Source of the DNA: a virus
Lineage: Duplodnaviria > Heunggongvirae > Uroviricota > Caudoviricetes
IMG/VR virus record: IMGVR_UViG_3300049014_000001
Span: 24,956 to 88,955 of that record
Strand: one strand, 5' to 3'
DNA length: 64,000 bases
In this document: positions 1 to 64,000 of the stretch, piece after piece
Layout of the letters: every line of letters starts with the position of its first letter
Numbering within the stretch: position 1 is the stretch's first letter
Made by a program: the position numbers and the translations under genes
The notes under the pieces: generated by a model
Seen by the model: the letters and a program-made list of their open reading frames with translations, nothing else
What the model was told of the DNA's origin: nothing
Database searches by the model: none

Positions 1-983
1 CAGTCAGGGTCAGGATACGTTTCACTTGGAACCGAGTGAGCCAAGTCCCATGAACGTACACGTCCTGAAACCTCTGGCGGTGCAAACTGTACTTTATTCA
101 GCCAGCTACGGTTAAATACGCTGCTACCTTCTGGAACAGCAGTCCATGAACCATGCAAGAATCGAAGCTGCGATACACGAGTACCCGATTTCAAGTTCGC
201 CAAATAGCCGGGGTTATTCTTCAACAGGACAGGATTTGAATACACGTCCATTGGAATAAACCTGAATGAGGTAGGGTGATAATCCTTTTCCTTATCCATT
301 CCGAAGCCATGCTTTTCAAACAGATCGTCGTAGCTATCTCCCCAAACTACCTTACCATTCAATACCATGAACCATCGGGTAATATTTTCAGTACCCGGAC
401 GAGGAACACCTGTATCTGGATCAAGGCAATATTGAACGAATGGGAACAGCCAGCTATTGCGGTTCGGGTTACAGGTAATGGTCATCCCCAGCTTACCTTT
501 GTAACGAGCACCACGGCAACGCTCTTTCAATGCTAGAATCTGCTCAAGCGTGAATTCCGCTCCCTCGTCAACGATAATGTTTGTAGCCTGCCATCCCTGC
601 ACCTCAGTAAGGTCTGCTGGCATAGCAACGAACTTAACGATTGCTCCATTAGGGAAGTGCCATTCAAGCGGCTGCAATTTGAATTCTGCACCGAACTGTT
701 TGAACAGATGCTTCGATTCGTCAACAAGGCCACCTACGGCCTTTAGAACAGGGTAGGTAAGACGAACAATAAGAACACGTGCATTCGGGTCTTCACAGAA
801 ATAAAGGGCCTTAAGGAGTGCCAGATAGCTTTTACCACCACCGGCACCGCCTCCAACAAGGAGCATGTCTGTCTGGTTATCTACCAGCATCAGACGTTGT
901 TTTTCGGAGCAAGGGCCAAGAACTACTTGTTCTTCTTCGTGAGCTTGCTCAACTGCTTCTACGATTTTCTTTTTCCTAGCCAT
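1..983 (-). CDS. terL: Terminase large subunit, N-terminal ATPase part (gene continues beyond left edge of window)
   Basis: Minus-strand ORF starting ATG at 981-983 and running off the window edge, so absent from the ORF track. Translation MARKKKIVEAV... contains Walker A LLVGGGAGGGKSY and Walker B IIVDEGAEF typical of TerL. Confidence 0.8.
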   Translation of the reverse strand, partial: MARKKKIVEAVEQAHEEEQVVLGPCSEKQRLMLVDNQTDMLLVGGGAGGGKSYLALLKALYFCEDPNARVLIVRLTYPVLKAVGGLVDESKHLFKQFGAEFKLQPLEWHFPNGAIVKFVAMPADLTEVQGWQATNIIVDEGAEFTLEQILALKERCRGARYKGKLGMTITCNPNRNSWLFPFVQYCLDPDTGVPRPGTENITRWFMVLNGKVVWGDSYDDLFEKHGFGMDKEKDYHPTSFRFIPMDVYSNPVLLKNNPGYLANLKSGTRVSQLRFLHGSWTAVPEGSSVFNRSWLNKVQFAPPEVSGRVRSWDLAHSVPSETYPDPD

Positions 984-988
984 AAATG

Positions 989-1010
989 CAAAAAGCCCCT
1001 ATTGGGGCTA
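989..1010 (-). terminator. Intrinsic terminator (GC hairpin GCCCC-TATT-GGGGC followed by U-run on minus strand)
   Basis: aaaaagcccctattggggct reads as hairpin then UUUUU on the minus strand. Lies between the tRNA trio and terL. Confidence 0.5.
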
Positions 1011-1105
1011 TAGTTAGTTAATCTTGGCAAACCCTCAAGGAATCAAACCTTGTCCATGCACGGCTTTGGAGGCTGGCTGCATATCATATGCTAGGGCTTA
1101 TTGTC

Positions 1106-1182
1106 TGGATACGGAGGTGAGAGTCGAACTCACACTTGATAGGGTCAAAACCTACTGCCTCTGCCAATTGGGCTACTCCGCA
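1106..1182 (-). tRNA. tRNA-Gln (anticodon TTG)
   Basis: Reverse complement folds as a cloverleaf: acceptor TGCGGAG/CTCCGTA, T-arm GTGAG-TTCGACT-CTCAC, anticodon loop TTTTGAC, 3' CCA encoded. Confidence 0.7.
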
Positions 1183-1191
1183 TTAGAATTC

Positions 1192-1267
1192 TGGTGGTGA
1201 AGGATGGGTTCGAACCATCGACCAATGCCTTATCAAGACACTGCTCTACCGACTGAGCTACATCACC
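1192..1267 (-). tRNA. tRNA-Ile (anticodon GAT)
   Basis: Reverse complement GGTGATGTAGCTCAGTCGGTAGAGC...TTGATAA...GGTTCGAACCC...CCA; canonical D and T arms. Confidence 0.8.
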
Positions 1268-1378
1268 ATTCGGCACGGTTACTTTTACCGCGAAGCCATG
1301 TACTTTAGTACCATCACGCCGTTCTTCGCTACGTATCAAATCTACGGCCAACCTATGGACTGCCTCATGATGCAGTTA

Positions 1379-1473
1379 TGGCGGAGGAAGTGAGGCTCAA
1401 ACTCACACACCCCTTTCGGAGCCTTCGGTTTTCAAGACCGCTGCCGCTAGGTCAACGCTCGGCTAATTCCCCC
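1379..1473 (-). tRNA. Class II tRNA, probably Ser (anticodon TGA); acceptor and T-loop slightly atypical
   Basis: Reverse complement has Ser-like D arm GCCGAGCG, anticodon loop CTTGAAA, a long variable arm and CCA; T-loop reads TTTGAGC. The hand fold is imperfect. Confidence 0.45.
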
Positions 1474-1626
1474 CATGTTCTGGCGGAAGACTGACATCCC
1501 GACTGCCATGCGCTTGAAGCACACCAAAGGCTTAGCAAGCCCCGCCAGCGCCCCGGCTGGTTAATCTTCCATGTATTTGAATAATAGCACTACTTCCTCG
1601 TTTTGTCAAGCAGGTAGTGCTACCTA

Positions 1627-1950
1627 TCACTTGGTGATGTCCTGCAACATCTGGAACACACCCTTTGTTACTGTGAATTTCTTCGCCTGTGCATCAGTCA
1701 CTTCAATGTCGAAGTAGAAAATTCCAACGTTGTTTGCTTGCGTATCGTCCATAGAGAACTCCACAACTCCATTCGTCGGAGTTGCCACCGTACCATTCAA
1801 CTGAAACACTTGCTGAGTTGCGTCCACAGGATTACTCTGTTTGTTCACTGTCAGCTTGATTACACACCCGGTGAGATTCAACGGGGAACCTGCGTCTGAC
1901 AGGAACAGAGAGAATGGCTTAGTATCCCCTCTGAACCTTTCAATATTCAT
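1627..1950 (-). CDS. Hypothetical virion-associated protein
   Basis: ORF in track. The better start is the second Met (MNIERF) preceded by GAGAGG RBS, directly downstream of the tail-fibre-like genes. Confidence 0.55.
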   Translation of the reverse strand: MNIERFRGDTKPFSLFLSDAGSPLNLTGCVIKLTVNKQSNPVDATQQVFQLNGTVATPTNGVVEFSMDDTQANNVGIFYFDIEVTDAQAKKFTVTKGVFQMLQDITK

Positions 1951-1960
1951 ATTACCTCTC

Positions 1961-2785
1961 TTAGATAATGCTTGCACCGAAACTACCAGAGATAATTTCA
2001 GCTTTGATTTGATTGATCTGCCGTGCTGAGTAGTTACCAGTCAGGAGCGTTACACTCACACCGCCTCCAGACACTACAAGCCCACTCTGACTGCCATCGC
2101 TCATTACTCCGTTCACCGTGCAGGAACCAGAAGCGTTACAAATCGTTTCAACGATGGTGTGCGTAATGGCCTGCGCTACAGAATTTGCATCAGCACTCCC
2201 TGCTGTAGCCACAATGCATTGCATCTCCGCTGTGACCGTAGACACTCCCGATGCTGAACAAAGCGTCTGAAGGATAGCTTGAGTAACAGCGTTAGCCGAG
2301 CTTGAACCTTCAGATGAACAGTCCATCTGCTCAATTTCGGTCGGTGGAACTGCTGCATCAGTTTCAGCTTGCGCTGTAGACGTTCCGCTAGACGAACACA
2401 CAACCATGACGATCTGCTGCGTGGTAGCACTAGCTTGAGAAGTGCCTACAGAGGCCCCTACAACGCCCCAGATCGCACGAACAGCAGCAGATACGGTTCC
2501 TGCTCCAGACGATGCTCCGTTAGTCTGTGAGATGGCATTTAACATTGCAGCACCTACACTGCTACCTGAACTCGCACAGGATGTTCCAATAATCGCTGCT
2601 GTGGTGCTTCCGGCAGATGACGTTCCTGTTGCAGAGCAATTACTTGCCCACACTACCTGCATCTGAGCGGCAGCAGATGAACTTCCAGCACTAGCCCCAC
2701 TAAGAGAAATTACTTCGAAGCTTTCAGTCTCAAGGCTAAACAGGCCAAGGGGAGTAACCCCAAGTGAAGAAAGTCCAAGTGCCAT
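1961..2785 (-). CDS. Tail-fibre-like protein, Ser/Gly/Ala/Thr-rich low complexity
   Basis: 274-aa ORF with long runs of S/G/A/T/V and repeated CSxSG motifs typical of fibre shafts; sits in the structural cluster. Confidence 0.55.
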   Translation of the reverse strand: MALGLSSLGVTPLGLFSLETESFEVISLSGASAGSSSAAAQMQVVWASNCSATGTSSAGSTTAAIIGTSCASSGSSVGAAMLNAISQTNGASSGAGTVSAAVRAIWGVVGASVGTSQASATTQQIVMVVCSSSGTSTAQAETDAAVPPTEIEQMDCSSEGSSSANAVTQAILQTLCSASGVSTVTAEMQCIVATAGSADANSVAQAITHTIVETICNASGSCTVNGVMSDGSQSGLVVSGGGVSVTLLTGNYSARQINQIKAEIISGSFGASII

Positions 2786-2786
2786 G

Positions 2787-3287
2787 TTATACTCCCGGCC
2801 AACCAGCGTTGTAGTCGTATTGGCAGATTTGTTCGAATGAAGTCATCGCTGCGATGTTATCTCGGTGACGACCATCAACGCCTCCGATATTCGCCTCAAT
2901 AGCTGACAATCTTGCAGAGTTACCTTCTACTTTCGTCACCAAAGCTTCCAATGTAATATTTCTTGCAGTGGCTTCGATATTCAACATAGGACACTGTGCT
3001 GCGTCTCCTGTGGCTCTGTACTTAGCTGCCTCTGCTGCCTTGATCGACCAACTAGCCATCTCACCTACGCTTACAGAGGCAACCACAGCATCACGAAGCC
3101 CTTTGGCTTTCTTTAGAACCTCTGTGATAGCGTATGTCTTTGCATCTTGCACAGAGTAGCCATCGATAATAGCTTGTACGGCTGTATCGTTAGATGAAAC
3201 CCACACGCCATCTTTTTGCATCAGCCAATGTCCAGCACGAGAAATAGCTTCGTGAAGCCCTGCTCCTTTTTCTGTATATGTAATCAT
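2787..3287 (-). CDS. Hypothetical protein (tail-fibre-associated; start re-set to MITYTEK)
   Basis: The track ORF begins inside the upstream gene. The internal ATG at 3285-3287 follows stop TAA at 3290-3292 of the upstream gene. Confidence 0.5.
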   Translation of the reverse strand: MITYTEKGAGLHEAISRAGHWLMQKDGVWVSSNDTAVQAIIDGYSVQDAKTYAITEVLKKAKGLRDAVVASVSVGEMASWSIKAAEAAKYRATGDAAQCPMLNIEATARNITLEALVTKVEGNSARLSAIEANIGGVDGRHRDNIAAMTSFEQICQYDYNAGWPGV

Positions 3288-3289
3288 AA

Positions 3290-4162
3290 TTAATAGTAGA
3301 TAATAGGAAGAGGTGCGAACTGCCCCGGACTCACGCTTGTAACAGTAGGCATGGTACTCGGCAAAGATGTCCATCCACCTGTCATGGCACTGCACGTAGC
3401 GTAGACATTAGGCTGGCCGGGGTCAGTTACACCCAAAGGCCCAGTTTGTGCTAGCGTTGTGTTAGCTGCTCTCAGCGTAACTGCTACGCTTGAAACTACT
3501 CCTAGATAATACCAACCCGGAGGAATCTGACTCTTATTCCCAACTGGCGAAGCTGTCTTCACACCCGTTGTGTCTGTACGCAAATCTCCTGATTCCATTA
3601 CCAGTGGCCCTGCCGATCCGTCAGGAAGCACAGGATAGAATCCAAGACGAACTTTGTCCGTAGACGTTCCACCCGCTGTAGTGACCTGTACACCTAGTCC
3701 AGAAATGCCTTTACCAGCCTCAACACGACATCCAAGTACGAGCATGACATTCGCTGTCAGCCCTTTAGTGTTTGCCACGTTAATATATGGATAAGGAGTA
3801 CATCCTCTATGTGCAGCATTACTGATTGCTGCTGGTACTGCATTAACAATACCCGCATTAGCTGGAATTGCGCAGACAACTTTATATGTTCCTGCTCCCA
3901 AGTTAACTGCGGTAGGGGATACGCTTGTTAGCACTCCACTTACCATAGTCTGGATAATAGCAATTCGCTGCAACGTAGTAGAGTCTGAAAGTTTTCCAAT
4001 CCCTACTTCAACTGGTGTTCCATCACTTTTAAGAATCTCGTAATAGAAAGGCTGTCCAATGGCGAATTGATCTGCGAAAGTCGAATAATTAGTGACAGTA
4101 GCAAGAGTCAAATCTCCAGTACCAGTAGTTGTGGTTGTTTGATAGACCCAATTCGCCAGCAT
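3290..4162 (-). CDS. Tail fibre / receptor-binding protein candidate
   Basis: 290-aa ORF; N-terminus MLANWVYQTTTTTGTGDLTL resembles fibre N-termini; T/G/V-rich beta-type composition. Confidence 0.55.
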   Translation of the reverse strand: MLANWVYQTTTTTGTGDLTLATVTNYSTFADQFAIGQPFYYEILKSDGTPVEVGIGKLSDSTTLQRIAIIQTMVSGVLTSVSPTAVNLGAGTYKVVCAIPANAGIVNAVPAAISNAAHRGCTPYPYINVANTKGLTANVMLVLGCRVEAGKGISGLGVQVTTAGGTSTDKVRLGFYPVLPDGSAGPLVMESGDLRTDTTGVKTASPVGNKSQIPPGWYYLGVVSSVAVTLRAANTTLAQTGPLGVTDPGQPNVYATCSAMTGGWTSLPSTMPTVTSVSPGQFAPLPIIYY

Positions 4163-4164
4163 GA

Positions 4165-4608
4165 TTAATCCTCAGTTACCAGATTGGCAGCAGTGGTTAC
4201 GCGTGGAATAACTCCAGCAGCCATAGTTACGTTAGGAGTCGCAGTTCCTTTGTAAAGAATCTTGCCTGCTCCTGAGCTAGCCGTACCAATACTGAAGTGA
4301 GTAATAGCAGCACCCGGAGATGCCGTGCAAGCAGGGAAGTCTAGATTATTAACTAGATTCACGGCATTAGCTGTGACAGTAAATCCTCCAGTTGTTCGGG
4401 CTACGGCCATTCGCGTATATCCAGTGTATGTGGTTTCGTTTGTCGTTTGATCGCCAGTTTCGCCGGGGTCTGCTGTATGCAGTGCAAAATATAGGCTACC
4501 GGCAGCGGCAGATGGTTGAAGTCCCGAAGCATCCCCGATAAGAGGAATTGCTACGTTGTTGAATACCAGTTTCAGGTAGTCATTTTCGAAGGTATTACCT
4601 TTTGACAT
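4165..4608 (-). CDS. Hypothetical structural protein
   Basis: 147-aa ORF, first gene after the tRNA-array terminator; G/T/A-rich. Confidence 0.55.
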   Translation of the reverse strand: MSKGNTFENDYLKLVFNNVAIPLIGDASGLQPSAAAGSLYFALHTADPGETGDQTTNETTYTGYTRMAVARTTGGFTVTANAVNLVNNLDFPACTASPGAAITHFSIGTASSGAGKILYKGTATPNVTMAAGVIPRVTTAANLVTED

Positions 4609-4629
4609 ATTACGTCCTTTTTGAGATAA

Positions 4630-4664
4630 AGAAAAAGCCCGTAACCTTTTAAGGCACGGGCTTG
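4630..4664 (-). terminator. Intrinsic terminator after tRNA array (minus strand)
   Basis: aaaaagcccgtaaccttttaaggcacgggctt: 8-bp GC stem then U-run on the minus strand. Confidence 0.55.
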
Positions 4665-4699
4665 GTGTTTGAGGACGTTAACCACACTGTCCTCGTGTG

Positions 4700-4772
4700 T
4701 GGAACCAAACCAAGGAGTTGAACCTTGTATCTGCGGTTCGTAGCCGCTGAGCCGATATCCGTCGGGTCTGGT
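4700..4772 (-). tRNA. tRNA-Arg (anticodon ACG), short D-loop
   Basis: T-arm CAAGG-TTCAACT-CCTTG, acceptor ACCAGAC/GTTTGGT, anticodon loop CTACGAA, CCA encoded. Confidence 0.6.
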
Positions 4773-4780
4773 ATTGTTCT

Positions 4781-4854
4781 TGGACACGCTAGCGGGATTT
4801 TAACCCGCCTACGGAGCTTTGCAGGCAACTACCTAGTCACTCGGCCATAGCGTG
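4781..4854 (-). tRNA. tRNA-like element, identity unresolved
   Basis: Perfect acceptor CACGCTA/TAGCGTG and CCA, T-arm GCGGG-TTAAAAT-CCCGC, but the anticodon arm does not fold by hand. Confidence 0.35.
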
Positions 4855-4859
4855 CGTTC

Positions 4860-4942
4860 TGGTGGACTATATCAGGAATCGAACCCGACTTCCCCCGCCC
4901 TACTACCAAGATGTATGGTTAGCGGGTAAATAGCCCATAGTC
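4860..4942 (-). tRNA. tRNA-like element, identity unresolved
   Basis: T-arm TCGGG-TTCGATT-CCTGA and acceptor-like ends GACTATG/TATAGTC; the interior is irregular. Confidence 0.35.
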
Positions 4943-5016
4943 TGGTACTCCGTGAAAGAATCGAACTTTCGTACTCGCCGTGTAAAGACGACGTTCTACC
5001 ATTGAACTAACAGAGC
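4943..5016 (-). tRNA. tRNA-Val (anticodon TAC)
   Basis: GCTCTGT TA GTTC-AATGGTA-GAAC, anticodon arm TCGTC-TTTACAC-GGCGA, T-arm GAAAG-TTCGATT-CTTTC, ACCA 3' end. Confidence 0.75.
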
Positions 5017-5274
5017 ATTGTTCGTGGTTCTTTATTATCCCTTACGAGGATTATTCTTCAACCGGCTAAACGGACTCTTCAATCTAACCCGGACCATTGG
5101 CTAGAGAGGCTACTATACTGCATACGCGTACGTTGCAGTTACGTTTGGTCGTGAGTACGTACCATCTAAGCTTTCACCGCAAGACCCATACGCGCCCATG
5201 CACGAGCTAACGCTGCCCTCCTTGCAACTCCTACTTACTTAGCGGCCCAGTTGCGAACTGGCCTCACGATTGAC

Positions 5275-5351
5275 TTGGTATTGCATAGCGGATTCGAACC
5301 CCTATCCACGGATTGAAAGTCCATGTGTCCTAACCATTAGACGAATGCAAT
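5275..5351 (-). tRNA. tRNA-Glu (anticodon TTC)
   Basis: D arm GTCT-AATGGTTA-GGAC, anticodon arm ATGGA-CTTTCAA-TCCGT, T-loop TTCGAAT, CCA. Confidence 0.7.
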
Positions 5352-5358
5352 ATAAATT

Positions 5359-5445
5359 TGGTGCAGTGACTAGGATTTGAACCTAGACGGAACTAGCCGA
5401 CCTGCGGGTTACAGCCGCGTACCCTACCGAATGGGTGTTCACTAC
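5359..5445 (-). tRNA. tRNA-Tyr (anticodon GTA), class II with long variable arm
   Basis: 87 nt, acceptor GTAGTGA/TCACTGC, anticodon loop CTGTAAC, T-arm CTAGG-TTCAAAT-CCTAG, CCA. Confidence 0.65.
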
Positions 5446-5454
5446 ATTGTTTCT

Positions 5455-5529
5455 TGGTGCACCCGGTTGGTAACGCTCCAACCTCTTGAGGGTTTCAATC
5501 TCACACTAATCTATCTCAGTTACAGGTGC
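5455..5529 (-). tRNA. tRNA-Phe-like (anticodon GAA) with non-canonical T-loop
   Basis: Acceptor GCACCTG/CGGGTGC, D arm ACTG-AGATAGAT-TAGT, anticodon loop TTGAAAC, but the T-loop reads AGCGTTA instead of TTCRANN. Confidence 0.5.
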
Positions 5530-5546
5530 ATAAATGTTCTTAGTTG

Positions 5547-5621
5547 TGGGGTGAGCACTGGGAATTGAACCCAGATAAACGCCTTCACAGGGCGCGTCAC
5601 TAACCGTTGTGATATGCCCAC
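5547..5621 (-). tRNA. tRNA-His (anticodon GTG)
   Basis: D arm TCAC-AACGGTTA-GTGA, anticodon arm GCGCC-CTGTGAA-GGCGT, discriminator C, CCA. Confidence 0.75.
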
Positions 5622-5643
5622 AACTAAAAACATTCTAATACTT

Positions 5644-5731
5644 TGGTACGCGTAGTTGGAATCGAACCAACTCTGGACTTGCGTCTCGGTAGATTAAAAG
5701 TCTACTGCCTACCCACTTCGGCATTACGCGT
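5644..5731 (-). tRNA. Class II-scaffold tRNA with Lys-type anticodon loop CTTTTAA (anticodon TTT)
   Basis: 88 nt; perfect acceptor ACGCGTA/TACGCGT, 3-bp D stem, anticodon arm GTAGA-CTTTTAA-TCTAC, ~17-nt variable stem-loop, T-arm GTTGG-TTCGATT-CCAAC, A73, CCA. Confidence 0.55.
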
Positions 5732-5822
5732 ATAAAACAGCCCTACGCTACAACGGCCACCATTGGAAGAATCCAACACAATGATATAGACGTTACACCG
5801 CAACTTCTGTCAGGCTGTATAT

Positions 5823-5906
5823 TGGTACACAAGGCGAGACTTGAACTCGCAATCCCGAAGGCCACAGGGTTTGAGCCTGCTGCGTATGCCGTTCCGCCAC
5901 TCGTGC
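5823..5906 (-). tRNA. tRNA-Leu (anticodon CAA), class II
   Basis: 84 nt; D stem GCG/CGC, anticodon arm GCAGG-CTCAAAC-CCTGT, long variable arm, T-arm GCGAG-TTCAAGT-CTCGC, CCA. Confidence 0.7.
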
Positions 5907-6034
5907 ATTGTTTAATTTGACTAGGCTATCCTCACGTCGTCTTACTCTTGGATATGCGATACCACTTTGTATGGAGCCGACAGACGATCCGCCCCGTACT
6001 AGGTTCCCTCCGCTAAGAGGCATCAGTCAAAACT

Positions 6035-6118
6035 TGGTAGGCTAGGAGGGATTCGAACCCTCAAAGGCCCTGCTTCTAAGGCAGGTAGGTGTACCAGATT
6101 TCCATTAGCCACCAGCCC
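6035..6118 (-). tRNA. tRNA-like, possibly Leu (anticodon TAG) with irregular D region
   Basis: Anticodon arm CCTGC-CTTAGAA-GCAGG, T-arm GAGGG-TTCGAAT-CCCTC and acceptor GGGCTGG/CTAGCCT are clear; about 7 extra nt lie between the acceptor and anticodon stem. Confidence 0.45.
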
Positions 6119-6274
6119 ATTATATTCTGGCTACAGTTTTGTTCAGGTCGTAGCCACCTGTCCTTGTCGGGAGTTTCCGTCCCATACGGGCCGAAACAGA
6201 TTGTAGATGGCGCTATCGCCAGATCGGACGCACTGCCGTACAGTATCGGAGTTTAACCGTACATCTACAAAACT

Positions 6275-6350
6275 TGGCGCGGGCGACAGGATTCGAACCT
6301 GCAACGAACGGCTTGGAAGGCCGACACTCTGCCACTTGAGCTACGCACGC
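6275..6350 (-). tRNA. tRNA-Gly (anticodon TCC)
   Basis: GCGTGCG TA GCTC-AAGTGGCA-GAGT, anticodon loop CTTCCAA, T-arm GCAGG-TTCGAAT-CCTGT, GCCA end. Confidence 0.75.
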
Positions 6351-6413
6351 ATTGTATTTGCTAGCATACTAACCTACTAGCGGGTGTACCCATCACACTA
6401 CTGGGCCATAACT

Positions 6414-6490
6414 TGGCGCGATGTATCGGTTTCGAACCGATGACCCTCTGCTCGACAGGCAGGCGCTCTAACCATCTGAGCTAACACCGC
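6414..6490 (-). tRNA. tRNA-Asp (anticodon GTC)
   Basis: GCGGTGT TA GCTC-AGATGGTTA-GAGC, anticodon arm CCTGC-CTGTCGA-GCAGA, T-loop TTCGAAA, GCCA. Confidence 0.8.
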
Positions 6491-6498
6491 ATATATTC

Positions 6499-6574
6499 TG
6501 GCTGTGAGGGTAGGCTTCGAACCTACATCAACCTGATTAACAGTCAGGAGCTTTACCAATTAAGCTACTTCACA
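6499..6574 (-). tRNA. tRNA-Asn (anticodon GTT)
   Basis: D arm GCTT-AATTGGTA-AAGC, anticodon arm CCTGA-CTGTTAA-TCAGG, T-arm GTAGG-TTCGAAG-CCTAC, CCA. Confidence 0.75.
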
Positions 6575-6697
6575 ATTGTTCTGTACGGGCTTTGCACCAC
6601 ATTTGAGAGTTTCAGATTCATGCCACTCTTAACTTTGTTCCAGCTACCTCTTCCGTCCCACAGCGCAGGCTTACAGGTTGATTCTCTGGACGTGCTC

Positions 6698-6773
6698 TGG
6701 TTGCGAAGAGTGGGAGTCGAACCCACGACACGAAGGTTATGAGCCTCCTGTTCTACCGCTGAACTATCTCGCA
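6698..6773 (-). tRNA. tRNA-Met (anticodon CAT; elongator, Ile2 or initiator not resolved)
   Basis: D arm GTTC-AGCGGTA-GAAC, anticodon arm GGAGG-CTCATAA-CCTTC, T-arm GTGGG-TTCGACT-CCCAC, 3' GCAACCA; acceptor pairing slightly irregular by hand. Confidence 0.65.
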
Positions 6774-6779
6774 ATTGTT

Positions 6780-6854
6780 TGGCTCCCTGTGTTGGAATTG
6801 AACCAACGTTGTCCATCATTAGCCGGTTTGCGCACAAGTCCGGGTTAAACAGGA
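6780..6854 (-). tRNA. tRNA-like element, identity unresolved
   Basis: T-arm GTTGG-TTCAATT-CCAAC, CCA and acceptor-like ends present; the interior does not fold into standard D and anticodon arms. Confidence 0.3.
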
Positions 6855-6941
6855 AATTATTCGGCCCCTAGATTCTGTTTGTCGGCTCAAGGGTGGCCTC
6901 AGTGAGGGTAGATTAACTCACGCCGCTTCCGCGATTGCTCT

Positions 6942-7021
6942 TGGTGGAGAACATCGGATTCGAACCGATCTGATTAGCCTACTTGCAAGGCAGGTGTCCA
7001 CTCCCAGCAGACCCGATCCCC
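6942..7021 (-). tRNA. tRNA-Ala (anticodon TGC)
   Basis: GGGGATC GG GTCT-GCTGGGAGT-GGAC, anticodon arm CCTGC-CTTGCAA-GTAGG, T-arm ATCGG-TTCGAAT-CCGAT, ACCA. Confidence 0.7.
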
Positions 7022-7140
7022 AATATTTGTTACGTAGTGCTACTATACTACATGCTCAACGATTTGTCAAGCATTTTGAATTCTGGTCAGGGTAGGTGGC
7101 TCTGCCCCACCGTCCTCTCGCTTCCAAGGCGAGCCGTCTA

Positions 7141-7566
7141 CTAGGCTGACAATATACCCTGAGTATTTAGTCCTGCATACCAATTAAATTGTTCAGCAGT
7201 TCTCATAGCATGACAGTTTGCACAAAGCACCTGACATTTAGCTATCTCTTCTTTAATTTTCTTCAAAGCCAGTCCACGCATTTGTGAAACGTTTGCAGAC
7301 TTTGTACTACGATCTATGTGATCGAACTGAAGGCAAGGAACCCTAGCTTCTCCACATTCAACACATGGGTGTTCCAGCAGATAGTCATACACGTATTGCC
7401 AATTGGCTTTACGTAACTCTAATTGTTGATCGTATTTAATTTGCTTCTTTTCCTCGCTTCTGTTTGCGTGATACTTTCTATCATACTCCCGCTTGCAAGG
7501 TCTACATAGTTTAGATCTTTGTCCGTATGGCTCGTACGCCACTTGGCACGAGCTACACGTTCTCAT
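7141..7566 (-). CDS. HNH homing-type endonuclease
   Basis: 141 aa; paired Cys clusters CSSC...CRPC...CVEC and HNH core FDHIDR...N...LCANCH; immediately flanks the tRNA array. Confidence 0.8.
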   Translation of the reverse strand: MRTCSSCQVAYEPYGQRSKLCRPCKREYDRKYHANRSEEKKQIKYDQQLELRKANWQYVYDYLLEHPCVECGEARVPCLQFDHIDRSTKSANVSQMRGLALKKIKEEIAKCQVLCANCHAMRTAEQFNWYAGLNTQGILSA

Positions 7567-7582
7567 ACGCCCTCAAGTTGTT

Positions 7583-7669
7583 TGGTGCTGCCTGTGTGAT
7601 TCGAACACACGTTGGGATTTCTCCGCTGGGTTACAAAGCCAGTGCCTTCAACCTCTCAGCCAAAGCAGC
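7583..7669 (-). tRNA. Class II-scaffold tRNA with anticodon loop TTTGTAA (anticodon TGT, Thr-type)
   Basis: 87 nt; acceptor GCTGCTT/AGGCAGC, Ser-like D arm TG-GCT-GAGAGGTTGAA-GGC, anticodon stem CTGG/CCAG, long variable stem-loop GGA-GAAA-TCC, T-arm GTGTG-TTCGAAT-CACAC, A73, CCA. Confidence 0.5.
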
Positions 7670-7982
7670 ATAAATTCTTCCCGCTTACGTTTATGCGGGG
7701 AATGAAGAATCTTTCATCGCGGATTCAACACACCGTATCGGGCAACCAACCCAAGGAGAACAACGGAAGGACAGTCACCGTGAAGCAATGGAGCAACCCG
7801 TAAAGCTTCACTTCGGGGACGGTTACTGCGCCAAGCGTGGATGCAACAACCACGCCATCGAGATAGGATTACCTCCTTTCGGATGGTGAATCAAGTGGCG
7901 ACTGTCCTAATTCTGCATCTCAGCGGTTTCTTCTGAGAGCTTTATTCGTACTCGATTTCTCAAGTAACGCTATCATACACTA

Positions 7983-8189
7983 TCAAACGCTACTTGTCAA
8001 GTTTTGTGCTTTCTTAGCTTCCTTCTTGTCCTTCTTCAGGATAACTCGGACTTGTCGAAGCTGTTCTGCGATGTCCGTACGACCATTTGCGGTGTAAGTG
8101 CGAATGGCGATGTACAGTGCCTGCCTTGACACTCCCTTAGCGCGCTCTACCGCTTCCTCTAAGGTAAGGTCTTTCCATCGTTGGGCCAT
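7983..8189 (-). CDS. Hypothetical small basic protein, possibly DNA-binding
   Basis: 68-aa ORF in track with a Lys-rich tail. Confidence 0.45.
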   Translation of the reverse strand: MAQRWKDLTLEEAVERAKGVSRQALYIAIRTYTANGRTDIAEQLRQVRVILKKDKKEAKKAQNLTSSV

Positions 8190-8192
8190 TGG

Positions 8193-8531
8193 TTAAACTT
8201 TCTGAATTGTAGTCATGTCCAGTCGTGGGCCAGTAGGCTTCGTATTGCCTGTTGCTGGTACGAGAGGTGTCTTAGGGCCAGTAGCCTTGATTTCTGCGAT
8301 CTGGCGAGTCAGCTCATCCTTGTTGATGGCTTCACTAACGGCAATCTTGTAGTCGATGAGAATGTCTGCACACTTCAATCGTTCCTTCAAGCCTACCTTC
8401 TCATTGCGCATCGTCTCAGCAAGCAGATCAACCGCTTCTGGCGTAACGCTATCTAGTTGTTTCAAAAGGTCAGTAAGCTCATGCTTTCGCTTGATGAACA
8501 TCTGACCTGCTTTCAGTGCTACTACTGACAT
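8193..8531 (-). CDS. Hypothetical protein (start re-set to MSVVALKAGQ with GGAG RBS)
   Basis: Track ORF; the internal ATG at 8529-8531 has an RBS 9 nt upstream. Confidence 0.45.
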   Translation of the reverse strand: MSVVALKAGQMFIKRKHELTDLLKQLDSVTPEAVDLLAETMRNEKVGLKERLKCADILIDYKIAVSEAINKDELTRQIAEIKATGPKTPLVPATGNTKPTGPRLDMTTIQKV

Positions 8532-8820
8532 TGGGTACTCCGTGAAATACTTCGTATCATACACTACTTACCTAATTTTGTCAACTATACGCAACTGTCT
8601 TATATAACTAAGTAATATAACTATGTACACTTACTATATACTATAACATATAATTGTAATATACATAAGTAGTTTATTATTAAATTATCGATTGACTCTT
8701 CCCTTACGGGAGAGTCTTTTAATTTTATTGTTAACTATACCTTAAGTATTATATACTCCCTCACTCGCTGCGCTCGTTCGGTCGTAAGTATATAGCACTA
8801 ACTAGCTTTTGTCAAGTGTT

Positions 8821-8833
8821 GTGCCATTGGCAC
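8821..8833. promoter_or_regulatory. 13-bp palindrome GTGCC-ATT-GGCAC (same family as sites at 13.9-14.4 kb)
   Basis: Perfect inverted repeat just upstream of the 8849 promoter. Confidence 0.4.
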
Positions 8834-8848
8834 GTAAGTAGCTAGTAC

Positions 8849-8878
8849 TTGACAAATACATTGCTTCGCATGTACAAT
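8849..8878 (+). promoter_or_regulatory. Sigma70-like promoter TTGACA-18-TACAAT
   Basis: ttgacaaatacattgcttcgcatgtacaat upstream of the 8910 gene. Confidence 0.5.
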
Positions 8879-8909
8879 GATGTTTTCGTCAAATAAATAG
8901 GAGAGAACG

Positions 8910-9125
8910 TTGGCTAAGCAACAACTTAAAGAGGACATCGAAGAAGGTAGCAATAGCTACAACGTGTACTTCCGCGAAGATAGTGGACATCTTGGCCACA
9001 TCTATGCAGAGAACTACAAAGACCATAAGGAAGCAATCCTTTCTGTCAAGGAAACCCTTGTCGAAGAAGGTGATTGCCTTACAAACAAGGCGGTGCTTGC
9101 CGTCATCAATGGAGGTAAAACTTGA
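8910..9125 (+). CDS. Hypothetical protein (TTG start)
   Basis: Track ORF; RBS TAGGAGAG 6 nt upstream of TTG. Confidence 0.45.
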   Translation: MAKQQLKEDIEEGSNSYNVYFREDSGHLGHIYAENYKDHKEAILSVKETLVEEGDCLTNKAVLAVINGGKT

Positions 9126-9427
9126 AAACTGACTTTTTTGATATCACAGAAACCAATCTTGCAGAATTTGCAAAGAAACTGGAATCGCACCTGTTGGATG
9201 GCTGGGCCATCAGCAAACAGAATCCGGGCGATGTCATCGGACTGTATGGAGGTGTCTATACAATTTCTCTGTATCGCAACGATGAAACCATCAAACGTAT
9301 TCGCACTCGTGTAGCTGGGATTCAGGATGCTCCGAAGCTCGATAGGGCTACGATTCTCGCCAACGCTAGAGCGGCAAAGGCTGCTAAAGCGACAACAAAG
9401 GTTGATATTACGACAATTCGGGAATAA
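9122..9427 (+). CDS. Hypothetical protein (TTG start)
   Basis: Track ORF; RBS GGAGG precedes it; overlaps the previous stop. Confidence 0.45.
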   Translation: MKTDFFDITETNLAEFAKKLESHLLDGWAISKQNPGDVIGLYGGVYTISLYRNDETIKRIRTRVAGIQDAPKLDRATILANARAAKAAKATTKVDITTIRE

Positions 9428-9559
9428 AACAACGGTTTCGTAAAATAATCCTTGGTTTTCTGGCGGAAACATGTAATAGTGTTGTTCGTCGTGCAGGATT
9501 AACGGTTTTTAAACAAATTCTCACACATTATCACACTTGTTCGAAAGGAAATTGATCTA

Positions 9560-9934
9560 ATGGCAACTATGTCTATCCTCCGTCACGCTCTGGCACTGAA
9601 TGCCAAGGAAATCACCGCGATGCAAGCCTCTGTCGCACAATTCAAAGTGGAAGCCAAAGCTTGGCGTGAACAGGGAGAGCAAGCATATGCTGTAGCTGCA
9701 TCAAAAGACGTAGAAAAGCATCGTGCTAGCCTTTCCAAGCTGGTTACGATGCAACGTAAGATAAAAGCAGAGATACATGCTATCGAGCGCAATGAACGTA
9801 TCACTCGTAAGTACGCTATCGTGTTCGGTAAGGCACCTATCTTGCAATCGAAGACTAGCTACGAAATGGAATCGATGCTGGACACACTTCTCGCAGAAAA
9901 ACAAGCGGAAGCTGAAGTAGAAGCCGTGGCATAA
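9560..9934 (+). CDS. Hypothetical protein
   Basis: 124-aa ORF with RBS GAAAGGAAA. Confidence 0.5.
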   Translation: MATMSILRHALALNAKEITAMQASVAQFKVEAKAWREQGEQAYAVAASKDVEKHRASLSKLVTMQRKIKAEIHAIERNERITRKYAIVFGKAPILQSKTSYEMESMLDTLLAEKQAEAEVEAVA

Positions 9935-9942
9935 AAGCCACA

Positions 9943-9972
9943 AAGAAATGTGTTGACACGTCTAGGGTTTAT
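9943..9972 (+). promoter_or_regulatory. Promoter TTGACA-18-TGATAAT containing conserved spacer tctagggtttataca
   Basis: The same 15-mer spacer recurs at 13655-13670 behind another TTGAC box. Confidence 0.45.
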
Positions 9973-10011
9973 ACATGATAATTCCTTCATCAACCAACTG
10001 ACGGAGGAATT

Positions 10012-10716
10012 ATGAAAAAGCTCATCGGCTATGTACGTGTCTCCACCAAGGAGCAAGGCAAGACCAAGAACGGTTTGGAGGCTCAGGCCGAAGCCATCCG
10101 TCTGTTCGCACACTATAACGGCTACGAGCTGATTGACATCGCAGAAGAAGTGATGTCCGGTGCTGATGATAACCGTCCTGTCCTCGCAGAAGTGACACGT
10201 CGAGCTGCCAAACTGGGCGCATACGTGGTCGTCAACAAGCTGGATCGTCTGTCTCGTAATGCCCTGTTCATCCTGAAGTATATCGATCAGAATAGCAAGT
10301 TCATCGTGACCATGCTTGGGGATAACGTAGACCCGTTCATGCTCCACATCTACGCCGGTTTGGCGGAAAAGGAGCGCATGATGATCGCAGAACGCACCAA
10401 GGCAGCTCTGGCCGCTAAAAAGGCCCGTGGTGAAGCTCTGGGGGCGTCTGAAGCTGTGCTGGAGAAGGCAAGGGTCAGTGCTGGAGCTGCCGAAGCCACG
10501 AAGGCAGATGACTTTGCAGCCCGTTTGCGCCCGACTCTGACCCGCATGAAGAAAGATGGCATGACCCTGCGTGAAATGGCTCAGGAATTGAATGCCAGCG
10601 GCACGAAAACGGCTCGTGGTGGCGAATGGCATCCAACAATTTTTAAAAAGGTGGTTTTTCTCTTGGTTGATTGCGGGCTCCGCCCACGCCCCAGTTGGGG
10701 CTTTACAAAAACATAG
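10012..10716 (+). CDS. Small serine recombinase (resolvase/invertase family)
   Basis: N-terminal IGYVRVSTKEQ catalytic-serine motif, ...SGADDNRP..., LDRLSRN, C-terminal HTH; about 200-230 aa. Confidence 0.85.
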   Translation: MKKLIGYVRVSTKEQGKTKNGLEAQAEAIRLFAHYNGYELIDIAEEVMSGADDNRPVLAEVTRRAAKLGAYVVVNKLDRLSRNALFILKYIDQNSKFIVTMLGDNVDPFMLHIYAGLAEKERMMIAERTKAALAAKKARGEALGASEAVLEKARVSAGAAEATKADDFAARLRPTLTRMKKDGMTLREMAQELNASGTKTARGGEWHPTIFKKVVFLLVDCGLRPRPSWGFTKT

Positions 10717-10742
10717 CTAGTACTACTAACCAAGGAGAAAAT

Positions 10743-11339
10743 ATGACCCCTGCACAACGTTGCGCAAAAGTTTCCCAGAACATGGACAACATTGCCCTCA
10801 TCACCTTCGCCATTGGCTTCTGCAAAGCCGCCCACTTCGGCCAGAAACGTAAATGGTCGTTCGAACCTTATTGGACTCACCCTATGGCGGTGGCAAACAT
10901 CCTGCATGAACACGGCCACAATGACCCTCACATGCAAATTGTCGCCCTGCTGCACGATGTAGTAGAGGACACGCCTATCACTCTGGAAGAAATCACTGAG
11001 CACTTTGGCGAAAAGGTAGCTGAAGATGTCCACTGGCTCACGAAAGTGGACTACAGCAAGCACACAGACCCCTTCGGCATGCCCCTGAAACGCGCTGCGA
11101 AGAAATTCCTTGAGAACCTTCGTCTGAGCCGCGCTCCACAGCACGTCAAAACGATTAAGCTTGCCGACCGCTTGCACAACATGACCATTCTCACGGAAGA
11201 CCCGGCTTTTGCTCCGCTCTACGCAGAAGAGACTCGTGAGCTTCTTGACTACGCCTTGAAAGAAGGCTGTCCTGTCCTGTGGGCAAAGCTGGACAAAATT
11301 ATCAAGAATTTCCAAAATCCTATTGACAAGGCTATCTAA
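10743..11339 (+). CDS. HD-domain hydrolase of the RelA/SpoT (p)ppGpp-hydrolase type (small alarmone hydrolase-like)
   Basis: H...HD motif with ALLHDVVEDT signature; start re-set to MTPAQR after RBS AAGGAGAAA. Confidence 0.65.
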   Translation: MTPAQRCAKVSQNMDNIALITFAIGFCKAAHFGQKRKWSFEPYWTHPMAVANILHEHGHNDPHMQIVALLHDVVEDTPITLEEITEHFGEKVAEDVHWLTKVDYSKHTDPFGMPLKRAAKKFLENLRLSRAPQHVKTIKLADRLHNMTILTEDPAFAPLYAEETRELLDYALKEGCPVLWAKLDKIIKNFQNPIDKAI

Positions 11340-11381
11340 GTAGCGCTACTATACTGCCTACCAACTAACCAAGGAGAAGAA

Positions 11382-11558
11382 ATGAATACCATGCAACAAG
11401 AATTCGATGCGGTAGTCGCCCATTTGTACGCTCAAGGGAAGCGTGCAGCAGTACTAGGACGCTGCAAGTATAGGTCTGATGAAGGAACTATGTGTGCGGT
11501 AGGCTGTCGCATTCCTAATAACATGTATAACCCTGCCATGGAAGGGGCGACATCCTGA
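11382..11558 (+). CDS. Hypothetical small Cys-containing protein (58 aa)
   Basis: ORF below track threshold with canonical UTR CTAACCAAGGAGAAGAAATG. Confidence 0.35.
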   Translation: MNTMQQEFDAVVAHLYAQGKRAAVLGRCKYRSDEGTMCAVGCRIPNNMYNPAMEGATS

Positions 11559-11593
11559 CAACTGAAATCAAAGCACTTAGATAAGGAGAAACT

Positions 11594-11785
11594 ATGCAAC
11601 AGATTATTACCTTCCTTCGTAAAGCCAAGAACATGATTCTGGCCCTGCTGATGGGTCTTGCTGTCGTACTGGCGGTAAGCCTTCTTGTTTTCCTGTCGGC
11701 AGCTCTGAAGGGCATGCTCATTCCGCTGATGTTCTTCTGCGGTGGTGTGTACCTCTTCTACCACTGGCTAGAGGGACGACAATAA
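11594..11785 (+). CDS. Small membrane protein
   Basis: 63 aa, two hydrophobic helices, RBS TAAGGAGAAA. Confidence 0.5.
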   Translation: MQQIITFLRKAKNMILALLMGLAVVLAVSLLVFLSAALKGMLIPLMFFCGGVYLFYHWLEGRQ

Positions 11786-11787
11786 GC

Positions 11788-12063
11788 ATGAACGGCCTAC
11801 CTTACAAAGATACCTTCGCAGCTAAAGGTAGCCAGCTCTACGAAGCTATCACGGAAGGACGTGATGAAGATGCAAAGAAAATCTACGCAGATACGACAGC
11901 TCGTTACCATGCCCTGCTGAATGGACTGTCCGTTCCAAAAGTAGTCGTGTCCGAGAAGAATCCTAAAATCTGGGCTATCCTCGCTGACGATGCAGAATAC
12001 GACAAGCAAGGAAGGCTCGTTAAGAAACTAGAGAAAGGAGGGAATGTAGATGTCAAGGTATAA
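11788..12063 (+). CDS. Hypothetical protein
   Basis: Track ORF in tight same-strand array. Confidence 0.45.
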   Translation: MNGLPYKDTFAAKGSQLYEAITEGRDEDAKKIYADTTARYHALLNGLSVPKVVVSEKNPKIWAILADDAEYDKQGRLVKKLEKGGNVDVKV

Positions 12064-12355
12064 AATTGGACAAGAACTGGAAATCCATTCCCTCAAAGGC
12101 TTCGGGAACGCACAAGAGAACGGTAGACGTGTAAGAGTTGTAAAGCTCCCCGGCTTCCATCCTACTTATCAAAGTAACTACCTCGTTCGCTACGTCGATA
12201 ACTCAAGAGAACTAGTAGCACACCCAGACTACCTACGTCCACCTCCACCACCTTCAAATCGTGGAGACATGGACAAGGTGACAAGCTGGGAAGAGTTCGA
12301 ATCTGTCACTCGCATCCCTGCCGATGTCGTACGAGGAACGGACAGTGAACACTGA
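12050..12355 (+). CDS. Hypothetical protein
   Basis: Track ORF; RBS GGAGGGAATG upstream. Confidence 0.45.
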   Translation: MSRYKIGQELEIHSLKGFGNAQENGRRVRVVKLPGFHPTYQSNYLVRYVDNSRELVAHPDYLRPPPPPSNRGDMDKVTSWEEFESVTRIPADVVRGTDSEH

Positions 12356-12372
12356 GAAGGAAGAATACACCT

Positions 12373-12567
12373 ATGAAGCACACGATTTCTCCCTCCGGGT
12401 GGGCGGGAAGAAGTCAGGAAGAGTTGTATGCGCAACGTGTGGCCTTGTACCGTCCAACACTCCATTCACTTTATGGGCAGTACGAATGGGATGCAACAAC
12501 CGCTACCATCCTTCCTACCACAACAAACGTTATGAAACAACCAAACTTTTCTAAGGAGAAACAATGA
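12373..12567 (+). CDS. Hypothetical protein
   Basis: Preferred over the overlapping 12324 ORF because of RBS AAGGAAG. Confidence 0.4.
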   Translation: MKHTISPSGWAGRSQEELYAQRVALYRPTLHSLYGQYEWDATTATILPTTTNVMKQPNFSKEKQ

Positions 12568-12902
12568 GACTACTACTTCAATGTCGTCTTATCAAAACAG
12601 AAAGACGATTGACATTCGATATTCTTTGGCAGAATGACCATCCAGACATCACATGGAACGGAGATGACGATGGAAATTATCACAAATTCACAGCTAGCAA
12701 CGGCTACGAAGTGATTTCCCGTTCCCGAATGGATATCCAAACAGAACGCATCTGGCTACTAGGTGCCAAGCGTAATGAAGAATCCCGCTCAGGAACAATG
12801 GTGTTCTCCAGCAACGAGAAACGTGATGCTGCTTACTGGAACTTCGTCATCGCACTCAAAGAATGGGCCGATCATAACAACGGATTCATAAATATTTTCT
12901 AA
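12564..12902 (+). CDS. Hypothetical protein
   Basis: RBS TAAGGAGAAACA; overlaps the previous stop. Confidence 0.5.
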   Translation: MRLLLQCRLIKTERRLTFDILWQNDHPDITWNGDDDGNYHKFTASNGYEVISRSRMDIQTERIWLLGAKRNEESRSGTMVFSSNEKRDAAYWNFVIALKEWADHNNGFINIF

Positions 12903-12912
12903 GGAGAAACAA

Positions 12913-13245
12913 ATGTCAGAACTGTCACTACCTACCATCGTACGTCATAAAGACGGAAGCATTTTTGCTATGGTAGAAGGAACACTTGAAGACTGGGTGA
13001 GCCTTGTTGTCATTCACGATACAGAACTCAAGCGGAAACCGGGAGAAGGAACTAAGAACTGCTGGCACCAATCCTCCGTCATCGACTGGATTGAAGATGG
13101 CACCTACAACGTAATCCACGGAGGCATCACAAACAAGCTAGAACCAATTCGTATCGAAATCGACTCCAGCCCCGTATCAGCAGCATTGGCAGAAGTGAAA
13201 GAACTGGAAGCTACCCTCCTTCGCGTAAAGAGTATGCTGAAATGA
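12913..13245 (+). CDS. Hypothetical protein
   Basis: RBS TAAGGAGAAACAA; followed by a terminator. Confidence 0.5.
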   Translation: MSELSLPTIVRHKDGSIFAMVEGTLEDWVSLVVIHDTELKRKPGEGTKNCWHQSSVIDWIEDGTYNVIHGGITNKLEPIRIEIDSSPVSAALAEVKELEATLLRVKSMLK

Positions 13246-13251
13246 TATCAG

Positions 13252-13280
13252 AAGGCTCCCTCCGGGGAGCCTTTTTTATT
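13252..13280 (+). terminator. Intrinsic terminator
   Basis: aaggctccc-tccg-gggagcctt hairpin then TTTTTTATTT. Confidence 0.7.
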
Positions 13281-13281
13281 T

Positions 13282-14600
13282 GGGCTAAAATTTCCTAAGT
13301 ATTTGATTCTAAAAATATTTTTTGAAGTACACCCTTCCAACATATCTACAACACTTGTTAGAAAATTATCATACCTACATCCTGACGAAATAGGCAGAAC
13401 TTTTATGGGCCGGGACAATGGGCTAACACTGGATATGAGCGAGGGCTAGCGGATGGCAATCCATGTTTGGCTATGGGTCTAGCGGATGGCTTAATGCGTG
13501 GCGGTGTGGGCACGAGGATGGCTGGGGCCTTCCAAAAATATCATGGCTGCATTTGTTTGAGGTAGGTAAGGGGTAGACATACCCTTTGGCTAAAACGGCT
13601 CAAAACGCGTTTAAATCGATTCTAGCACCATGTGTATAAATCATTGACGTTCGTCTAGGGTTTATACAAGGTAGGATGATAGTTGCACTAGCCACATAGT
13701 GAATCAGCTAGGAACATGGATAGGAACGCATAGGAAGCCCTATGAGGCGTTATCTAGGAGTGGCTAAGGGGTTGGCATAGGTAGGGCTAAATAAACGTCC
13801 TGTAGGGCCTCTACGCTTGCCTGAGTTAGAATTGCAATAAAGCAATGATTAGTGCACTAAACGTTGCATTGGCAGCATTATATGTGCCTGTGGCACGCAT
13901 ATTAATAATAAGAAACAATGTTTCGCGTTCGCTTGCTTTGCAATCGCCCGCCCTCACTGTCCATACACATAGATATAGCCCTGTATATGTGCCACCGGCA
14001 CCCCCTATATATGGCCCTAGGGGCCTCCCTATACACCCCCTCCTACAGAGGGTAGCCCTGTATGTAGTCCCATAGGGACAGCCCATTGTTTTAGATAGTT
14101 TGCTAATACATAGTGCACTATTTAATCGTACTTGAATGATTAGCGTACTAAGTGTTGTTGACAAACAACGAAATGTATGATATGCTATGCGTCGGGGCAT
14201 GAGCGCAGCGAATGCCTAATATACAAGTATTATATAAATGTATATATTATATGTTATATAACTATGTATATATGTGCCTATGGCACGACAGTATGTTAGT
14301 CCCTCTGGGACAGCTAGATATGGTGGCTAACAGCCACGCTATAGCCCCTCTCTCGCCCTTAGTCGGTCGATCAATCGAGGGGTAGCTAGCAAGGGTGTGC
14401 CATAGGCACGTATATACGTTATGTGGCTGTTAGCCACCATATAGCCTAGTCGCTTTGCTGAAAGCGTTTATAGGCCCTAGGAAGCGTTAATACGTGAGTT
14501 GGAATAGGAATATGCCAGAATAGGCGAGGATAGCCCTGTAGGGCCATAGAATGAGAAAAGTCAGCCTTGTTTAAGGGCTGGCTTTGTTGTTTGTGACTTA
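13282..14600. promoter_or_regulatory. AT-rich non-coding island with multiple palindromic protein-binding-type sites and promoter-like elements
   Basis: No credible ORF. GTGCC-N3-GGCAC at 13883-13895, 14274-14286 and 14397-14409. GTGGCTAACAGCCAC at 14323 and its inverse GTGGCTGTTAGCCAC at 14423, exactly 100 bp apart. TTGACA-17-TATGCT at 14158. The tctagggtttataca box is at 13655. Confidence 0.5.
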
Positions 14601-14606
14601 CTTGTT

Positions 14607-15173
14607 TTAAGCTTCTTCTCTCAGCTTTTCAACCCGTGCGGATCGTGCTGGATGAGTGTTTGTAGCTGGCAAAGGCTTAAGCAAGGCTTTCAGGGCTTTA
14701 GCTGGATCAATGCCATATTTGCGCATAATCTTGCCTGCAAAGCTATCGGCTGCATATTCTTGGGAATGGTTCAATTCCCTGTCGCCTTCACCATTACGGG
14801 CAGCTTCACCGTATTTAGCTAGCAGGTCGCTGTCGCTTTCAAATTTAGCGCTAGCCGGTGCGAAGCTTTCCACATACTTGCGGCCATGTCCCATTACCGA
14901 ATGGCCGAATTCATGGGCAAGGGCAAAGAACAGAGCGTTATCGTCCAATTCCTTAGTGTCCCCGAGGTGGATAATGTCCGGCTGGCCGATAACCCATTCA
15001 ACAGAGGCAACACGTACCGAGTAATCAACTAGGTACGTCACTTTGTGACCTGTTTCCTTTTCCAGCGTAGCGGCATACTCGCAAATACGCTTGTCCACCA
15101 TGTTGCAGGCATTCGCCGAAGCCAGCGAGAGGAAAGCGACGATTGCCAGCGAGAATTTAGCGAATGCTTCCAT
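14607..15173 (-). CDS. Secreted zinc metallopeptidase (HExxH; M48/M56-like)
   Basis: N-terminal signal peptide MEAFAKFSLAIVAFLSLASANA; HEFGHSVMGH motif. Confidence 0.7.
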   Translation of the reverse strand: MEAFAKFSLAIVAFLSLASANACNMVDKRICEYAATLEKETGHKVTYLVDYSVRVASVEWVIGQPDIIHLGDTKELDDNALFFALAHEFGHSVMGHGRKYVESFAPASAKFESDSDLLAKYGEAARNGEGDRELNHSQEYAADSFAGKIMRKYGIDPAKALKALLKPLPATNTHPARSARVEKLREEA

Positions 15174-15291
15174 TTTGATATTCCTTTCAGAGAATTAGTA
15201 AAGTGTGTTGCTGAAACTCAATTATACAATGACCATCAGCATACACAAGCGGAATGTTTAACGAGTGTTGTTTATTCTCGCTTTATCCCCC

Positions 15292-15909
15292 TTAGACCGT
15301 AAAATGTTTGATGATGCTCATATTGTCCATCGACAGAAATTCGTCAACAGTGAGAATTTCTTGTTTAATGTCTTCCGCATAGCCTTCGCGGAAGTAAGGG
15401 GCATCTTTGTAATTGATGCTCAAACGGATAGTAACTTGTGGAACATTTTTGTTATTCCAGTAGTCAGAATGATTGAAGCCTTCCACAAACATTTGAAGCT
15501 GCAACACTGCACCGTCGCTGAACCATTCGTTTTCATAGTCCCAATATTTTTCCTTTTCCTCTTGGGACATAGAATCATAGTCAAATGATTCTAGCTTATT
15601 GTCATGCACGTACATTTGTTGGCAAGTCTCCATTTGGCTATTAGCATTATCAGTTTGCTTTTCGGTGAAATGATAGGAGCTATCGCAATCATTGCGATAC
15701 ATCCTAGAGACACTATAGCCACCGTCCTGCTTAGGAATCCAGCCGGATACATAATTCCCCTCAATTTCGTCTGTCCGTGTGTCTGTAAGGCTATCATAGC
15801 CCTTATGCCCGGTTACAAGAGTGCTTTCCCATTCGTTTTCGGCAAGGTTAGCCAATGCTGCCAGTTTGGTTTGAATTGCAGCCGGTACAGTAGATTTAAA
15901 GTGTTTCAT
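15292..15909 (-). CDS. Hypothetical protein
   Basis: 205-aa track ORF in minus-strand array. Confidence 0.5.
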   Translation of the reverse strand: MKHFKSTVPAAIQTKLAALANLAENEWESTLVTGHKGYDSLTDTRTDEIEGNYVSGWIPKQDGGYSVSRMYRNDCDSSYHFTEKQTDNANSQMETCQQMYVHDNKLESFDYDSMSQEEKEKYWDYENEWFSDGAVLQLQMFVEGFNHSDYWNNKNVPQVTIRLSINYKDAPYFREGYAEDIKQEILTVDEFLSMDNMSIIKHFTV

Positions 15910-15978
15910 TTTAAAGATTCCTTTCGTGTGTTAGAACATATGTAAATGGACATTAATAAATGCCCATTGGCCTAGGCT

Positions 15979-16311
15979 CTAGCTTCCGTCCATTAAGTCT
16001 TGCTCATCATTCCCATAAGCCGACTCGATTTTCAGGCCGGTATGAGCACAAAACAGGCTTTCATCCTCCCAGTTAATCTCCATTGCAACGATATTCCAAT
16101 CGTCATGCAAGCAATCAACCTTGCCGCCAGAGTCAACGAAGCGATTGCAGCTAATGATTGCATCCCGGATCAAACCGGCATTCTCTTTTGCTGCTGCAAA
16201 GCTAATTGCCTCCCCATCCTGCGCGATGAAATAAAACGGATAGCCTCCCGGCCATGCATAAGGCCCAATGTCCAATGCTTTGTTAAAGTCAAATACTGTT
16301 TTGATGTTCAT
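15979..16311 (-). CDS. Hypothetical protein
   Basis: 110-aa track ORF. Confidence 0.5.
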   Translation of the reverse strand: MNIKTVFDFNKALDIGPYAWPGGYPFYFIAQDGEAISFAAAKENAGLIRDAIISCNRFVDSGGKVDCLHDDWNIVAMEINWEDESLFCAHTGLKIESAYGNDEQDLMDGS

Positions 16312-16312
16312 G

Positions 16313-16522
16313 TTAATTTCCTCGCAGTTTCATTGCTACAGCCTGCAATGCAATATGATCCATGCTGTATTGATTGCCATTGCGGTAGCGGCGCAATACG
16401 GCTTTATCGTCCATATCAAGCCAGCTAATCTTTTCCGCCTCTTCCAATGCATCCATGTGAAAACTGAGGCCCAAAGCGATGTTATCCAGCTTTTTGATTA
16501 ATGCTTTACGTTCACGTTTCAT
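16313..16522 (-). CDS. Hypothetical protein
   Basis: 69-aa track ORF abutting its neighbours. Confidence 0.4.
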   Translation of the reverse strand: MKRERKALIKKLDNIALGLSFHMDALEEAEKISWLDMDDKAVLRRYRNGNQYSMDHIALQAVAMKLRGN

Positions 16523-17136
16523 ACAATATTCCCTTCAATGTCGAATTCATATTCATTAATTTGAAGGCTCTCGATTACCTGTTCGTCCGAAGTGAGATAG
16601 TCTTGCTCATCTTCTAGGCGCTTATAAATCCAGTCGGCAAAATCACGCATGGATTGAGTAATTTCATCTTCCGCGTCTCCGATATCCCGATACATGCTAT
16701 CAGTATTATGAACGTCAACAGACATACAGCCGGAATGGTAATAATGCCCGCGATGTTTCATTGTACAGGCCAGCTTGTAGAAGTTTCGGCGTTGCGTAGT
16801 TTGCAATTCCTTTGCAATACGCTGCAATTCAATATCTTGCGGAAACTCTTTTGAAATGGCCTGTACAGAGCCTTTAGCGTAGCTGTAAGAGCCTTCAAAA
16901 CATGCCCCGTTCCCTTGTGACCAAAAGCCGTTAAAGTAGATTGTAGGCATGTTTCCGCGTTTAGAATCCAGCAGGATACCTAACAGCACGGCAGCAGCTT
17001 CTGCCTGAATATAAACGCCTTCAAACCAGCTACTATCCGAACAGGCCACGTTTTGTTTATACCAGTCGCGGGCCTTTTCTTTTGCTTTGTCGTTCAATTC
17101 GTCATACTGGAAAACATCTTTGGAAATGGTACGCAT
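16519..17136 (-). CDS. Hypothetical protein
   Basis: 205-aa track ORF. Confidence 0.5.
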   Translation of the reverse strand: MRTISKDVFQYDELNDKAKEKARDWYKQNVACSDSSWFEGVYIQAEAAAVLLGILLDSKRGNMPTIYFNGFWSQGNGACFEGSYSYAKGSVQAISKEFPQDIELQRIAKELQTTQRRNFYKLACTMKHRGHYYHSGCMSVDVHNTDSMYRDIGDAEDEITQSMRDFADWIYKRLEDEQDYLTSDEQVIESLQINEYEFDIEGNIV

Positions 17137-17210
17137 AATAAAATCCTTTCGTGTGAATTCTGTTGTTAAACAATTCCGACAATGCCCACTATTACATGGG
17201 CATTAGCTGA

Positions 17211-17420
17211 CTAGCTTAACCTATGGCTAGGCCATACATGCTTAGTAGGCTTTCCGTCGATTCTAACGACAGTAACCCAGACATATTTAACGCCATGTAC
17301 GTTTGTATTTTCTACATGCTCATAACTGTAGATTTTAGCTATGTATCCGTTATCCCCTCTGTCCGGGGGACATTGGACAATCTTGCCGCATTTCAATTCA
17401 GAGATTTTCATTACAGCCAC
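17211..17420 (-). CDS. Hypothetical protein
   Basis: 69-aa track ORF. Confidence 0.4.
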   Translation of the reverse strand: MAVMKISELKCGKIVQCPPDRGDNGYIAKIYSYEHVENTNVHGVKYVWVTVVRIDGKPTKHVWPSHRLS

Positions 17421-17824
17421 TCCCTTGTGAGTGCATCTCCGTCCCCTTCAAACAAGGAATAGGACAGAGAGTAAACAGTATGGAATCCCATGTCCATTCC
17501 GCATCCGCTTACTTTCAAATACCCGTTATCGTCCGTCCCCCATTGCAGGATGTTATCCGCTAAGCCTGTAATGCCTTCAATATGTCCATTATGGACAATA
17601 AACAGAGACATTTTACGGGACATACCGGACTTGGCAACACTGCGAACGGTGCAGTAAATCTTGCTACCCTTTTGGATCATTTCACGCAAGCGCTTAATGC
17701 TGGCATTTCGCAGTTCCAATTTGCCCTTTTCTTGGCTCAATTGTTCACAGTCTTTGTGATATTCCGGCTTAGTAGTTTTAAAAACAGTACCGTCAACAGT
17801 TTTCAGGTAAGTGTATTTAGACAT
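17411..17824 (-). CDS. Hypothetical protein
   Basis: 137-aa track ORF. Confidence 0.5.
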   Translation of the reverse strand: MSKYTYLKTVDGTVFKTTKPEYHKDCEQLSQEKGKLELRNASIKRLREMIQKGSKIYCTVRSVAKSGMSRKMSLFIVHNGHIEGITGLADNILQWGTDDNGYLKVSGCGMDMGFHTVYSLSYSLFEGDGDALTREWL

Positions 17825-17827
17825 GGC

Positions 17828-18145
17828 TTAATTTCCTTTCAGTTTAAATTCAATGTACGTCACTGGTTGAAATTCAATCCCGTAACGCGTCAAAAACGCA
17901 CCATAGGCGCTTGCAAGCGTTTGGAAGGCGTTAGCATCATCCGACAAGCCTAGAAGCTCTAAACGCTTGTCTATGGCCTTTTCGTAGCACTCTGCGAAGT
18001 ATTCCGGGTTAGCGCCTATGTCCGTGCTGTAGGACGTGCCCATTTCGTTTTTACCAGTGATTCGCAGAACGTAGCTGTTAGCGTTTTGCTTGTGCTTTCG
18101 GAATGTGATTCCGATAGGGCTACCGTCATTATGTAGCAGTTTCAT
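17828..18145 (-). CDS. Hypothetical protein
   Basis: 105-aa track ORF. Confidence 0.5.
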   Translation of the reverse strand: MKLLHNDGSPIGITFRKHKQNANSYVLRITGKNEMGTSYSTDIGANPEYFAECYEKAIDKRLELLGLSDDANAFQTLASAYGAFLTRYGIEFQPVTYIEFKLKGN

Positions 18146-18357
18146 ATTATCCCCTCAAATAGCCGCACAGAGCCGCGACAAGCGTAGCAGCTACAATTAC
18201 AGCAATGTCCCCGGCCAAAGTCGTTTCATAGTTATTCGGGTGCAGTTGGCGAGGTGTAAACAGTTTTGCTCTCAATTTCTGTACTTTAGTACGAATCATT
18301 TGTCTCTCACTTTTGGAGTTAGTCCGTGTATGCCCTCACACAAAGGGCATAAGCTGA

Positions 18358-18546
18358 TTAACTAAAATCTACATCTTTGCTAGTTTTCATACACAAAGAG
18401 CATGAAATGCTGTAGCCCTCTGATTTGGGGAACACCGTTTTAAAATGCTTTACAATTTCTTTTGCGGAATCTTTATGCAAAATGCTACGTTCAGCAGTAG
18501 CAAAGTAATGTTTCCCGTTCTTTGCAACGTTAATTTCATAGAACAT
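18358..18546 (-). CDS. Hypothetical protein
   Basis: 62-aa track ORF. Confidence 0.4.
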   Translation of the reverse strand: MFYEINVAKNGKHYFATAERSILHKDSAKEIVKHFKTVFPKSEGYSISCSLCMKTSKDVDFS

Positions 18547-18665
18547 TTTATTGCCCCTTGATTGCTTGTTTAATTGCTTTGTAAGCCAAGTACGCTTGAT
18601 AGCGTGCGGCCTGATTTTGTGGCGTTACGACATAAGGCATTGTTTAGGCCCTTTCGTTTGATTAG

Positions 18666-18968
18666 TTATTTCTTTTTAAGTTGTCCATTCGATTTAAGGC
18701 GCTTTACCTCTTGCAAGGCAATGATAAGCGAATCAAGGGCATCATCAGAAACATTGATAGTGTCGCCCATGCGAGATGTAATAACCGTAGGCAAATAATC
18801 AAGTGCTAACACTGTAGCAGAATTTAATGCGTCGCCTTTAACGTTAGCGCCTACAGCGTAGATAATTTCCAGCACAGCGCTAGCGGATTCCGTCCTGTTC
18901 ACATATTTTTGGATAGGCATGTTAAACCCCACAGAGAATGAACAAAGCCGATTCGACAGACCATTCAC
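18666..18968 (-). CDS. Hypothetical protein
   Basis: 100-aa track ORF. Confidence 0.45.
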   Translation of the reverse strand: MNGLSNRLCSFSVGFNMPIQKYVNRTESASAVLEIIYAVGANVKGDALNSATVLALDYLPTVITSRMGDTINVSDDALDSLIIALQEVKRLKSNGQLKKK

Positions 18969-19141
18969 GCTTTTTCAAATACAAGGCAGCAACTTTAATA
19001 CCCAGTGTGCGTTTAATGATTCGTGCCCGTTCGATATGAGACACGTTATTTTTCAATTGAATCTTTGCCATGATGTACCCTTTCAAATAAAACATTGCAT
19101 GTAATAACGCACGTTTGATAATGCGTTATGGCCTGAAATGT

Positions 19142-19360
19142 TCAGTCTTTTTCTTTACCGTCAATGATTGTGCAAACCGTGGATTCCGATACATACCAGT
19201 CGCCCATGCCGAAAGCTACAGTAAAGCCACTACCAGAGCGCATAACCCACGCGTTAATGTGGATTGCACATCCTTTGTACTCTTCTGTAAGGCTTTTCTC
19301 TTTTGCCTTAGCTAGAATATTGTCGTAGTCCGGGCCGGAATAAGTGAGAGGGCGATTCAT
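19142..19360 (-). CDS. Hypothetical protein (start re-set to MNRPLTY after GGGGGTGAAA RBS)
   Basis: Track ORF with a better internal start. Confidence 0.45.
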   Translation of the reverse strand: MNRPLTYSGPDYDNILAKAKEKSLTEEYKGCAIHINAWVMRSGSGFTVAFGMGDWYVSESTVCTIIDGKEKD

Positions 19361-19871
19361 TATTTCACCCCCGCGATAAAGGCTTGCATCCATTCAAGCA
19401 TTGCTTGATCGTTAGTTTCAAATTCGATAATCATATTTTCACCTATTGGTGTTGGTTGACAAAATCGAATGACCTATTTCTAAGTCACTCTGTTTTACCA
19501 ACTTGCTAGAGACATTCCCATGTGTCTAGCGTGGTGCGCTGTATTCTCATGTCGTCCCGACATTAGCAGCGCCGAATAATTAGATTGTTAAAGAACTGAC
19601 TTCTTGGCTTTGGCTCTTTTCGCTTTAGCTTCATCTCTCTGGCATCCACCTTTAAGACTCTGCACACTCTAAGAACTACTTGCCTACTTCACCGCAACAG
19701 CGTTTTGTGCTGCGATGTAGGTATATTAGGGCATTCAAAGGGGATATGCAATACCCTTTTCAAATTATTTTTGATACGTTGCGTTTTGTTCCTTCCACGC
19801 TAGCTATAAAGAAATTGCGCACGTGCATACACGCACGCGTAGCAAGTAGCGTGCCAGCACTACATAGCTAC

Positions 19872-20664
19872 TTATCCACAGAATCCACCTAAGTTATACA
19901 CATGCCTCTAGAATCGATTATAAAGGCCCCCGTTTCAACGCAAGGCGTTAGCTAGCTCTCGCTATCAATCAAAGCTTGCGCGTCTCCTAGGCCCCTTAAA
20001 ACGCGTTTAAATGGCATGTGGATAACCACAAAAAGCTGTGGATAAGTAGCGTTTTATGTAAATCCGTCTCTTGAGACATGCAAATTTACATGGCTTGACA
20101 TATAAGTCTTACAGATTATCCGGCAAGGAAAGCGGCAGAGAATTTGCAGAAAATACCTAAATATTCAATGGAATCAACAACTTAAGTCTTCTACAAGAGT
20201 GGCAACAGGTCTTCTATAAGACACAAGACAACTCTTATATAAGACATAGGACTACTCTTGTATATGAGTGACATAAAAGCAACTTTCTAAGTCTTATATA
20301 AGAGTTGCTAGCTAATGGGTAGTTGCCTGTTAGGGAGCTAGGGTAGGCAGGGAGGTAAGCAAAGCAAGGGTATGCCTAATAAGCCTAGTTTCCACCGTTC
20401 GGGCTTGTTAGCATGGTAAGAACAGAAAAGCGTATGTATGCATAGCTGGCATACGTATTGCTTTATACGCTGCTGGCATGGCTTTTGCTATGTAACAATT
20501 GCTCTCATACTTGTACGTATAGCAACGATGTACAGGCATACAGCATTGTTGTATCCAGAGCAAAAAATGTGGATAACATGTCTTCGGGGTAATTTTCGAC
20601 AAAGTTGTCCACAAGGCAGGCCCAAAATCCGTCTAAAACGTTAGTTGTCCACAGCTTATCCACA
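19872..20664. promoter_or_regulatory. Cluster of DnaA boxes (TTATCCACA-type) in a non-coding region
   Basis: Perfect 9-mers at 19872-19880 (+), 20018-20026 (-), 20038-20046 (-), 20568-20576 (-) and 20656-20664 (+); 8/9 matches TTGTCCACA at 20605 and 20645. Confidence 0.65.
20187..20305. repeat. Five iteron-like 13-bp palindromic repeats, four of them phased at exactly 23 bp
   Basis: tcttctacaagag (20187), tcttctataagac (20210), tcttatataagac (20233), tcttgtatatgag (20256), tcttatataagag (20293); consensus TCTTnTAtAAGAs. Confidence 0.7.
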
Positions 20665-20919
20665 GAAACGTTGCGTTTATGCAACTGTGGTGCTAAAGCG
20701 ACAACTACCCCGGATTTCCAGCACCGGACAAGCCTAAGTTGACGCTAAGAAAGAACCTCAAAATTCCCCAGTCCTCGGGCAAATTCCGCCTTTCATTTTC
20801 AAAGTGAAAATCGAAAACGACTTTTGGAGCGTTTAAATTCCTACGGTGGACATTCTCCCCTAAAAAGAAAAACCACGCTCTTTGGCGTGGTTCTGAAGCG
20901 TTCTAGGGCTATTATTTTG

Positions 20920-21321
20920 TCAGACGTATTTCTCAGGCTCAAATGCTTCCATCAGGCCATTGAAATTGTCCGGGTCGCCGTCGCTGTAGGAATAATCGGC
21001 AACCACTTCTGAGCCATCATCGGCATTACCCAGAACGATGAAAATGTAATGCTCTTTGAATCCCTCTTTCCGTACCCATACACTTGATTCGTCCAAGTTG
21101 AAAATCAGCTCCATTGCGTCAGTGATTTGACTGGTTTCGGAGTAGGTCTTTTCCATTGTCTCTCCGTCCCATACGCCAGAAATGCGGAAGCCATTCTTCA
21201 CAAGCATTTCAAGCAAGGCGAACACAACCCGGCGTTCATTCTTGGCACGAATGTGCATTGGTTCATCCTTGTACAGGATAGCGTCGATCTTCAAATCAGG
21301 GACAGCGATAACTTGATGCAT
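20920..21321 (-). CDS. Hypothetical protein
   Basis: 133-aa track ORF. Confidence 0.5.
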   Translation of the reverse strand: MHQVIAVPDLKIDAILYKDEPMHIRAKNERRVVFALLEMLVKNGFRISGVWDGETMEKTYSETSQITDAMELIFNLDESSVWVRKEGFKEHYIFIVLGNADDGSEVVADYSYSDGDPDNFNGLMEAFEPEKYV

Positions 21322-21333
21322 GTTATTTTCCTT

Positions 21334-21648
21334 TCAGTGTGTTGGAGCGTCATAAATCAACCATACTTCACCTTTTACAGCTTCACCCTTACGGGAGACG
21401 AGATTACATCCTATTGGCGCTCCAGCGTGTAATAGAGCCAATGAAGCGTATTCATCCTGATTCCGGCTGAAGCCTATCTTCTGCCTGCGCCTACTCTGGT
21501 ACAGCATTGGAGCTGCGAATAACGGGCCTTCACCCTCTACAGGGCCATCCGTGCCATACACTGTGTGAGCTGCTGTAGGGTTGCCCTTGTCATCCTGTGC
21601 AAAATGTTCCATCAGGATAACATAGTGCTTATATTGCCTAGCCACCAT
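21334..21648 (-). CDS. Hypothetical protein
   Basis: 104-aa track ORF. Confidence 0.5.
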   Translation of the reverse strand: MVARQYKHYVILMEHFAQDDKGNPTAAHTVYGTDGPVEGEGPLFAAPMLYQSRRRQKIGFSRNQDEYASLALLHAGAPIGCNLVSRKGEAVKGEVWLIYDAPTH

Positions 21649-21740
21649 GATAGTCTCCTAGTTGCTGGAACATAAAATTCTAGGCCAAAAATTAACGGCC
21701 CACAAGAGGCCGTTGTATTTAAAATATCACAGGTGAAATA

Positions 21741-22004
21741 TCACTCCACTGGGATGTAGTCCATTGGGTCACGCTTGTACAGGATGTGAATGTCACCGTT
21801 GATGCGACGTTTGATGACAGCGTGCAGTTCGCCAGTATCATCATCCCACACTTCCGCAAGCATTGCTCCGTAGTCGTTCACTTGCATGTGCATGATGCAA
21901 GCAGCCACAGCACGGTTGGCGTTAGAGGACGAATTGGTACGTACCTCGTTTTCATGGGAAGCTACTGGTTTGTTCCAATAGGTTGTCTTGATGTTACGGC
22001 TCAT
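21741..22004 (-). CDS. Hypothetical protein (start re-set to MSRNIKT after GTGGAG RBS)
   Basis: Track ORF with a better internal start. Confidence 0.45.
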   Translation of the reverse strand: MSRNIKTTYWNKPVASHENEVRTNSSSNANRAVAACIMHMQVNDYGAMLAEVWDDDTGELHAVIKRRINGDIHILYKRDPMDYIPVE

Positions 22005-22095
22005 GATGAACTCCACAAGTTTTAAATTATGGAAGCAACACAACGTCGCCTCCGATAAATACATAGTACTACTTACTTACGTACTGAGTCAAGGA

Positions 22096-22320
22096 CTATT
22101 TCGTCCACAAGTGCTCATACCCGCCACAATATGTACGCTGCTGGCAACAGCACGATCCGCACTCTTCTACCTTCGGAGCTGACTTAGTTGGAATCACCAT
22201 CAGCAGGAACAGCAGCAGAGCAATTGCCACTACCATTAAGCCTACTCCAGCTTTCCATATTGGTTGCTGCGAACGTGGATACTTCATGGCACCCTTACTT
22301 GTTTGCCACAGCACGGACAC
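22096..22320 (-). CDS. Small membrane protein with C-terminal Cys cluster
   Basis: 74-aa track ORF; hydrophobic helix LMVVAIALLLFLLMVI. Confidence 0.4.
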   Translation of the reverse strand: MSVLWQTSKGAMKYPRSQQPIWKAGVGLMVVAIALLLFLLMVIPTKSAPKVEECGSCCCQQRTYCGGYEHLWTK

Positions 22321-22469
22321 AGAATGTAGGCGTAGTAGTCCCGGCTACCCGTATAGTCCGTGTCGAAGTCCTGCCTACGCTCAGAGAACGTGTATTTCAA
22401 CAGGCTTGCGCATTGCTTGCACGTGGCGAATTTGTATGCTGCTTCGTTTTTACCGATAATCTCAGGCAT
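22284..22469 (-). CDS. Zinc-ribbon small protein
   Basis: 61 aa with CKQC...CPCC. Confidence 0.4.
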   Translation of the reverse strand: MPEIIGKNEAAYKFATCKQCASLLKYTFSERRQDFDTDYTGSRDYYAYILCPCCGKQVRVP

Positions 22470-22472
22470 GTC

Positions 22473-22685
22473 TTATCCTTTCGCTGCGCAGATGTTCAAC
22501 GCAACAATGCCACGTGCATTACGTGCTGCCAAACTAGCAGCAGACATGCACGCCTCTTTACTGTTAAATTCAACTGCTACACTGGTAACAGGACTTTTCT
22601 GATACTGGTCAGTAACCAGTGCGAAAATGAGAATCCATTTCATTGAAAATTCTCCCACTGACGTTTGGTATCCGTGCGTTCCCAC
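22473..22685 (-). CDS. Small secreted or lipoprotein-like protein
   Basis: Track ORF; the internal start MKWILIFALV has a signal-peptide character. Confidence 0.4.
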   Translation of the reverse strand: MGTHGYQTSVGEFSMKWILIFALVTDQYQKSPVTSVAVEFNSKEACMSAASLAARNARGIVALNICAAKG

Positions 22686-22798
22686 TGCTTGCCACGCTTG
22701 GCCTCTTGGCTACGTTCAGCCTGTTCATTGCCACGTGGTGGACGTGCGTTACGCTCTTTGCGTTGAGTGCGTTCGAAATTAGTATTGCCTTGCATATT
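22640..22798 (-). CDS. Small basic protein (51 aa)
   Basis: ORF below track threshold; RBS AAGGAA-6-ATG; Lys/Arg/Gln-rich. Confidence 0.3.
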   Translation of the reverse strand, partial: NMQGNTNFERTQRKERNARPPRGNEQAERSQEAKRGKQWERTDTKRQWENFQ

Positions 22799-22829
22799 AC
22801 ATTCCTTAAGTTAAATTATTGGCGAGATG

Positions 22830-23039
22830 TTAGCCGACTCGCAGCATTCCACAATCGTTGCAACCGTAGGATAGGTTATCGTCCCACAAGTTCCTGCTAC
22901 CACAACGGTAGCAACGTCCTGTAAAATCCCCGGTCGGTTCATTATTGGGATTGTTGCACTGCATATCCGAAGATTTGCGGAAGTCCCAAGCCTTGTTTGT
23001 ATATGGGTTGTAGCTCATGGTTACAGGTAACGACGGCAT
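22830..23039 (-). CDS. Cys-rich zinc-binding small protein
   Basis: Track ORF; CYRCGS...CNDCG. Confidence 0.4.
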   Translation of the reverse strand: MPSLPVTMSYNPYTNKAWDFRKSSDMQCNNPNNEPTGDFTGRCYRCGSRNLWDDNLSYGCNDCGMLRVG

Positions 23040-23446
23040 TCCATCTTCTCAGCTTTACGAGCCTTACGATTTTGGAAGTCAGGATTAGGCGCAGAGTACA
23101 CCTTACGGCCATACTGCGAACGGACAGGCAATGGGCCAAAGCTACCAGTATAGCGGCCTTCACGCTTGTTACGGCTCATGAACACACGTTCGACGCTCAG
23201 GACGTTGGACAAGGCAGCAGACATACTCTCTGAGGCGATGCAGTGGCCGATGTGAGACAGCTTGTAACCATCAGGGTTATTGACGATATTAACAAGAGGG
23301 GAGCTAACTTCGACAGGAAAATCGGCAGATTCGACAAACCAGCGCTTGCCTTCAGGAGCATCCTTGCCAGCGTCACGTGCGATGTTGCCGGTGTTGGAAG
23401 CGAAGTCACGAGCGAGGGTACGGGTAGCGAAGAAAATTTTGGACAT
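23021..23446 (-). CDS. Hypothetical protein
   Basis: 141-aa track ORF. Confidence 0.45.
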   Translation of the reverse strand: MSKIFFATRTLARDFASNTGNIARDAGKDAPEGKRWFVESADFPVEVSSPLVNIVNNPDGYKLSHIGHCIASESMSAALSNVLSVERVFMSRNKREGRYTGSFGPLPVRSQYGRKVYSAPNPDFQNRKARKAEKMECRRYL

Positions 23447-23623
23447 TTCAATTCCTTTAGAGGTTTGGTTAGTAGCGCTACGTAATGTTGCGCAGTAGTT
23501 GTTGAAGCAATGAGGCCATTATGCACAAGCTTTTTTAGCTTTGCAAGCACTATTTTGAAATATTGGGAATTTTGTACAACAGGATAAAACGACCGGGGCA
23601 TTGCACCCCGGCCTTTGCACAGC

Positions 23624-24364
23624 TTACTTCTTGGCCTTGCCTGAAGACTTCTTAGCTGCTACACGCTTACGGGCTGGAGCACGCTTAGCTACAGGGCGTG
23701 GAGAGACGATAGGAGCCGTGGCAGGCATCGGAGCAACTGGAGACGTTCCAACAGCAGCCAGTGCTGCCTGACGCTCTTTAATCAGAGCTTGTGCTTCTTG
23801 CTCGATGGCAGCATTGTACTTGACAGTGAGGTCAGCATAAGCTACCTTAGCGTTTTCGTAATCGGTCTTGAAAGATTGCAATTGAGTGTTCAGAGACACA
23901 ATTTGTTCCTCCACGCTACCAATGGCAGCTTGCATCTGTTGCAGCCGGTCGTTATCTGCCACAGCTTGACGCCACAGGGCAGCGCTAGGCAATTCACCAG
24001 CCACAGCAACAGGTGGAGTATCAATCGAAGGAAGGGCGCTTGCCGGTTGCAACACAGACGGCAATACCGATTCCGTTGCTGCCCCGGACAACAGGTTAGG
24101 CAGTGGGCGGGACACACGTGGGAGACGTTGACGCAGACGGACAACGGTGTCGCCACGGTTGGTGCTTTGTTTGAAGCGTTCCATCAGTACGCGTTCATCA
24201 GCAGCCGACAGCGGGCCGGTTTGATGGTAGTAGTCCAGTGGAACCCAGACAGGGTTGCCAGTGCCGTTCCACGCCTGAATCTTGTTACCTTTCATGGTAT
24301 CTGCGAGGAACACAACACCTTCTTGTTTAGCAGCGTCGAAACGGCACAGGATGTCGGTAGTCAT
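23624..24364 (-). CDS. Coiled-coil protein with basic KRAPARKRVAAKKSSGKAKK tail (DNA-binding candidate)
   Basis: Track ORF; start re-set to MTTDILC after AAGGAGAA RBS. First gene of the minus block, reading away from the 24.5-24.7 kb divergent region. Confidence 0.5.
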   Translation of the reverse strand: MTTDILCRFDAAKQEGVVFLADTMKGNKIQAWNGTGNPVWVPLDYYHQTGPLSAADERVLMERFKQSTNRGDTVVRLRQRLPRVSRPLPNLLSGAATESVLPSVLQPASALPSIDTPPVAVAGELPSAALWRQAVADNDRLQQMQAAIGSVEEQIVSLNTQLQSFKTDYENAKVAYADLTVKYNAAIEQEAQALIKERQAALAAVGTSPVAPMPATAPIVSPRPVAKRAPARKRVAAKKSSGKAKK

Positions 24365-24766
24365 GGTAGTTCTCCTTAATGGTGGGTAGACACAAAATTT
24401 AAGAGGCTTGCTTACGTCCCTTACTAATGTTCGTCGGACAGAGACAAGTTTAGACTCTTTTTTAAGCAGCGCAAGAAGAATTTCAATCGTGCGCAGCAAA
24501 AGCCACGAAAAATATGCAACGTTAATAATTGGAAAAAGTTGTTAATTATCAAGGAGATAGGTAACACTAGCTACTTATGTATGGGCATCCAGTATTTTCT
24601 TGCGGTGTGACATGAAAACTGCTAATATGTATAGGTGGGCAGAGGCTAAGCCTACGTAGACAGCGATGCTTTGTAAGCTTCGATAGCCGCTGCATTGCCT
24701 AAAACTTAACTAACTTGCTAGGAAGCAAGGTAGTGTTGTATTCTCGCAACGTTAGGCGTTGCCAGC

Positions 24767-25303
24767 ATGGATTTTGATGTCCTGAATGAGGAAGTCTCTC
24801 TAAGAAAGAACCCAAAAATTCCCCAGTTGGCTTGGAAATTTGAGCTGTATGCTGGCTGGAACAATTTTGAAAATAGTTTGGTAGCACTACTTGACAAGCT
24901 ACAAAAACACAGGCAAGATGTCATCTTCGACCAATCAAAGGAGAAACTTATGAACGTAGTAGTAGCGATCATTGATGAAGCATTGTCCCGTCTGTGGAAC
25001 GGGGAAAACGAAAACGACTTCTACATTGAAGGCCAAGTTCAACTTGAACGTTATGCTTGTCATGCAGTAGTTAGGGGAGCAATGGTGGTGCTTGGCATGG
25101 ACTATGACAGTTCTCAAGCACATGACGAAACTCTGAAGATCACCAAACGCATTGAAGATCGTATTGAGTACTACTTCACTGCTACTTCCTACTTGCGGGA
25201 AAAGGATGAGAACTTTGATGAGTCCACAGTGTATGCCCAGAACTTCCGCAAGCAAATGCTGCTGGACATTCGTAACCAACTGATGGAAGAGGCCCAAGGA
25301 TGA
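24767..25303 (+). CDS. Hypothetical protein
   Basis: 178-aa track ORF; first gene of the long plus-strand block. Confidence 0.5.
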   Translation: MDFDVLNEEVSLRKNPKIPQLAWKFELYAGWNNFENSLVALLDKLQKHRQDVIFDQSKEKLMNVVVAIIDEALSRLWNGENENDFYIEGQVQLERYACHAVVRGAMVVLGMDYDSSQAHDETLKITKRIEDRIEYYFTATSYLREKDENFDESTVYAQNFRKQMLLDIRNQLMEEAQG

Positions 25304-25599
25304 ACGCCAACAAAGAAGGTTTGATTGCTCAGATCGAAAGCATCAAATCCAGAATCGTGAAGGATATGTCAGGTTGTCACTACATCTGTGTTCACGCGCA
25401 AGGCGAAGTGTTTGAAGAAGACATTGTTAAGATGGTTCGTCGTCACATCGGGAGGGCATACACGCTAGATGCCTTCCTGAAGAAGAAGTGGAAGATGAAG
25501 GCTTCTGAGGAATTGGACATCGAAGTAGTCAACAGCTATCGCGTCTGCATGCTGAACAACATGATTAAGATGGTGAAAGAAGGCAAGCATCGTGGTTAA
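25300..25599 (+). CDS. Hypothetical protein
   Basis: Track ORF; overlaps the previous stop. Confidence 0.45.
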   Translation: MNANKEGLIAQIESIKSRIVKDMSGCHYICVHAQGEVFEEDIVKMVRRHIGRAYTLDAFLKKKWKMKASEELDIEVVNSYRVCMLNNMIKMVKEGKHRG

Positions 25600-25798
25600 G
25601 CGGTGGGAGCCATTTGCAAACTACACTGACAGGTGGGATGGATACTGGACAGCCACATGTGTTCAAGCCCTGAATGGTAGGTACGTACTACACTCTACCT
25701 ACGTGAACGAGACAGCAAGGCTTCGTGCTCAAATCAAGCGCATGGGCCAGCAAATATCTAATTTACAAACCAAATTGGAGTTAAAATATCATGAGTGA
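25592..25798 (+). CDS. Hypothetical protein
   Basis: Track ORF in tight array. Confidence 0.4.
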   Translation: MVKRWEPFANYTDRWDGYWTATCVQALNGRYVLHSTYVNETARLRAQIKRMGQQISNLQTKLELKYHE

Positions 25799-26447
25799 AG
25801 CACAGGTAGAATTTGATTCGAAAGTAGTCATTCGTGGTGGCTTCCCAGCAGAAGACTACTCGCAGGAGGATATCAAGAATGAGCCGATGTTCTTCAACTG
25901 CGACTTGGATTTTGCTTATAAGCATGGAGGCGAAATTACGAGAGACTTCATCTATTTCATGCCGAGCGATTGGAGGGATAGCAACCCAGTGTTTGATTCC
26001 CGTGTTCATATGCTGATGAAGGATTGGTATCCTTGCATACCCGGCTGGCACCATGACGATATTCCACGCAACACTCCTACAGGGCAACCAAATTACGAGA
26101 ATCCAGCGTATCATTCGGAACACTTGCTGGGACTTGTGAATGCGGAAATCTGTCCAACTCTGTTCATTCAGGACAATGTTATTGTGACGGAGCCTGATAT
26201 CAACGGTCGCGTCTACCAGACGTGGGATGCAGAGATTCGTAGCAAGCAGTACAAAACGTATGAAGCTGAATCTGGTTTGTACCTGCAATTCAATGCAGAC
26301 ACTTTCCACACAGGTACGAAGGCTAAGGAACAAGGCTGGCGCTGGTTTGCTCGTGCATCACGTAATACAGACCGCCAGCGTACTATCACTAACGAAATCC
26401 GGCGTCAGGTTCAGGTATATCTTGAAACACCCGAAGCCGGATGGTAA
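25791..26447 (+). CDS. Hypothetical protein with HxD...H arrangement (cupin/2OG-oxygenase-like?)
   Basis: 218 aa; GWHHDD...FHTG. The oxygenase assignment is very tentative. Confidence 0.5.
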   Translation: MSEAQVEFDSKVVIRGGFPAEDYSQEDIKNEPMFFNCDLDFAYKHGGEITRDFIYFMPSDWRDSNPVFDSRVHMLMKDWYPCIPGWHHDDIPRNTPTGQPNYENPAYHSEHLLGLVNAEICPTLFIQDNVIVTEPDINGRVYQTWDAEIRSKQYKTYEAESGLYLQFNADTFHTGTKAKEQGWRWFARASRNTDRQRTITNEIRRQVQVYLETPEAGW

Positions 26448-27820
26448 CTAAGGAGAAAAGAATGACCCTGTACCAAATTGTAAAGAGCCTCCAGTCGGCT
26501 CAAGGCAACATCGCCAAGCAAGCCATCCTTGATGAAAACAAGGATAATCCACTGTTCAAGCAGTATATGAAGGCTACGTATGACGTAGGTATCAACTACT
26601 TCATCAAGAAGGCCCCGAAGGGACGTAACCATAACAATCTCGATTTCCGTAAAGCGGAGATTGATGAAGCTCTGTTCTATCTTGCTGAGCGTCGTCTCAC
26701 CGGAACTGATGCAAAAGAATGGCTGCAACGTATCATGGACTCGTTGAATCCTGAAGGCCAAGAGCTGATGTCTCTGATGATTGGGCGTTCTATTGGCGCA
26801 TCCGTTGGCGATACGATGGTGTTAAAAACTTGGCCTGATCTGTATTTCATTCCTCCTTACCAGCGCTGCTCACTGCTGGATAAGAAGGCTCGTGAACGCT
26901 TTGCGAAGCTGAAGAAGTTCTACGTACAGACCAAAGCCGATGGCTCGTTTGCGTACGTTGTAAAGCGTATGGATGGCACTGTGGATGTCATCACTCGTCA
27001 GGGCAGTAAGTACCCTCAATGGTTTGCTCAGAAGCTTGCGCATGGCCTTGCACCGGGTAAGGTGCTGGTGGGTGAACTGCTTGTGGACGAAAAGATGGAA
27101 GGCATGGGTATGCAATCGGTGGAGCGTAAGACTGCCAACGGGTTACTGAACTCCTTACTGAAGGATGGTGAAAAATTCGATGAATTCCGATACGTTGTGC
27201 GTATGGAAGCATGGGACTTGCTGACGCAAGAAGAGTTCGAAGCCGGAAAATCTTCTCGCACGTATGAAGAACGATTCGAAGTGCTGGAAACTGCCGTTGT
27301 GTTCGGTGGAAGTGGGAATCATATCTCGTGCATTTTCACCGAAATTGTAACATCGCTGGATGAAGCATTCGCTATCTACCAAGATCACTTGCAACGTGGA
27401 TTGGAAGGTTGTATCATCAAAGACCCTGCTTCCTTGTGGAAGGATGGCACTGCAAAGGACATCGTGAAACTGAAGATCAAGTTTCAAGTGGAGATGCGTG
27501 TCATCGGAATGTATGAGGGAGAGGGCAAGGCAAAGGGAATGCTTGGAGGTGTTGTTATTGTGTCTGAAGACTATGGCATTGAGTGCGCTTGTGGTTCTGG
27601 CTTTAGCGATGCCCAACGTAAAGAGTACTGGAACAAACCGGGACTCATTGAAGGTGAAGTGGTTGTTGTAGAAGCTAACGACATCACTCAGAGCCGGGAA
27701 GCAGGTAAGAAGCCTTCGTTATCTCTGCCGATTTTCGTAGAGGTACGAACCGATAAAACCGAAGCTGACACTACGGAGCGTATCTACGCTCAGTTGGAAG
27801 CTGCTAAACAAGGAGTGTAA
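26441..27820 (+). CDS. ATP-dependent DNA ligase
   Basis: 459 aa; nucleotidyltransferase motif I TKADGSFAYVV (KxDG) and downstream ligase-like motifs. Confidence 0.7.
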   Translation: MVTKEKRMTLYQIVKSLQSAQGNIAKQAILDENKDNPLFKQYMKATYDVGINYFIKKAPKGRNHNNLDFRKAEIDEALFYLAERRLTGTDAKEWLQRIMDSLNPEGQELMSLMIGRSIGASVGDTMVLKTWPDLYFIPPYQRCSLLDKKARERFAKLKKFYVQTKADGSFAYVVKRMDGTVDVITRQGSKYPQWFAQKLAHGLAPGKVLVGELLVDEKMEGMGMQSVERKTANGLLNSLLKDGEKFDEFRYVVRMEAWDLLTQEEFEAGKSSRTYEERFEVLETAVVFGGSGNHISCIFTEIVTSLDEAFAIYQDHLQRGLEGCIIKDPASLWKDGTAKDIVKLKIKFQVEMRVIGMYEGEGKAKGMLGGVVIVSEDYGIECACGSGFSDAQRKEYWNKPGLIEGEVVVVEANDITQSREAGKKPSLSLPIFVEVRTDKTEADTTERIYAQLEAAKQGV

Positions 27821-27821
27821 G

Positions 27822-28184
27822 ATGTACTATTCTTTAGACTTTCTGAGAAAAGTAAAAGCAGGACTTGAACAAATTCGTAACCCGGCTGCTAGGATGAATT
27901 GCACAGGCATTTGTTCTACTCTGGGAGACAGGATGGAATATGAGTACCCAAAAGAACGTAATAACTGGCTAAAGGGTAAGTTTATTACGTGGGACGAATT
28001 TAGCGGGGATGAAGACTACCCTGTAAAATCTGAATGCATCATGTCTCCAGCCAGCAAGTACGACACCTGCTTTGATATGTGGAATAACGATACGACGTAT
28101 GGCCGTGCACGTCTTCGTTTGCTGGAATATCTGATTGAACAAGTAGATGCTGATATCAAAGAAGCAGAGGTACAACGATGGTAG
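27822..28184 (+). CDS. Hypothetical protein
   Basis: 120-aa track ORF. Confidence 0.45.
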   Translation: MYYSLDFLRKVKAGLEQIRNPAARMNCTGICSTLGDRMEYEYPKERNNWLKGKFITWDEFSGDEDYPVKSECIMSPASKYDTCFDMWNNDTTYGRARLRLLEYLIEQVDADIKEAEVQRW

Positions 28185-28405
28185 TAGAAAAACTTACAGG
28201 CCGAACCATGCATCGCTTGCACAGGACACTCTTCGGAAAGAACCTACTGGTGCTACAAGTAGAAGTGCATCGTACTGGAACATATCATTGCCCTGATCCG
28301 CAAGACTGGGGCATGTCGTGGGACGTTGATGAAAAGTTCTGGCGAGATGCGACAGTTACAGACCTTCAAGACATCTGTTGCCGAACATCAAGCCTTGACA
28401 AATAG
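28178..28405 (+). CDS. Hypothetical protein
   Basis: 75-aa track ORF. Confidence 0.35.
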   Translation: MVVEKLTGRTMHRLHRTLFGKNLLVLQVEVHRTGTYHCPDPQDWGMSWDVDEKFWRDATVTDLQDICCRTSSLDK

Positions 28406-28423
28406 ATAGGTAAGTAGTAAGAT
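28395..28423 (+). promoter_or_regulatory. Promoter TTGACA-17-TAAGAT
   Basis: ttgacaaatagataggtaagtagtaagat followed by UTR CAACCAAACAAGGAGAGAACAATG. Confidence 0.5.
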
Positions 28424-28456
28424 AGCGTTTCTTTACAACCAAACAAGGAGAGAACA

Positions 28457-29116
28457 ATGACTGAACAAGTTTTTAAGGTAGGACAAAAAGTGAAGATCGT
28501 AGCGGCGGGTAGCGGTTGCCATCCACGAGACATCGGACAAACTGTGACCATCACTGGTATCAAGGCATACGGTGACGAAATGGGTGTGGAATACGATTGT
28601 AGAAACCTGTATGTTGAACAACTATCCTCTTCAGGCCGTTACGTAGCATCCGTACGGATGTTTGAACCAATCAAGGCTAACCTGAGCTTGCCTGTGTTCA
28701 CGGCTGAAGGCACTCCAGTGGAAATTATCACCGTATCTGGCCGTGACAAGAAGTTCCCAGTGCTGGCATACGAAGGTAAGGCTAAGCTGCCTTCGAAATA
28801 TACGCTGGAAGGCATCAGCAAGAGTGGTGAAGCTCGTCGCAACCTGACCAACGTCCAAGTGACAGATGAGCCTTCTGAGTACAAGGAAGAAGCTGTTGAG
28901 GAAGTAGTGCTGTATGCCAATCTGTACGACGATTCGGAGCGTGGCCTTCGTCGTCTTGATCTTGGCAACGAGTTGTACGAGTCCGTAAATGCAGCCACTG
29001 AAAGCTACAAGGAAGGTCGCATCGAGAACAAGAAACACCCTAAGCGTATCGGTGTGGCAAAGGTAACTCTGGTGAAGGGCAAACTGCCTTCCCGTTTCAA
29101 CAAGGAGGCTAACTAA
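28457..29116 (+). CDS. Hypothetical protein
   Basis: 219-aa track ORF with canonical UTR. Confidence 0.5.
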   Translation: MTEQVFKVGQKVKIVAAGSGCHPRDIGQTVTITGIKAYGDEMGVEYDCRNLYVEQLSSSGRYVASVRMFEPIKANLSLPVFTAEGTPVEIITVSGRDKKFPVLAYEGKAKLPSKYTLEGISKSGEARRNLTNVQVTDEPSEYKEEAVEEVVLYANLYDDSERGLRRLDLGNELYESVNAATESYKEGRIENKKHPKRIGVAKVTLVKGKLPSRFNKEAN

Positions 29117-30270
29117 TGGCTGAAATCAAACGTAAGATGGCGTCTGTACGCCGTATTGACAAGCTGGAAGCTATTCCCGGTGCAGACAAGATCGAAACCG
29201 CATGGATTGGTGGTTGGCCTGTCGTCGTGAAGAAAGGTGAATTCGCTCAAGGTGATCTGGCAGTGTACTTCGAAATCGATTCGTGGGTTCCGAACAAGGT
29301 TGCTCCGTTCCTGACCAAGGAAGGCTATGCCCCGAAGGAATTCAACGGTGTGCAAGGTGAACGCCTGAAGACTATCAAGCTGCGTAAGCAACTGTCACAA
29401 GGTCTGCTGCTGCCTCTGCATACTCTCCCAGCTAGTGTCGGCCCAAATTGCGACGAAGGTGAGGATGTCACAGAGGCTCTTGGTGTGCAGAAGTGGGAGC
29501 AGGAAGAAAAGACTCCTAACATGCCTCAGAGCCAGAAGACCCGTTCGTTCCCGTATTTCATCCGTAAGACGGATCAAGAACGTGCTCAGAACTACGGTCA
29601 CATGATTGCACAAAATCTGGACACTGAGTTTGAAGTGACCGTGAAGAAGGATGGTTCCAGCATCACCGTGTTCCGTGTGAACCCAAGTAGCCCGTATTAC
29701 GAAGATGCTAAACTGATGGTAAAGGGCAAGAAGACCTTCTGGGAACGGGTTGTAGCGTTCTTCAAGCGTGAACAAGACAAGCCAGTGTACGGCATTTGCT
29801 CTCGTAACGTTCTGCTGCCGTTCGAAGGCGATAGTAACTTCCACAAGGCTGCTAAGAAGCTGCTGCCATTCATGGAAGACTTTAATGAAGGCTCCGTAGC
29901 TATCCAAGCTGAGCTGGTGGCACCTGACATTCAAGGCAACTACGAGAAGGTAAGTGGTGTTGAAGTTCACATCTTTGATGTGTTCGACATTGATAAGCAA
30001 GAGTACAAAACTCCACGTGAGCGTACCAGCTTCCTTGGTGTGATGTTTGCACCTAGCTACGTACCACACGCTACCATCGTAGATAAAGGTACACTGCGTA
30101 ACATCCTGCAACTGAAGGAAGGTGAAGACTTCATGGAAAAGCTGCTTACCTACGCTTCCGGCGAAGGTGATAACGAAGGCGTCATGCGTGAAGGTGTGGT
30201 GTTCAAGGCAATGGACAAAGACTTTTCGTTCAAGGTAGTATCGAACGAATACCTGCTGAAGAAAGGCTAA
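29116..30270 (+). CDS. RNA-ligase-like nucleotidyltransferase (KxDG; Rnl family candidate)
   Basis: 384 aa; motif VKKDGSSITVF; similar in size to T4 RnlA; distinct from the DNA ligase at 26441. Confidence 0.55.
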   Translation: MAEIKRKMASVRRIDKLEAIPGADKIETAWIGGWPVVVKKGEFAQGDLAVYFEIDSWVPNKVAPFLTKEGYAPKEFNGVQGERLKTIKLRKQLSQGLLLPLHTLPASVGPNCDEGEDVTEALGVQKWEQEEKTPNMPQSQKTRSFPYFIRKTDQERAQNYGHMIAQNLDTEFEVTVKKDGSSITVFRVNPSSPYYEDAKLMVKGKKTFWERVVAFFKREQDKPVYGICSRNVLLPFEGDSNFHKAAKKLLPFMEDFNEGSVAIQAELVAPDIQGNYEKVSGVEVHIFDVFDIDKQEYKTPRERTSFLGVMFAPSYVPHATIVDKGTLRNILQLKEGEDFMEKLLTYASGEGDNEGVMREGVVFKAMDKDFSFKVVSNEYLLKKG

Positions 30271-30271
30271 T

Positions 30272-30484
30272 ATGGCACGAGTAGAGCATAAATTGTTTGA
30301 CACTATCATCGCAGAATACAACCTGAAGAACGATAGTGAGATGTGCAAACGTCTGGAAGTAACGCCTCCGGTTGTGAGCAAGATGCGTGTCGGTAAGCTG
30401 CCTGTCGGCCCTGTCATGATTCTGAACATCCATGAAACCTTCGGTATGCCTATCAAGCGTATCAAGGAGCTTATCAGGGAATGA
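30272..30484 (+). CDS. Small HTH-like protein
   Basis: 70 aa; KNDSEMCKRLEVTPPVVSKMRVGK resembles an HTH. Confidence 0.4.
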   Translation: MARVEHKLFDTIIAEYNLKNDSEMCKRLEVTPPVVSKMRVGKLPVGPVMILNIHETFGMPIKRIKELIRE

Positions 30485-30951
30485 AGAGGCTACTCCTAGC
30501 TCTCATCCTGTGCATCATATGCCTGCCACTGTCAACGCCTCAACGGCTTGAATACAAGCCTCCTGAAGCTTGGCGGTGCTTGGCGTGGGTTGTCCACGAT
30601 GAGAGCCGTGGAGAGCCTTTAAAGGGCAGCAGAGCCGTTCTAGACGTAGTATTGTGGCGTATGAAGAAGACAGGAAAGACAGCGTGTGAAATTGTGGCAC
30701 AGCCGAAGCAGTTTTCCGGCTACAAAGGTGAAAGACAACTCTACGAACTTAGCGATGAAACACTACGTAGGTTCGTAAAGGTTGCCAAGATGAAGCCTGT
30801 TGCTGTACAATGCACGCACTTTCATGCAACACACGTACGTCCAGCATGGACAACCAAAATGATTCGGTGCTACCAGATAGGTAGGCACATATTTTATAAG
30901 GAGAGAAAACATGGCAACGCCAGCAGAGAAGGCAGGACTGGTAGTAGATAA
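30481..30951 (+). CDS. Cell-wall hydrolase, SleB/CwlJ family (Hydrolase_2)
   Basis: Signal peptide, then LAWVVHDESRGEPLKGSRAVLDVVLWRMKK matching the SleB/CwlJ core. Confidence 0.6.
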   Translation: MKRLLLALILCIICLPLSTPQRLEYKPPEAWRCLAWVVHDESRGEPLKGSRAVLDVVLWRMKKTGKTACEIVAQPKQFSGYKGERQLYELSDETLRRFVKVAKMKPVAVQCTHFHATHVRPAWTTKMIRCYQIGRHIFYKERKHGNASREGRTGSR

Positions 30952-31276
30952 GCGGATGCGAATCACTAAGATCGACAAAGAGGTGCATGATAAGGCTTCT
31001 TGGGGAGTTGATGTTGGTCAGATCATTGAACTGGACAGGGACGATGGCACAACTCATCCATTCGTTAATGTGTACTACCAAGATGGCTCCCCGTATTCGA
31101 AAGGAGAAGTTCTTAATCTTGAAACTGTAGAACTGGAAGACGCTTTCAAAGAAGTCCAAGAGGAAGAATCACTAAACTACAACGTCAGCATCGTTGACAA
31201 CAACACTACCATCGTTCTTCAGAAACGCCTGAGCGTGGAAGAAGTGCATGCCTTCCTGAAAGCGGTAGGTGCATAA
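30911..31276 (+). CDS. Hypothetical protein
   Basis: 121-aa track ORF. Confidence 0.45.
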   Translation: MATPAEKAGLVVDKRMRITKIDKEVHDKASWGVDVGQIIELDRDDGTTHPFVNVYYQDGSPYSKGEVLNLETVELEDAFKEVQEEESLNYNVSIVDNNTTIVLQKRLSVEEVHAFLKAVGA

Positions 31277-31584
31277 TGGCTGTCGTCACTACTTACGTTT
31301 GCGATGTATCAGGCAAGAGTGGAACTGAACGAAAAGACTTCGTAGACGTTCAAATCAGTGCCACTCATCACATCCCTAGCCCACACTACGCTAGCGGGCA
31401 TGTCACGAGTAGCGTTAATGTAAAGAAGCTGATTCACAAATACGTAGCAGCCAAGCTTAACCTGCTTCTTCCGCAAGAACAGGAAAAGAGTGAGGCTCCT
31501 GAAGTGTCCTTGGAGGGCAAGCTGAAGGCTCTGCTGAAGGACTATGTAGCAGAACTGGTTGAAGAACATATGGAGGAACGATGA
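31276..31584 (+). CDS. Hypothetical protein
   Basis: 102-aa track ORF. Confidence 0.45.
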   Translation: MAVVTTYVCDVSGKSGTERKDFVDVQISATHHIPSPHYASGHVTSSVNVKKLIHKYVAAKLNLLLPQEQEKSEAPEVSLEGKLKALLKDYVAELVEEHMEER

Positions 31585-32633
31585 TCGTTGTAGAAGGTAA
31601 ATGCGGCATCAAGGCTACGGTGCTGGCACATAGCGTAAGCCCTCAAGGCATTGAGATGATTACGTTCGAAATCGAGTACCCCCGCCTGATTCTGGCAGAA
31701 CTGAACACTCACCGGGACAAATCTCGTAACAGCTTCAGTAGCCGTGCTGTGCCATTCGAAAAGATGATTCAGCAGCTTACGGGTCGGCCTGTACGCTTCG
31801 GTGCGAACCAAGCGGGTATGCAGGATAAGGGTGAAGATTTCAAAGCTGCGGTGAAGTACAAGAAGAGTCTGCTGAATGGCGTACCTGAAGACATGTCAAT
31901 GGATGTATTCAGTGCGTGGGAGTGGGCCAAGCAAAACGCAATCTGTCACGCAAAGGCGCTGTATGAAGCTGGCTACCACAAGCAAGTGTACAACCGTCTG
32001 CTGGAACCGTTTCAGATGATGAAGACTGTCATCAGTGGTACAGAGTGGGCTAACTTCTGGTGGCTTCGTGATGATGAAGCAGCAGACCCTACGATTGCTG
32101 AACTGGCACGTTGCATGCGTGAAGCCCAGCGTAAGAGTAAGCCTTTCTTGCTACATGCTGGTGAATGGCACTTGCCTTATATTGACATGAACATTGCCAT
32201 CATGCCTGACGGTAGCCGTGAGCAAATCTTCACTATCGATGAGCACTTCATCCTGAAAGGAGAGAACAAGCTGCTGCCGCATTTGACTCTGGAACAGGCC
32301 ATCAAAATTTCCTGTGCTCGTTGTGCAGCCGTGTCCTATCGGAACGAAGGCTACGGACTGGAGAAGAGTCTGGAAGTGTATGACCGTCTGGTAGGAAGCG
32401 AGAAAAAGCATGCTTCTGCGTTCGAACACTGCGCTACGCCGATGGCCACACGGCAAGGAATGCCAATGTCTATCTGTGGCCGCGTGAATCTACCTTTCTC
32501 GCCGGGCACGTGGGAAGAAGGTATTTCGCATGTTGACCGTAAAGGCAACCTGTGGTCGGGCAACCTGAAGGGCTGGATTCAATACCGTAAGCTGATTAAA
32601 GGGGAAAATTATGAAGGGGAAGAAATCGCTTGA
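31581..32633 (+). CDS. thyX: Flavin-dependent thymidylate synthase-like protein
   Basis: 350 aa; N-terminal ThyX-like region with THRDKSRNSFSSR matching RHR-x7-S spacing; sits in the nucleotide-metabolism context. Confidence 0.5.
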   Translation: MIVVEGKCGIKATVLAHSVSPQGIEMITFEIEYPRLILAELNTHRDKSRNSFSSRAVPFEKMIQQLTGRPVRFGANQAGMQDKGEDFKAAVKYKKSLLNGVPEDMSMDVFSAWEWAKQNAICHAKALYEAGYHKQVYNRLLEPFQMMKTVISGTEWANFWWLRDDEAADPTIAELARCMREAQRKSKPFLLHAGEWHLPYIDMNIAIMPDGSREQIFTIDEHFILKGENKLLPHLTLEQAIKISCARCAAVSYRNEGYGLEKSLEVYDRLVGSEKKHASAFEHCATPMATRQGMPMSICGRVNLPFSPGTWEEGISHVDRKGNLWSGNLKGWIQYRKLIKGENYEGEEIA

Positions 32634-33012
32634 GTACCGGCTTCAATGTGCGCTTCGTATTGCTCAGCTTGATCCTAATGCAAGTGTAATCTACGCAACA
32701 GGAAGTGTAGAGAAGGCGAACGATGTGTGGCACACGTTGATTAATCTGGTAGGGAAGCCAAATGGATTCTCATACAGACTAATTCAAAGGGAAGCTCGAC
32801 ATGACGGTGGAGGCTTCTTTAAAGTGCTGCCAGTTTGTGAACCCTACTGGCATTACGGAGGCTGGCAGATGAGTCATCTGTGGTTAGACGAAACACTCTC
32901 ACGTGCAGGAAGAGAAGCAATCTCATCTCGTCATAGAAGCGCAAAGGAGCATAACTACGAGCCTCCGGGTATCTATGATGAGTATGGCGTTACAAGGAGA
33001 ATGGACTACTGA
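32611..33012 (+). CDS. Hypothetical protein
   Basis: 133-aa track ORF. Confidence 0.45.
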   Translation: MKGKKSLEYRLQCALRIAQLDPNASVIYATGSVEKANDVWHTLINLVGKPNGFSYRLIQREARHDGGGFFKVLPVCEPYWHYGGWQMSHLWLDETLSRAGREAISSRHRSAKEHNYEPPGIYDEYGVTRRMDY

Positions 33013-34772
33013 TGCAAAACAAATGGGGCATTGACTTGTCTTACCCTCACAACTGTCAATGTCCTCGTTGTGCCAGAAATGGACGAGACACGGCGAAGGA
33101 CAACCTGCAAGTTTATGGAGAGGGTAAGGGCGCTTACTGCCATGCGTGCGAATTCACAATCTTGAGTGATGCAGAGCGAGAGGCACGCGGGATTGATTTT
33201 GAAGATGAGGAAGAGGAAGTGAGCACAAGAGAGCGACTTACAAAGGAAGAAAATGAAAAGATTAAGAGCTACACCGGCCTCAAGTGCAAGGGCTGGCGGG
33301 GCATCAAGGACGAAACAAATAAGTTCTTTGGTATTCGTTATACCTACGACGAAAACACAGGAGAACCAGATGCACAGTACGTACCAACTACCATCAACGG
33401 AGAGCTGGTTGGTTACAAAGTACGCACCTTCCCAAAGGACTTCTCCAGTCCTGTAGGGTTGGTAGGCAAGGATTGTGATCTTGCTGGACAGTTCCGCTTC
33501 CAGAACGGAGGTAGAACACTTCTGTTGGTGGGTGGTGAGGTGGACTTGGAATCTGCTTACCAAATGCTGGCAGAGTATCAGGCTTCTCGTGGCTATGAGC
33601 CTATCCCTGTGGTATCACCCACTGTTGGAGAGACAGGCTGTGTGAAGCAGGTACAAGCGCAGTATGAGTGGTTCAACAAGTTCGACAAAATCATCATTGG
33701 CATGGATAATGACGCTGCTGGTGAAGCTGCTGTACACAAGCTGGCTAAGGTGCTGCCGAAGAATAAAGTGTACGTGGCAAAGTGGAGCAAGAAAGACCCG
33801 AATGCTATGCTTCAAGCAGGCATGGAGAAGCAGTTCGTCAACGATTACTTTAAGGCTAAGCCGTACACGCCGGATGGTATCGTAGGTGCTGCATCGCTGG
33901 CAGATAAGATTCGTGAAGCAGCAGCAATGCTCAAGATTCCTCTGCCTCCGTTCATGCACCGTCTGCAAACAATGATGGCTGGTGGTATCCCGCTGAAGAC
34001 GATTATCAACCTCGGCTCCGCATCGGGTACAGGCAAGAGCACCATCATTGACGAGATGACCTACTACTGGATTTTCAACAGTCCGTACAAACCGGGGATC
34101 GTTACTCTTGAGAGTGATTCAGGCCAGTATGGTACGAAGATTCTTAGTCGTCACCTTGGACGGAAGATTGACCTGATCGAAGATGTCACCGATAAGCTTG
34201 CGTATCTGGATTCGGACTACGTTCGACAGAAGGAGAAGGAGCTTTACTTCCGTGAAGATGGTAGCGAACGCTTCTATTTGATCGAAGACCGTGACGGTGG
34301 TTTGGATTCGATGAAGGAAAAGATTGAACAGCTCATCATCGCATGTGGATGTCAGCTTATCATTCTCGACCCTCTGCAAGACATCTTGGATGGTATGAGC
34401 AACGAAGATCAAGCAGTGTTCCTTAAGTGGATGAAGGGCATGGTGAAGAGCCACGATGTGACGTTCATCAACGTGAACCACGTACGTAAGAGCCAAGGCG
34501 GCAAGCAAGCTAACTCGACTGGTGCAGACCTGTTCGAAGAAGATATGCAAGGTTCGTCTTCCATCTTCAAGTCTGGTGCATGTAACCTGCTGTTCAACCG
34601 TAACAAGGAAGCAGAAGACGAAATCGAACGTAACACCACTAAGATGAAGGCTTCGAAGATTCGTTGGACTGGTCGTACTGGCGTAGCTGGAGAGTACTAC
34701 TACGACAACGCAACACACACCATGTATGACAAGGAAGATTGGCTGGCAAAGAATGGTGTGAAGGAATTTTAA
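33012..34772 (+). CDS. Bifunctional primase-helicase (T7 gp4-like)
   Basis: Zn finger CQCPRCARNGRD...CHACEF, TOPRIM LLLVGGEVDLES, DnaB-type Walker A GSASGTGKST, Walker B IILDPLQD. Confidence 0.85.
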   Translation: MQNKWGIDLSYPHNCQCPRCARNGRDTAKDNLQVYGEGKGAYCHACEFTILSDAEREARGIDFEDEEEEVSTRERLTKEENEKIKSYTGLKCKGWRGIKDETNKFFGIRYTYDENTGEPDAQYVPTTINGELVGYKVRTFPKDFSSPVGLVGKDCDLAGQFRFQNGGRTLLLVGGEVDLESAYQMLAEYQASRGYEPIPVVSPTVGETGCVKQVQAQYEWFNKFDKIIIGMDNDAAGEAAVHKLAKVLPKNKVYVAKWSKKDPNAMLQAGMEKQFVNDYFKAKPYTPDGIVGAASLADKIREAAAMLKIPLPPFMHRLQTMMAGGIPLKTIINLGSASGTGKSTIIDEMTYYWIFNSPYKPGIVTLESDSGQYGTKILSRHLGRKIDLIEDVTDKLAYLDSDYVRQKEKELYFREDGSERFYLIEDRDGGLDSMKEKIEQLIIACGCQLIILDPLQDILDGMSNEDQAVFLKWMKGMVKSHDVTFINVNHVRKSQGGKQANSTGADLFEEDMQGSSSIFKSGACNLLFNRNKEAEDEIERNTTKMKASKIRWTGRTGVAGEYYYDNATHTMYDKEDWLAKNGVKEF

Positions 34773-34816
34773 CAACCTCGTAGGTAGTGTTAGCTACCTA
34801 CTAACAAGGAGAACAA

Positions 34817-35941
34817 ATGAGTAAAGCAACCAACAAAGTAACTAACCTCTTCCGTAACACTTACGTTGTCATCGGAGACAATGGCCCCGATGAAGACCTT
34901 CAACGCGCAATGTTCCAGATGGGCTTCCGCTGGGGTGGCGATAAGAATCGTAAGATTGATAGGCTTGCACAAAACTACATTCTTGTAGATGAAAATTTCG
35001 AAATGTGGTTTACCAGTGAAAAAGGTATTACTGATCCTAACCACTATAGCTGCAATGAGCCATGTGTCGAAGTCCCTCGGAGTTCTGTTATCAAAGCTTC
35101 CGAGAAAGTACGTAAGATCAAGCGTAAGGAAAGCAAGGAACAGAAGAAGCGGGCTGCACGTCGTAAGTGGGTGAACAACTCCACAATCAACAACGGCCGG
35201 AAACCTGTTGCGGATGACGAACTGGTAACTATTCGTCGGAAAGATGGAGAAATTCGTTCCGGCTTTGCTGGTAGTTTCGATTGGGGTGTTTATGGCTATG
35301 ACCAAGACATCGAAAGCTACAAAGTGCTGAAGCGTAATAAGCATCACCCAGTACCACAAGAAAGGACTGTCACGCTTGAAAAAATGCTGACCGATGTAGC
35401 TTGGGACTTGGGTAAGGGCGTAGCGATTCCTGTGCATGATATGGAGTACAGCGGCAACGTCATCAAAGCACCGGGAGAGTACACGCTTGCACCTATGGCT
35501 GAAATTAAAGGTGAAGCTGTACCCGACACTAACCCTAAGCGTCAGTATGGTGTGGCATCCGTACCGCTGAACATGTGGAGTCCTCTGGCCTCTGCATACG
35601 GCTCTCTGGGCCTGTACAACGGTGCGCTGAAGTATGGCAAGGCTAACTTTGCTAACACTCCGGTGGAGGCTTCGATTTACATTGCTGCTGCATTCCGTCA
35701 CCTGTCGGCTTGGGCATGCGGAGAGGAATACGATCCTGCTGATGGTGTGCCGAATCTGGGCGGTGTGCTGGCTAATATCGCTATCCTGCTGGAGGCTCGT
35801 GCTGCCGGTACGCTGATTGATGATCGACTGAAGATGGCTGGCTACCTGAAGGAAATCGAAAAGCTGAAGGAAATCGTGAAGCACCTGAACAAGCTGCACG
35901 AAGGTAAGAACCCTAAACACTACACGCTGGAGGAAAAATAA
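34817..35941 (+). CDS. Hypothetical protein with basic N-region and C-terminal nucleotide-pyrophosphohydrolase-like helical domain
   Basis: 374 aa; KVRKIKRKESKEQKKRAARRKW; C-terminal KYGKANFANTPVEASIYIAAAFRHLSAWACGEEYD resembles dATP/dGTP diphosphohydrolase-type domains (tentative). Confidence 0.5.
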   Translation: MSKATNKVTNLFRNTYVVIGDNGPDEDLQRAMFQMGFRWGGDKNRKIDRLAQNYILVDENFEMWFTSEKGITDPNHYSCNEPCVEVPRSSVIKASEKVRKIKRKESKEQKKRAARRKWVNNSTINNGRKPVADDELVTIRRKDGEIRSGFAGSFDWGVYGYDQDIESYKVLKRNKHHPVPQERTVTLEKMLTDVAWDLGKGVAIPVHDMEYSGNVIKAPGEYTLAPMAEIKGEAVPDTNPKRQYGVASVPLNMWSPLASAYGSLGLYNGALKYGKANFANTPVEASIYIAAAFRHLSAWACGEEYDPADGVPNLGGVLANIAILLEARAAGTLIDDRLKMAGYLKEIEKLKEIVKHLNKLHEGKNPKHYTLEEK

Positions 35942-36474
35942 TGGCACCAGAAATTATGATGTACAGCGGCAAATACTTCAACTTTCTATCTCCAGAAACC
36001 TCGGAGTTCACGATTGAAGACGTTGCACTTGCCCTGAGCCGCATCAACCGCTACACCGGGCATACGCGCTTCCCTTACTCGGTAGCTCAACACTGTGTGC
36101 TTGGTAGTTTGCAGTTTAAAGACAAGGGCATGGCATTGGAGTTCTTATTGCACGATACGTCTGAAGCGTTTATGGGCGACGTAGCAACTCCGTTGAAGCT
36201 GATGCTACCTGAGTACCAAGCAATCGAGAAACGTGTTGAGAAGGCCGTTGCAGAGCGTTTTGGCACAAACTTCCCGATGCTGCCTGAAATCAAGGAAGCA
36301 GACCTTCGTATGCTGGCTACTGAGGTGATCCAGTTGATGCCTCCAGCGGCACAGCAGTGGGAAATCTTGCGTGGCGTACAGCCATATAAGATCGATATTG
36401 ATCCGTGGTCGCCTGAACATGCTGAATGGCAGTACAAGCGCCGTTTTAACGAACTTACTGGAAAGGAACGCTAA
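35941..36474 (+). CDS. HD-domain 5'-deoxynucleotidase (YfbR-like)
   Basis: AQHCVLGS...LLHDTSEAFMGD HD motif arrangement. Confidence 0.65.
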   Translation: MAPEIMMYSGKYFNFLSPETSEFTIEDVALALSRINRYTGHTRFPYSVAQHCVLGSLQFKDKGMALEFLLHDTSEAFMGDVATPLKLMLPEYQAIEKRVEKAVAERFGTNFPMLPEIKEADLRMLATEVIQLMPPAAQQWEILRGVQPYKIDIDPWSPEHAEWQYKRRFNELTGKER

Positions 36475-36573
36475 TATGTTGGCATTGTTTGGATTCTTGG
36501 TTTGCTGGGCCTTCCAAGCTCCGTGGTACTGGTGGGTGCTGGGCTTCCTGTGCCTTGCCCTTGACGCATAAAT

Positions 36574-36597
36574 AAAGCCCCTTCGGGGGCTTTTCCT
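36574..36597 (+). terminator. Intrinsic terminator
   Basis: aaagcccc-ttcg-ggggcttt then TCCTATTT. Confidence 0.65.
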
Positions 36598-36611
36598 ATT
36601 TATGAGAGGCA

Positions 36612-36640
36612 TTGACTTTATTACGTAGCTAGCGTACACT
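36612..36640 (+). promoter_or_regulatory. Promoter TTGACT-17-TACACT
   Basis: Followed by UTR TTAACCAACTTAGGAGAACCAATG. Confidence 0.5.
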
Positions 36641-36667
36641 ACGTACTTAACCAACTTAGGAGAACCA

Positions 36668-38377
36668 ATGAAGAAAACTGAGCAACAACTGAAGTGTATT
36701 GCTGCGGCAGTGAAGTATGCGCTCGTGAAGATCGAAGCTGGAGCTGGCTCCGGTAAGACCACGACGCTGAAGATGATTAGTGAAGCTATCCCAGAAAGCT
36801 CCCTGTATGTGGCCTTCAACAAGGTAACTGCGGTAGAAGCGACTGAAAAGTTTCCTCGTCATGTCAACTGCAAGACCACACACAGCATCGCTTATGCCAA
36901 GTATGGCAAGCGCCTGCAAGACAAATTGAAACGCCCAACTGGTGGCTACAAGAACGTAGCATTCACCGGCACAGAGATTGCACGCTTCTACAAAGTAGGG
37001 TGCATCATTGATGACATGGGCATCATCGTAACGACCGAGAACGCTATCGGGCTGTTCGTACGTCTGACGGTGGAACGATTCGAACAATCGGCTGACAGCA
37101 CCATCAAGGAAAAGCATCTGCCGAAGCTGGACATGGACAAAACGCTGAAGGCTGATCCAAAGTCCGGGGAGTACGTATTGCGATTGGCTAAGAAGCTGTG
37201 GGAAGATCGTATCGACCCTACCACGGATGTGCTGGCAACGCACGATACGTACTTGAAACAGTTCCAACTGAGCAAGCCGAATCTGGGCTACAAAGTGATC
37301 TATCTTGACGAAGCACAGGACTCCACTCCTTGCGTACTGGACATCGTAATGTCGCAGGAAGCTTACGGAACGAAGATTATCCTCGTCGGTGATCGCAAGC
37401 AGGCTATCTACGGCTGGCGTGGTGCTATCAATGCCATGCAACGTATCGAAGGCCATAGCGAATATCTGACCCAGAGCTTCCGCTTCGGGCAAGGTGTGGC
37501 TGATGTGGCTACTGCTGTGCTGATGGGCCAGATGGTGTTGACAGGCCGAGATGACATGCCATCGAAGATTGGCGGTGAAGGTACGGTGGATAAGAACAAG
37601 CCTTACATGTACCTGTTCCGTACAAACTCTGGCCTGCTGTATTCTGCTGTCAAGGCTATTCAGCGTGGCGAACAGATCAAGCTGGAGATTGACGTAAAAG
37701 ACTTCATTCGTGTGCTGCAATCGGCGTATGCACTGCGTGAAGGTGATATGCGAAACGTCAAACATGAGAACATTCTTCCGTACCCTACGTGGCAAGAGTA
37801 CAAAGAGGAAGCTCAGAAGATGAAGGGTGAGATGATTCGACTGGTGAACATTATTGAAGGTGGAGACTACTTCAAGTTTATCCGTACGCTGGAAGGCTAC
37901 CAGAATCCTACGCATGCTAATACCGTGTACACCACTGCTCACAAGGCAAAGGGACGAGAGCATGACCAAGTGCTGTTGGCAGATGACTTCCCAAGCCACT
38001 ATGACGGTGGTGAGTTCATCGGGCTGGCAGAGATGGAACAGAACCTTCTGTACGTGGCTGTAACTCGTGCTCAACGTGTTCTGGAGCTGAATGATTCTGC
38101 GCGTGAAGCCATCGACTACTACAAGAACGACGGAGCATTCAAGAGCATGATGAAAGGTTTGGAAGCTGATGCACCAGATGGCTATGTTCAGTACGGTGAA
38201 GGTATGCCTTACGATGACCTACGTGGCGATATGGCAATCTATACGCAAGAACTGGAAGAGCGAAGGCAAGCAAGCGAAGAAAGGGAGGCCGTTACGTACT
38301 ACGCTGACGGTTCAGGCTTTCGTCACGCCAGCGGCCCAAGTGGCCCCTTGTACTTTGACAAGTTCGGCAACACCTAA
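36668..38377 (+). CDS. UvrD/Rep-family SF1 DNA helicase
   Basis: Walker A AGAGSGKTTT, Walker B VIYLDEAQD, motif III ILVGDRKQAIYGWRGA. Confidence 0.75.
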   Translation: MKKTEQQLKCIAAAVKYALVKIEAGAGSGKTTTLKMISEAIPESSLYVAFNKVTAVEATEKFPRHVNCKTTHSIAYAKYGKRLQDKLKRPTGGYKNVAFTGTEIARFYKVGCIIDDMGIIVTTENAIGLFVRLTVERFEQSADSTIKEKHLPKLDMDKTLKADPKSGEYVLRLAKKLWEDRIDPTTDVLATHDTYLKQFQLSKPNLGYKVIYLDEAQDSTPCVLDIVMSQEAYGTKIILVGDRKQAIYGWRGAINAMQRIEGHSEYLTQSFRFGQGVADVATAVLMGQMVLTGRDDMPSKIGGEGTVDKNKPYMYLFRTNSGLLYSAVKAIQRGEQIKLEIDVKDFIRVLQSAYALREGDMRNVKHENILPYPTWQEYKEEAQKMKGEMIRLVNIIEGGDYFKFIRTLEGYQNPTHANTVYTTAHKAKGREHDQVLLADDFPSHYDGGEFIGLAEMEQNLLYVAVTRAQRVLELNDSAREAIDYYKNDGAFKSMMKGLEADAPDGYVQYGEGMPYDDLRGDMAIYTQELEERRQASEEREAVTYYADGSGFRHASGPSGPLYFDKFGNT

Positions 38378-38468
38378 GATTCAAACACACGAGGAATGGG
38401 TAGCTGCTCGGAAAGCTGAAGGATATTCAGACGAAGATATAGCAACCCTTCCATTTTAAGGAGAGAAC

Positions 38469-38654
38469 ATGGCAACTAAGTATCGTTTGATAATGCTCCG
38501 ACCGAATCACAAGTACACTGTGTGCTCCCTTCGCACAGAAGATGGGAAGCTGATCGAAGGTGCATGGACTAAGGATCGCTCTCTTGTTGAGAGGACAAAG
38601 GCACAAATTCAGGAAGATTTCCCTGAAGAGACGTATGCAATTTTGGAAGTGTAA
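38469..38654 (+). CDS. Hypothetical small protein
   Basis: 61 aa, RBS TTAAGGAGAGAACATG. Confidence 0.45.
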   Translation: MATKYRLIMLRPNHKYTVCSLRTEDGKLIEGAWTKDRSLVERTKAQIQEDFPEETYAILEV

Positions 38655-38668
38655 GAAAGGAGTAGTGA

Positions 38669-41185
38669 ATGGGAAAGCAAGTAGTATGGGATAAGGAGGC
38701 AAAGAACCTCCTGAACTCAGACTCTATTGATTACCTTGCTTCCCCGTATCGTTTGAAAGACCCGGAGTTCGTTCACTGCACCGGGTTTGTAGATGTCAAT
38801 TCGGATGACGAATGGCTGTTCGGGCCAGAGGATGTGCGCAAGCACAGACACGTTGAGTTCATCATGGAAGAGGTTGACGAACTGATTGGTCACAACACCA
38901 TCAGCTATGACCACTTGCTTGAGAAACTTGACACTGGCCTCAACTACACCATCGGATGTAAGAAGCTTGGCATCCCTGATACGGTGGAATACAAGGGACG
39001 TGTAAAGCCAATCCGCATCACCGATACGCTTGTTATGTCAAAGACGCTCAACCCTGATCGTCTGCAACATAGCATTGAGTACTTCGGTAGCATTCTTGGC
39101 CTTGAGAAGATCAACTGGAGAGCGAAGGCTGTAGAACTGGGCCTGATACTTCCAGACTCCGCTAAAGGTTCTGAATTCCGTGTATGGCACCCAGAGATGG
39201 GCATCTACATGATGCGTGACTGCCACGTCAATAAACGTGTCTATCGCCACCTGATGAAGGAGTGGGGAGACTGGGACTGGGATGACGCCTACGAGCTTGA
39301 GAAAGCTGTGGCTGAAATCATCACCCGACAGGAACATCGTGGATTCGCGTTTAACAAGGCTAAGGCTGTGGAGAACGTTCGATTCCTTGATGCGAAGATG
39401 GAAGAACTGCGACAGCAAGTAGAGCCATTGATTCCTCCTAAGCCGTTGACTAAAACTCGACTGGCTGACATGACGCCTACAGCGAAACAGTTCAAGAAGA
39501 ATGGTGAACCAACTACGCACATTCTGAACTTCGCCAAGAAGCATGGTGGTGAGTTTGTGGAAGTAGATGGAGTGTGGCAAACAGAGCTGTACGGAACCAA
39601 GTATGTACTGCCGATGGAAGCTGAACCTATCCTGACGGAAGAGCCAGCCAAGCTTGACGATACTCTGCACATCAAGCAGTGGCTTGTGTCGATGGGCTGG
39701 ACTCCTACGCAGTATAAGGAACGTGACCTGACGGTAGATAGCAAGAAGAAGAAGCTGACGAAAGAGAAGTTCATCGAAGCTGTAACGAAGTGGGTTGACC
39801 AAACTTTTGACAGTCCGTTCAAAGCGGATAGGTTGGAAGAACTGGAGTACTCCACTCGCGTTGACAAAGCTTACGTGTTGAGGCGTCTACTGGACACCGA
39901 TCACATGAAGCGACCGCTGAAGGTCTACACCAATCCTACGCTAACAATCGGTATGGAGAAGGAGATTGACCCTGAGCTGGAGAAGCTATCGGAGAAGTTC
40001 CCTTACGCCAAGGAGATTTCGCACTACCTGACGTACAAGCATCGTCGAAATTCCATCCTTGGTGGTGGCATTGATCCAGACGATGACGAGGATATGCAGA
40101 AGGGCTGGATGTCGGTTGACAGGATTGATGTTGACGGACGTATCCCAACCCCAGCAGATACTTGCGGCGCTGCTACGAGTCGATTTAAACACCGTCTGGT
40201 GGCTAACATCCCTCGTGTCACTTCGATGTACGGTGCAGAGATGCGTGAGCTGTTTGGCGTTGATGAGTATTTCTACCAGCTTGGCTACGACTTTGACTCG
40301 CTGGAAGCAAAGGTGGAAGCACACTACACCTATCGTTACGAAGGTGGCCCTGAATACGGTGTATCGTTGACCGCTGAGAAGCCTAACGATTGCCACTCTG
40401 TTCTGGCTGCTAAGATCACGGACATTCTGGGACGTAAGTTCCCTCGTTCGACAGCGAAGAATGTGAAGTATGGTTGCTCGTATAACGCTCAGGTTCCACG
40501 TATCGCTAAGACCGTGGGCTGTTCGCTGGACGATGCTGCAATCATCTTCAATACGTTCTGGGAACAGGCGTATCCGTTGAAGGCCCTGAAGGAAGCTATG
40601 CAAGCCTACTGGGAGACGACAGGCGGGAAGAAATTCTTGCTTGGTATTGACGGAAGGAAGCTGCCAATTCGTAGCAAAGGTAACGTGATTAACACTGCGT
40701 TCCAAAGTTGCGGGGTGATCTGTGCCAAGCGTGCTATGGTGCTGCATGACCGCTACCTGAAGGAAGAAGGCTTGTCCGTGGATTACTTCGTGGACGACTG
40801 GAAGCAAATGCTTGCTGATAAGGCTCACTTTGCACAGCAACTGATTGCCTACCACGATGAAGCTCAATGCGAGGTAAGCAAGGCTAGTGTCAAGTTCCAG
40901 ATGTTCAAGTTCGAAGGACCGTACGAGGTGAAGAACGAAGCAGGGGAGATGGAGTTGTCTGCCAATGCCAAGGCTGCTAAGAAGGCAGCACAGGCGTTTA
41001 AAGAGGCTCAAACCGATAAGGTATGGTCTGACATCGGCCACACCGATAAATGCTTCTACGTAGCGTATAACCGTGCTGGAGAGCTTGCAACGAAAGCTGT
41101 TACCGACGCTGGTAAGTACTACAAGCTTAAGGTAGAATTGACCGCTGGCTACATGTTGGGAACCAACTGGGCTACTTGTCACTAA
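38669..41185 (+). CDS. DNA polymerase, family A (with N-terminal 3'-5' exonuclease-like region)
   Basis: 838 aa; motif B RSTAKNVKYGCSYNAQ, motif C AYHDEAQ. Confidence 0.85.
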   Translation: MGKQVVWDKEAKNLLNSDSIDYLASPYRLKDPEFVHCTGFVDVNSDDEWLFGPEDVRKHRHVEFIMEEVDELIGHNTISYDHLLEKLDTGLNYTIGCKKLGIPDTVEYKGRVKPIRITDTLVMSKTLNPDRLQHSIEYFGSILGLEKINWRAKAVELGLILPDSAKGSEFRVWHPEMGIYMMRDCHVNKRVYRHLMKEWGDWDWDDAYELEKAVAEIITRQEHRGFAFNKAKAVENVRFLDAKMEELRQQVEPLIPPKPLTKTRLADMTPTAKQFKKNGEPTTHILNFAKKHGGEFVEVDGVWQTELYGTKYVLPMEAEPILTEEPAKLDDTLHIKQWLVSMGWTPTQYKERDLTVDSKKKKLTKEKFIEAVTKWVDQTFDSPFKADRLEELEYSTRVDKAYVLRRLLDTDHMKRPLKVYTNPTLTIGMEKEIDPELEKLSEKFPYAKEISHYLTYKHRRNSILGGGIDPDDDEDMQKGWMSVDRIDVDGRIPTPADTCGAATSRFKHRLVANIPRVTSMYGAEMRELFGVDEYFYQLGYDFDSLEAKVEAHYTYRYEGGPEYGVSLTAEKPNDCHSVLAAKITDILGRKFPRSTAKNVKYGCSYNAQVPRIAKTVGCSLDDAAIIFNTFWEQAYPLKALKEAMQAYWETTGGKKFLLGIDGRKLPIRSKGNVINTAFQSCGVICAKRAMVLHDRYLKEEGLSVDYFVDDWKQMLADKAHFAQQLIAYHDEAQCEVSKASVKFQMFKFEGPYEVKNEAGEMELSANAKAAKKAAQAFKEAQTDKVWSDIGHTDKCFYVAYNRAGELATKAVTDAGKYYKLKVELTAGYMLGTNWATCH

Positions 41186-41197
41186 TGTAAAGGAGAT

Positions 41198-41356
41198 ATG
41201 ATGTTTGTAGCAGAAGAGTATTACGAAGGGAAGAAGGCTTTCCGAGAGGGTTGGGATATCTCAGAGAATCCCTATCAGGAAAGCACACAAGAGCATCAGG
41301 ACTGGCTTGATGGCTTCGAAGATGCTGAAGGCGAATCATCGTTGGGTGTAGCGTGA
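41198..41356 (+). CDS. Small acidic protein with Rmf-like pattern (52 aa)
   Basis: ORF below threshold with RBS AAGGAGATATG; YYEGKKAFREGWDISENPYQESTQEHQDWLDGFEDAEG resembles the ribosome modulation factor core. Confidence 0.35.
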   Translation: MMFVAEEYYEGKKAFREGWDISENPYQESTQEHQDWLDGFEDAEGESSLGVA

Positions 41357-41547
41357 ACGGATGCGACCTGCAAGTGGCAATCATGTGCGGTATCGTAGGA
41401 TTTATGTTAGGATTCTTTTCGAAAAGGAAATGAAATGGAACTGGTAATCGACGCTATAGTTGATGGTATTGTGAAGACTCTTCTGGTAGTTGCAGCAATC
41501 GGTGCTGTCATCGGCTTCGCAATCGGAAAATTGTTTTAAAATAAGTG

Positions 41548-41576
41548 TTGACAGGTAGGTAGGAAGCTAGTACTAT
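41548..41576 (+). promoter_or_regulatory. Promoter TTGACA-17-TACTAT
   Basis: gtgttgacaggtaggtaggaagctagtactat; downstream UTR CAACCAAGAACGC...TAAGGAGAAAATG. Confidence 0.5.
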
Positions 41577-41624
41577 CTCACCTGTCGCAACCAAGAACGC
41601 AGTGATTAACTAACTAAGGAGAAA

Positions 41625-41804
41625 ATGATGTTTGGAATGCTGGAAAAACTGACCAAAGCTGCCGTTGGCGTAGTGGTCGAAACGCCTCTGGCTGTAGCAG
41701 CCGATGTGGTGACTCTGGGCGGTAGCCTGACTGACAAGGCTAAGCCATACACCGCCACCGCTGTAGAGAAGGTGGTGAAAAATGTGCAACACTCTACCAA
41801 GTAA
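41625..41804 (+). CDS. Hypothetical small protein (59 aa)
   Basis: ORF just below threshold with canonical RBS. Confidence 0.4.
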   Translation: MMFGMLEKLTKAAVGVVVETPLAVAADVVTLGGSLTDKAKPYTATAVEKVVKNVQHSTK

Positions 41805-41880
41805 GGAGCAAATCGTGGTTTATTTCTTTGTCATCGTCGTCGTAGTAGCACTCGTTATGCTGCTGTCACCGGAGAACTAA

Positions 41881-42180
41881 ATGGGTCAAGCTAAACAACG
41901 TGGCACCTTCGAACAACGCCAGCAGCAGGCATACGACCGTATTGATGCAAACATCGAAGTGCGGAAGAAAGAGCTGGAAGAGCTGGAAGCGTTCGAAAAG
42001 CGTCAACTGAACACTATGCAAGACTACGTAACTAACGTAGTTGTCAAGAACATGGAACGTGTGCGTGATCCTGTCGCAAAGGCACTGATTAACGCAGATT
42101 ACAGCCAGCTTGAACTTCGTGTTTTTGCAACACTACCGGCTGAAGAACAACAAAAAATGATTGACAGCTTGCAGAAGTAA
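41881..42180 (+). CDS. Hypothetical coiled-coil protein
   Basis: 99-aa track ORF. Confidence 0.45.
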   Translation: MGQAKQRGTFEQRQQQAYDRIDANIEVRKKELEELEAFEKRQLNTMQDYVTNVVVKNMERVRDPVAKALINADYSQLELRVFATLPAEEQQKMIDSLQK

Positions 42181-42221
42181 GTAGATAATACTGCTTCCTA
42201 ACAACCAACTAAGGAGAAACA

Positions 42222-43016
42222 ATGAAAAAAGTATTCGCAATTATCGCTATGGCCCTGTCCCTGTCTGCTTGCCACATCGTAGACACCGGTAAAGTAGGTC
42301 TGCGCAAGAACTTCAACAAGACCATCGAATCTACTGAGCTGGCCGCTGGCTCCATCAACCAGACCTTCGTTGGTAGCGTCATCGAAGTGCCTGTGAAGGA
42401 AATCAGTGTGGATGTGATTGACCAAACGCCAATCGCCAAGGACAACTCCACGATGTCTGACTTCGATGCCACGATTGTGTACAACATCAATCCAACGGCT
42501 GTGAGCGACCTGTACGTCAACAAGAGCCAGATGTTCCACGAGTACAACAGTGAAGGTGAAGTGCTGCTGATGCATGCGTACCTGAAAACTACCGTACGTA
42601 ACGCTATCTACAAAGTGGCCCGTGAATATGATGCAATGGCGATGAATGACGCTCGACAAGACATCGAGAAGAAAATTCTGGATCAAGTGCATGCAACTCT
42701 GGCAGAAGAAAAGCTGGATACCTCGCTGATTGTCACTCAAGTGCAAGTGAAGAGCATGAAACCTTCGGAAGCTATTACTCGTGCTGCTAACGATTTGGTG
42801 AAAGCTAAGTCTGAGCTGATGGCTAAAGAAGTCGAAGTGAGCACTGCCAAGAAGGAAGCTGAGCGTATTGCCGCCCTGAATGCGAACGCTGGTGCAATCA
42901 ACTACATGAATGCTCAGGCACAGCTTGAAATCGCTCGTGGCATTGCAGCCGGTAAGGTGAACACCATCGTGGTTCCTTACGACTTCAAGGGCATCGTGAA
43001 CGCTGGTAGCAAGTAA
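42222..43016 (+). CDS. SPFH/band-7 (prohibitin/stomatin-like) lipoprotein
   Basis: Lipobox LSLSAC after signal peptide; SPFH-domain composition followed by coiled-coil. Confidence 0.65.
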   Translation: MKKVFAIIAMALSLSACHIVDTGKVGLRKNFNKTIESTELAAGSINQTFVGSVIEVPVKEISVDVIDQTPIAKDNSTMSDFDATIVYNINPTAVSDLYVNKSQMFHEYNSEGEVLLMHAYLKTTVRNAIYKVAREYDAMAMNDARQDIEKKILDQVHATLAEEKLDTSLIVTQVQVKSMKPSEAITRAANDLVKAKSELMAKEVEVSTAKKEAERIAALNANAGAINYMNAQAQLEIARGIAAGKVNTIVVPYDFKGIVNAGSK

Positions 43017-43023
43017 TACTGTC

Positions 43024-43398
43024 GTGCGGCATAGGGCAACAAAAGCTATGGTGGATGCCACCAGAAAGGCCCGTAAAGCGGATTACCTTAAACTGGTGGC
43101 AGCAGCTAGCGAAGTAGTTATCAATTCACGGAGGGGGAGCTTATACGATCAATCCAGAAGCGGGGAGAACGAATATGTATTGGTAGAGTTCCCCTACTTC
43201 GTGAAATTTCAAAGTGGTTTCCCGAAAGGACAAATCATTGAGAAAACAAAAACGAGCAATGTCCACAGAATCAACGCTGTCAGACTTCTCGACTGGTTAC
43301 ACGAACAAGGGTACAGCAAACACTCTGCTACACAGCTAGTGCAACGTACCAAGGGCTACGATAGTTTGTATCGGAGCATTGAGCGAATGTTTGAATAG
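43024..43398 (+). CDS. Hypothetical protein (start uncertain, GTG)
   Basis: Track ORF with no clear RBS. Confidence 0.35.
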   Translation: MRHRATKAMVDATRKARKADYLKLVAAASEVVINSRRGSLYDQSRSGENEYVLVEFPYFVKFQSGFPKGQIIEKTKTSNVHRINAVRLLDWLHEQGYSKHSATQLVQRTKGYDSLYRSIERMFE

Positions 43399-43406
43399 GA
43401 GAACAA

Positions 43407-43799
43407 ATGGAATTCAAAGTAGGTCAACTGGTGTTGGCTCAAAATGCAGCACCCTTGCCAGAACTGGATGGTGCTATGGTAGACTTCATCGGTCGGCTGG
43501 AAAGCATTGATGGTGATGACGTAGTAGTACGTGCTTATGACGGTGAAGCATGGCCTTCGAAGCTGTCTGCTCTGAAGCAAGTGGTACATTATGATGTGAC
43601 CAAGAGCTTTTACGTTGCAAAAGGCAATAATGCAAACGTGTTCGCAATCGACCATCCCGATCCGAGCATTTTCCCGAATGAATGGGTCACTACCTCTGTT
43701 GTGAAAGAAGTTGACCCGTACACCGGCTTCTTCGAAACTCGCAACACTTTGTACATGGCAAGTTACGTGGCAGGCGTGAAATCACCATACCTTCCGTAA
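43407..43799 (+). CDS. Hypothetical protein
   Basis: 130 aa, RBS AATAGGAGAACAAATG. Confidence 0.5.
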   Translation: MEFKVGQLVLAQNAAPLPELDGAMVDFIGRLESIDGDDVVVRAYDGEAWPSKLSALKQVVHYDVTKSFYVAKGNNANVFAIDHPDPSIFPNEWVTTSVVKEVDPYTGFFETRNTLYMASYVAGVKSPYLP

Positions 43800-43805
43800 C
43801 AGCTC

Positions 43806-43834
43806 TTGACAAGAAGCGCTACTTAGTGTAAGAT
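43806..43834 (+). promoter_or_regulatory. Promoter TTGACA-17-TAAGAT
   Basis: cttgacaagaagcgctacttagtgtaagat plus canonical UTR. Confidence 0.5.
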
Positions 43835-43877
43835 AGCGGTTCTAAAGCAACCAACTTTAAATTTTAGGAGAAAACAA

Positions 43878-44498
43878 ATGGCAATTAAGAATATGTCTCT
43901 GCATCGTATCATCGCAGAAATCAAAGCATCAGAAGAAAAGCTGCAAAGTCTGAACCGTGAAACGTTTGTGTTCACCGTTCCAGTGGATGACACCGCGAAC
44001 ATCGCAGAAGGTAAGCGCCTGTCGCAATCCAACTACGATAAGGTAGCGGCACTGCTGGCTAATCTGGCTGTACTGAAAGCTGCCCGCAACAAGGCAAACG
44101 CTGTCACCGAAGTAACCATCGCTGGTGTGAACATGACCATCGATCAAGCTTTGGCGAAGAAATCTGCTAACGTCTACCAACTGAACTTCCTGAATACCCT
44201 GCGTACTCAGTTGAATGCTGGTAAGGCTCAAGTGGATCAAATTCAGAACCAGATTGAAGCGAAGATTGCTCAGCAAGTGTCTGCTGCCTCCCAAGGCACC
44301 AAGAAAGCTTCTGAAGAAGAAATCGCTGTCTTCCGTAAGCTGGCTGAACGTAATACCAAGAAAGAAGTTGTCGTGTTCGATGGTCTGAAAGCAAACGTCG
44401 ATAAGATGGCTGCTGATCTGGAACAGTTCAACATCGAAGTGGACTACGTTCTGTCCGAAGCTAACGCCACTACTAAAGTGGACGTGGAGTTGGTGTAA
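43878..44498 (+). CDS. Hypothetical protein, probably abundant
   Basis: 206 aa, strong promoter and RBS, A/K/E-rich helical. Confidence 0.5.
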   Translation: MAIKNMSLHRIIAEIKASEEKLQSLNRETFVFTVPVDDTANIAEGKRLSQSNYDKVAALLANLAVLKAARNKANAVTEVTIAGVNMTIDQALAKKSANVYQLNFLNTLRTQLNAGKAQVDQIQNQIEAKIAQQVSAASQGTKKASEEEIAVFRKLAERNTKKEVVVFDGLKANVDKMAADLEQFNIEVDYVLSEANATTKVDVELV

Positions 44499-44649
44499 TG
44501 TGGGAATATGTGAATGATACAACCCAACGTCTGCAAGTGCATGGCGGATGGTTGTACCGTACCAAACCTGTTATGTCAGGGCCTAGCACACCATTTGCAA
44601 TGTGCTTTGTGCCAGATGCAAGTGTAGACCGAGCAAACTAAGTAGTAAC

Positions 44650-45040
44650 CTGAGTCCTCATTTACCAGAGGATGTGCATAGCAAAACAAGAATCTATCCC
44701 GTCATAAGCCCTAGGACGGAAACTAAGGGCTAACACTTAAGCTAAGGTATAGCAATCGACTTTTAATCGATGATGCTTCCGGGTAGTTCCGGAAACTGTA
44801 TGGGTTGTAGTTGAAAGTTTGACGCTGAAAGCTTAAAGGTTATGCTAACTCGGGGCGTATTGAGAGACATACGCAGTTAGCATTAAAGTTTGTAATATGA
44901 AAGATTACCCTCCCCTTAGTCGGGAGTTGTAGCTAAACGCTTCTTTAATCTTCCACTACAAGTTTTGACAGCCAAGGATGGAGCTTTATGTTTGATAGGA
45001 AGGTGCTATGCATCGTCCTTTGCTAAATGAGGACTCAAAT
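44650..45040 (+). ncRNA. About 390-nt ORF-free structured element closed by a perfect 14-bp long-range inverted repeat
   Basis: tgagtcctcattta at 44652-44665 pairs with taaatgaggactca at 45024-45037; internal helices such as atgctaact...agttagcat; no ORF on either strand. Confidence 0.4.
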
Positions 45041-45057
45041 TAACCAAAAGGAGAAAT

Positions 45058-45216
45058 ATGAAACGTGCTGACTTTATGACTGCTGCCCAGTCCCGTGCAA
45101 TGGGCAACGCACCTCGTACCCACGAGAACTGCCGCCGCTTGCTGAAAGAAGCAAAGCTGAACCCAGTGAATCGTCCGGGTAAAACTGCAAAAGACCGTGC
45201 TCTGAAGGGCCGTTAA
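45058..45216 (+). CDS. Small basic protein (52 aa)
   Basis: RBS AAAGGAGAAATATG; ends 8 nt before the tRNA-Arg. Confidence 0.4.
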   Translation: MKRADFMTAAQSRAMGNAPRTHENCRRLLKEAKLNPVNRPGKTAKDRALKGR

Positions 45217-45224
45217 TCAATAAT

Positions 45225-45301
45225 GGGACGTTAGTTCAGTGGATAGAACACGGGACTTCTACTCCCGGCTGTCGAGGGTTCGAATCCTTCACGTCCTACC
45301 A
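45225..45301 (+). tRNA. tRNA-Arg (anticodon TCT)
   Basis: GGGACGT TA GTTC-AGTGGATA-GAAC, anticodon arm CGGGA-CTTCTAC-TCCCG, T-arm GAGGG-TTCGAAT-CCTTC, ACCA; an isolated plus-strand tRNA. Confidence 0.8.
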
Positions 45302-45316
45302 ACAAAGGAGAAAACA

Positions 45317-45598
45317 ATGCAAGTAGTAGCTTTTATCGTCGGCCTAGCGGTGTTCTTTTTCAAGGCTTTCGTTGTTCAAACGCTGTTCAATTGGTTCTTG
45401 GCTGGCCCACTGGGAACCCATGTAATGACCTTCACAACGTCTATCATGTTCCTTTGGGTAGTCACAATTGCTTCGTTCAACATTCATGTTAAACATGAGT
45501 CTTACGACAAAGCTGATGAACGAATCTCTGCGCATATCATGGCGTTCTTTGTGTACGCTTTTCTGCTGGGCATTAGCTGGCTGATGCACCTAGTTTAA
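45317..45598 (+). CDS. Membrane protein (93 aa)
   Basis: Start re-set downstream of the tRNA (RBS AAAGGAGAAAACAATG); three hydrophobic helices. Confidence 0.5.
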   Translation: MQVVAFIVGLAVFFFKAFVVQTLFNWFLAGPLGTHVMTFTTSIMFLWVVTIASFNIHVKHESYDKADERISAHIMAFFVYAFLLGISWLMHLV

Positions 45599-45696
45599 GA
45601 GTTAAGAAGGACGAAATAGAGCCGTAAGTGTCCATAAATAAGACGGCATATTGCGTATGAGCGAAAGCCTACGAACCAAATAGTAAAGGAAGCAAA

Positions 45697-46647
45697 ATGA
45701 GTTTGAAACCAAAATCGAATGGCAACGGTGGTAACGGTGGCAATTTCGAAAATCGTAATTTCCCTGTGCCTAAATCCGGTGCTCGTCGTGCTCGTGTCTC
45801 CCTGATCGTTGATCTGGGTACTCAAGAGCGTGATCCGATTTGGCAAGGCCCTGATGGCAAGCTGTGCAAGGAAGATGCACCGGGTGCTGTTAAGAAAGAC
45901 CAAAAGCCAGCGCATCAAATCGCTATTTTCGCTGACCTAGTGAATGACGTTGTGGATTACGGTGGTGACATCGGTGAAGCTCAATACCGTCTGCTGCTGA
46001 ACAAAGCGTTCAAAGGCGACATCCAAGGTATCAACTTCTACCACTGCCCTCCGATGGACAACAAGGGCAACATCATCGAAGGTAAGAAGTGGTCCTACCA
46101 CGCTCAATCTCTGCTGACCAAGCTTGGTGATGCCATCGGTATTGACAACTTCGGTGTGCAAGATGAGACTGATGATGTGGCACTGCTGTTGAACGGCCAG
46201 TTCATCGCTGAAGTGGATGTGAAGGAGACCAACTCCGGTAAGCAGGACAAAGACGGTAACGATATCATCTACAAGAACGTCAACTTCAAGAAGGCTTCCA
46301 AGGTCGCTCCAGACATCAAGGAAGACGAGAACGGCAATGAAATCGAGGTGATCCCAACCTTCGCTAAGCTTCGTCAAGCTCCGCTGCTGATTTCCTTTGA
46401 CGATGCTACGAAAGAACAGGTGAAATTCCTGCGTCGTGACATCATCAAGAAAATCAAGGCATCGAGCGACTACGAAGGTAGCCAGATTCAAAAGGCTATC
46501 GAAGAGTACGAAGCTGAGAACGGTGGTGCAGAAAAGGAAGAAGCTGAGAAGCCAAAAGCTAAACCAGCAGCTACCCCTAAGAAGCCTGCCACTCCGAAGA
46601 AGCCAGTTGTTCAGGACGACGATCCTAACGACGACATTCCTTTCTAA
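45697..46647 (+). CDS. ssb: Single-stranded DNA-binding protein
   Basis: 316 aa, Gly/Asn-rich N-terminus, acidic C-terminal tail ending DDDPNDDIPF (SSB-type DDDIPF tip). Confidence 0.6.
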   Translation: MSLKPKSNGNGGNGGNFENRNFPVPKSGARRARVSLIVDLGTQERDPIWQGPDGKLCKEDAPGAVKKDQKPAHQIAIFADLVNDVVDYGGDIGEAQYRLLLNKAFKGDIQGINFYHCPPMDNKGNIIEGKKWSYHAQSLLTKLGDAIGIDNFGVQDETDDVALLLNGQFIAEVDVKETNSGKQDKDGNDIIYKNVNFKKASKVAPDIKEDENGNEIEVIPTFAKLRQAPLLISFDDATKEQVKFLRRDIIKKIKASSDYEGSQIQKAIEEYEAENGGAEKEEAEKPKAKPAATPKKPATPKKPVVQDDDPNDDIPF

Positions 46648-46720
46648 TAGCTAAGTAACACTAGCTACATACGCCCATCTATCTTAACGGGTAGATGGGC
46701 TTTTTCAATGGGAGAAAGCT

Positions 46721-46942
46721 ATGTCACGAAGTAGTTTCGGGATAAAGATTCTGGCCGCAAGATACAAAGAAGAGATGGAAGCTGCGCAGAGAGGGCTTGA
46801 AAGGGTTCAATCTCAATGTAAGCATCCTTACGCATCTAAGGTCGCAAGGTCAGACACAGGCAACTGGGACAAGTCTGACGATTCATACTGGTATGACTGT
46901 GTATGTCCTGATTGTGGAAAGAAATGGCAGGAGGATCAATGA
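46721..46942 (+). CDS. Zinc-ribbon small protein
   Basis: CKHP...CVCPDCG. Confidence 0.45.
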   Translation: MSRSSFGIKILAARYKEEMEAAQRGLERVQSQCKHPYASKVARSDTGNWDKSDDSYWYDCVCPDCGKKWQEDQ

Positions 46943-47139
46943 GTGAAGCAAGAGATAAGGTAGAGCAAGCCCTGAAAGAGGGGAAATACGTCTACTACCA
47001 TGTATGGGTATTCTACGAAACAGGGTACTCCTGCGGAGAAGGATGCTGTGATGATTCCGGCAATACCTTAGAAGACACGATGGATACCATCGAACGCTTC
47101 TGCGGAGGGGATTGGGAGGATGTGAAAATTGACGACTGA
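46939..47139 (+). CDS. Cys-rich small protein
   Basis: Track ORF; start re-set to MSEARDK overlapping the previous stop. Confidence 0.4.
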   Translation: MSEARDKVEQALKEGKYVYYHVWVFYETGYSCGEGCCDDSGNTLEDTMDTIERFCGGDWEDVKIDD

Positions 47140-48130
47140 AAAACAATTTCCAGAGCTGGTGTGCATTGACGGTGATATTCTCGCCTACCGTGCAGCAGCA
47201 GCGAATGAGAAACGATTTGTAGAAGCTGTCCACAATGAGACAGCAGAGAAATACGAGTTCGATACAGCAACGAAGTTTAAGGAGTGGGCTGGAGACACTA
47301 AAGACGAATACACGCTGACACCGGGACAGAAAGCAGGGAAGCTACAGAATGCTTTCCACATCCTGAACCAGATGATTCAGAACATTGTCACAGCATGCAA
47401 GGCTACCAGCTATCATATCGTCGTAAGCGGTGAAGATAATTTCAGGCTTGATCTTCCACTACCTACCCGGTATAAGGATTCGCGTAAGGACAATATGCGA
47501 CCCCTGCAACTGAAGGATTGCAAGAACTACCTGATTAACATGCACAATGCTGAAACGAGCGTAGGCAAGGAAGCAGATGATGTTCTTGTGGCCTACATGG
47601 TTGCTGGACATACGCAAGCATCGATTGATAAGGATGCCAATCATGGCCCCGGAAACGTGTTCAACTGGGACAACATGACTGAACCTGAATTCATCTCTGG
47701 CTTCGGTGAGCTGATTCTCATCGAGAAGGAGACAGCACGTAAAACTGCTGCGGGTAAGCCTGTCATTGAAAAGAGCGTCAAAGGCAAGGGACGAGTATGG
47801 TTGTACTTCCAGATGATCTTTGGTGATCCTGTAGACGCTTATAAGCCTTGTGAGCTGGCTAAGGCCAAGTTCGGTGAGATTGGAGCGTATGAACTGTTGA
47901 AAGGCTGCAAGAACGATAAGGAAGCTCTGGAAGCTCTTGTTCGCCAGTATAAGCAGTGGTATCCGCAACCAATCACATATCGAGCATGGGACAACTCTTT
48001 GCAAGAAAACAAGAGCTGGTTGGATATCTGGCAACTCTATGCTGATTGTGCATTTATGCAACGTTGGGATGGAGACAGGTTCGTAGTGAAGGATGTACTG
48101 AAGAAGATGGGAATTGAACATGACTGCTAA
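47129..48130 (+). CDS. Flap endonuclease / 5'-3' exonuclease (T5 D15 / T4 RNase H type)
   Basis: N-terminal FPELVCIDGDILAYRAAAA with acidic-residue spacing typical of the FEN family. Confidence 0.75.
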   Translation: MTTEKQFPELVCIDGDILAYRAAAANEKRFVEAVHNETAEKYEFDTATKFKEWAGDTKDEYTLTPGQKAGKLQNAFHILNQMIQNIVTACKATSYHIVVSGEDNFRLDLPLPTRYKDSRKDNMRPLQLKDCKNYLINMHNAETSVGKEADDVLVAYMVAGHTQASIDKDANHGPGNVFNWDNMTEPEFISGFGELILIEKETARKTAAGKPVIEKSVKGKGRVWLYFQMIFGDPVDAYKPCELAKAKFGEIGAYELLKGCKNDKEALEALVRQYKQWYPQPITYRAWDNSLQENKSWLDIWQLYADCAFMQRWDGDRFVVKDVLKKMGIEHDC

Positions 48131-48656
48131 GGCCCCTAAAACGCGCTGTAGCGGGACGATGACCGAAGCAGCATACTTGGCTTGGATTCGTTCTGCTTTG
48201 CGCTCTAAGAGCCTCAGATGGCCTCCTAGGAACGAAGCACTGGTTGCAGCAAGGCGACCTTACAAAGGCCCGAATAAACTCCAGAAATGGGAGTTTGGGT
48301 GTGCAATCTGTAAGCAGTGGTTTAAAGCCAAGGAAGTATGTGTTGACCATTACCCTAAACCAGCCGGGAGCATCCTGTCGGTGGCTGATATTGGCGAGTT
48401 TGCTAATAATCTGTATTGTGAAGTAGACAACTTGCGAGTGTTGTGTGAGCCTTGTCACTCTGTCCACACGCTGGCAGAGGCAGAAGGTGTGACATTCGAA
48501 GAAGCCAAGAAGCTGAAAGAGGCTAACGAAATTTGTAAAAAACCGACGAAACAAGTTCTTGCATTTCTTGAGAAGCATGGGTATAGTGGCGCTGCTGTAA
48601 GTAACGCTACTAAACGAAAGGAACTTGTAACGAAAATTGTGAAGGGAGAGAAATGA
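48114..48656 (+). CDS. Endonuclease VII-like HNH protein (junction-resolvase candidate)
   Basis: CAICKQW...VDHYP...NLRVLCEPCH pattern as in the T4 gp49/HNH fold. Confidence 0.55.
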   Translation: MNMTAKAPKTRCSGTMTEAAYLAWIRSALRSKSLRWPPRNEALVAARRPYKGPNKLQKWEFGCAICKQWFKAKEVCVDHYPKPAGSILSVADIGEFANNLYCEVDNLRVLCEPCHSVHTLAEAEGVTFEEAKKLKEANEICKKPTKQVLAFLEKHGYSGAAVSNATKRKELVTKIVKGEK

Positions 48657-49525
48657 GTAACGTAGAGTGGACAACACTTGCTGTAAAGCTGGATGAAGCC
48701 GGAATGAGCTGGCGGGACATCGCTGACATGCTTAAGAAACCTAAGAGCACCGTTAGCGACTATCTACGTAAGTATCACGAGGTGAAGACAGTAGCTAAGG
48801 CAGATGAGCGCTATCCAGAGGCATATCCAAACAAGATTGAAAAGGTGTGGGACACTTCCCGTATCCTATTCATCTCGGATTTGCACATTCCTTTCCATCA
48901 CGACAAAGCATTCGTGTTCTTGGAAGGGCTTAAGAAGCGCTACGATCCTACGCTTGTGGTGAACGTAGGCGATGAGCTGGACAAGCATGCGGAGAGCTAT
49001 CACGAGCATGATCCAGATTTGCATAGCGCTGGTGACGAGCTGGAAAAGAGTCTGCCGTACATCAAGGAACTTGAGAAGATGTTCCCAGAGATGGAGCTGG
49101 TAGAATCGAACCACGGATCGCTGCATCTGCGTAAAGCTAAGTCTGGAGGATTGAGCCGTCGTTACATCCGTTCCTACAACGAGATTCTTGAAGTGGGATC
49201 AGGATGGACTTGGCATCATGAACTTGTGCTGGATCAGAGCGACTGGGACAAACCGGACATTTATGTCCATCACGGTAAGACCAAGCGTGCAATCATGACT
49301 AGCAAAGCTATGTCGATGTCTCACGTATGCGGCCACTACCATGAATCGTTCGGTATCGAATACTGGGCCAACCCGAAAGGTTTGTACTTCGGTATGAACA
49401 TCGGTTGCCTGATTAACGACAAGCGACTAGCATTCGCGTACAACAAGATCAACCCTCATCGTCCAATCATCGGCACCGGGTTGATTATCGAAGGTGTACC
49501 AGTGCTGGAAGCAATGCCGCTGTAA
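48653..49525 (+). CDS. Calcineurin-like metallophosphoesterase (Ser/Thr phosphatase type)
   Basis: ILFISDLHIPFHHD, VNVGDELD, HHGK metal-ligand motifs; 290 aa. Confidence 0.7.
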   Translation: MSNVEWTTLAVKLDEAGMSWRDIADMLKKPKSTVSDYLRKYHEVKTVAKADERYPEAYPNKIEKVWDTSRILFISDLHIPFHHDKAFVFLEGLKKRYDPTLVVNVGDELDKHAESYHEHDPDLHSAGDELEKSLPYIKELEKMFPEMELVESNHGSLHLRKAKSGGLSRRYIRSYNEILEVGSGWTWHHELVLDQSDWDKPDIYVHHGKTKRAIMTSKAMSMSHVCGHYHESFGIEYWANPKGLYFGMNIGCLINDKRLAFAYNKINPHRPIIGTGLIIEGVPVLEAMPL

Positions 49526-49553
49526 GTAGTACAACCAACTTAAGGAGAACACA

Positions 49554-49778
49554 ATGAGCGCATATGACGTAAGAGAACTTCACGAAGAAGTAGACGAAAT
49601 CATCTTCGCAGAGAAATCAGAAGGCGGGAAATTTGTCGCATATAAAGTCACAAATGCGATGAGGGGCGTATCTATCGTTGATGGCGTTAATGCTTTTGTG
49701 CTTGTAAGGAACAAAGAGCATGCTGACAATCTTCGTAAAGCTCTAGATAAAGCCGAACACCTAGGCTGGCTGAAATGA
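49554..49778 (+). CDS. Hypothetical protein
   Basis: 74 aa with canonical UTR CAACCAACTTAAGGAGAACACAATG. Confidence 0.45.
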   Translation: MSAYDVRELHEEVDEIIFAEKSEGGKFVAYKVTNAMRGVSIVDGVNAFVLVRNKEHADNLRKALDKAEHLGWLK

Positions 49779-50065
49779 GTGACATCACCTTTCTAGAAGT
49801 TCCTGTTTGGGACACTGGACTGGTGCTGGTGTTGCTGTCGAATGGCATGCTAACAGTGGAACGAAGTGTTACCTTTGTTCCTCTGTACGACCTAGCCCCT
49901 AACAAACACGGAGTGGACGGACTGTTCGACTTGGACAGCTTCCGCTTAACAGATCACTATTCTGGTATGCAATGTGAACTGGACTACGGAACGATGTATG
50001 CATACCAAGCTGTGCCATTGCTTAAAGCGTGGCTGATTCAACAAAAACTGGAAATTAAGGAGTAA
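49775..50065 (+). CDS. Hypothetical protein
   Basis: 96-aa track ORF. Confidence 0.45.
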   Translation: MSDITFLEVPVWDTGLVLVLLSNGMLTVERSVTFVPLYDLAPNKHGVDGLFDLDSFRLTDHYSGMQCELDYGTMYAYQAVPLLKAWLIQQKLEIKE

Positions 50066-50067
50066 AT

Positions 50068-50484
50068 ATGAGCATTGCAGAAAAATTTAACGAACTGGTG
50101 TACGAATGCCACGAAGCCTCTTACAACGCTGGCTGGTGGAATCATAGCGCAACTGGTCTTGACCTGAAGCGTGTAGTACTGGCTCCCGCTACTCCCTTTG
50201 AACAACTGCTTGCTGGTGCTCTGGTAGCACAGAAGCTTTGCCTGTCCCACAGCGAAATCAGCGAAGGCATGGAAGGTCATCGCAAAGGTCTGATGGATGA
50301 CAAGCTGCCTCATCGCTCCATGCTGGAAGTCGAGCTGGCTGATTGCGTTATCCGTCTTGCTGACCTTGCCGGTGCGCTGGGTCTTGATCTGGGCGGTGCA
50401 ATCGAAGAAAAGCTGGCATACAACCGTATTCGTCCTGACCACAAGAAGGAAGCACGTGAAGCAGCAGGCGGTAAATCCTACTAA
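50068..50484 (+). CDS. MazG-like nucleoside triphosphate pyrophosphohydrolase
   Basis: HSEISEGMEGHRKG...EVELADCVIRLADLAGALGLDL (EExxE/D helical NTP-PPase signature). Confidence 0.65.
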   Translation: MSIAEKFNELVYECHEASYNAGWWNHSATGLDLKRVVLAPATPFEQLLAGALVAQKLCLSHSEISEGMEGHRKGLMDDKLPHRSMLEVELADCVIRLADLAGALGLDLGGAIEEKLAYNRIRPDHKKEAREAAGGKSY

Positions 50485-50493
50485 GGAGGTGGC

Positions 50494-51048
50494 ATGAAGA
50501 CTATTTCTGTGACGGACTTGAAGCGTATCCCTGAACTGTCACATCTGCGAATGATTGACTTCATTGATCCTCGCAATGATCGACTGGTAGCTCCATACCT
50601 TAAGGTGCTGGGCTTTGATCTGGACTACCCTATCGAGTATATGGCACGTCAGCATCGTAATCTGGCTGGTGAAGTTGTCATCGCTTACATGATCGCTGGC
50701 GAAGTGGAATGTAACGAACGCTTCCTATCCGGCCCATTTGCGACTGCTGAAGATCGCATCATTGCTGCTGGCTACAAAGACCTTGGCTTGGCTAAACAGA
50801 TGTCAAGCGCTTTGTCAACCAGTAGGAACTACGATGCTGGAGTTGTGGAAGGTTTCTCGCCTGAGCTGACTAATCCAGACGAAGCAGCTATCTTGGAACA
50901 ATTGCAAGTGTTGGATAATTTGCTAGAGCAAGTACGTCCTAATCGATACAAGGAAGATGGTAGTTTGAAAACTATTGTTGAGTATCACACTCCAGAGCCG
51001 GAAGTCGTACCTAAGAAGGAACGTAAGAAGCGCTCCGTTGCAATTTAA
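50494..51048 (+). CDS. Hypothetical protein
   Basis: 184-aa track ORF. Confidence 0.5.
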   Translation: MKTISVTDLKRIPELSHLRMIDFIDPRNDRLVAPYLKVLGFDLDYPIEYMARQHRNLAGEVVIAYMIAGEVECNERFLSGPFATAEDRIIAAGYKDLGLAKQMSSALSTSRNYDAGVVEGFSPELTNPDEAAILEQLQVLDNLLEQVRPNRYKEDGSLKTIVEYHTPEPEVVPKKERKKRSVAI

Positions 51049-51084
51049 CGACAGTTATGGTATAATATCTGTCCGATTAACTGA

Positions 51085-51108
51085 CAGGGCTTCGGCCCTG
51101 TTTTATTT
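51085..51108 (+). terminator. Intrinsic terminator
   Basis: cagggc-ttcg-gccctg then TTTTATTT. Confidence 0.65.
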
Positions 51109-51117
51109 CCTAGGAGT

Positions 51118-52167
51118 ATGATGCAAAAAGCAAGAATTATGACTCCTACTGACTCTTATGTCACAGTCTACCCGGAGTTTATCAAGCTGGCTGATACCCA
51201 GTTTGAGGATTGCCGCTGGACTCACAAAGAGATTGCGGTAGAGAAGGATAAGCAAGACATGATGGTGAACGTGAACGATGCTGCACGTCATGCCATCACA
51301 ACCGGCCTGAAACTGTTCACTCGTTATGAGATGTTCGCCGGTATCGAATATTGGAATGGGAGAGTGCTAAAAGCCTTCCCACGTCCTGAAGTACAACGTA
51401 TGGCTACCGTCTTCGGTGCATTTGAGCTGCAAGTACACGCTCCGTTCTACAACAAGCTGAACGAAGTGTTGGGCCTTGATACAGATGAATTCTACACTTC
51501 GTACGTGAACGATCCTGTACTGAACGAACGTGTCAAGTTCTTGGACAAAGCTGTAGATAGTAAAGATGATTTGCTGAGCATCGCTGTGTTCTCCATGATG
51601 GAAGGCGCTGTGCTGTTCTCCAACTTCGCACTGTTCAAGAGCTTCCAAAGCAACGGCAACAACAAGATCGGTAACACCGTTCGTGGTATCGACCAATCCG
51701 TAGTTGATGAAGGTCTGCATCAGATTGGTGGTGCTACGCTGTTCCGTCGAGCGATTGAAGAACTTAAAGAGATTATGTCTCCAGAAAACTTCAAGCGTAT
51801 GTGGAAGAGTCTGTGCAATAAGATTCGTCGCGCTGGCAAGAAGCTGGCTGAACACGAGTTCCGTATCACGGACATGCTGATGTCAAAGGGCGACATTGGT
51901 ACTGGCATTACTGCCGAGAGCATGAAGCAATTCGTCATGAGCCGTATCAACATCTGCTTAAACGATCTGGGCGTACCTGTGTTGTACACCAAGAAGCAAA
52001 TTGGAGCCAATCCGATTGCTGGATGGTTCTACGGTGGTGTTCAGAAGTTCCAGATGAATGACTTCTTCGTAGGCAAAGGACGCGAGTACACAACAACATG
52101 GAATGAACGAGCCTTCACATGGTTCGTAGAGGATAAGAAACCGGAGACAACTAATGAGCAAGTATGA
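51118..52167 (+). CDS. nrdB: Ribonucleotide reductase class I small subunit
   Basis: 349 aa; ferritin-like motifs SMMEGAVLFSNFALFKSF and RGIDQSVVDEGLHQ. Confidence 0.7.
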   Translation: MMQKARIMTPTDSYVTVYPEFIKLADTQFEDCRWTHKEIAVEKDKQDMMVNVNDAARHAITTGLKLFTRYEMFAGIEYWNGRVLKAFPRPEVQRMATVFGAFELQVHAPFYNKLNEVLGLDTDEFYTSYVNDPVLNERVKFLDKAVDSKDDLLSIAVFSMMEGAVLFSNFALFKSFQSNGNNKIGNTVRGIDQSVVDEGLHQIGGATLFRRAIEELKEIMSPENFKRMWKSLCNKIRRAGKKLAEHEFRITDMLMSKGDIGTGITAESMKQFVMSRINICLNDLGVPVLYTKKQIGANPIAGWFYGGVQKFQMNDFFVGKGREYTTTWNERAFTWFVEDKKPETTNEQV

Positions 52168-53905
52168 ACAACTGAGTGAAGCACGTAAGAAAGGTCAAGC
52201 AGAAGGCACTGTCCCTGAGTGGATGCCTACGGCTGGCTATCAGATGTTCATGGAACGGTATCTGTACGAAGCAGAGAATCCACGCGAACAGTTCATCCGT
52301 ATTGCTCAAACTGCTGCTAAGCATGCTCCAGACGCATATTTGCCGCATGATGACATTGCAGCCGATGTTGCAGCAGGCAATATGATGCTTTCACCGAAGT
52401 CATACTGGACTGATAAGTTCTTCGAAATCCTGTGGAAGGGCTGGATGGCTTGCTCTACTCCAGTGTTGGCGAACATGGGTACAGATCGTGGCCTTCCTGT
52501 GTCGTGTGCTGGATCGGAGATGGACAACTCTATCTTCGGCTTCTACGATAACCTGAAGGAAATGGCTCTGCTGTCTAAGCATGGCTTCGGTACGGCTACT
52601 GACCTGTCACCTGTCCAACCTCGTGGCTCTCGTATGCGTACTGGTGGCAAGGCTAACGGTGTGATGCCTGTAATTGAAGACCACATCATCATGTCTCGTA
52701 AAGTAAGTCAGGGCAGTGCTCGACGTGGTGCATGGGCCGCTTACCTTAATGTGATGCATGGAGACTTCTGGGAAGTGATTGACTACCTTGAACGCCACGA
52801 TGATGACTTCAACATCGGCTGGATCGTTCACGATGACTTCATTGCCAAGCTAAACAAAGGTAATGTAGAAGCACACAAGCGTTTCCAACGCATGATGCGT
52901 GTGAAGATGCAAACTGGTAAGGGTTACTTCTTCTTCATCGACAAGGTGAATCGTAACCGTCCACAGATGTACAAAGACTTGGGCCTGATGGTCAAGGCTT
53001 CTCAGCTCTGCACGGAAATCTTCCTGCACAGCGATGCCACCAAGTACACCTACACCTGTGTGCTAGCTTGGATGAACGCTTCGAAGTACGACGAGTACAA
53101 AGACACTGATGCTGTTCAAGTAGCCACTGTGTTCCTTGATTGCGTTGTGTCAGAGTTCCTTGAACGTGCCCGTAAGATTCCGGGACTTGAAAAGGCTGTA
53201 GCGTCTACTGAAGCTGGTAGGGCAATCGGTCTTGGTGCTGGTGGTCTTCACACCTATATGCAAGAACACATGATGCCTGTAGACTCGTTGGACGCTTACA
53301 TGTTCAACGCAGAGTTCTTCAAGCATCTGAATGCTGAATCGCTGAAGGCTTCTCAATGGCTTGCAAAAGAACTCGGTGAACCTGAGTGGTGCAAAGGCTA
53401 TGGTGTACGCTTTACACACCGTATGGCTGTAGCTCCTACCAAGTCCACTGCATTGATTTACGGTGGCATTTCGGAAGGTCGTGGACTTGACACTGCGATG
53501 AGCTTTACGCAGAAGACATCTGCCGGTGAAGTAGATCGTGTGAACCCTCCACTGCTTGCTCTGATTAAGCGCAAAGGATTGAACGTTGAGAAGTGCATCA
53601 AGGACGTGGTTGAAGGCTACGGATCGGTGCAGCACGTAGACTGGCTGAATGACGAAGAGAAGCTTGTCTTCCGTACTGGCTTTGAATACGATCAACGTGT
53701 TGTGCTTCGTCTTGCTATCGCTGCTCAGAAAGAGATTGACCAAGGCCAGAGCATCAACGTGTACATTGCCAAGGGCACTACCGAACAAGAGATTGCTGAT
53801 CTTCACAAGTTCGCATTCGAACAAGAGATGATTCACAGCTTGTACTACATCTACTCCAGCCGTGCAGTTATCTCGGCAAAGAGTGAGTGTGTAGCTTGCC
53901 AATGA
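52154..53905 (+). CDS. nrdA: Ribonucleotide reductase class I large subunit (short form)
   Basis: 583 aa; VLANMGT, active-site region ASQLCTEIFL (NxCxE), C-terminal Cys pair ECVACQ. Confidence 0.75.
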   Translation: MSKYEQLSEARKKGQAEGTVPEWMPTAGYQMFMERYLYEAENPREQFIRIAQTAAKHAPDAYLPHDDIAADVAAGNMMLSPKSYWTDKFFEILWKGWMACSTPVLANMGTDRGLPVSCAGSEMDNSIFGFYDNLKEMALLSKHGFGTATDLSPVQPRGSRMRTGGKANGVMPVIEDHIIMSRKVSQGSARRGAWAAYLNVMHGDFWEVIDYLERHDDDFNIGWIVHDDFIAKLNKGNVEAHKRFQRMMRVKMQTGKGYFFFIDKVNRNRPQMYKDLGLMVKASQLCTEIFLHSDATKYTYTCVLAWMNASKYDEYKDTDAVQVATVFLDCVVSEFLERARKIPGLEKAVASTEAGRAIGLGAGGLHTYMQEHMMPVDSLDAYMFNAEFFKHLNAESLKASQWLAKELGEPEWCKGYGVRFTHRMAVAPTKSTALIYGGISEGRGLDTAMSFTQKTSAGEVDRVNPPLLALIKRKGLNVEKCIKDVVEGYGSVQHVDWLNDEEKLVFRTGFEYDQRVVLRLAIAAQKEIDQGQSINVYIAKGTTEQEIADLHKFAFEQEMIHSLYYIYSSRAVISAKSECVACQ

Positions 53906-53906
53906 T

Positions 53907-54194
53907 ATGCAAGTGTACGTTGTGGAGTTTGAGAAGCATCCCGGCTTGTTCAAGATTGGACTGAGCAAAGATGTGAAGCAAAGGCTTCCGCAACTCAAAG
54001 TCTCCCACGGTGAACCACTGAACATGAAACGGTGGACTGTGGGAGCTAGGTACAGGATAATTGAGAGGGCTTTGCATAAAGCCTTTTCGTCCTACCGTAA
54101 GCCTGTACCCGGAGAGGGAGGCACAGAATTTTTTGATGTGGTCGTAAGACCGAACGTAGAAAGGATATTGGACGATGAAGTTGACTGTGTATAG
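53907..54194 (+). CDS. T5orf172 / GIY-YIG-like domain small protein
   Basis: MQVYVVEFEKHPGLFKIGLSKDVKQRLPQLK...TEFF; inserted between nrdA and nrdH. Confidence 0.5.
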   Translation: MQVYVVEFEKHPGLFKIGLSKDVKQRLPQLKVSHGEPLNMKRWTVGARYRIIERALHKAFSSYRKPVPGEGGTEFFDVVVRPNVERILDDEVDCV

Positions 54195-54399
54195 TATGGA
54201 AGGTTGTGCTGCTTGTGTATCGGCTGCTAACCTGTTGAAGGCCAAGGGCATTGATTTCGAAGTAGTGAAGATTGACGAGAACCCGGAAGCATGGGAGTTC
54301 TTGAAGAAGGAAGGCCATCGGGCTATGCCTCAGATTTACGAAGGTGACAAGCTGTTTGTAGTTGGTGGCTTCCAAGGGCTGCTGAAGCACTTCAAATAA
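54175..54399 (+). CDS. nrdH: Glutaredoxin-like NrdH redoxin
   Basis: 74 aa, CAAC redox motif, follows the RNR genes. Confidence 0.7.
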   Translation: MKLTVYSMEGCAACVSAANLLKAKGIDFEVVKIDENPEAWEFLKKEGHRAMPQIYEGDKLFVVGGFQGLLKHFK

Positions 54400-54402
54400 T
54401 TG

Positions 54403-54431
54403 TTGACAACGTAAGAAAGGCTATGTAAGAT
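54403..54431 (+). promoter_or_regulatory. Promoter TTGACA-17-TAAGAT
   Basis: ttgacaacgtaagaaaggctatgtaagat plus UTR AGCCAAGGAGAACAAATG. Confidence 0.5.
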
Positions 54432-54463
54432 GTAGTCTTTCTTATCTAAGCCAAGGAGAACAA

Positions 54464-54889
54464 ATGAATACTCAAAACGCAAAAGTAGGTGACATCATCC
54501 GCTACGTAGGCAATCTTCGTGACTTGTCAAACGGAGGGCTGTACTATGTCCATGCCACGGAGCAACGTGACTCTGACACTCTCGCAGTTTTCATTGATGA
54601 GAATGGGCGTCGTCGTGCACTGTGGACTCCCGACAAATACGAAGTAGTAGGTAAATTGGCCAATACATCAGAAGTATCGCTTCCTCTCGTGTTGGATTTG
54701 CTTGGTAAAGAGTTGAATGAAGGCGATACCATTGTTTACCCTGTAAGCATTGATTGCATGGAAATTCTCCGCATCGAGAGCATGAACCGTGCTACAATGA
54801 CCGCTGTATGTACCTATGTAGGTAACGCTATTTCTGGCACTATAACCGTCGGTTGTCTGGAAAATCGTGCGGTAAAAATCGAGCAATAA
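54464..54889 (+). CDS. Hypothetical protein
   Basis: 141-aa track ORF. Confidence 0.5.
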   Translation: MNTQNAKVGDIIRYVGNLRDLSNGGLYYVHATEQRDSDTLAVFIDENGRRRALWTPDKYEVVGKLANTSEVSLPLVLDLLGKELNEGDTIVYPVSIDCMEILRIESMNRATMTAVCTYVGNAISGTITVGCLENRAVKIEQ

Positions 54890-54946
54890 TCAAGGGCTGG
54901 AGGGAGGCAAAGCCTTTCTCTGGCCTTTTCTTTTGGAGGACACTGA

Positions 54947-55105
54947 ATGAAGTTCTTTTGCATGCTAGGAGTGCATGATTGGGAATATGGGCCTGTGTAT
55001 ATGGGAACTCCCAACGGCTACGCAGCTAAGTACTATGTACAAAACAAAGTTTGCCAGTGCTGCAACAAAACAGAAGTCGTATTTTCCGCAGGAGGCTCAA
55101 TGTGA
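54947..55105 (+). CDS. Cys-rich small protein (52 aa)
   Basis: ORF below threshold; RBS GGAGGACACTGAATG. Confidence 0.3.
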   Translation: MKFFCMLGVHDWEYGPVYMGTPNGYAAKYYVQNKVCQCCNKTEVVFSAGGSM

Positions 55106-55395
55106 ATATCGGATTTGACTACGATGATACGTTCACTCGTGATCCTGCTGGATGGTCGCAGATTATCAATTTCCTTACCAAGCGAGGGCACAAAGTGTAC
55201 ATCGTTACATGGCGCACCACAGCAGAGTGCATGCGTGTCCACGCAGAGATGCAGTATTGGAAAGTAGATATCGAAGGTATCTTTGCAACGCATAGGACAG
55301 CTAAAGAGCCTTACATGAACCAGCGTGGTATCATCATTGACGTTTGGGTTGATGACAATCCTCGTGCGGTAATTAAAGACATGGAGAAGTTGTAA
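55102..55395 (+). CDS. HAD-superfamily phosphatase (5'(3')-deoxyribonucleotidase-like), GTG start
   Basis: Motif I GFDYDDTF (DxDxT) and motif IV DVWVDDNP; RBS GGAGG before GTG. Confidence 0.6.
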   Translation: MNIGFDYDDTFTRDPAGWSQIINFLTKRGHKVYIVTWRTTAECMRVHAEMQYWKVDIEGIFATHRTAKEPYMNQRGIIIDVWVDDNPRAVIKDMEKL

Positions 55396-55811
55396 TGAAC
55401 AAGATTGATTCGTTTAGCGGAGGCTATCGCTTCCTGTCTAACTTCTGGTACAACCCAGATGGCTATACCAATGAGCATCGCTTCCAAGCAGCTAAGGCTA
55501 AACATAAGGAACACTACGACTGGATTATGGAATCCAAGTCTCCCGGTGAGGCCAAACGTCGTGGTCGGCAAGTGCCAATGCGTGAAGACTGGAATGACAT
55601 TCGCATCGGCGTTATGCTGGAACTTACTACTGAAAAGTTTAAAGACCCAGCGCTACGTGCTCAGTTGCTTGCTACTGGGGATGCTGAACTCATCGAAGGC
55701 AATACATGGGGTGATCGGTTCTGGGGCGTCTGCGACGGTGAAGGTCAGAACTGGCTTGGCCAATGCCTGATGAACGTCCGTGAGGGCATTCGAAATGTGC
55801 AAGGTAGTTAA
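55395..55811 (+). CDS. NADAR-domain protein (YbiA-like N-glycosidase acting on ADP-ribose derivatives)
   Basis: FLSNFWYNP...EHRFQAAKAK...W(x)I...GDRFWG signature of DUF1768/NADAR. Confidence 0.65.
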   Translation: MNKIDSFSGGYRFLSNFWYNPDGYTNEHRFQAAKAKHKEHYDWIMESKSPGEAKRRGRQVPMREDWNDIRIGVMLELTTEKFKDPALRAQLLATGDAELIEGNTWGDRFWGVCDGEGQNWLGQCLMNVREGIRNVQGS

Positions 55812-56079
55812 CAAACGCTACCAAGCATATGATGTCTACATAGGAAGGGGAAGCCCTCTTGGTAATCCTTTTCCTATTGACGAGAACACAGGACAAACAC
55901 GAAGCGTCGTTATCGAGAAGTACAGACGATGGTTGTGGGAAGAGATGAAGGCTGGTAGAATAACTAAGGAGTACTTGCTATCGTTGGACGGGAAGGCTCT
56001 TGGATGTTTTTGCGCACCTTCACCTTGTCACGGTGATGTTATTGTACAAGCGGTAAATTGGATTAAGGAAAACAAATAA
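55795..56079 (+). CDS. DUF4326-domain protein (frequent NADAR partner)
   Basis: YDVYIGRGSPLGNPF...KYRRWL...GKALGCFCAPSPCHGDV. Confidence 0.55.
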   Translation: MCKVVNKRYQAYDVYIGRGSPLGNPFPIDENTGQTRSVVIEKYRRWLWEEMKAGRITKEYLLSLDGKALGCFCAPSPCHGDVIVQAVNWIKENK

Positions 56080-56294
56080 TGGATATTTATGCACAAAAAG
56101 GAAGTAAGGTACGCTACCTAGGAACTGGGGGATATCAGGGTGAACGTGATCGCATTGAAGCTCTTGGGGTGAAGAAGGGAGACATCCTAACCGTTCGTTA
56201 CACTAATGTTGACAACTGGCATACGGATGCCTACTTCTTTGAAATCGAAAGAGGCCACAACTCAGTCATGTTTGAGGATGTTGAAAATGACTAA
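56079..56294 (+). CDS. Hypothetical protein
   Basis: 71-aa track ORF. Confidence 0.4.
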   Translation: MDIYAQKGSKVRYLGTGGYQGERDRIEALGVKKGDILTVRYTNVDNWHTDAYFFEIERGHNSVMFEDVEND

Positions 56295-56351
56295 AGAGCA
56301 GCATGAACAGGCTCGTAGAGAGCTTGGATGGCCCATTAAAGGGAGAACACG

Positions 56352-56828
56352 GTGAAGCTAGTAATCGCAGGTAGTCGTTCCATCAAGGACTATCATATAA
56401 CTCGCCAAGCTTTCCTTGAAAGTGGTCTATGGGATAAGTACAAAAAGAAGCTTGAAATTATTTCTGGGGAAGCAGAAGGCCCAGATAAGCATGGTGAAAT
56501 CATCGCTGAAAAAGCTGGACTGAAGCTCCACAGGAAGCCCGCTGACTGGGGCAACGTCAAAGCGAAGGGTGCTGTAATTCGTCATAACAGCCGTGGAGCT
56601 TACAACGCTCTTGCTGGACACTGGCGTAACGAAGAGATGGCTCACATGGCAGACTGTGCTCTAATCGTCTGGGATGGCAAATCTACTGGCAGCTTGGATA
56701 TGCTTCATCGGATGATCGCTCTGGAGAAGCGTGCTATCCTGTACCCTCTTCGTATCAGCGCTGATGCTCTGGACTCGCTGCAAGATAAGTGCGAAATTAT
56801 TTTTCCAAACCAGTTGACAAGCACGTAA
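56352..56828 (+). CDS. SLOG-superfamily (DUF2493 / DprA-LOG-like Rossmann) protein
   Basis: MKLVIAGSRS...IISGEAEGPDKHGEIIAEKAGL matches the GxAxGxD nucleotide-binding SLOG pattern. Confidence 0.5.
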   Translation: MKLVIAGSRSIKDYHITRQAFLESGLWDKYKKKLEIISGEAEGPDKHGEIIAEKAGLKLHRKPADWGNVKAKGAVIRHNSRGAYNALAGHWRNEEMAHMADCALIVWDGKSTGSLDMLHRMIALEKRAILYPLRISADALDSLQDKCEIIFPNQLTST

Positions 56829-56843
56829 GTAGTGCTGCATAAT
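56814..56843 (+). promoter_or_regulatory. Promoter TTGACA-18-CATAAT
   Basis: cagttgacaagcacgtaagtagtgctgcataat plus UTR CAACCAAGGAGAATAGAAATG. Confidence 0.45.
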
Positions 56844-56876
56844 GCTTGTCATTGAACACAACCAAGGAGAATAGAA

Positions 56877-57254
56877 ATGAACTACAAAGAACTCGTCGTA
56901 GAACTGAAGGAAGCTAAGTCCCTGATCGACTCCCCTGAGAAATGGACTCAACATAAATTCGGTAGGGATGCTTGGGGGCATGGCCTGAGTACTAATGAGT
57001 GGAGCGATACTCCGCCAGCATGCATGTGCTCCGTTGGTGCTATCTACGAAGTAAATCGTCGTAAAGACCCTACTGTGTGCTTGTACAAAGTAAGCTCCAC
57101 CAGAAGCGACAATGCTGCCAGCTTCCTTACTCGTGTCGCTGGGGAAGTTATTACCCGCTTCAATGATAGCCACTCTCACGCTGAAGTAATGGCTCTCTGG
57201 GACAAAGCAATTGCTAAGGCGGAAAAACTGGCAGCAGAAGGAGAAGAAAAATGA
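56877..57254 (+). CDS. Unknown-function protein, paralogue A of a tandem pair
   Basis: Shares SPxKW(x)Q, C(M/F)CS(V/L)GA and FNDSxxH(x)EV...DKAIA(x)AE blocks with the next gene. Confidence 0.55.
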   Translation: MNYKELVVELKEAKSLIDSPEKWTQHKFGRDAWGHGLSTNEWSDTPPACMCSVGAIYEVNRRKDPTVCLYKVSSTRSDNAASFLTRVAGEVITRFNDSHSHAEVMALWDKAIAKAEKLAAEGEEK

Positions 57255-57571
57255 AGGTAAGCCAACAACTGAAAGCAGCAAAAGCCATCATTGCCTCTCC
57301 TAGCAAGTGGCTTCAAGGGGCGTATGCTAAGGATGCAGATGGCTTTTACATGCGTGGCAACAATACCAATGCAGTTTGCTTCTGCTCGTTGGGAGCTTTG
57401 CAAGCTGTGAATCAAACCGACAGTGATGCTCCATCTCAGCCAGCTATCGCCGTTTTGAAGCAGTTCATGGGAGGGGATGTTCCAGAATTCAATGATAGCG
57501 CCACTCACGAGCAAGTGTTGGAGGCATTTGATAAAGCTATCGCTGCTGCGGAGGAACAGGAGGCAGCGTGA
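57251..57571 (+). CDS. Unknown-function protein, paralogue B of a tandem pair
   Basis: Same conserved blocks as 56877-57254. Confidence 0.55.
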   Translation: MKVSQQLKAAKAIIASPSKWLQGAYAKDADGFYMRGNNTNAVCFCSLGALQAVNQTDSDAPSQPAIAVLKQFMGGDVPEFNDSATHEQVLEAFDKAIAAAEEQEAA

Positions 57572-57739
57572 CAATTCATCAAGATTGGCAAGAGTACGCT
57601 ACGTACTTAGACAGCTTCAAGAAGGAACGTAGCGAACGCTGCCAATGTGACGTAGAATTCGGGACATGTCCCGGCCCAACCAACTGTCCATATTCGGACG
57701 TAGAAGGAGAAGATATTGAAAGTAACCCAGAGTCGCAAT
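57568..57739 (+). CDS. Cys-rich small protein (GTG start, 57 aa)
   Basis: Strong RBS AGGAGGCAGC before GTG; CQCD...CPGPTNCP. Confidence 0.3.
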
Positions 57740-57919
57740 AAACGTGAAGGTAAGTACATCTCCCGTTGGTGCTATAACCCCGGCATCAAAGGCTTCAACA
57801 AGAAGACTAATCAATACACCTACAATATTCGCGCTGGTGCTCACTTTGATCTAGTAAAGGTGAAGCACGCCCAGCTTGGTATTGTTCTGTTACGTAAAGT
57901 ACGAAAGGAATTCGAATGA
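57716..57919 (+). CDS. Small basic protein (TTG start)
   Basis: Track ORF; RBS GAAGGAGAAG. Confidence 0.4.
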   Translation: MKVTQSRNKREGKYISRWCYNPGIKGFNKKTNQYTYNIRAGAHFDLVKVKHAQLGIVLLRKVRKEFE

Positions 57920-58734
57920 GCATCCGTATCGTAGGCTATCCAGAAGCCTTTACCAAAACAACTTTCCCCGGTGGAGAGTCGTGCATCCGTGTCACCATGA
58001 ACACTCCAATGGAGCCTGACCTGACGCTGGAACTGGCATTCGAAAACAACGGTGATCTATTCGACTTGGCCTTGCTGGCTGACGCACTTCGACGTAAGTT
58101 CCCAGAGAAGAAGCTGAAACTCTGGATGGGTTACACTCCTTATGCACGTCAGGATCGCGTATGTAACGAAGGTGAAAGCCTGTCCATTAAAGTTGTGGCA
58201 GATTTCATCAACTCGCTGAAGTTCGAAGCTGTGTGTATCATCGACCCTCACTCGGATGTCACTCCTGCGCTGTTTGAACGTGCTATGGTGATCGAACAGA
58301 AGTGGCTGTGTACTCGTCCACAGTTGCGTACGAATCCTAGTAACACTATCATCGTAGCTCCTGATGCCGGTGCAGCAAAGAAAGCTCGTGCATTCGCTCA
58401 ACTCGGTGGCTTCGCTGGGCTGGTACAAGCTGAGAAAGTTCGTGAGCTTTCTACTGGTAACATTCTGGAAACTCGTGTACAATCTGAACACATTGGTGAT
58501 AAGGACTTCCTCATTGTGGATGACATCTGCGATGGTGGCCGTACCTTCACCGAATTGGCAAAGGTGCTTCGTCCTCTTACCAATGGCAAGATTAAGCTGT
58601 TCGTAACACACGGTATCTTCTCGGCGGGTGAAAAAGTATTTGACAACCTGATTGATGAAGTGTACACTGCTAATCCTGTCGGGGCTACTGGACGAGCAGC
58701 CGTAGAAAGTGGTATCAAAGTAGTCCGTATCTAA
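57916..58734 (+). CDS. Ribose-phosphate pyrophosphokinase-family enzyme (Prs-like; candidate ADPR-pyrophosphate synthetase Adps)
   Basis: GYTPYARQDR, IIDPHSD, IVAPDAGAAKKARAFA, PRTase motif FLIVDDICDGGRT, VTHGIFSAGE. Confidence 0.75.
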   Translation: MSIRIVGYPEAFTKTTFPGGESCIRVTMNTPMEPDLTLELAFENNGDLFDLALLADALRRKFPEKKLKLWMGYTPYARQDRVCNEGESLSIKVVADFINSLKFEAVCIIDPHSDVTPALFERAMVIEQKWLCTRPQLRTNPSNTIIVAPDAGAAKKARAFAQLGGFAGLVQAEKVRELSTGNILETRVQSEHIGDKDFLIVDDICDGGRTFTELAKVLRPLTNGKIKLFVTHGIFSAGEKVFDNLIDEVYTANPVGATGRAAVESGIKVVRI

Positions 58735-58770
58735 CGCTACGTATGTAGCAAACTAACCAAGGAGAATTAA

Positions 58771-59157
58771 ATGAAAAAGCTTTTCGCTCTGTTGCTGGTG
58801 GCTGTATCTCTCGTTGCTTGCGGCCCTGATCGTCCACCTGTCCCGGTGATTAACCAAGAAGGCCAACCTGTGGCTCAACAAGCTCAAGGCGGTGGTGATG
58901 GCTTTGACACTGGTGACGCCGCTGTAGGCGCTCTGGCCGGTGCTGCTGCTGGTTACATGATGGGCAAGTCGTCCAACAGCCAGCCACAACGCACCGTGAT
59001 CGTGGACAATCGTAGTCCATACTACGGCCCAAGCTACCGCAACTACGGTAGCCCGTATGGTCGTAAATCTGTGACCACTACTACGACTACTACCAAGCGC
59101 AGTGCATTCGGTGGCCGTACCACTACCACCACTCGCAGCGTAACTCGTCGTCGTTAA
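58771..59157 (+). CDS. Glycine-zipper lipoprotein (Pcp/SlyB-like)
   Basis: Lipobox LVAC, GALAGAAAGYMMG glycine zipper, Thr-rich tail. Confidence 0.55.
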   Translation: MKKLFALLLVAVSLVACGPDRPPVPVINQEGQPVAQQAQGGGDGFDTGDAAVGALAGAAAGYMMGKSSNSQPQRTVIVDNRSPYYGPSYRNYGSPYGRKSVTTTTTTTKRSAFGGRTTTTTRSVTRRR

Positions 59158-59170
59158 TTAAGGAGAGCAA

Positions 59171-60829
59171 ATGAAAATCAAACCACACCTGATTCTGGAT
59201 TCGTACAAGCTGGGCCACATCGACCAATACCCTGAAGGTACTCAGTACGTGTACTCCAACCTGACCGCTCGTTCTGCTGCTCACGCTAAGATGGGCAACA
59301 TGTTCGACAACAAGGTGGTGTTCTTCGGTCTGCAAGGTTTCATTCAAGAATTCCTGATCGAAGCATGGAACGAACACTTCTTCGCTCGTCCTAAAGACGA
59401 AGTGATTGTGGAGTACAAGCGCCGTTGTGATAACTTCCTCGGCCCTGATGCTGTTCGTACTGACCACATCGCAGCACTGCATGATCTTGGCTACCTGCCT
59501 ATCTTCATCAAAGCTCTGCCTGAAGGCTCCCGTGTGAACATCAAGGTTCCGTTCCTGACGATTCGTAACACGCTGCCTCAGTTCTACTGGCTGACGAACT
59601 ATCTGGAAACCGTGCTGTCGGATGAACTGTGGCAAATGTGTACCGTAGCTACCATTACCTACGAGTACCGTCGAATCCTGAACAAATATGTCGAACTGAC
59701 TGGCTCGTCCAAAGAGTTCGCTGACTGGCAGATTCATGACTTCTCGATGCGTGGTATGGCTGGCTGGCATGCTTCGGCTAAGGCCGGTGCTGCTCACTTG
59801 CTGTCGTCCCGTGGCACTGATACTCTGCCAGCAGTGGATTATTTGGAACAGTACTACGGTGCTGATGTTACGAAGGAACTGGTTGCTGGCTCCGTACCAG
59901 CTACGGAACACTCCGTAATGTGCATGGGTGGCATGGGTGAAGCAGAATTGGAAACCTTCCGTCGTCTGATTACCAAGACCTACCCACAAGGTATCGTGTC
60001 TATCGTGTCGGATACGTGGGACTTCTGGACTGTCATCACCAAGTACACGGTGGCACTGAAGGAAGAAATCTTGAACCGTAAGGAGAACGCTCTAGGCATG
60101 GCTAAAGTTGTGTTCCGTCCTGACTCCGGTGATCCTGTGAAGATCGTTGCTGGTCTGCGTGTGAAGGATATTTCTGATGCACGTTTCAATACAGATGCCG
60201 ATGGCAAAGTGTTCGTCAACGTTGACGATGTACTTAAACTTGTTGAGAGCTACGATGCGGTACGTATCTTCGGTAAAGTGTTTGAATTCGATGCAGCTCG
60301 TGGCTGGGGAATCTTCCTCGGTCGAGAAGTAGCTGACCACGAAGTGAAAGGTGCTGTGGAATGCCTGTGGGATGTGTTCGGTGGTGACATCACTGAGAAG
60401 GGCTACAAGACGCTGAACCAGCGTGTGGGCCTGATCTACGGGGATAGCATCACTCTGGAACGTGCAGAACAAATCCTGCAACGCCTGAGGGATAAAGGCT
60501 TCTCGGCCGGTAACATCGTGTTCGGTGTAGGCTCGTTCACCTACCAGTACATGACGCGTGACACCTTCGGCATGGCTGTAAAGGCTACGTGGGGTCAAGT
60601 GAACGATGAAGCTCGTGACATTCAGAAAGACCCTGCTACTGGCGATGGTATGAAGAAGTCTGCTACCGGCCTGTTGCGTGTTGAAAAAGTGGATGGCAAC
60701 TACTACCTGTTCGACCGTCAGAATATCGTAGAAGAGATGTACGGTGAACTTAAAGAAGTATTCCTTGACGGTAAGGCATACAACACTCAGAGCTTTGCTC
60801 AGATCGTAGAACGTCTGAAGAAAGACTAA
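59171..60829 (+). CDS. Nicotinamide phosphoribosyltransferase-family enzyme (Nampt/NadV or Namat)
   Basis: 552 aa; N-terminus ILDSYKLGHIDQYPEGTQYVYSNLTARS matches the Nampt start (DSYK...QYP); type II PRTase length. Confidence 0.7.
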   Translation: MKIKPHLILDSYKLGHIDQYPEGTQYVYSNLTARSAAHAKMGNMFDNKVVFFGLQGFIQEFLIEAWNEHFFARPKDEVIVEYKRRCDNFLGPDAVRTDHIAALHDLGYLPIFIKALPEGSRVNIKVPFLTIRNTLPQFYWLTNYLETVLSDELWQMCTVATITYEYRRILNKYVELTGSSKEFADWQIHDFSMRGMAGWHASAKAGAAHLLSSRGTDTLPAVDYLEQYYGADVTKELVAGSVPATEHSVMCMGGMGEAELETFRRLITKTYPQGIVSIVSDTWDFWTVITKYTVALKEEILNRKENALGMAKVVFRPDSGDPVKIVAGLRVKDISDARFNTDADGKVFVNVDDVLKLVESYDAVRIFGKVFEFDAARGWGIFLGREVADHEVKGAVECLWDVFGGDITEKGYKTLNQRVGLIYGDSITLERAEQILQRLRDKGFSAGNIVFGVGSFTYQYMTRDTFGMAVKATWGQVNDEARDIQKDPATGDGMKKSATGLLRVEKVDGNYYLFDRQNIVEEMYGELKEVFLDGKAYNTQSFAQIVERLKKD

Positions 60830-60837
60830 GAGGAAGT

Positions 60838-61113
60838 ATGACTCTCGACCGCTTCGGAGAAGAGCTGTACATCGGTGATATTGTGGTGTACGCAGACACA
60901 AATGTAAGCGGTGATGGTGTGATTTCGTTGGATGTCTACAACGTGATTGAGCTGATTGATGTAAATACATGCATAGGTCAGCTCATGAACGGAAGGTATG
61001 CAGGTAACACTTTCTACCTAACAGAGACAACCAACCGTTGCGCTTACATGTATGAATCCAATCCTGAGCCTGAAGAAGGTGATGAGGATTTGGTAAAACC
61101 AATTTTTAACTAA
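60838..61113 (+). CDS. Hypothetical protein
   Basis: 91-aa track ORF. Confidence 0.45.
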   Translation: MTLDRFGEELYIGDIVVYADTNVSGDGVISLDVYNVIELIDVNTCIGQLMNGRYAGNTFYLTETTNRCAYMYESNPEPEEGDEDLVKPIFN

Positions 61114-61126
61114 GGAGAAATAACAA

Positions 61127-62473
61127 ATGGCAAAACAATCGAAAAACTACATCGGCTTCGTGAACGATCACTCCGGTTCCATGTCCTCGCTGGCTGTTGC
61201 TGCTGCCCGTGACTACAACACGAACATCGCTGCAATCAAGGATGCTGCAACTCGTGAAATGCTGGATACTGTTGTCAGCGTCGTAGGTATCGGTCTGGGT
61301 GCAGGCGTTGAACGTCAAGTAGTCGTATCCAATCCTCACGTTCTGAAGCCTATCGCTAGCTGGCCTACTCCGGGTGGCACCCCACTGTACGATGGTATTG
61401 GCGACATGATCGACCTGCTGCAATCGCTGCCAGATTCGAATGAGTCTCACGTTTCGTTCCTGATTATGATTACCACTGACGGTCAGGAAGAACACTCCCG
61501 GAAATATGATAAGGTAGCCCTGCGTAACAAAATCGAAGCCCTTAACAAGGATGGTCGTTGGACTCTGGTGTTCCGTGTTCCTCGTGGTAAAGGCTACACT
61601 GTGACGGGTCTTGGCGTTCCATCTGGTAACATCCAAGAATGGGATACCACGACTAAAGGCATGGAGCAATCCACTGTACTGAATACGCAGGCTGTTGATA
61701 CCTACTTCGCTACTCGTTCGGCTGGTGGCAAGTCGTCTAACGTGTTCTACACCAACACTGCTTCTGTGAACACTTCGGCTCTGGTGGACATCAGCGCAAA
61801 GACTTCGCTGTACGTGGTTGACCAATTCCATAATGGTGCTCAGATTCGTGACTTCATCCTGTCGAAACGCACTGAATACCTGATTGGTGCAGCGTTCTAC
61901 CAGCTCACCAAAACTGAGCCTAAAGTGGCCCCTTCGAAGCTGATTCTGATCCGCGAGAAGACTACTGGCAAAGTGTACGCTGGCCCTGACGCCCGTAAGA
62001 TGCTGGGTCTGGATACCGTTAACAACGCTCGTATCCACCCTAACCACGGCAACGGCGAGTACGACATCTTCATCCAGTCGGAGTCGGTGAATCGTAAGCT
62101 GGTGGCTGGTACTGGCGTTCTGTACTGGGCCGAGAAAGGTCGTCCTGTAACTCAAGCCGATCTGGAACGCTACGCTGGGCAGAACAAAGCTGCTGCTCCT
62201 GCTGTGCCTGTGCTGGCTCAAGCTCCTGCTACTGGCAAACCTACGCCTAGCCCGGTAGCTGCTAAGAAGATCGCTGCCAAGCCTGTCAACTCGACTAAGC
62301 CAGTAGCAATCATTCCTAGCGACGGTGGCCGTGTGCGTTACCACATTGCTCCGGCAAACGCTGCGTTCTACGCCACTCGTGACATGGCCCGTGCTCAAGC
62401 ACTGGTGCAAGGCAAGAAGTCGTATGATGCAGGCCCAACCGCTGGTAAAGGCTTCCGCTTCTACGTAGCATAA
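61127..62473 (+). CDS. von Willebrand factor A (vWA) domain protein with Pro/Ala-rich linker
   Basis: MIDAS-type DHSGSM ... TPLYDG ... ITTDGQE; C-terminal AAPAVPVLAQAPATGKPTPSP low-complexity region. Confidence 0.6.
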   Translation: MAKQSKNYIGFVNDHSGSMSSLAVAAARDYNTNIAAIKDAATREMLDTVVSVVGIGLGAGVERQVVVSNPHVLKPIASWPTPGGTPLYDGIGDMIDLLQSLPDSNESHVSFLIMITTDGQEEHSRKYDKVALRNKIEALNKDGRWTLVFRVPRGKGYTVTGLGVPSGNIQEWDTTTKGMEQSTVLNTQAVDTYFATRSAGGKSSNVFYTNTASVNTSALVDISAKTSLYVVDQFHNGAQIRDFILSKRTEYLIGAAFYQLTKTEPKVAPSKLILIREKTTGKVYAGPDARKMLGLDTVNNARIHPNHGNGEYDIFIQSESVNRKLVAGTGVLYWAEKGRPVTQADLERYAGQNKAAAPAVPVLAQAPATGKPTPSPVAAKKIAAKPVNSTKPVAIIPSDGGRVRYHIAPANAAFYATRDMARAQALVQGKKSYDAGPTAGKGFRFYVA

Positions 62474-62510
62474 TTCGCTTGACAACGTTGATAGGTAGTG
62501 TACAATAGCT
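62469..62510 (+). promoter_or_regulatory. Promoter TTGACA-16-TACAAT with 12-bp inverted-repeat operator bracketing the -10 box
   Basis: gttgataggtag (62477-62488) and ctgcctatcaac (62499-62510) are inverted repeats (11 of 12) flanking TACAAT. Confidence 0.45.
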
Positions 62511-62534
62511 GCCTATCAACATTGAGAGGATGAG

Positions 62535-62702
62535 ATGATTAAATTAACATTGGTAAGCATTAGGCGTGGTACGGTACGTAAGAGTTTCTTCTTACCTTGT
62601 CTGTACCGTGATGGAAAGGCAATCATCTCTCTTGAACAGTATGGAGAGGTAATCCGCAAGTCAGGATTTCCTGATGGAACACAGATTAGTTTTTGTACCT
62701 AG
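62535..62702 (+). CDS. Hypothetical small protein (55 aa)
   Basis: ORF below threshold, first after the operator-bearing promoter. Confidence 0.3.
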   Translation: MIKLTLVSIRRGTVRKSFFLPCLYRDGKAIISLEQYGEVIRKSGFPDGTQISFCT

Positions 62703-62710
62703 GAGGAACA

Positions 62711-63010
62711 ATGATCGAGACTAAAGAAGCAATTGCAAACTGGGGTTGGGATGCTTATGACCAAATCCTGTATGAACTGGACGGAGCTGAAATACTGTTC
62801 GCAGAATATCGCTACGAATTCTATGAAGGTAACGCTCTGGTTGTATGGCTGAAAGATGGCAAACTGTATGAAGCTCATGGAAGCCATTGCTCCTGCTACG
62901 GTCTGGAAGGTCAGTGGAGCGCTGAAGAAACTTGTATTGAGGCTTTGGAGCTGCGTTCGTACATGACCCAAGAAGGCTTGCAACGAATTCGTGAGGCCGT
63001 AAATGGCTAA
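62711..63010 (+). CDS. Hypothetical protein
   Basis: Track ORF; start re-set to MIETKEA after RBS TAGGAGGAACAATG. Confidence 0.45.
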   Translation: MIETKEAIANWGWDAYDQILYELDGAEILFAEYRYEFYEGNALVVWLKDGKLYEAHGSHCSCYGLEGQWSAEETCIEALELRSYMTQEGLQRIREAVNG

Positions 63011-63084
63011 GAAGTGCAGTGATAACTGCCCCTACTGTGTCAAGATGGGCAACGTAAAGAAACTAAAGAAGGAGAGCAAGTAAC

Positions 63085-63561
63085 ATGACATTGAAGATCG
63101 AAACCGGCGACGTGTTCAACGAGCTGTATTTCAAAGCAGAGAAGGGTGAGCCTGTCATCTTCGTCCACGGCTGCAATGCTAGAGGTGTGATGGGAAGTGG
63201 CGTAGCAGCTCTCGTCAAGAAGCTCTATCCGTTTGCCTACGATGCGTACAAGAAGGAGTACAACGACTACGGTTTCGACCTTGGCTTTGCTCAGTTCTGC
63301 GACGACACATCTACGTCTGTCACTGTGGTGAATGCCATCACCCAAAAGAACTTCGGGAAAGATGGCAAGCTGTACGTAGATTACGACGCTGTAATCAAAG
63401 CTCTTGAGCTGGTAGCTAGCGTAGCTAAGACTCGCAACCATCCTGTCTACCTGCCTATGATTGGCGGTGGCCTTGGTGGTGGAGATGTAAAACGACTCAC
63501 AGCGATTTTCCAAGCTGTGTTCCACGATGTAGATGCAACCCTGTACTTGAAGGAGGATTAA
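63085..63561 (+). CDS. Macro-domain protein (ADP-ribose binding / hydrolase)
   Basis: FVHGCNARGVMGSGVAALVKKLYP ... MIGGGLGGG matches macro-domain ADP-ribose pocket motifs. Confidence 0.65.
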   Translation: MTLKIETGDVFNELYFKAEKGEPVIFVHGCNARGVMGSGVAALVKKLYPFAYDAYKKEYNDYGFDLGFAQFCDDTSTSVTVVNAITQKNFGKDGKLYVDYDAVIKALELVASVAKTRNHPVYLPMIGGGLGGGDVKRLTAIFQAVFHDVDATLYLKED

Positions 63562-63735
63562 ATGTTTCAAATTGTCGTGTTCGGAATCTTGGTAGCTGCT
63601 ATTGGTGGCTACATTGCAAACATCGTCAAACTGATTGGCCTGATTGGGCATGATTTCGGTCTGTTGGCAGTGCTGCGTATTGTCGGTGTTCTCACCGGCC
63701 CATTCGGTAGCATCATGGGCTTCATCCCTAACTGA
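63562..63735 (+). CDS. Small membrane protein (57 aa)
   Basis: RBS GAAGGAGGATTAAATG; two hydrophobic helices. Confidence 0.4.
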   Translation: MFQIVVFGILVAAIGGYIANIVKLIGLIGHDFGLLAVLRIVGVLTGPFGSIMGFIPN

Positions 63736-63767
63736 AAATTTATCAACTTAAACCTTAAGGAGAACAC

Positions 63768-64000
63768 AATGACCACTCAACGTAACGAACCATCTTTCAT
63801 CGGCAACCTGTTCTGTTCCAAGCCTACCAGCGTCGATGCTGTGATGGATACCTTCCACAAGGCTATCGCTGATCTGGAAGCAGTTGAATCTCACTGCCGT
63901 AGTGCAGCAGCAGAGCACGCTCAGGCAATCAAAGAACGTGAAGCTCGTATGGCTGCTGCCGTAGTCGAAGCAGACCGTGCATCTACCATCGCTGGTAAGA
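63768..64000 (+). CDS. Hypothetical protein, N-terminal part (runs off right edge)
   Basis: Canonical UTR CTTAAGGAGAACACAATG; ORF open to the window end. Confidence 0.45.

Follow-up and report, generated by a model that had tools for sequence, protein, structure and literature searches.

In bacteria, a long variable arm is, according to the textbooks, reserved for the tRNAs for Leu, Ser, Tyr and Sec. Nematodes reportedly have nev-tRNAs (the work of Hamashima et al. in 2012), in which a class II shape is combined with Gly or Ile anticodons and which are charged with Leu as LeuRS ignores the anticodon. From bacterial and metagenomic sequences, allo-tRNAs have been described that have a long variable arm, 8/4 or 9/3 acceptor/T helices and SerRS identity, and that insert Ser (Mukai et al. 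2017, reviewed in PMC7609411). Other systems close to our locus are the defence nucleases that act on tRNA-Lys(UUU): AriB of the PARIS system cuts it between nucleotides 40 and 41, the modelled AriB dimer reaches from this cut to U16-U17 of the D loop, and the authors suggest that overexpressed viral tRNAs possibly compete with host tRNAs for AriB (PMC12409363). Bacterial Schlafen also cleaves tRNA-Lys(UUU) (PMC13056530). Here we describe a gene in which a lysine anticodon loop is combined with a class II-like variable arm, located in a tRNA array of a tailed phage; the whole 64,000-nucleotide stretch of DNA that was analysed is called the window, and the features are collected in Table 1.

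Table 1. Positions in the window of the tRNA array, of its two long-arm tRNA genes and of the parts of the focal tRNA-Lys gene.
Feature	Position	Strand	Evidence
tRNA array holding the focal gene	1106..7669	-	ARAGORN, Rfam
tRNA-Lys(UUU), class II-like shape, encoded CCA included (focal gene)	5644..5731	-	ARAGORN; Rfam 32.7 bits; R1 59 bits; conserved in L001, L002
Acceptor stem 5' strand, tRNA nt 1-7, ACGCGUA; partner 5648..5654	5725..5731	-	7 Watson-Crick pairs; L001/L002 substitutions keep pairing
A8-U9, then D arm: 3-bp GCC/GGC stem, 10-nt loop GAAGUGGGUA	5707..5724	-	sequence, RNAfold
Anticodon arm GUAGA-CUUUUAA-UCUAC, 5-bp stem; anticodon UUU at 5696..5698	5689..5705	-	ARAGORN (anticodon at tRNA position 34)
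Variable region, 17 nt: CGA + GAC-GCAA-GUC hairpin (5676..5685) + CAGA	5672..5688	-	RNAfold
T arm GUUGG-UUCGAUU-CCAAC, 5-bp stem, loop UUCGAUU	5655..5671	-	sequence
Acceptor 3' strand UACGCGU (5648..5654), discriminator A73 (5647), encoded CCA (5644..5646)	5644..5654	-	sequence
Sister tRNA-Thr(UGU), 87 nt, long variable arm GGA-GAAA-UCC, G1-C72, C2-G71, A73	7583..7669	-	ARAGORN; Rfam 49.8 bits; R1 74.5 bits

ARAGORN called a tRNA-Lys(ttt) of 88 nt at exactly 5644..5731 on the minus strand, which reads ACGCGUA-AU-GCC-GAAGUGGGUA-GGC-A-GUAGA-CUUUUAA-UCUAC-CGAGACGCAAGUCCAGA-GUUGG-UUCGAUU-CCAAC-UACGCGU-A-CCA. The general tRNA model of Rfam (RF00005) matched 5649..5730 with 32.7 bits (gathering score 29; E = 8e-4 in 9 kb), and unconstrained RNAfold gave a cloverleaf with the variable-arm hairpin (-25.7 kcal/mol, z = -2.15); the gene thus belongs to RF00005 by its score and by the cloverleaf on which Rfam, ARAGORN and RNAfold agree. 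It scored 59 bits with a covariance model (R1) that was made from other tRNA-Lys genes with a long arm. The original prediction had been folded by hand, and these programs and the sequence bear it out part by part: the 7-bp acceptor stem, the D arm, the CUUUUAA loop, the 17-nt variable stem-loop, the T arm and A73 are all found, and the unusual combination of a class II-like arm with a lysine anticodon loop holds, with both ARAGORN and Rfam calling a tRNA. Class II tRNAs are defined structurally by a variable region of more than 10 nt that forms a stem-loop, and the focal tRNA has 17 nt with a GAC-GCAA-GUC hairpin. The 3-bp D stem, on the other hand, is no class II hallmark as had been thought, since phage tRNAs for Gln, Cys, His and Gly have near-identical D arms; it is the variable arm alone that gives the focal tRNA its class II-like character. 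The gene is also real and conserved more than chance would allow. Two related phage contigs (L001 and L002) have it at 97% identity between flanks of 74-78% identity, and the gene differs there by just two substitutions, both of which keep their pairs (A1-U72 to G1.U72, and U6-A67 to U6.G67). A further homologue (L070) has at the same place a wholly different yet paired variable stem, GGGG-AAA-CCCC, and shares with L001, L002 and the focal tRNA an A8 instead of the usual U8.

Based on these findings, we propose that the gene is most likely the phage's own working tRNA-Lys. Its transcript would arise with the rest of the minus-strand array and mature into a tRNA of 88 nt, for which the gene already supplies the CCA; we infer that the host lysyl-tRNA synthetase would then charge it with lysine via the UUU anticodon and A73, and that it would decode AAA/AAG as lysine and be used in translation, the 3-bp, GCAA-loop variable hairpin giving it a class II-like shape but not the identity of a Ser, Leu or Tyr tRNA. 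The identity set of bacterial class II LysRS is U34, U35, U36 and A73, and all four are present in the focal tRNA. All 15 array tRNAs that ARAGORN called at default settings have an encoded CCA, as do 3 further class II array tRNAs detected only by Rfam or relaxed ARAGORN. As judged from ARAGORN and Rfam, the array is near-complete, and apart from the focal gene no tRNA-Lys was detected in the window. In the phage's ribonucleotide reductase, AAA aligned with K at 6/8 and 4/7 positions and gave no hint of Ser or Leu; the AAA/AAG codons of this gene fall mainly at conserved lysines, which is their normal use. The window also encodes an Rnl-type RNA ligase, next to which no polynucleotide kinase/phosphatase that would complete a tRNA repair context was found. 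A search of INPHARED gave no near DNA match to the window among cultured phages: the nearest ones are Pseudomonas phages of about 98 kb, whose primase-helicase shows 55% amino-acid identity. A single array was inspected, that of Pseudomonas phage vB_PpuM-Amme-3; it holds no long-arm Lys or Thr tRNA and has only a short tRNA-Cys match in common with the window.

The focal tRNA is a member of a large and diverse class of tRNAs with long variable arms that is almost confined to phages. Our pattern scan of IMG/VR yielded 89 long-arm tRNA-Lys(UUU) genes among the 121 matches listed, and the same scan of cellular genomes yielded 7 among the 120 matches listed, 3 of them within phage-like arrays of 9 to 14 tRNAs; being counts among the matches listed, these give rough abundances. 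Among phage tRNAs other than Leu, Ser and Tyr, 59/1040 (about 6%) are at least 82 nt long. A variable hairpin of at least 3 bp is formed in 81% of 81 distinct long-arm tRNA-Lys genes, compared with 30% of shuffled variable regions, and across the long-arm relatives the variable helix shows 94-100% pairing and numerous double substitutions, i.e., it covaries. The usual layout in long-arm tRNA-Lys is 1 nt, the hairpin, and 3 or 4 nt. Descent from Leu, Ser or Tyr tRNAs was considered by comparing the D region and the whole body, with the anticodon loop and variable region excluded; the nearest neighbours were of mixed isotypes (His, Gln, Cys, Tyr, Leu and Phe tRNAs). Some D arms are identical to those of tRNA-Tyr, as in L046 with GUUCCCGAGCGGUCAAAGGGA. 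The long arms of Lys and Thr tRNAs co-occur weakly and asymmetrically, Thr(UGU) being long in 9/29 Lys-anchored loci and Lys(UUU) in 2/22 Thr-anchored loci. As a group the class is apparently new to description: full-text searches, in a literature that lies mostly outside the subscription journals, found no description of long-arm phage tRNAs with class I identity.

For the acceptor end, our comparison set was 2678 phage tRNAs, including 86 long-arm and 96 short-arm tRNA-Lys(UUU). A73 is the discriminator in 71/86 of the long-arm tRNA-Lys(UUU), with U73 in 15/86, and in 91/96 of the short-arm ones. For other anticodons the long-arm discriminators are likewise the same as in short-arm tRNAs with the same anticodon (Cys U73 10/10, Gly(UCC) U73 7/7, Asn G73 17/19, Trp G73 9/9). 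Long-arm tRNA-Thr(UGU), in which U73 occurs 60 times and A73 16 times, has G1-C72 in 76/77 and C2-G71 in 77/77, and phage tRNA-Ser(UGA) has G2-C71 in 89/100. The acceptor-end identity elements of the long-arm class thus follow the anticodon, for Lys, Asn, Thr, Met, Cys, Trp, Gly and others. Since tRNA-Tyr also has A73 and U35, and tRNA-Leu also has A73, the acceptor end alone is, in the case of Lys, compatible with TyrRS and LeuRS as well, and the argument for cognate charging of tRNA-Lys is partly one by analogy with Cys, Gly, Asn, Trp and Thr.

If the focal gene encodes a working tRNA-Lys, escape from tRNA-cutting host defences in general is a plausible reason for its arm. More specifically, we tentatively suggest that the arm might be kept since it alters the shape of the tRNA close to the D loop and to the 3' side of the anticodon stem and thereby hinders the defence nucleases that target tRNA-Lys(UUU): PARIS AriB, PrrC/RloC and bacterial Schlafen would bind or cut the long-arm tRNA poorly, and a lysine decoder would be left when the host tRNA-Lys is destroyed. 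It is equally conceivable, and we hold it with the same reserve, that a variable-arm hairpin on class I tRNAs could be a general and repeatedly evolved phage counter-defence that leaves cognate charging and decoding intact, the arm shielding the anticodon-stem/D-loop face from AriB, PrrC/RloC, Schlafen-type and still unidentified nucleases; about 6% of the phage tRNAs other than Leu, Ser and Tyr would then be "armoured" tRNAs. U39-C40 is kept in 56/86 long-arm and 34/96 short-arm phage tRNA-Lys (p = 1e-4 on raw counts that ignore phylogeny and host), an excess that is expected if the arm replaces mutations of the stem. In the focal tRNA, where anticodon-stem positions 39-41 are UCU, the AriB site is U36-A-A-U39-C40-U41, with an intact UAAUC core and with U in place of A at position 41. 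A link to PARIS in particular was considered and rejected. Under such a link, long arms should be commonest on the tRNAs that AriB targets, namely Lys(UUU), Thr(UGU) and Asn(GUU), for which the ratios of tRNA to non-tRNA matches, among the matches listed, are 89:32, 76:39 and 118:5; Met(CAU), with no detectable AriB cut in vitro, is as frequent as Lys(UUU) at 84:30 among the matches listed, which rules the link out, and the long-arm forms on Glu, Trp, Val, Cys and Ile(UAU) seen in our bystander counts weaken it further.

The arm could also be a tolerated insertion, i.e., a hairpin inside the 5-nt variable loop of a working tRNA-Lys that has no adaptive role and is under selection only for harmless folding. 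This we regard as somewhat doubtful. The 1 + 4 layout is indeed what results when a hairpin divides the 5-nt variable loop of a class I tRNA, no one rule is obvious behind the many isotypes that have long arms, and the PARIS-specific prediction failed. However, the spread over isotypes is strongly uneven and unrelated to the docking mode of the synthetase: the bystander counts of long arms are 0/46 for Asp, 8/58 for Asn and 4/64 for Lys, all of which have class IIb synthetases. The yield of tRNA over non-tRNA matches, among the matches listed, likewise ranges from 24 for Asn to 0.24 for Phe (11:46, with Asp at 22:48). Moreover, the near-confinement to phages together with the clearly different tRNA bodies suggests repeated gain under selection, which tells against mere tolerance.

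Another idea is that the RNA stays outside translation as a decoy or sponge, occupying tRNA-Lys nucleases or being cut in place of the host tRNA. The UAAUC recognised by AriB (nt 36-40) is kept in the focal tRNA, and competition of viral tRNAs for AriB has been raised (PMC12409363). Yet the gene has a complete acceptor stem, A73, the encoded CCA, a canonical T loop and an anticodon loop of 7 nt, which translation needs and a decoy does not, and the same architecture is found on many isotypes with their cognate elements, so that such a role is improbable. The original prediction had linked the gene to anticodon nucleases that cut tRNA-Lys; this link is plausible, but a pure decoy is less favoured than a working, possibly resistant tRNA-Lys, because the gene is the sole Lys(UUU) tRNA in the window, as are its counterparts in 57/89 long-arm loci among the matches listed.

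Mischarging would mean that LeuRS, TyrRS or SerRS accepts the tRNA for its class II-like body and attaches Leu, Tyr or Ser to it, making AAA/AAG ambiguous during infection. The anticodon is not read by LeuRS or SerRS, A73 suits both Leu and Tyr, and U35 is a Tyr determinant; Tyr-identical D arms in some long-arm tRNA-Lys, such as that of L046, also point this way. E. coli-type LeuRS identity consists of A73 and the core tertiary pairs U8:A14 and A15:U48, and that of bacterial TyrRS of A73, U35 and G34. The focal tRNA has the A73 of tRNA-Leu and lacks U8:A14, A15:U48 and the linker of 1-2 nt, as judged by E. coli-type rules, which may not be the host's; it has A8 and A48, whereas the window's own tRNA-Leu(CAA) has U8, A15 and U48. 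With regard to Tyr, A73 and U35 are present, position 34 is U and not G, and a linker of 3-4 nt is like that of phage Tyr tRNAs. Ser identity is absent: the focal tRNA has A73, C2-G71, a 3-bp variable stem and a 4-nt linker, and G73, which most phage Ser tRNAs have, occurs in 0/86 long-arm tRNA-Lys. The variable stem of long-arm tRNA-Lys is also about 3 bp, compared with 5-6 bp in phage Ser tRNAs, and 3-4 unpaired nucleotides follow it, compared with 1 in phage Ser, 2 in Leu and 3 in Tyr. Across the class, the discriminator and the first acceptor pairs track the anticodon and not Ser, Leu or Tyr. Precedents for mischarging are the nev-tRNAs, which are said to carry Leu. SerRS-charged allo-tRNAs are another (PMC7609411). 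Against mischarging, the long-arm gene is the only Lys tRNA in otherwise complete arrays, and Lys codons are in normal use. It would also seem costly to keep a mistranslating tRNA in at least 80 distinct versions, spread over dozens of contigs that are unrelated. We therefore consider mischarging very unlikely, and the earlier proposal that the tRNA is charged with Ser or Leu while decoding AAA/AAG finds no support in its A73, 3-bp stem, 4-nt linker and A8/A48, in the class-wide cognate elements or in the lysines of the ribonucleotide reductase.

That the gene is a decaying pseudogene or a mis-called tRNA-like sequence is extremely improbable: the low Rfam score and the replacement of the near-universal U8 by A8 (both of which count against a working tRNA-Lys) and the "Pseudo" mark in GenBank on the long-arm tRNA-Asn of Stenotrophomonas phage DLP_6 are outweighed by perfectly paired stems, strong conservation relative to the flanks, pair-keeping substitutions and more than 80 distinct relatives, and the original prediction's own caveat of a pseudogene or a misplaced stem-loop is largely refuted by conservation, covariation and the agreement of ARAGORN, Rfam and RNAfold.

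In phages, genes for class I tRNAs, among them those for Lys, Asn, Thr and Met, are routinely long-armed and retain the identity elements of their isotype. Provided that charging is as predicted, many synthetases would tolerate the long arm, which bears on the rules of tRNA identity and on how orthogonal tRNAs are designed; if the arm protects from tRNA-targeting immunity, it would be a new type of phage counter-defence. Since some long-arm genes are labelled "pseudo" or "tRNA-OTHER" by annotation pipelines, phage tRNA repertoires are undercounted.

Among cultured phages, the same kind of gene is present in the jumbo phages Caulobacter phage CcrBL9 (87 nt) and Xanthomonas phage XacN1 (89 nt), where GenBank has it as "tRNA-Lys"; these have a CUU anticodon and bodies unrelated to the focal tRNA, and no comment on their extra arm was found in the searchable literature. 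With the canonical bacterial class II tRNAs for Leu, Ser and Tyr, the focal tRNA shares the variable stem-loop, the 3-bp D stem, the 7/5 acceptor/T architecture and, with Leu and Tyr, A73, but it differs in its UUU anticodon, 3-bp variable stem, 4-nt linker, lack of G73, and A8/A48. It resembles the allo-tRNAs in joining a long arm to an anticodon that is not of a class II amino acid, and departs from them in its 7/5 architecture, its A73, its lack of Ser identity and its being phage-borne. The nev-tRNAs are eukaryotic and reportedly charged with Leu, whereas in the phage long-arm class the acceptor-end elements follow the anticodon. The viral tRNA-Lys of T5 type that evade PARIS are similar in that they are phage copies of nuclease-targeted tRNAs, lie in arrays and keep their cognate identity, and the two long arms of the window are on Lys(UUU) and Thr(UGU), the two prime targets of AriB. 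They escape by point changes in the anticodon stem/loop (U39A, A41C) and retain a class I shape, while the focal tRNA keeps U39-C40 and has an added hairpin.

The tRNA-Lys gene in the window is best read, from its sequence and those of its relatives, as a cognate lysine tRNA whose variable region carries a hairpin. ARAGORN returned tRNA-Lys(UUU) with exactly the ends of the original prediction, and every element of that hand fold was right, both on reading the sequence and in RNAfold, which alone gave the cloverleaf together with the variable-arm hairpin (z = -2.15). The 5' part is ACGCGUA / AU / GCC-GAAGUGGGUA-GGC / A / GUAGA-CUUUUAA-UCUAC (acceptor, D arm, anticodon arm) and the 3' part CGA-GAC-GCAA-GUC-CAGA / GUUGG-UUCGAUU-CCAAC / UACGCGU / A / CCA; the CCA end is genomically encoded, and the variable region is laid out as 3 nt, hairpin and 4 nt. 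The Rfam general tRNA model scores the gene at 32.7 bits, barely over its gathering score of 29. The 3-bp D stem, once taken as a class II hallmark, is not one: D arms almost identical to it are found in phage tRNAs for Gln, Cys, His and Gly. Two related IMG/VR phage contigs (L001 and L002) have this gene within a syntenic array (Leu(CAA), Lys, His, then Tyr, Glu, Val, Ala of 80 nt, Cys), in which the tRNA is 97% identical to that of the window and the flanks 74-78%; its only two substitutions, A1-U72 to G1.U72 and U6-A67 to U6.G67, retain the pairs. A more distant homologue, L070, shares with the gene its D arm and the unusual A8-U9 before it, and the variable stem of L070 is GGGG-AAA-CCCC as against GAC-GCAA-GUC, a fully compensated change.

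Features of the window and of Stenotrophomonas phage DLP_6 (L122, KU682439.2)
Feature	Position	Strand	Remarks
tRNA-Lys, anticodon UUU, 88 nt	5644..5731	-	ARAGORN
tRNA array holding this gene	1106..7669	-	15 tRNAs by default ARAGORN, every one with encoded CCA
tRNA-Ser(UGA)	1382..1472	-	Rfam and relaxed ARAGORN; missed by default ARAGORN
tRNA-Tyr(GUA)	5359..5445	-	as Ser(UGA)
tRNA-Leu(UAG)	6035..6118	-	as Ser(UGA)
Trp(CCA) candidate	1025..1099	-	relaxed ARAGORN; absent from Rfam output
Ser(GCU) candidate	1500..1566	-	relaxed ARAGORN; absent from Rfam output
tRNA-Ala(UGC), 80 nt	6942..7021	-	3-bp D stem; variable loop enlarged to ~9-10 nt
HNH homing-endonuclease-like ORF	7141..7566	-	PHROG 2255; between tRNA-Ala and tRNA-Thr
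tRNA-Thr(UGU), 87 nt	7583..7669	-	long variable arm GGA-GAAA-UCC; sole tRNA-Thr in window
ATP-dependent DNA ligase	26441..27820		two genes upstream of RNA ligase
RNA ligase	29116..30270	+	Pfam RNA_ligase PF09414; N-terminal PHA02142 OB domain; PHROG 968
tRNA-Arg(UCU)	45225..45301		apart from array
Nicotinamide phosphoribosyltransferase (NAMPT)	59171..60829	+	NAD-salvage auxiliary gene
L122 tRNA-Ile(UAU)	196..290		95 nt by ARAGORN, 92 nt as annotated
L122 long-arm tRNA-Asn(GUU), 86 nt	2988..3073		GenBank label 'tRNA-OTHER / Pseudo-GTT'

The array represents almost every amino acid with one tRNA each, and the focal gene is its sole tRNA-Lys; encoded CCA is found also in the extra class II tRNAs for Ser(UGA), Tyr(GUA) and Leu(UAG). 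Several of its tRNAs, Lys and Tyr among them, have A8 for the near-universal U8, and in a wider sample phage tRNA-Tyr has A in 17/89 and C in 19/89 at this position. The tRNA-Thr(UGU) has G1-C72, C2-G71 and A73, with a C.C mismatch at the base of the anticodon stem. The tRNA-Ala(UGC) contains the G3.U70 alanine identity pair and keeps its 80-nt length in L001 and L002; a bacterial Schlafen nuclease is reported to cut the T5 tRNA-Ala(UGC) as one of its preferred substrates (PMC13056530). The remaining genes serve phage replication and nucleotide metabolism, and include family-A DNA polymerase, primase-helicase, ribonucleotide reductase, thymidylate synthase, DNA ligase, an Rnl-type RNA ligase and NAMPT. 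The RNA ligase may act in RNA or tRNA repair, and no polynucleotide kinase/phosphatase was recognised near it; the NAMPT might matter where host defences deplete NAD. The closest cultured phages are Pseudomonas phages of ~98 kb (55% amino-acid identity), and a search of deposited phages found no near DNA match.

Long-arm tRNAs of this kind form a large class that is almost confined to phages. Among the IMG/VR matches listed for the pattern CTTTTAA, 20-30 nt, GGTTCGAWTCC, 89 of 121 were long-arm tRNA-Lys(UUU) (ARAGORN, 82 nt or more), and 81 of the 85 distinct sequences, with those of the window, L001 and L002 included, were well formed; applied to bacteria and archaea, with one genome for each species, the pattern gave 7 such tRNAs among the 120 matches listed, and 3 of the 7 lie in arrays that look phage-like, with 9 to 14 tRNAs. 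These abundance figures hold for the matches listed and for one T-loop motif, present in ~25-60% of phage tRNAs; only ARAGORN calls with well-formed stems were kept, and the statistics ignore relatedness. At loci obtained via unrelated anchors, 4/64 tRNA-Lys(UUU) and 59/1040 tRNAs other than Leu, Ser and Tyr reach 82 nt. In the bystander table of these loci, long-arm forms are recorded also for Ile(UAU) (the top fraction, 6/20, its variable regions reaching 22-25 nt), for Glu(UUC) and for Trp, Val and Cys, whereas Asp, Pro, Ala, Gly and Arg have none. IMG/VR holds at least 76 long-arm Thr(UGU) genes, counted from 120 matches listed. Cultured phages have them too: Caulobacter phage CcrBL9 and Xanthomonas phage XacN1 carry tRNA-Lys(CUU) of 87 and 89 nt, annotated without comment. 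The literature searched, which takes in the phage-tRNA evasion papers and a non-canonical-tRNA review and few subscription journals, makes no mention of phage tRNAs of class I isotypes with a long variable arm.

The variable region of the long-arm tRNA-Lys set spans 12-23 nt, and 81% of its members fold a hairpin of 3 bp or more, often with a GNRA-type loop; shuffled variable regions give such a stem in 30%. When 150 sequences are aligned to a covariance model, pairing in the variable helix reaches 94%, and each pair shows 41-71 double changes; in a gapless alignment of 8 sequences picked for having the hairpin, 3/3 variable-stem pairs change on both sides with every cell paired. The bodies are diverse, with Tyr-like, Ser-like or ordinary class I D arms. 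In two loci (L046/L047), the D arm GUUCCCGAGCGGUCAAAGGGA and the variable-region end CUUC are near those of bacterial tRNA-Tyr, which suggests derivation from tRNA-Tyr via an anticodon change; members with class I D arms (loci L017, L074 and L011) suggest an origin by hairpin insertion. The isolate bacterium Thalassovita litoralis DSM 29506 (L305, NZ_FXTO01000028.1) has, adjoining tRNA-Cys, an 86-nt tRNA with anticodon UUU, A73 and a Leu-like D arm GUGGCGGAAUGGUAGACGCA.

Long-arm scans by anticodon (tRNA:non-tRNA among the matches listed, except Asp(GUC), the only complete scan) and base 73 in the discriminator survey
Anticodon	tRNA:non-tRNA	Base 73, long-arm	Base 73, short-arm
Asn(GUU)	118:5	G 17/19	G 90/98
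Lys(UUU)	89:32	A 71, U 15, no G	A 91, U 5
Met(CAU)	84:30
Thr(UGU)	76:39	U 60, A 16	U 35, A 17
Asp(GUC)	22:48 (77 hits)
Phe(GAA)	11:46
Cys(GCA)		U 10/10	U 57/59
Gly(UCC)		U 7/7	U 61/73
Trp(CCA)		G 9/9	G 65/67

As to amino acid identity, among 2678 distinct well-formed phage tRNAs the discriminator base is the same in long-arm and short-arm tRNAs of one anticodon. Long-arm Thr(UGU) tRNAs carry the ThrRS acceptor elements G1-C72 (76/77) and C2-G71 (77/77), long-arm Gly(UCC) has G1-C72, C2-G71 and U73 in 7/7, and Ser(UGA) phage tRNAs have G2-C71 in 89/100. LysRS reportedly reads chiefly the anticodon, with U35 dominant, and A73 (McClain 1990; Tamura 1992; Normanly 1990). The shared A73 and U35 leave a small probability that TyrRS or LeuRS charges a lysine tRNA; A73 is found in all counted phage Leu tRNAs and all Tyr but one, and Ser has mostly G73. 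The arm itself is unlike that of Ser or Leu: its stem is ~3 bp in long-arm Lys versus 5-6 bp in Ser, and 3-4 unpaired nt (Lys, Asn) or 3 (Thr) separate it from the T stem, versus 1 in Ser, 2 in Leu and 3 in Tyr. Most long-arm Lys genes are laid out as 1 nt, hairpin and 3 or 4 nt, and a hairpin placed inside the 5-nt variable loop of a class I tRNA would produce the 1 + 4 form. The focal gene has A8 and A48, versus U8 and U48 in the window's own Leu(CAA). In a small codon check of the window ribonucleotide reductase against two solved homologues (37% overall identity), AAA lies opposite K at 6/8 and 4/7 positions and AAG at 8/25 and 4/22; the other AAG-aligned residues are mixed and mostly polar (Ser 1 per alignment, Leu 1 and 2). 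The originally proposed charging with Ser or Leu is not supported, given discriminators that follow the anticodon, the arm geometry, A8/A48 and AAA mostly opposite K. The long-arm gene is the sole tRNA-Lys(UUU) in 57/89 loci and in 21/35 arrays of 12 or more tRNAs.

Why a lysine tRNA would carry such an arm may relate to defence nucleases, for which tRNA-Lys(UUU) is a favoured target. It is cut by PrrC and RloC (PMC2610378, PMC10264068), within the anticodon arm by a bacterial Schlafen (PMC13056530), and at nt 40/41 by PARIS AriB, which also cleaves Thr(UGU) and Asn(GUU) and, in an AlphaFold 3 model, reaches as a dimer from C40-A41 to D-loop U16-U17 (PMC12409363). The phage escapes so far known are point changes within the anticodon stem-loop. 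A hairpin that leaves the tRNA between nt 44 and 48 is on this anticodon-stem/D-loop face, which it could plausibly shield sterically. The window's two long arms sit on exactly Lys(UUU) and Thr(UGU), and U39-C40 is kept in 56/86 long-arm versus 34/96 short-arm phage tRNA-Lys (p = 1e-4, relatedness ignored), as if the arm stood in place of stem mutations. The main alternative is that the arm is a tolerated insertion without an adaptive role; that it is a general shape change against tRNA-targeting factors is a tentative hypothesis of fairly low probability. Among the matches listed, long-arm frequency differs 10-100-fold between anticodons, and this spread is not due to synthetase docking, because the Asp, Asn and Lys enzymes are all class IIb. 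A PARIS-specific role fails, as Met(CAU), with no AriB cleavage detected in vitro, is as common as Lys(UUU), and is undercut further by the other isotypes that have long arms in the bystander table.

Compared with known systems, the focal gene is neither a Ser-type nor a Leu-type class II tRNA nor an allo-tRNA, whose 8/4 or 9/3 architecture and Ser identity differ from its 7/5 architecture and lack of Ser identity. It is predicted instead to work as phage-encoded replacement tRNAs do.

Follow-up and report, generated by a model that had tools for sequence, protein, structure and literature searches.

At positions 7583-7669 of the 64,000-nucleotide stretch of viral DNA analysed here (hereafter the window), the minus strand carries a gene for a tRNA that joins a threonine anticodon, UGU, to a long variable arm, a feature that textbooks reserve for Leu, Ser, bacterial Tyr and Sec tRNAs. 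ARAGORN called the gene as tRNA-Thr(tgt), and Rfam family RF00005, whose gathering score is 29, matched it at 49.8 bits with E = 2e-8 in a search of 12 kb. The RF00005 alignment covers model positions 1-71 of 71, agrees with ARAGORN on the register and places a 12-nt insertion in the variable region; R1, a model of the family described below, scores the gene at 87.6 bits. Written 5' to 3' as RNA, the gene reads GCUGCUU-UG-GCU-GAGAGGUUGAA-GGC-A-CUGGC-UUUGUAA-CCCAG-C-GGA-GAAA-UCC-CAAC-GUGUG-UUCGAAU-CACAC-AGGCAGC-A-CCA, with U8 and G9 joining the acceptor to the D arm (Table 1).

The architecture is that of a class II tRNA: the extra arm is paired, the D stem has 3 bp and the D loop is enlarged. 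Core nucleotides U8, A14, G18G19 and A21 are present, as is the T-loop GUUCGAAUC. G·U wobbles occur in the acceptor (U6·G67) and in the D stem (U12·G23), and a C31·C39 mismatch leaves four Watson-Crick pairs in the anticodon stem. The first-pass annotation had described an 87-nt tRNA of class II shape with the Thr anticodon UGU at this site, a description on which ARAGORN and Rfam agree, and every feature that it listed (the D arm, the variable hairpin GGA-GAAA-TCC, the anticodon loop TTTGTAA, A73 and CCA) is found in the sequence. Its account of the T arm and acceptor as perfect holds only if G·U counts as a pair, given U6·G67 in the acceptor, and it left the C31·C39 mismatch and both wobbles unmentioned. 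We set aside a single-sequence minimum-free-energy fold, which mispairs the D/anticodon region, and relied on the comparative evidence below. These results confirm the element as a genuine tRNA gene of the phage that pairs a Thr anticodon with an extra arm.

Table 1. Features of the tRNA-Thr locus and of the second extra-arm tRNA gene, in window coordinates
Feature	Positions	Strand	Evidence
tRNA-Thr(UGU), 87 nt, class II-shaped; CCA encoded at 7583-7585, A73 at 7586	7583..7669	-	ARAGORN, Rfam, R1
Acceptor 5' strand GCUGCUU, pairs with 7587-7593 (AGGCAGC); holds G1-C72, C2-G71, G4-C69	7663..7669	-	sequence
Ser-like D arm: 3-bp stem G10-C25, C11-G24, U12·G23; 11-nt loop AGAGGUUGAA without U16/U17	7644..7660	-	sequence; covariation
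Anticodon arm CUGGC-UUUGUAA-CCCAG with C31·C39 mismatch; anticodon UGU at 7633-7635	7626..7642	-	sequence, Rfam, ARAGORN
15-nt variable region: C44, hairpin GGA-GAAA-UCC (7615-7624), then C-A-A-C48	7611..7625	-	sequence
T arm GUGUG-UUCGAAU-CACAC	7594..7610	-	sequence; covariation
HNH homing-endonuclease ORF, 141 aa, between tRNA-Thr and tRNA-Ala	7141..7566	-	phrog_2255, E = 2.4e-31
Sigma-70-like promoter TTGACA-17-TATGAT, ~300 nt upstream of tRNA-Thr; candidate for Thr-HNH unit	7972..8000	-	consensus scan, 11/12 match
Extra-arm tRNA-Lys(UUU), 88 nt, V hairpin GAC-GCAA-GUC, A73; the phage's only Lys tRNA	5644..5731	-	ARAGORN, Rfam

The HNH gene that had been placed beside tRNA-Thr is borne out by the match of its ORF to phrog_2255. 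A syntenic metagenomic contig, L106, carries an 80-nt Ala(UGC) gene, a gap and an 87-nt Thr(UGU) gene, and its gap holds an HNH-motif ORF different from that of the window. Insertion of a homing HNH gene thus accounts for the separation of tRNA-Thr from the rest of the array, and the different ORF in L106 shows that such insertion is recurrent. The TTGACA-17-TATGAT box is a candidate promoter of a Thr-HNH transcription unit; the leader between it and tRNA-Thr contains no ORF and has an unusually stable fold (z = -3.0).

Nineteen tRNA genes lie in the window, 16 of them called by ARAGORN, with Ser(UGA), Tyr(GUA) and Leu(UAG) added by Rfam only. Thr(UGU) is the sole Thr tRNA among them, and a separate gene of Ser(UGA) type is found at 1382-1473. 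The second class II-shaped tRNA with a class I anticodon that the first-pass annotation had reported, Lys(UUU), is also real by both ARAGORN and Rfam. We rejected codon supplementation as the main driver of these two genes: ACA is the rarest Thr codon of the window phage (60 of 400, or 15%, in confident ORFs) and AAA is the minor Lys codon (30% in confident ORFs), so that supplementation fails to explain the carriage of Thr(UGU) and Lys(UUU). Among the other products of the window phage are a protein of the RNA-ligase family and an HD_4 hydrolase, which we count, together with the extra-armed Lys tRNA, in favour of the link to defence nucleases discussed below.

A family of extra-arm tRNA-Thr(UGU) genes in viral sequences

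Megablast of positions 7300-8300 against 50,697 GenBank phages gave no match, and blastn of the tRNA array against GenBank phages matched only isolated tRNAs of T5-like phages. As no close DNA relatives were found, the comparison of homologous positions was confined to metagenomic contig L106 and the distant Aeromonas phage phiA047, which is the nearest cultured relative by DNA polymerase (PolA, ~51% identity). The nearest PolA relatives of the window phage, at only ~51% identity, infect Aeromonas and Pseudomonas. In the 122 kb of phiA047 there are just two genes for tRNAs, each of them long and missing from the annotation: an 84-nt Thr(UGU), which scores 80 bits against the family model, and a 90-nt Ile(UAU). 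Blastn with the 87-nt sequence identified an unannotated 86-nt homologue in the T4-like cyanophage Synechococcus phage BUCT-ZZ01; this phage and Aeromonas phages phiA047 and PAc are cultured carriers of extra-arm Thr(UGU).

Pattern scans revealed many more copies. Scanning IMG/VR for 'UUGUAA-N5-CGGAGAAAUCC' returned 24 loci, comprising 17 tRNA-Thr(UGU) genes called by ARAGORN (82-86 nt, on contigs of 4 kb to 463 kb), one decayed copy and six chance matches; one family copy, L003, has a degenerate acceptor. A variant pattern for the class of arms one nucleotide longer added five further members, with the GNRA-capped arms GGGA-GUGA-UCCC or GGGA-GUAA-UCCC. We also scanned viral contigs independently of the arm, requiring UUUGUAA, a class II-sized spacer and GUUCGAAUC and leaving the V-arm sequence unspecified. 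At least 83 of the 118 matches listed (120 stretches) are extra-arm tRNA-Thr(UGU) genes, and at least 73 distinct sequences are represented among those listed. Their V arms are very diverse, with stems of 3-5 bp and GNRA caps in 27 of 55 called hairpins among the matches listed. The idea of an invariant CGGAGAAAUCCC arm recognised by a sequence-specific V-arm ligand was therefore withdrawn as an ascertainment artefact; the conserved trait of the V arm is the presence of a hairpin, not its sequence. Together, the matches listed in the pattern scans amount to about 100 different genes for an extra-arm tRNA-Thr(UGU), and their carriers range from cyanophages to jumbo phages, a prevalence that is rough because the counts come from pattern matches sorted by ARAGORN.

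The arm-specific pattern, which covers a single V-arm sequence, gave 54 matches in 185,579 bacterial and archaeal species genomes, where about 70 are expected by chance, and none was a tRNA as judged by ARAGORN and a lax stem/T-loop test. With one arm sequence searched in cells, the extra-arm tRNA-Thr(UGU) lineage has so far been seen only in viral sequences. We found no description of extra-arm tRNAThr in phages in the full-text literature, although unsearched journals may hold reports, and as far as we could find the family appears to be undescribed.

The long genes coexist with a conventional form of the same tRNA. Class I tRNAThr(UGU) genes of phages (T4, T5 and many IMG/VR arrays) share with the window tRNA the loop YUUGUAA, an acceptor of the form GCY.../U73 or A73 and a place beside Thr isoacceptors, but they have a 5-nt variable loop, a 4-bp D stem and a length of 72-76 nt. 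Where arrays had been chosen without regard to Thr, an extra arm is present in 3 of the 18 distinct genes for Thr(UGU) and the other 15 are class I; none of the 12 other Thr isoacceptors in these arrays has one. All 16 Thr(GGU) or Thr(CGU) genes that share an array with an extra-arm Thr(UGU) are class I, and some arrays hold a full Thr set of CGU, GGU and long UGU.

To define the conserved structure, we used an alignment of 24 extra-arm Thr(UGU) sequences. The class II cloverleaf accounts for 99.3% of cells as paired, compared with 72% for column shuffles and at most 47% for slid partners. Double compensatory changes occur at 17 of 23 pairs, and none of 500 shuffles reached the observed covariation. 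All three D-stem pairs covary in this alignment, and the 7-bp acceptor and the 5-bp T stem do so as well; the V arm of phiA047, AGG-GAAA-CCU, is a compensatory version of GGA-GAAA-UCC. Across the family, U8, A14, G15:C48, G18G19, A21, G53-U54-U55-C56 and A58 are conserved, and the anticodon loop is YUUGUAA with UGU invariant. A different stem register that would yield a Ser, Leu or Tyr anticodon finds no support, since UUGUAA is invariant and the five stem pairs flanking it covary in the 24 aligned homologues.

The unpaired position in the anticodon stem also recurs. Among the matches listed, a true 31:39 mismatch is present in 19 of 73 distinct members (26%), in four of them as C·C, and a subclade made up of the window gene, L106 and phiA047 combines A73 with two opposed pyrimidines at 31:39. 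Judged from these homologues, the mismatch is not a defect peculiar to the window copy. The first-pass annotation had held that the combination of class II shape and class I anticodon was no accident, a view that gains support from the large covarying family in viral contigs and from the recurrence of extra-arm Lys(UUU) in other phages.

Amino-acid identity and origin of the class II body

Bacterial Thr identity resides in G1-C72, C2-G71, G4-C69, G5-C68, G35 and U36, with position 73 of minor weight (PMC9976931 Table 1, Giegé and Eriani). Of this set the window tRNA has G1-C72, C2-G71, G4-C69, G35 and U36, along with A73; its pair 5-68 is C-G where the bacterial Thr set has G5-C68, and both 4-69 and 5-68 vary across the family. 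G1-C72 and C2-G71 are invariant in the 24 aligned members. Among the matches listed, they occur in 73 of 73 and 71 of 73 distinct members, respectively, acceptor pairs 3-7 vary, and the discriminator is U in 62 of the 73, A in 10 and C in one. Class I phage Thr(UGU) genes carry the same acceptor signature, GCY.../U73.

Bacterial Ser identity is set by G73, G2-C71, C11-G24, a large variable region and G30-C40 (PMC9976931 Table 1); C2-G71 is an antideterminant against E. coli SerRS, and the anticodon is ignored by SerRS (PMC9976931). The window tRNA is divided with respect to these elements. It has the large variable region of Ser type, albeit with a V stem of only 3 bp, together with C11-G24 and G30-C40, and it lacks the Ser determinants G73 and G2-C71, having A73 and C2-G71 in their place. 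Of the 24 aligned members, 23 retain C11-G24, and the 30-40 pair is G-C in 20 and C-G in four.

Discriminators were also compared among tRNAs of other anticodons that carry the GGAGAAAUCCC arm. Position 73 is U in Cys tRNAs (9/9), G in Asn (6/7), A in Lys (6/6) and in Met (6/6), G in Trp (2/2), and in Ser it is G accompanied by G2-C71 (6/7); the discriminators of these tRNAs are those expected for each one's own anticodon. The window tRNA is most likely a Thr acceptor rather than a Ser-charged recoding device, and host ThrRS, not SerRS, would be expected to charge it. The recoding role proposed in the first-pass annotation lacks support on two counts: the ThrRS determinants G1-C72, C2-G71 and G4-C69 are present where SerRS G73 and G2-C71 are absent, and the family supplies a third isoacceptor beside class I Thr(GGU) and Thr(CGU).

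The rest of the molecule points to a serine tRNA. True Ser(UGA) genes of Microcystis and Flavobacterium phages are ~77% identical to the family over the D arm and anticodon stem. We considered whether the 'tRNA-Ser' annotations of these phages were mislabelled Thr(UGU) genes and rejected this, as they are true Ser(UGA). Class II tRNASer(UGA) shares with the window tRNA the D arm (UGGCUGAG.GGUUGAAGGCA), the 3-bp D stem, C11-G24, G30-C40 and the variable-region hairpin; it has G2-C71 and G73, whereas the extra-arm Thr family has UGU, C2-G71, A73 or U73 and a V stem of 3-4 bp. UGU and UGA are one base apart. The extra-arm Thr(UGU) lineage most likely derives from a scaffold of the tRNASer(UGA) type, through an A36-to-U change and a remodelling of the acceptor to Thr identity (G1-C72, C2-G71) that we infer from these correspondences. 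Extra arms are also seen in phages on tRNAs for Met CAU, Cys GCA, Asn GUU, Phe GAA, Ile UAU and Trp CCA, and a single step likewise separates each of these anticodons from one for Ser, Leu or Tyr. The simplest origin for extra-armed class I anticodons in general would be that class II genes were remoulded and their acceptors then adapted.

Possible nuclease evasion and rival explanations for the extra arm

Two defence nucleases act on the host counterpart of this tRNA. AriB, of the PARIS system, depletes tRNALys(UUU), tRNAThr(UGU) and, more weakly, tRNAAsn(GUU) (PMC12409363). The cut falls between nucleotides 40 and 41, beside U36-A-A-U39. No cleavage is left in the U39A mutant and far less in A41C, and U16C in the D loop, where U16-U17 are contacted, impairs it (PMC12409363). 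PARIS is neutralised by T5 variants of exactly the Lys(UUU), Thr(UGU) and Asn(GUU) tRNAs (PMC12409363). OLD of P2 severs the anticodon stem of tRNAThr(UGU) after C28 and C40, in CNG motifs, and phage Thr tRNAs resist it only with an altered motif plus a shortened stem (PMC12445682).

At the corresponding positions the window tRNA reads U36-A-A-C39-C40-C41, with C39 and C41 against the U39 and A41 required by AriB. Its D loop lacks U16/U17, it has U28-A42 against C28-G42 in E. coli, and the 31:39 pair is lost. Besides these changes, an additional helix projects from the body near positions 43-48, the side to which AriB binds in the model. If the E. coli rules are relevant here, which we assume although they may not be those of the host, the window tRNA would unite classes of change that bear on both AriB and OLD. 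The evasion of anticodon nucleases that the first-pass annotation had raised is thus plausible. The described phage rescue tRNAs (T5 Lys(UUU)/Thr(UGU)/Asn(GUU) against AriB and coliphage tRNAThr6/Thr21 against OLD; PMC12409363, PMC12445682) resemble it in the targeted anticodon, UGU, and in belonging to a phage tRNA array. The window tRNA is likewise changed at 39, 41, 16/17 and 28-42 of the CNG motif, and its stem is shortened, a correspondence at the level of sequence only. The described rescue tRNAs, however, are class I and only a few bases off those of the host, whereas the window tRNA has a full class II body with an extra arm.

We propose, with confidence that is evenly balanced, that the gene encodes a functional Thr tRNA on a Ser(UGA)-derived body which would resist nucleases and stand in for its host counterpart. 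An early promoter of the sigma-70 type probably drives the gene; the tRNA would decode ACA and, by wobble, ACG as Thr, and would make the phage independent of host tRNAThr(UGU), the sole ACA decoder and a preferred target of AriB and OLD. The surface read by the nucleases would be altered by the extra arm near 40-43, the remodelled D loop, C39/C41, U28-A42 and the stem shortened at 31:39. More speculatively, and at clearly lower confidence, a class II body on tRNAs that keep a class I identity, such as those for Thr UGU, Lys UUU and Asn GUU, might be a recurrent phage camouflage against nucleases of the PARIS, OLD and PrrC type that leaves synthetase and ribosome function in place; extra-arm Lys(UUU) and Asn(GUU) genes do occur in other phages. 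Escape through the anticodon arm is not family-wide, since the exact AriB site UAAUCA is kept in 11 of 73 distinct members among the matches listed. It also speaks against evasion that the arm is found on Cys, Met, Trp, Phe and Ile tRNAs, which are no known targets of AriB or OLD. Class II features can themselves be defence targets: Septu is reported to cut the variable loop of tRNATyr, and MenT3 to prefer tRNASer.

The arm could instead be a non-adaptive relic of tRNASer(UGA), carried by a functional Thr tRNA that supplements or secures ACA decoding and retained since the class II core needs it to fold. We regard this as a serious rival, although the less likely of the two. Free drift of the V-arm sequence around a hairpin that stays is what such a relic would show, and the extra-armed anticodons (Thr UGU, Asn GUU, Ile UAU, Met CAU, Cys GCA, Trp CCA, Phe GAA and Lys UUU) all lie one or two substitutions from Ser, Leu or Tyr, a proximity that fits neutral descent from class II scaffolds. 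The ~77% identity that true phage Ser(UGA) genes show across the D arm and anticodon arm agrees with descent of this kind, and the only tRNAs left in phiA047, Thr(UGU) and Ile(UAU), read A-ending codons, which are typically rare. Demand for the tRNA is nevertheless low in the window phage, where ACA is the least-used Thr codon. A phage-specific advantage is suggested both by the persistence of the lineage in very distant phages, although class I Thr(UGU) is available, and by the lack of any tRNA among the pattern matches in cellular genomes. Two further points sit poorly with a relic: in the window phage the same remodelling has befallen Lys(UUU), AriB's second prime target, and a 31:39 mismatch in 26% of members (among the matches listed) would be unusual for a neutral trait.

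Charging by SerRS would have quite different consequences, turning the tRNA into a deliberate missense suppressor that places Ser at ACA in the manner of allo-tRNAs. The bacterial Ser determinants in the body (the Ser-like D arm with C11-G24, G30-C40 and the long variable region) would invite this, SerRS does not read the anticodon, and long-V-arm tRNAs with G73 or U73 are inferred by Mukai et al. to have Ser identity, U73 being the discriminator of most family members. We nonetheless consider it improbable. C2-G71, the E. coli SerRS antideterminant, is near-invariant, G2-C71 and G73 are absent, and the window copy has A73; the V stem, at 3 bp, is far shorter than tRNASer typically has. In its acceptor signature the family matches class I phage Thr(UGU), in arrays with Thr(GGU) and Thr(CGU) it supplies the UGU member, and the gene is the only Thr tRNA of the window phage and one of just two tRNAs in phiA047. 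Allo-tRNAs (PMC5389517) do resemble the family in their long variable arm, their anticodons other than Ser, Leu and Tyr and their discovery in metagenomes. They are bacterial, however, their D arms resemble that of tRNASec, their acceptor and T stems measure 8/4 or 9/3, and they are Ser-accepting (inferred or shown) or inactive, whereas the extra-arm Thr family is viral, has 7/5 geometry and carries acceptor determinants of Thr type.

It seems more improbable still that the product is a non-translating tRNA-like RNA, whether it titrates a host nuclease or toxin as a decoy, serves as a primer or regulator, or comes from a pseudogene in decay. Precedents can be cited, in that the AriB authors suggest that some overexpressed viral tRNAs may inhibit (PMC12409363) and allo-tRNA(UAU) species are inactive in translation (PMC5389517); the degenerate acceptor of L003 and the weakening of the anticodon stem by C31·C39 would also fit. 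All universal tRNA core nucleotides are nevertheless conserved, as are the invariant YUUGUAA and the synthetase identity pairs; CCA is encoded and covariation is strong. A decoy would have no need of conserved ThrRS acceptor determinants, and the decoy suggested in the first-pass annotation has nothing to favour it over a translating tRNA, the tertiary-core nucleotides and CCA being intact.

Whichever function the arm has, genes of this form are easily overlooked. The extra-arm tRNA genes are unannotated in the GenBank records that we checked (phiA047, PAc and BUCT-ZZ01), and in phage DLP_6 a related gene, an extra-arm Asn(GUU), bears the label 'pseudo/OTHER', so that phage tRNA repertoires are under-read. 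What emerges from the scans is a large, covarying family of Thr identity with a long arm, seen only in viral sequences and with parallels for Lys, Asn, Cys, Met, Trp and Ile. Should the camouflage reading prove true, it would break the rule that limits long variable arms to Leu, Ser, Tyr and Sec tRNAs. If ThrRS charges the extra-arm Thr tRNAs, synthetases of class I identity would be seen to tolerate class II bodies in nature, and the tRNAs would offer ready-made orthogonal scaffolds. If the arm blocks nucleases that act on the anticodon arm, it would represent a new mode of anti-defence, one that works through architecture rather than point mutations.

Extra-arm tRNAs with other anticodons

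The GGAGAAAUCCC extra arm is also borne by viral tRNAs with other anticodons: among IMG/VR loci L086-L189 we found it on tRNAs reading Cys (GCA, 17), Asn (GUU, 16), Met (CAU, 9), Lys (UUU/CUU, 6), Trp (CCA, 3) and Glu (UUC, 1). In these loci the discriminator base fits the amino acid of each tRNA's own anticodon (6 of 7 in the Asn class). The sole Lys tRNA of the window phage, tRNA-Lys(UUU), is likewise an extra-arm gene, with a GNRA-capped variable hairpin (GAC-GCAA-GUC), A73 and the anticodon loop CUUUUAA; at the site cut by AriB, the PARIS anticodon-arm nuclease, it retains U39-C40, but position 41 is U instead of the A found in E. coli tRNALys. Comparable Lys(UUU) genes of 87-88 nt are present in loci L029/L030, L111, L116, L173 and L184. 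In GenBank records of four phages, extra-arm tRNAs are either unannotated (three phages) or labelled as a pseudogene (one phage); the class is being overlooked or discounted by annotation pipelines.

Long tRNA-Ile(UAU) genes of 90-96 nt are found together with extra-arm Thr(UGU), including in Aeromonas phage phiA047. Their extra arm has a 4-bp stem and a 7-nt loop, CAGAUUA or CAGAUAA. This loop matches an anticodon loop in size and includes GAU, with which the major Ile tRNA reads its codons; it may mimic an IleRS recognition element.

Other non-standard tRNAs of the array

Whichever acceptor register is taken, the Ser(UGA)-type tRNA contains G3·U70, the major alanine identity determinant, making a dual Ser/Ala identity possible. 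The G3·U70 pair also occurs in tRNA-Ala(UGC), which combines a 3-bp D stem with an enlarged, unpaired variable region of 9-10 nt. Because this shape is kept with compensatory changes in the syntenic metagenomic contig L106, it represents another non-standard yet selected tRNA form. Rfam, but not ARAGORN, found Tyr(GUA) and Leu(UAG) genes; the array therefore contains more tRNAs than ARAGORN reports.

Coordinates of tRNAs and associated features (window unless stated)
Feature	Positions	Strand	Details
Ser(UGA)-type tRNA	1382-1473	-	91 nt; G73 + CCA; not called by ARAGORN
tRNA-Tyr(GUA)	5362-5445	-	Rfam 42.2 bits
tRNA-Lys(UUU)	5644-5731	-	88 nt
tRNA-Leu(UAG)	6038-6118	-	Rfam 37.3 bits
tRNA-Ala(UGC)	6942-7021	-	80 nt
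tRNA-Ala(UGC)	L106 5576-5655		80 nt
HNH-type ORF	7141-7566	-	141 aa
HNH-type ORF	L106 5662-6390	-	242 aa
Leader	7670-7971	-	~300 nt; ORF-free
Promoter matches	8556-8584, 7972-8000, 7042-7070	-	TTGACA-17-TATGAT or TATAGT; 11/12
HD_4 protein	10671-11339	+	HD_4 (RelA/SpoT-type hydrolase)
RNA-ligase-family protein	29116-30270	+	PF09414 + PHA02142 OB domain
Long tRNA-Ile(UAU)	L190 (phiA047) 38314-38403
Long tRNA-Ile(UAU)	L028 2816-2911
Long tRNA-Ile(UAU)	L031 5153-5248
Long tRNA-Ile(UAU)	L002 196-290
Long tRNA-Ile(UAU)	L106 3629-3719
Extra-arm tRNA, phiA047	OM033136.1 38069-38151		unannotated
Extra-arm tRNA, PAc	OP718284.1 47785-47867		unannotated
Extra-arm tRNA, BUCT-ZZ01	ON615601.1 118916-119001		unannotated
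Extra-arm tRNA, Stenotrophomonas phage DLP_6	KU682439.2 107530-107612		'tRNA-OTHER / Pseudo-GTT'

Transcription, insertion and candidate protective genes

Three near-identical matches to the sigma-70 consensus are spaced through the tRNA region, on the same strand as the tRNA genes, suggesting early transcription by a host RNA polymerase with an E. coli-like sigma-70. Between one of these near-consensus promoters and tRNA-Thr(UGU) lies a leader whose predicted fold is more stable than all 200 shuffles (z = -2.98). None of the Rfam families matches this segment, which could represent either a structured leader or a small RNA. The Thr-Ala intergenic gap holds unrelated HNH-type ORFs at the identical place in two related phages, the window phage and L106, and is a recurrent homing-endonuclease insertion site within the array.

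The window also encodes an RNA-ligase-family protein and an HD_4 protein, candidates for tRNA repair and for countering alarmone toxins, respectively. Such functions would be consistent with pressure from tRNA-directed defences.

Follow-up and report, generated by a model that had tools for sequence, protein, structure and literature searches.

A tRNA-rich phage with a genome of ~89–90 kb, of which a stretch of 64 kb (hereafter the window) was analysed, carries side by side a gene for a small serine recombinase (rec, encoding Rec) and a gene for a small alarmone hydrolase (SAH). Both genes are real and of already known kinds; the new part is the layout of the candidate target site, in which one half-site lies in the rec promoter and the sole full dyad in the 64 kb lies 3.6 kb downstream of rec, in a non-coding region that looks origin-like. 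This layout is best fitted, as we infer, by single-site, Cre/loxP-like monomerisation with autoregulation, and the overall scheme, in which Rec carries out single-site monomerisation or cyclisation and regulates itself while the SAH acts as a separate early counter-measure, stands at about an even chance. The features concerned are listed below, with the evidence for each in brackets.

9953..9982, + strand: sigma-70-type promoter of the rec–SAH unit, TTGACA, 18 nt, GATAAT (11/12 consensus match)
9959..9975, + strand: predicted recombinase half-site CGTCTAGGGTTTATACA in the promoter spacer, a putative operator for autoregulation (repeat, covariation)
10012..10716, + strand: rec, small serine recombinase, 234 aa in the window (Pfam Resolvase, catalytic residues)
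10638..10684, + strand: patch of 19 substitutions in 47 bp (sister contig comparison)
10688..10701, + strand: GC-rich hairpin GCCCCAGTTGGGGC then TTTACAAAAA, between rec and the SAH gene (read from the sequence)
10743..11339, + strand: SAH gene, hydrolase-only RelA/SpoT homologue, 198 aa (HD_4, TIGR00691, PDB matches)
13603..13612, no strand assigned: palindrome AAACGCGTTT, 43 bp from the dyad centre (23-nt block identical in the window and relatives L002 and L007)
13633..13668, no strand assigned: full dyad TGTATAAATCATTGACG-TT-CGTCTAGGGTTTATACA, candidate Rec crossover or binding site (arms match at 14/17 positions, 2-bp centre)

A first, sequence-only reading had taken Rec for a small serine recombinase and not a large integrase, and this assignment holds: the protein is 220–234 aa long, compared with > 400 aa for large serine integrases, and has no Pfam match to a zinc-ribbon domain. 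Residues 5–141 correspond to Pfam Resolvase (PF00239, E 5.5e-28), the sole Pfam domain in Rec at E below 0.01; the protein also matches PHROG 125 ‘DNA invertase’ (1.3e-34), and the Gin invertase is its best sequence match among solved structures (2.7e-18, PDB). The GYVRVSTKEQ and KLDRLSRN motifs align residue for residue with Gin, and the catalytic serine on which the assignment hinged is present as S11, aligned to the active-site serine of Gin and, together with R9, D78, R79 and R82, invariant across 26 Rec homologues. Rec has the Arg/Asp cluster of the serine recombinases (R8, D67, R68 and R71 in gamma-delta) and a long E-helix, seen at 108–138 in an AlphaFold model with a mean pLDDT of 82.8. 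The best Foldseek match to this model is the large serine recombinase Bxb1, with an alignment that extends past the catalytic domain. No HTH_7 domain was detected in Rec (Pfam, E below 0.01); its C-terminal helices instead match large serine recombinases, resembling the start of their ‘recombinase domain’, and precomputed Pfam annotations place PF07508 (Recombinase) on many homologues, faintly where a strength is given (P0001). Rec is a member of a distinct family of ~220-aa serine recombinases that combine a resolvase-type catalytic domain with a short helical C-terminal DNA-binding region.

Homologues with 48–98% identity to Rec are found on ten contigs of 88–96 kb; rec occupies the identical syntenic position in five genomes and is under purifying selection, with dN/dS values of 0.13–0.19 against its relatives. 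Family members in other phages have AAA_25 primase/helicase, DUF1376 and terminase genes as neighbours, and proximity to terminase genes is frequent. Others reside in bacterial chromosomes and islands, with multiple copies in several bacterial genomes. The window phage itself looks lytic-type by its gene set, which resembles those of the Pseudomonas phiPsa374-like phages, its closest cultured relatives (55–57% identity in the primase/helicase), and of the Pakpunavirus phage Adele, another phage with genes for an SAH and for NAD+ reconstitution. The window has 16 tRNA genes and encodes DNA and RNA ligases, ThyX, UvrD, PolA, RNR, NAMPT and PRPP synthetase; no integrase, repressor or ParAB/partition genes were found among its ORFs. 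Near and distant DNA searches of cultured phages returned no match to the rec region or the non-coding region. GC3 was considered as a sign of foreign origin of rec and the SAH gene, whose value of ~0.60 is above that of neighbouring small ORFs, and was set aside as uninformative because the same value is found in core genes such as PolA.

A candidate target for Rec emerged from a survey of phage, prophage and island loci of ~220-aa recombinases. The family dyad is 26 bp long, with 12-bp arms (CGTWTRnnnTTT) and a 2-bp centre, most often GT, and the centres pile up at about -41, i.e. ~41 bp upstream of the rec start codon. A dyad with ≥10/12 arm matches lies upstream of rec at 19.6% of 153 distinct loci, compared with 0.95% of 2954 control windows, an enrichment of ~20-fold. 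In the lineage of the window phage, one arm only survives upstream of rec, inside the promoter spacer, and the distal dyad, the only full one in the 64 kb of the ~89-kb genome, agrees in geometry with the family-wide site. The exact 17-mer CGTCTAGGGTTTATACA has just two copies in the window, one in the promoter and one as the right arm of the distal dyad, with 0.1 copies expected in 64 kb even when 3 mismatches are allowed; a search of IMG/VR gave no match to it. Its first 12 bases, CGTCTAGGGTTT, constitute one arm of the dyad upstream of rec in an unrelated contig (L011). The promoter half-site and the two dyad arms covary within each of five genomes (the window, L002, L007, L008 and L016). 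The association and the covariation, on which the case for binding is built, suggest that Rec binds the dyad. Protein–DNA mutual information gave equal mean scores for the catalytic and C-terminal regions and its highest value for last-helix residues with the outermost half-site position, figures that are confounded by shared ancestry.

Five related genomes agree exactly in the -35 element of the rec promoter and in the CGTCT next to it, and because no other promoter-like site occurs between this promoter and the SAH start, rec and the SAH gene are read as one early unit. The hairpin between the two genes may be a weak terminator or an RNA stability element; a simple terminator scan did not call it, and the relative L002 carries a different hairpin, GCCCGTAAGGGC, in the equivalent location. 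The non-coding region around the distal dyad is 1.3 kb long and contains four GTGCCNNNGGCAC palindromes, a stretch rich in AT and a left arm that resembles a DnaA box. A DnaA-box cluster claimed by the sequence-only reading is indeed there, as five perfect TTATCCACA boxes at 19872–20664. The palindrome AAACGCGTTT, possibly an accessory or host-factor site, has a second copy at 20003–20012 in this DnaA-box region and resembles the inner half-sites of the family with the spacer absent.

Under the single-site scheme, Rec would bind the promoter half-site to repress its own transcription, and would recombine the full dyad with the identical dyad on a sister copy, be it on a dimer, a concatemer or terminally redundant DNA. 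Replicating multimers would thereby be converted to monomer circles, or the genome would be cyclised, which would make Rec a serine-recombinase counterpart of Cre/loxP or of a plasmid multimer-resolution system; the polarity needed would come from the non-palindromic TT centre of the dyad. Multimer resolution had been one of two roles suggested at the outset, and it is in keeping with the single candidate site in an origin-like non-coding region, but the site is a simple dyad and not a three-part res. No accessory half-sites lie within 300 bp of the dyad in the 13 loci examined, extra half-sites occur at chance level (7 observed vs 5.3 expected), and no second dyad occurs within 10 kb in 72 family loci. 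A resolvase at a simple site has no topological filter, so that joining molecules could come as easily to it as separating them. Packaging from concatemers, moreover, leaves a lytic phage with no obvious need for monomerisation, which counts against the scheme, and no recombination product (deletion, inversion or dimer junction) was seen.

The other role suggested at the outset, an invertible switch, is left unsupported because no second site was found in the 64 kb, and neither accessory sites nor inversions among relatives were seen. That Rec is a DNA invertase of the Gin/Hin/Cin type, flipping a segment to switch gene expression, is extremely improbable despite the match to Gin, the name of PHROG 125 and the 12+2+12 geometry that the 26-bp family dyad shares with the sites of such enzymes. 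The inner AAACG/CGTTT arms of the dyad are also, we presume, similar to hix/gix, and invertase systems have one crossover site just upstream of the recombinase gene. Yet the window has one full dyad and a promoter half-site in direct, not inverted, orientation; 41–72 family loci contain no partner dyad or half-site above chance within 10 kb; five related genomes are collinear in the order and orientation of their genes; and, besides the missing HTH_7 domain, there is no adjacent tail-fibre-like cassette. A 26-nt inverted repeat (13614–13639/19894–19919) was considered as an inversion pair and rejected, as it is not dyad-symmetric, has a DnaA-box-like sequence and flanks a block that is uninverted in relatives. 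On the other hand, one simple site next to the gene for a recombinase is the classic int–attP layout, and Rec might be an integrase that acts on the dyad as attP and endows the phage with a cryptic lysogenic or host-genome-targeting ability. The small serine recombinase of the Ralstonia phage phiRSM reportedly acts as an integrase, and both the bacterial chromosomal and island homologues and the C-terminal likeness to large serine integrases would suit this role. The dyads of the chromosomal copies, however, are intact, symmetric and lineage-specific and not hybrid attL/attR sites; kilobases separate them from the tRNA genes at the island flanks (one island is bracketed by a duplicated tRNA-Leu), and no tRNA gene adjoins a dyad in the bacterial loci. 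Since, in addition, a search of 185,579 bacterial genomes turned up no member of the 90-kb phage family (best matches ≤50% identity), the gene content of the window is lytic-type and includes no repressor, and Rec is devoid of the zinc-ribbon and coiled-coil domains that confer attP × attB selectivity, an integrase role is very improbable.

A further alternative concerns the pairing of the two genes, for which a functional link had been implied. This link is weak: among ~80 viral loci, rec and an SAH gene are adjacent in the window’s own clade and in one unrelated contig pair (L071/L072, in which the two genes overlap by ATGA), and the adjacency is mostly lineage-specific. The region downstream of rec differs among relatives, which carry the SAH gene alone, the SAH gene with that for RtcB directly downstream (L002), a 1.9-kb insert before the SAH gene, or no SAH gene. 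Such variable content, the recurrence of the adjacency in the unrelated pair, the multiple rec copies of several bacterial genomes and the statistical link of bacterial small serine recombinases to defence islands (PMC13552941) could be explained if rec and its downstream gene formed a selfish or mobile cassette, in which the recombinase mainly serves its own spread and carries along variable accessory or anti-defence cargo (here the SAH) and the dyad is chiefly an operator. The fixed syntenic position and purifying selection of rec across the 90-kb family make this quite improbable, as do the lack of bounding repeats except the promoter half-site and distal dyad, the prevalence of replication and packaging genes over defence cargo as rec neighbours in most family loci, and the covariation of dyad and promoter, which argues for a maintained function in the phage.

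Whether Rec is active in this particular genome may depend on a patch at the 3′ end of the gene. The canonical family protein has 220 aa and would end at 10674; the window protein runs to 10716 because of the dense substitutions, which swap the conserved C-terminal helix TTVKNVLDRMAA (then stop) for TIFKKVVFLLVDCGLRPRPSWGFTKT (then stop) and remove the TGA stop at 10672–10674. The sister contig L001 equals the window at 3803–10710 (6.9 kb) at every base outside the patch, and the contig L005 equals 10685–21339 exactly, the two together giving 17.5 kb that is identical save for the patch. The patch-encoded tail occurs in no other Rec homologue in a search of 5.8 billion protein clusters, and neither patch nor flanks have a match among IMG/VR and JGI metagenome contigs. 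A local inversion or template switch was rejected as the cause, as the alleles are not related by reverse complementation and neither the window nor 160 loci yielded a donor sequence. A diversity-generating retroelement was likewise rejected: the window has no second copy of the template pattern, no reverse transcriptase was found among its larger ORFs scanned, the changes are not restricted to adenines, and both alleles retain an AAAAA run. The patch is possibly an artefact of assembly, possibly a defective allele; unless it arose as an assembly error, the scrambled last helix may keep the window Rec from binding DNA.

It is unlikely, although worth weighing, that the patch is a real lesion of the DNA-recognition helix that leaves Rec non-functional in the window genome, so that only the SAH matters here. 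The confinement of all 19 substitutions to 10638–10684 is consistent with such a lesion, as is their effect, with all codon positions hit without bias, near-invariant residues replaced and the stop codon lost; an independent assembly (SRR35217228) also breaks at the right edge of the patch, with contigs that start at 10685 and end at 10710, which fits read-level heterogeneity at that spot. The same facts also fit an assembly or base-calling artefact, however, and 11 of the 19 changes are to T, the tail is unique, and the predicted Rec binding sites are themselves unaltered. The overlap between these contigs is 26 nt, whereas k-1 = 30 would be expected for Logan contigs, which we take to have been assembled with k = 31; the shortfall suggests a coverage gap and not a clean variant bubble. 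One may go further and envisage an undescribed, compact (~220-aa) recombinase family with one simple 26–36-bp dyad per replicon, working in a Cre/loxP-like manner with no accessory sites, whose arm specificity has diversified across hundreds of phages and islands; the lytic-type 90-kb phages would have moved the crossover site to the origin and kept an operator half-site at the gene, and the patch would be a genuine change at population level by which the recognition helix is knocked out or re-targeted. In its entirety, this extended proposal is distinctly unlikely.

The second gene of the unit begins at the ATG at 10743, which is preceded by an AAGGAG ribosome-binding site, and not at the TTG (10671) from which the longest ORF starts. 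Its product, singled out earlier as an HD protein with a RelA/SpoT hydrolase motif, proved to be a hydrolase-only RelA/SpoT homologue with every hydrolase motif in place. Residues 24–166 of 198 match Pfam HD_4 (1e-19), the single RelA/SpoT-type HD domain, and the match to TIGR00691 spoT_relA (3.6e-28) covers model positions 3–122 of 687 only, i.e. with no synthetase domain. An alignment to the Rel hydrolase domain 5xnx locates HxxQxR (H31..R36), PYxxHP (P42-Y43..H46-P47), HD (H71-D72), ED(T) (E75-D76-T77) and DRLHN (D142-R143-L144-H145-N146). The best PDB matches are hydrolase domains of long Rel/SpoT enzymes (2.4e-18), MESH1 matches at 1.4e-12, and the protein is closer to these long Rel/SpoT domains than to any characterised SAH; it shares 41% identity over 158 residues with PaSpo of the Salmonella phage SSU5 (E 2e-28), and its dN/dS is 0.12.

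In experiments, every toxSAS toxin tested was neutralised by the stand-alone SAHs of phages SSU5 (PaSpo) and PVP-SE1 (PMC7229694), and SAHs restored aminoacylation of pyrophosphorylated tRNA (bioRxiv 10.1101/2021.04.30.441581). By analogy, a counter-defence role for the window SAH would be a further instance of a published idea with experimental support for homologues. Most likely, the SAH would hydrolyse (p)ppGpp or (p)ppApp, strip the 3′ pyrophosphate set on tRNA by toxSAS enzymes of the CapRel/FaRel2 type, or do both, so that host and phage tRNAs would stay usable. It is possible, though doubtful, that the target is instead the host stringent response, with removal of (p)ppGpp keeping transcription, translation and nucleotide supply high and with no specific answer to toxSAS. 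The closest solved relatives are indeed (p)ppGpp hydrolase domains of long Rel/SpoT enzymes and not (p)ppApp-specific or antitoxin SAHs, and the authors of a related Pakpunavirus genome proposed the same general role (PMC12846349). One role does not preclude the other, however; phage SAHs with 41% identity neutralise toxSAS toxins that target tRNA, and the tRNA array a few kb from the SAH gene, the RNA ligase encoded in the window and the RtcB of the relative L002 point to a theme of tRNA protection.

The window SAH would add a further example of a known phage counter-measure against alarmone- or tRNA-based defence, and because its gene lies beside a tRNA array and genes for RNA repair, a role in tRNA protection can be tested directly. 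Of greater use is the recombinase: should a 220-aa enzyme indeed pair with a simple dyad, the family would offer many small, naturally orthogonal recombinase–site pairs for genome engineering, given the more than 150 loci seen with covarying arms. The findings also raise the question of why a lytic-type phage keeps a site-specific recombinase beside a presumed origin. The patch, for its part, is a practical warning that the ORF ends of metagenome-assembled genomes may be locally corrupted or variant, altering the predicted protein.

Compared with known systems, the window SAH, whose activity is predicted, is like PaSpo (SSU5) and PbcSpo (PVP-SE1) (Jimmy et al. 2020) in being a phage-encoded, ~200-aa, single HD hydrolase domain that has no synthetase and keeps the catalytic motifs, and differs from them in its sequence nearer to long Rel/SpoT enzymes, its lytic-type, tRNA-rich phage and the unit it shares with a recombinase. 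With Gin/Hin/Cin and their gix/hix sites, Rec has in common the catalytic domain, the E-helix, a 26-bp dyad of 12-bp arms and 2-bp centre, and one site directly upstream of the recombinase gene that overlaps the promoter; unlike them, it lacks HTH_7 and has a helical, large-serine-recombinase-like C-terminal region, and no second inverted site or invertible segment was found. Tn3/gamma-delta resolvase–res and the plasmid systems (RK2 ParA, Sin, beta) likewise pair a small serine recombinase with a site that overlaps its own promoter and serves autoregulation, one site per replicon, here near an origin-like region; in contrast to res, with its three subsites, the Rec site is a single simple dyad in family loci (300 bp surveyed), and 3.6 kb separates operator from full site in the window phage. 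The Bxb1, phiC31 and SPbeta integrases resemble Rec in the fold match past the catalytic domain and in simple sites that need no accessory factors, whereas Rec, at ~220 aa only, has little of the recombinase domain and neither zinc ribbon nor coiled coil, and the chromosomal sites of its family are not attL/attR hybrids. Finally, Cre is a tyrosine recombinase of unrelated chemistry and fold, and phage P1 is a temperate plasmid prophage whereas the window phage looks lytic, but under the favoured model the likeness to Cre/loxP would lie in the use of one simple dyad per genome for both cyclisation and dimer resolution.

The recombinase and hydrolase genes, and the elements directly preceding them, are arranged in the window as follows.

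9953-9982, promoter TTGACA-18-GATAAT, directly 5' of rec, kept in relatives
9959-9975, half-site CGTCTAGGGTTTATACA (one arm of a candidate recombination site), in the spacer of the rec promoter
10012-10716, plus strand, Rec, small serine recombinase of 234 aa; residues 5-141 match Pfam Resolvase (E 5.5e-28), PHROG 125 'DNA invertase' (1.3e-34)
10743-11339, plus strand, HD gene encoding SAH, a small alarmone hydrolase of 198 aa; start ATG 10743, AAGGAG ribosome-binding site in the same context as at other gene starts

The sequence-only reading of a small serine recombinase at 10012 stands: in addition to the Resolvase match, the GYVRVST motif aligns with that of Gin residue for residue, catalytic serine included, and R9, S11, D78, R79 and R82 do not vary across 26 aligned homologues. 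Gin is also the best solved relative by sequence (2.7e-18), and the AlphaFold model (mean pLDDT 82.8) displays a catalytic domain, an E-helix, a long helix (147-181) and two short helices (186-196 and 208-222). By fold Rec comes closest to the Bxb1 large serine recombinase, in an alignment that runs past the catalytic domain, and precomputed Pfam assignments list PF07508 on many homologues, the match on one of them, P0001, being marked faint. The homologues are of about 220 aa. With its Gin-like sequence and Bxb1-like fold beyond the catalytic domain, Rec is therefore neither a classical HTH_7 invertase/resolvase nor a large integrase. It belongs to a poorly described compact subfamily, for which a cognate site and single-site layout are newly proposed here. 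The syntenic position of rec is identical in five distinct genomes of the ~90-kb phage family to which the window belongs, and this fixed position, together with a dN/dS of 0.13-0.19, points to a maintained function.

The 3' end of rec differs from that of its relatives by a compact patch. Logan contig L001 matches window 3803-10710 at every base but 19 substitutions, all within 10638-10684, and contig L005 equals window 10685-21339 exactly. The patch turns the family-conserved Rec end TTVKNVLDRMAA into TIFKKVVFLLVDCGLRPRPSWGFTKT, each followed by a stop; the changes fall in all codon positions, with 11 of the 19 to T. A search for a donor sequence found none, nor did any protein cluster with the TIFKKVVFLLVDCGLRPRPSWGFTKT tail come to light, and a diversity-generating retroelement (DGR), inversion and template switching were each examined and rejected as causes. 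In SRR35217228 one contig ends at 10710 and the other begins at 10685, the right patch edge, leaving an overlap of only 26 nt. Two readings are left for the patch: a real, defective allele present alongside the canonical one, or an artefact of assembly or base calling where coverage is poor, by a GC hairpin. In the independent Logan assembly of this accession, contig ends map to window 3803, 10685/10710 and 64000; position 3803 falls within a tail-fibre-like gene not conserved in the family member L002, and the 53,316-bp contig, if collinear, has its far end exactly at window 64000, which suggests that the window end is a shared assembly break.

The 64 kb contain just two copies of the 17-mer CGTCTAGGGTTTATACA, at 9959-9975 and 13652-13668 (0.1 expected even with three mismatches), and the second copy forms the right arm in a dyad, the only one of its type in the window, which lies in a non-coding stretch of 1.3 kb (13280-14560) bounded by convergent terminators.

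13633-13668, full dyad TGTATAAATCATTGACG-TT-CGTCTAGGGTTTATACA, arms matching at 14/17
13884, 13989, 14274 and 14397, four perfect GTGCCNNNGGCAC palindromes
about 14210-14265, very AT-rich run
14266-14442, nested inverted repeats

A dyad, AAACCCTAGACG-GT-CGTGTAGGGTTT, is found just 5' of rec in the otherwise unrelated contig L011, one arm carrying the same 12-mer as the window half-site. We then searched every locus retrieved with the recombinase (80 viral, 80 bacterial; 153 distinct) for 12+2+12 dyads in the 140 bp round the rec start. With arms matching at 10/12 or better, dyads were present in 19.6% of the 153 loci vs 0.95% of 2954 control windows; at 9/12 or better, the figures were 41.8% and 8.5%. 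Dyad centres pile up about 41 bp 5' of the rec start codon, with a family half-site consensus of CGTWTRnnnTTT and GT as the most frequent centre. From one genome of the 90-kb family to another, the half-site in the promoter and both distal dyad arms covary:

L007, covarying sites CGTCTGATGCTTGTTCA / CGTCTGATGTTTGTTCA / CGTGTGTTAGTTGTTCA
L016, covarying sites ...TTTTGAAG / ...TTTTGACG / ...TTTTGACC

Given this covariation and the association with rec across unrelated backgrounds, the dyad is the probable cognate site of Rec.

The region 13280-14560, on which Rfam returned no match, resembles an origin or operator array. A DnaA-box-like sequence overlaps the left arm of the window dyad, and the right arm in both L002 and L007 is followed by a perfect DnaA box. 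The divergent early-promoter region has a fifth GTGCCNNNGGCAC palindrome, at 8821. A further ORF-free segment, 19872-20664, holds five perfect DnaA boxes, three more with a single mismatch and an inverted repeat (20229-20307), a cluster unexpected for a lytic-type phage with its own primase/helicase and polymerase. Both non-coding regions (13603-13639; 19894-19919 and 20003-20012) share a module in which a DnaA-box-like sequence comes after a AAACGCGTTT palindrome, one copy forming a 26-nt inverted repeat (13614-13639 vs 19894-19919, 88% complementary). The window, L002 and L007 have the block CTCAAAACGCGTTTAAATCGATT in identical form. The minus-strand early block has an M48-like metallopeptidase gene at its left end in the window (14607-15173) and at its right end, orientation unchanged, in L002 (20279-20644) and L007 (20027-20623). 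The rearrangement is transposition-like and lies between these two non-coding regions.

Both rec and the HD gene are real ORFs on the plus strand, within a host-RNA-polymerase-type early region (8.6-13.2 kb) with strong sigma-70-like promoters. They are separated by a small conserved hairpin, and since no promoter-like site lies between them, the next being at 11323, at the 3' end of the HD gene, they are most simply read as one early unit. The adjacent protein had been called a SpoT-like HD hydrolase, correctly so, with its start now corrected to ATG 10743: profile matches are to HD_4 (1e-19) and the hydrolase part only of TIGR00691 spoT_relA (3.6e-28), the hydrolase domains of solved Rel/SpoT proteins match at 2.4e-18, and the motifs are complete (H31..R36, PYxxH46P, H71-D72, E75-D76, D142xxxN146). 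Homologues occur in about 300 phage records, a similar gene is annotated in a Pakpunavirus genome paper (PMC12846349), and a dN/dS of 0.12 indicates purifying selection.

The alarmone counter-defence role first suggested for SAH agrees with a published hypothesis. PaSpo, the small alarmone hydrolase of Salmonella phage SSU5 (41% identity, E 2e-28), and that of PVP-SE1 neutralise all toxSAS toxins tested, and phage SAHs were proposed to bypass alarmone-based abortive infection (Jimmy et al., PMC7229694). SAHs can also strip the 3' pyrophosphate put on tRNA by FaRel2-type toxins (Kurata et al., bioRxiv 10.1101/2021.04.30.441581). The counter-defence reading is therefore already known, and here it is supported by homology to tested enzymes. 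A tRNA-protection theme would fit the nearby tRNA array, the RNA ligase and an RtcB gene in L002. The ligase (29116-30270) is Rnl-type (PHA02142 OB fold and RNA_ligase domain); the RtcB gene lies directly 3' of SAH in L002 (11350-12561) and is absent there in the window.

1106-7669, minus strand, at least 16 tRNA genes by ARAGORN; two or three weaker ones besides by Rfam

The array also takes in a gene for an HNH endonuclease (7141-7566).

Among about 80 viral loci, SAH is found beside rec in three settings: the window clade; L016, at 2 kb from rec; and the unrelated L071/L072, where the two genes overlap by ATGA. The latter (L071 7534-8750, same in L072) are smaller phage contigs with a rec 38% identical and translationally coupled to SAH; primase/helicase and RecE-like exonuclease genes are nearby in L071. 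What lies 3' of rec differs from relative to relative. The pairing resembles the use of a variable slot by an accessory gene, with at most a weak hint of co-mobility. Neighbours of rec in other phages include AAA_25 primase/helicase, DUF1376, ParB-methylase and terminase genes.

The window covers about three quarters of a phage genome whose gene order is shared by a near-identical 89,049-bp contig and several of 86-96 kb. A DNA search found no close cultured-phage relative; the primase/helicase is 55-57% identical to those of 98-kb Pseudomonas phiPsa374-like phages. The gene set includes DNA and RNA ligases, ThyX, UvrD, PolA, ribonucleotide reductase, NAMPT and PRPP synthetase, a gene scan of the window found no integrase, repressor or partition genes, and no family members were found in bacterial genomes. 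A 374-aa protein (34817-35941) has the dATP/dGTP diphosphohydrolase N-terminal domain (PF18909, 9.5e-17), which is known from MazZ of 2-aminoadenine (Z-genome) phages. The PRPP-synthetase-like and NAMPT genes adjoin at 57916-60829 and make up a pair for NAD+ reconstitution, such as has been reported in Pakpunaviruses as a counter to NAD-depleting defence.

What reaction might Rec carry out? An invertible switch, one of two roles offered by the sequence-only reading, is not supported: in 72 loci, a search of 10 kb turned up no second dyad, and the window phage and its relatives are collinear, no segment being inverted. Accessory half-sites were absent within 300 bp of the family dyad, and extra half-sites occur at chance level (7 observed vs 5.3 expected). 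A single simple site and collinear relatives argue against both the switch and a three-part res. The other role, multimer resolution, is a plausible inference and gains support from the single full dyad in its origin-like non-coding stretch, although that dyad is a simple site and not a three-part res. Nor is Rec the integrase in chromosomal islands, because the dyads of chromosomal rec copies are intact, symmetric and kilobases away from the flanking tRNA genes, among them a duplicated tRNA-Leu round one island. In L152 (Microvirga zambiensis) duplicated tRNA-Leu(CAG) genes (3397-3481 and 14123-14207) bracket an island of ~10.7 kb that contains a rec homologue and its dyad, the module riding in a small tRNA-integrated element. 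The best-fitting model, to which we give an even chance since no recombination product was seen, about a quarter of the genome lies beyond the window and a lytic phage would draw no obvious benefit, is that Rec would regulate its own expression via the promoter half-site and would recombine the single full dyad with its copy on a sister genome, which would resolve multimers or cyclise redundant DNA. Such a system would be functionally alike to Cre/loxP and plasmid resolution systems.
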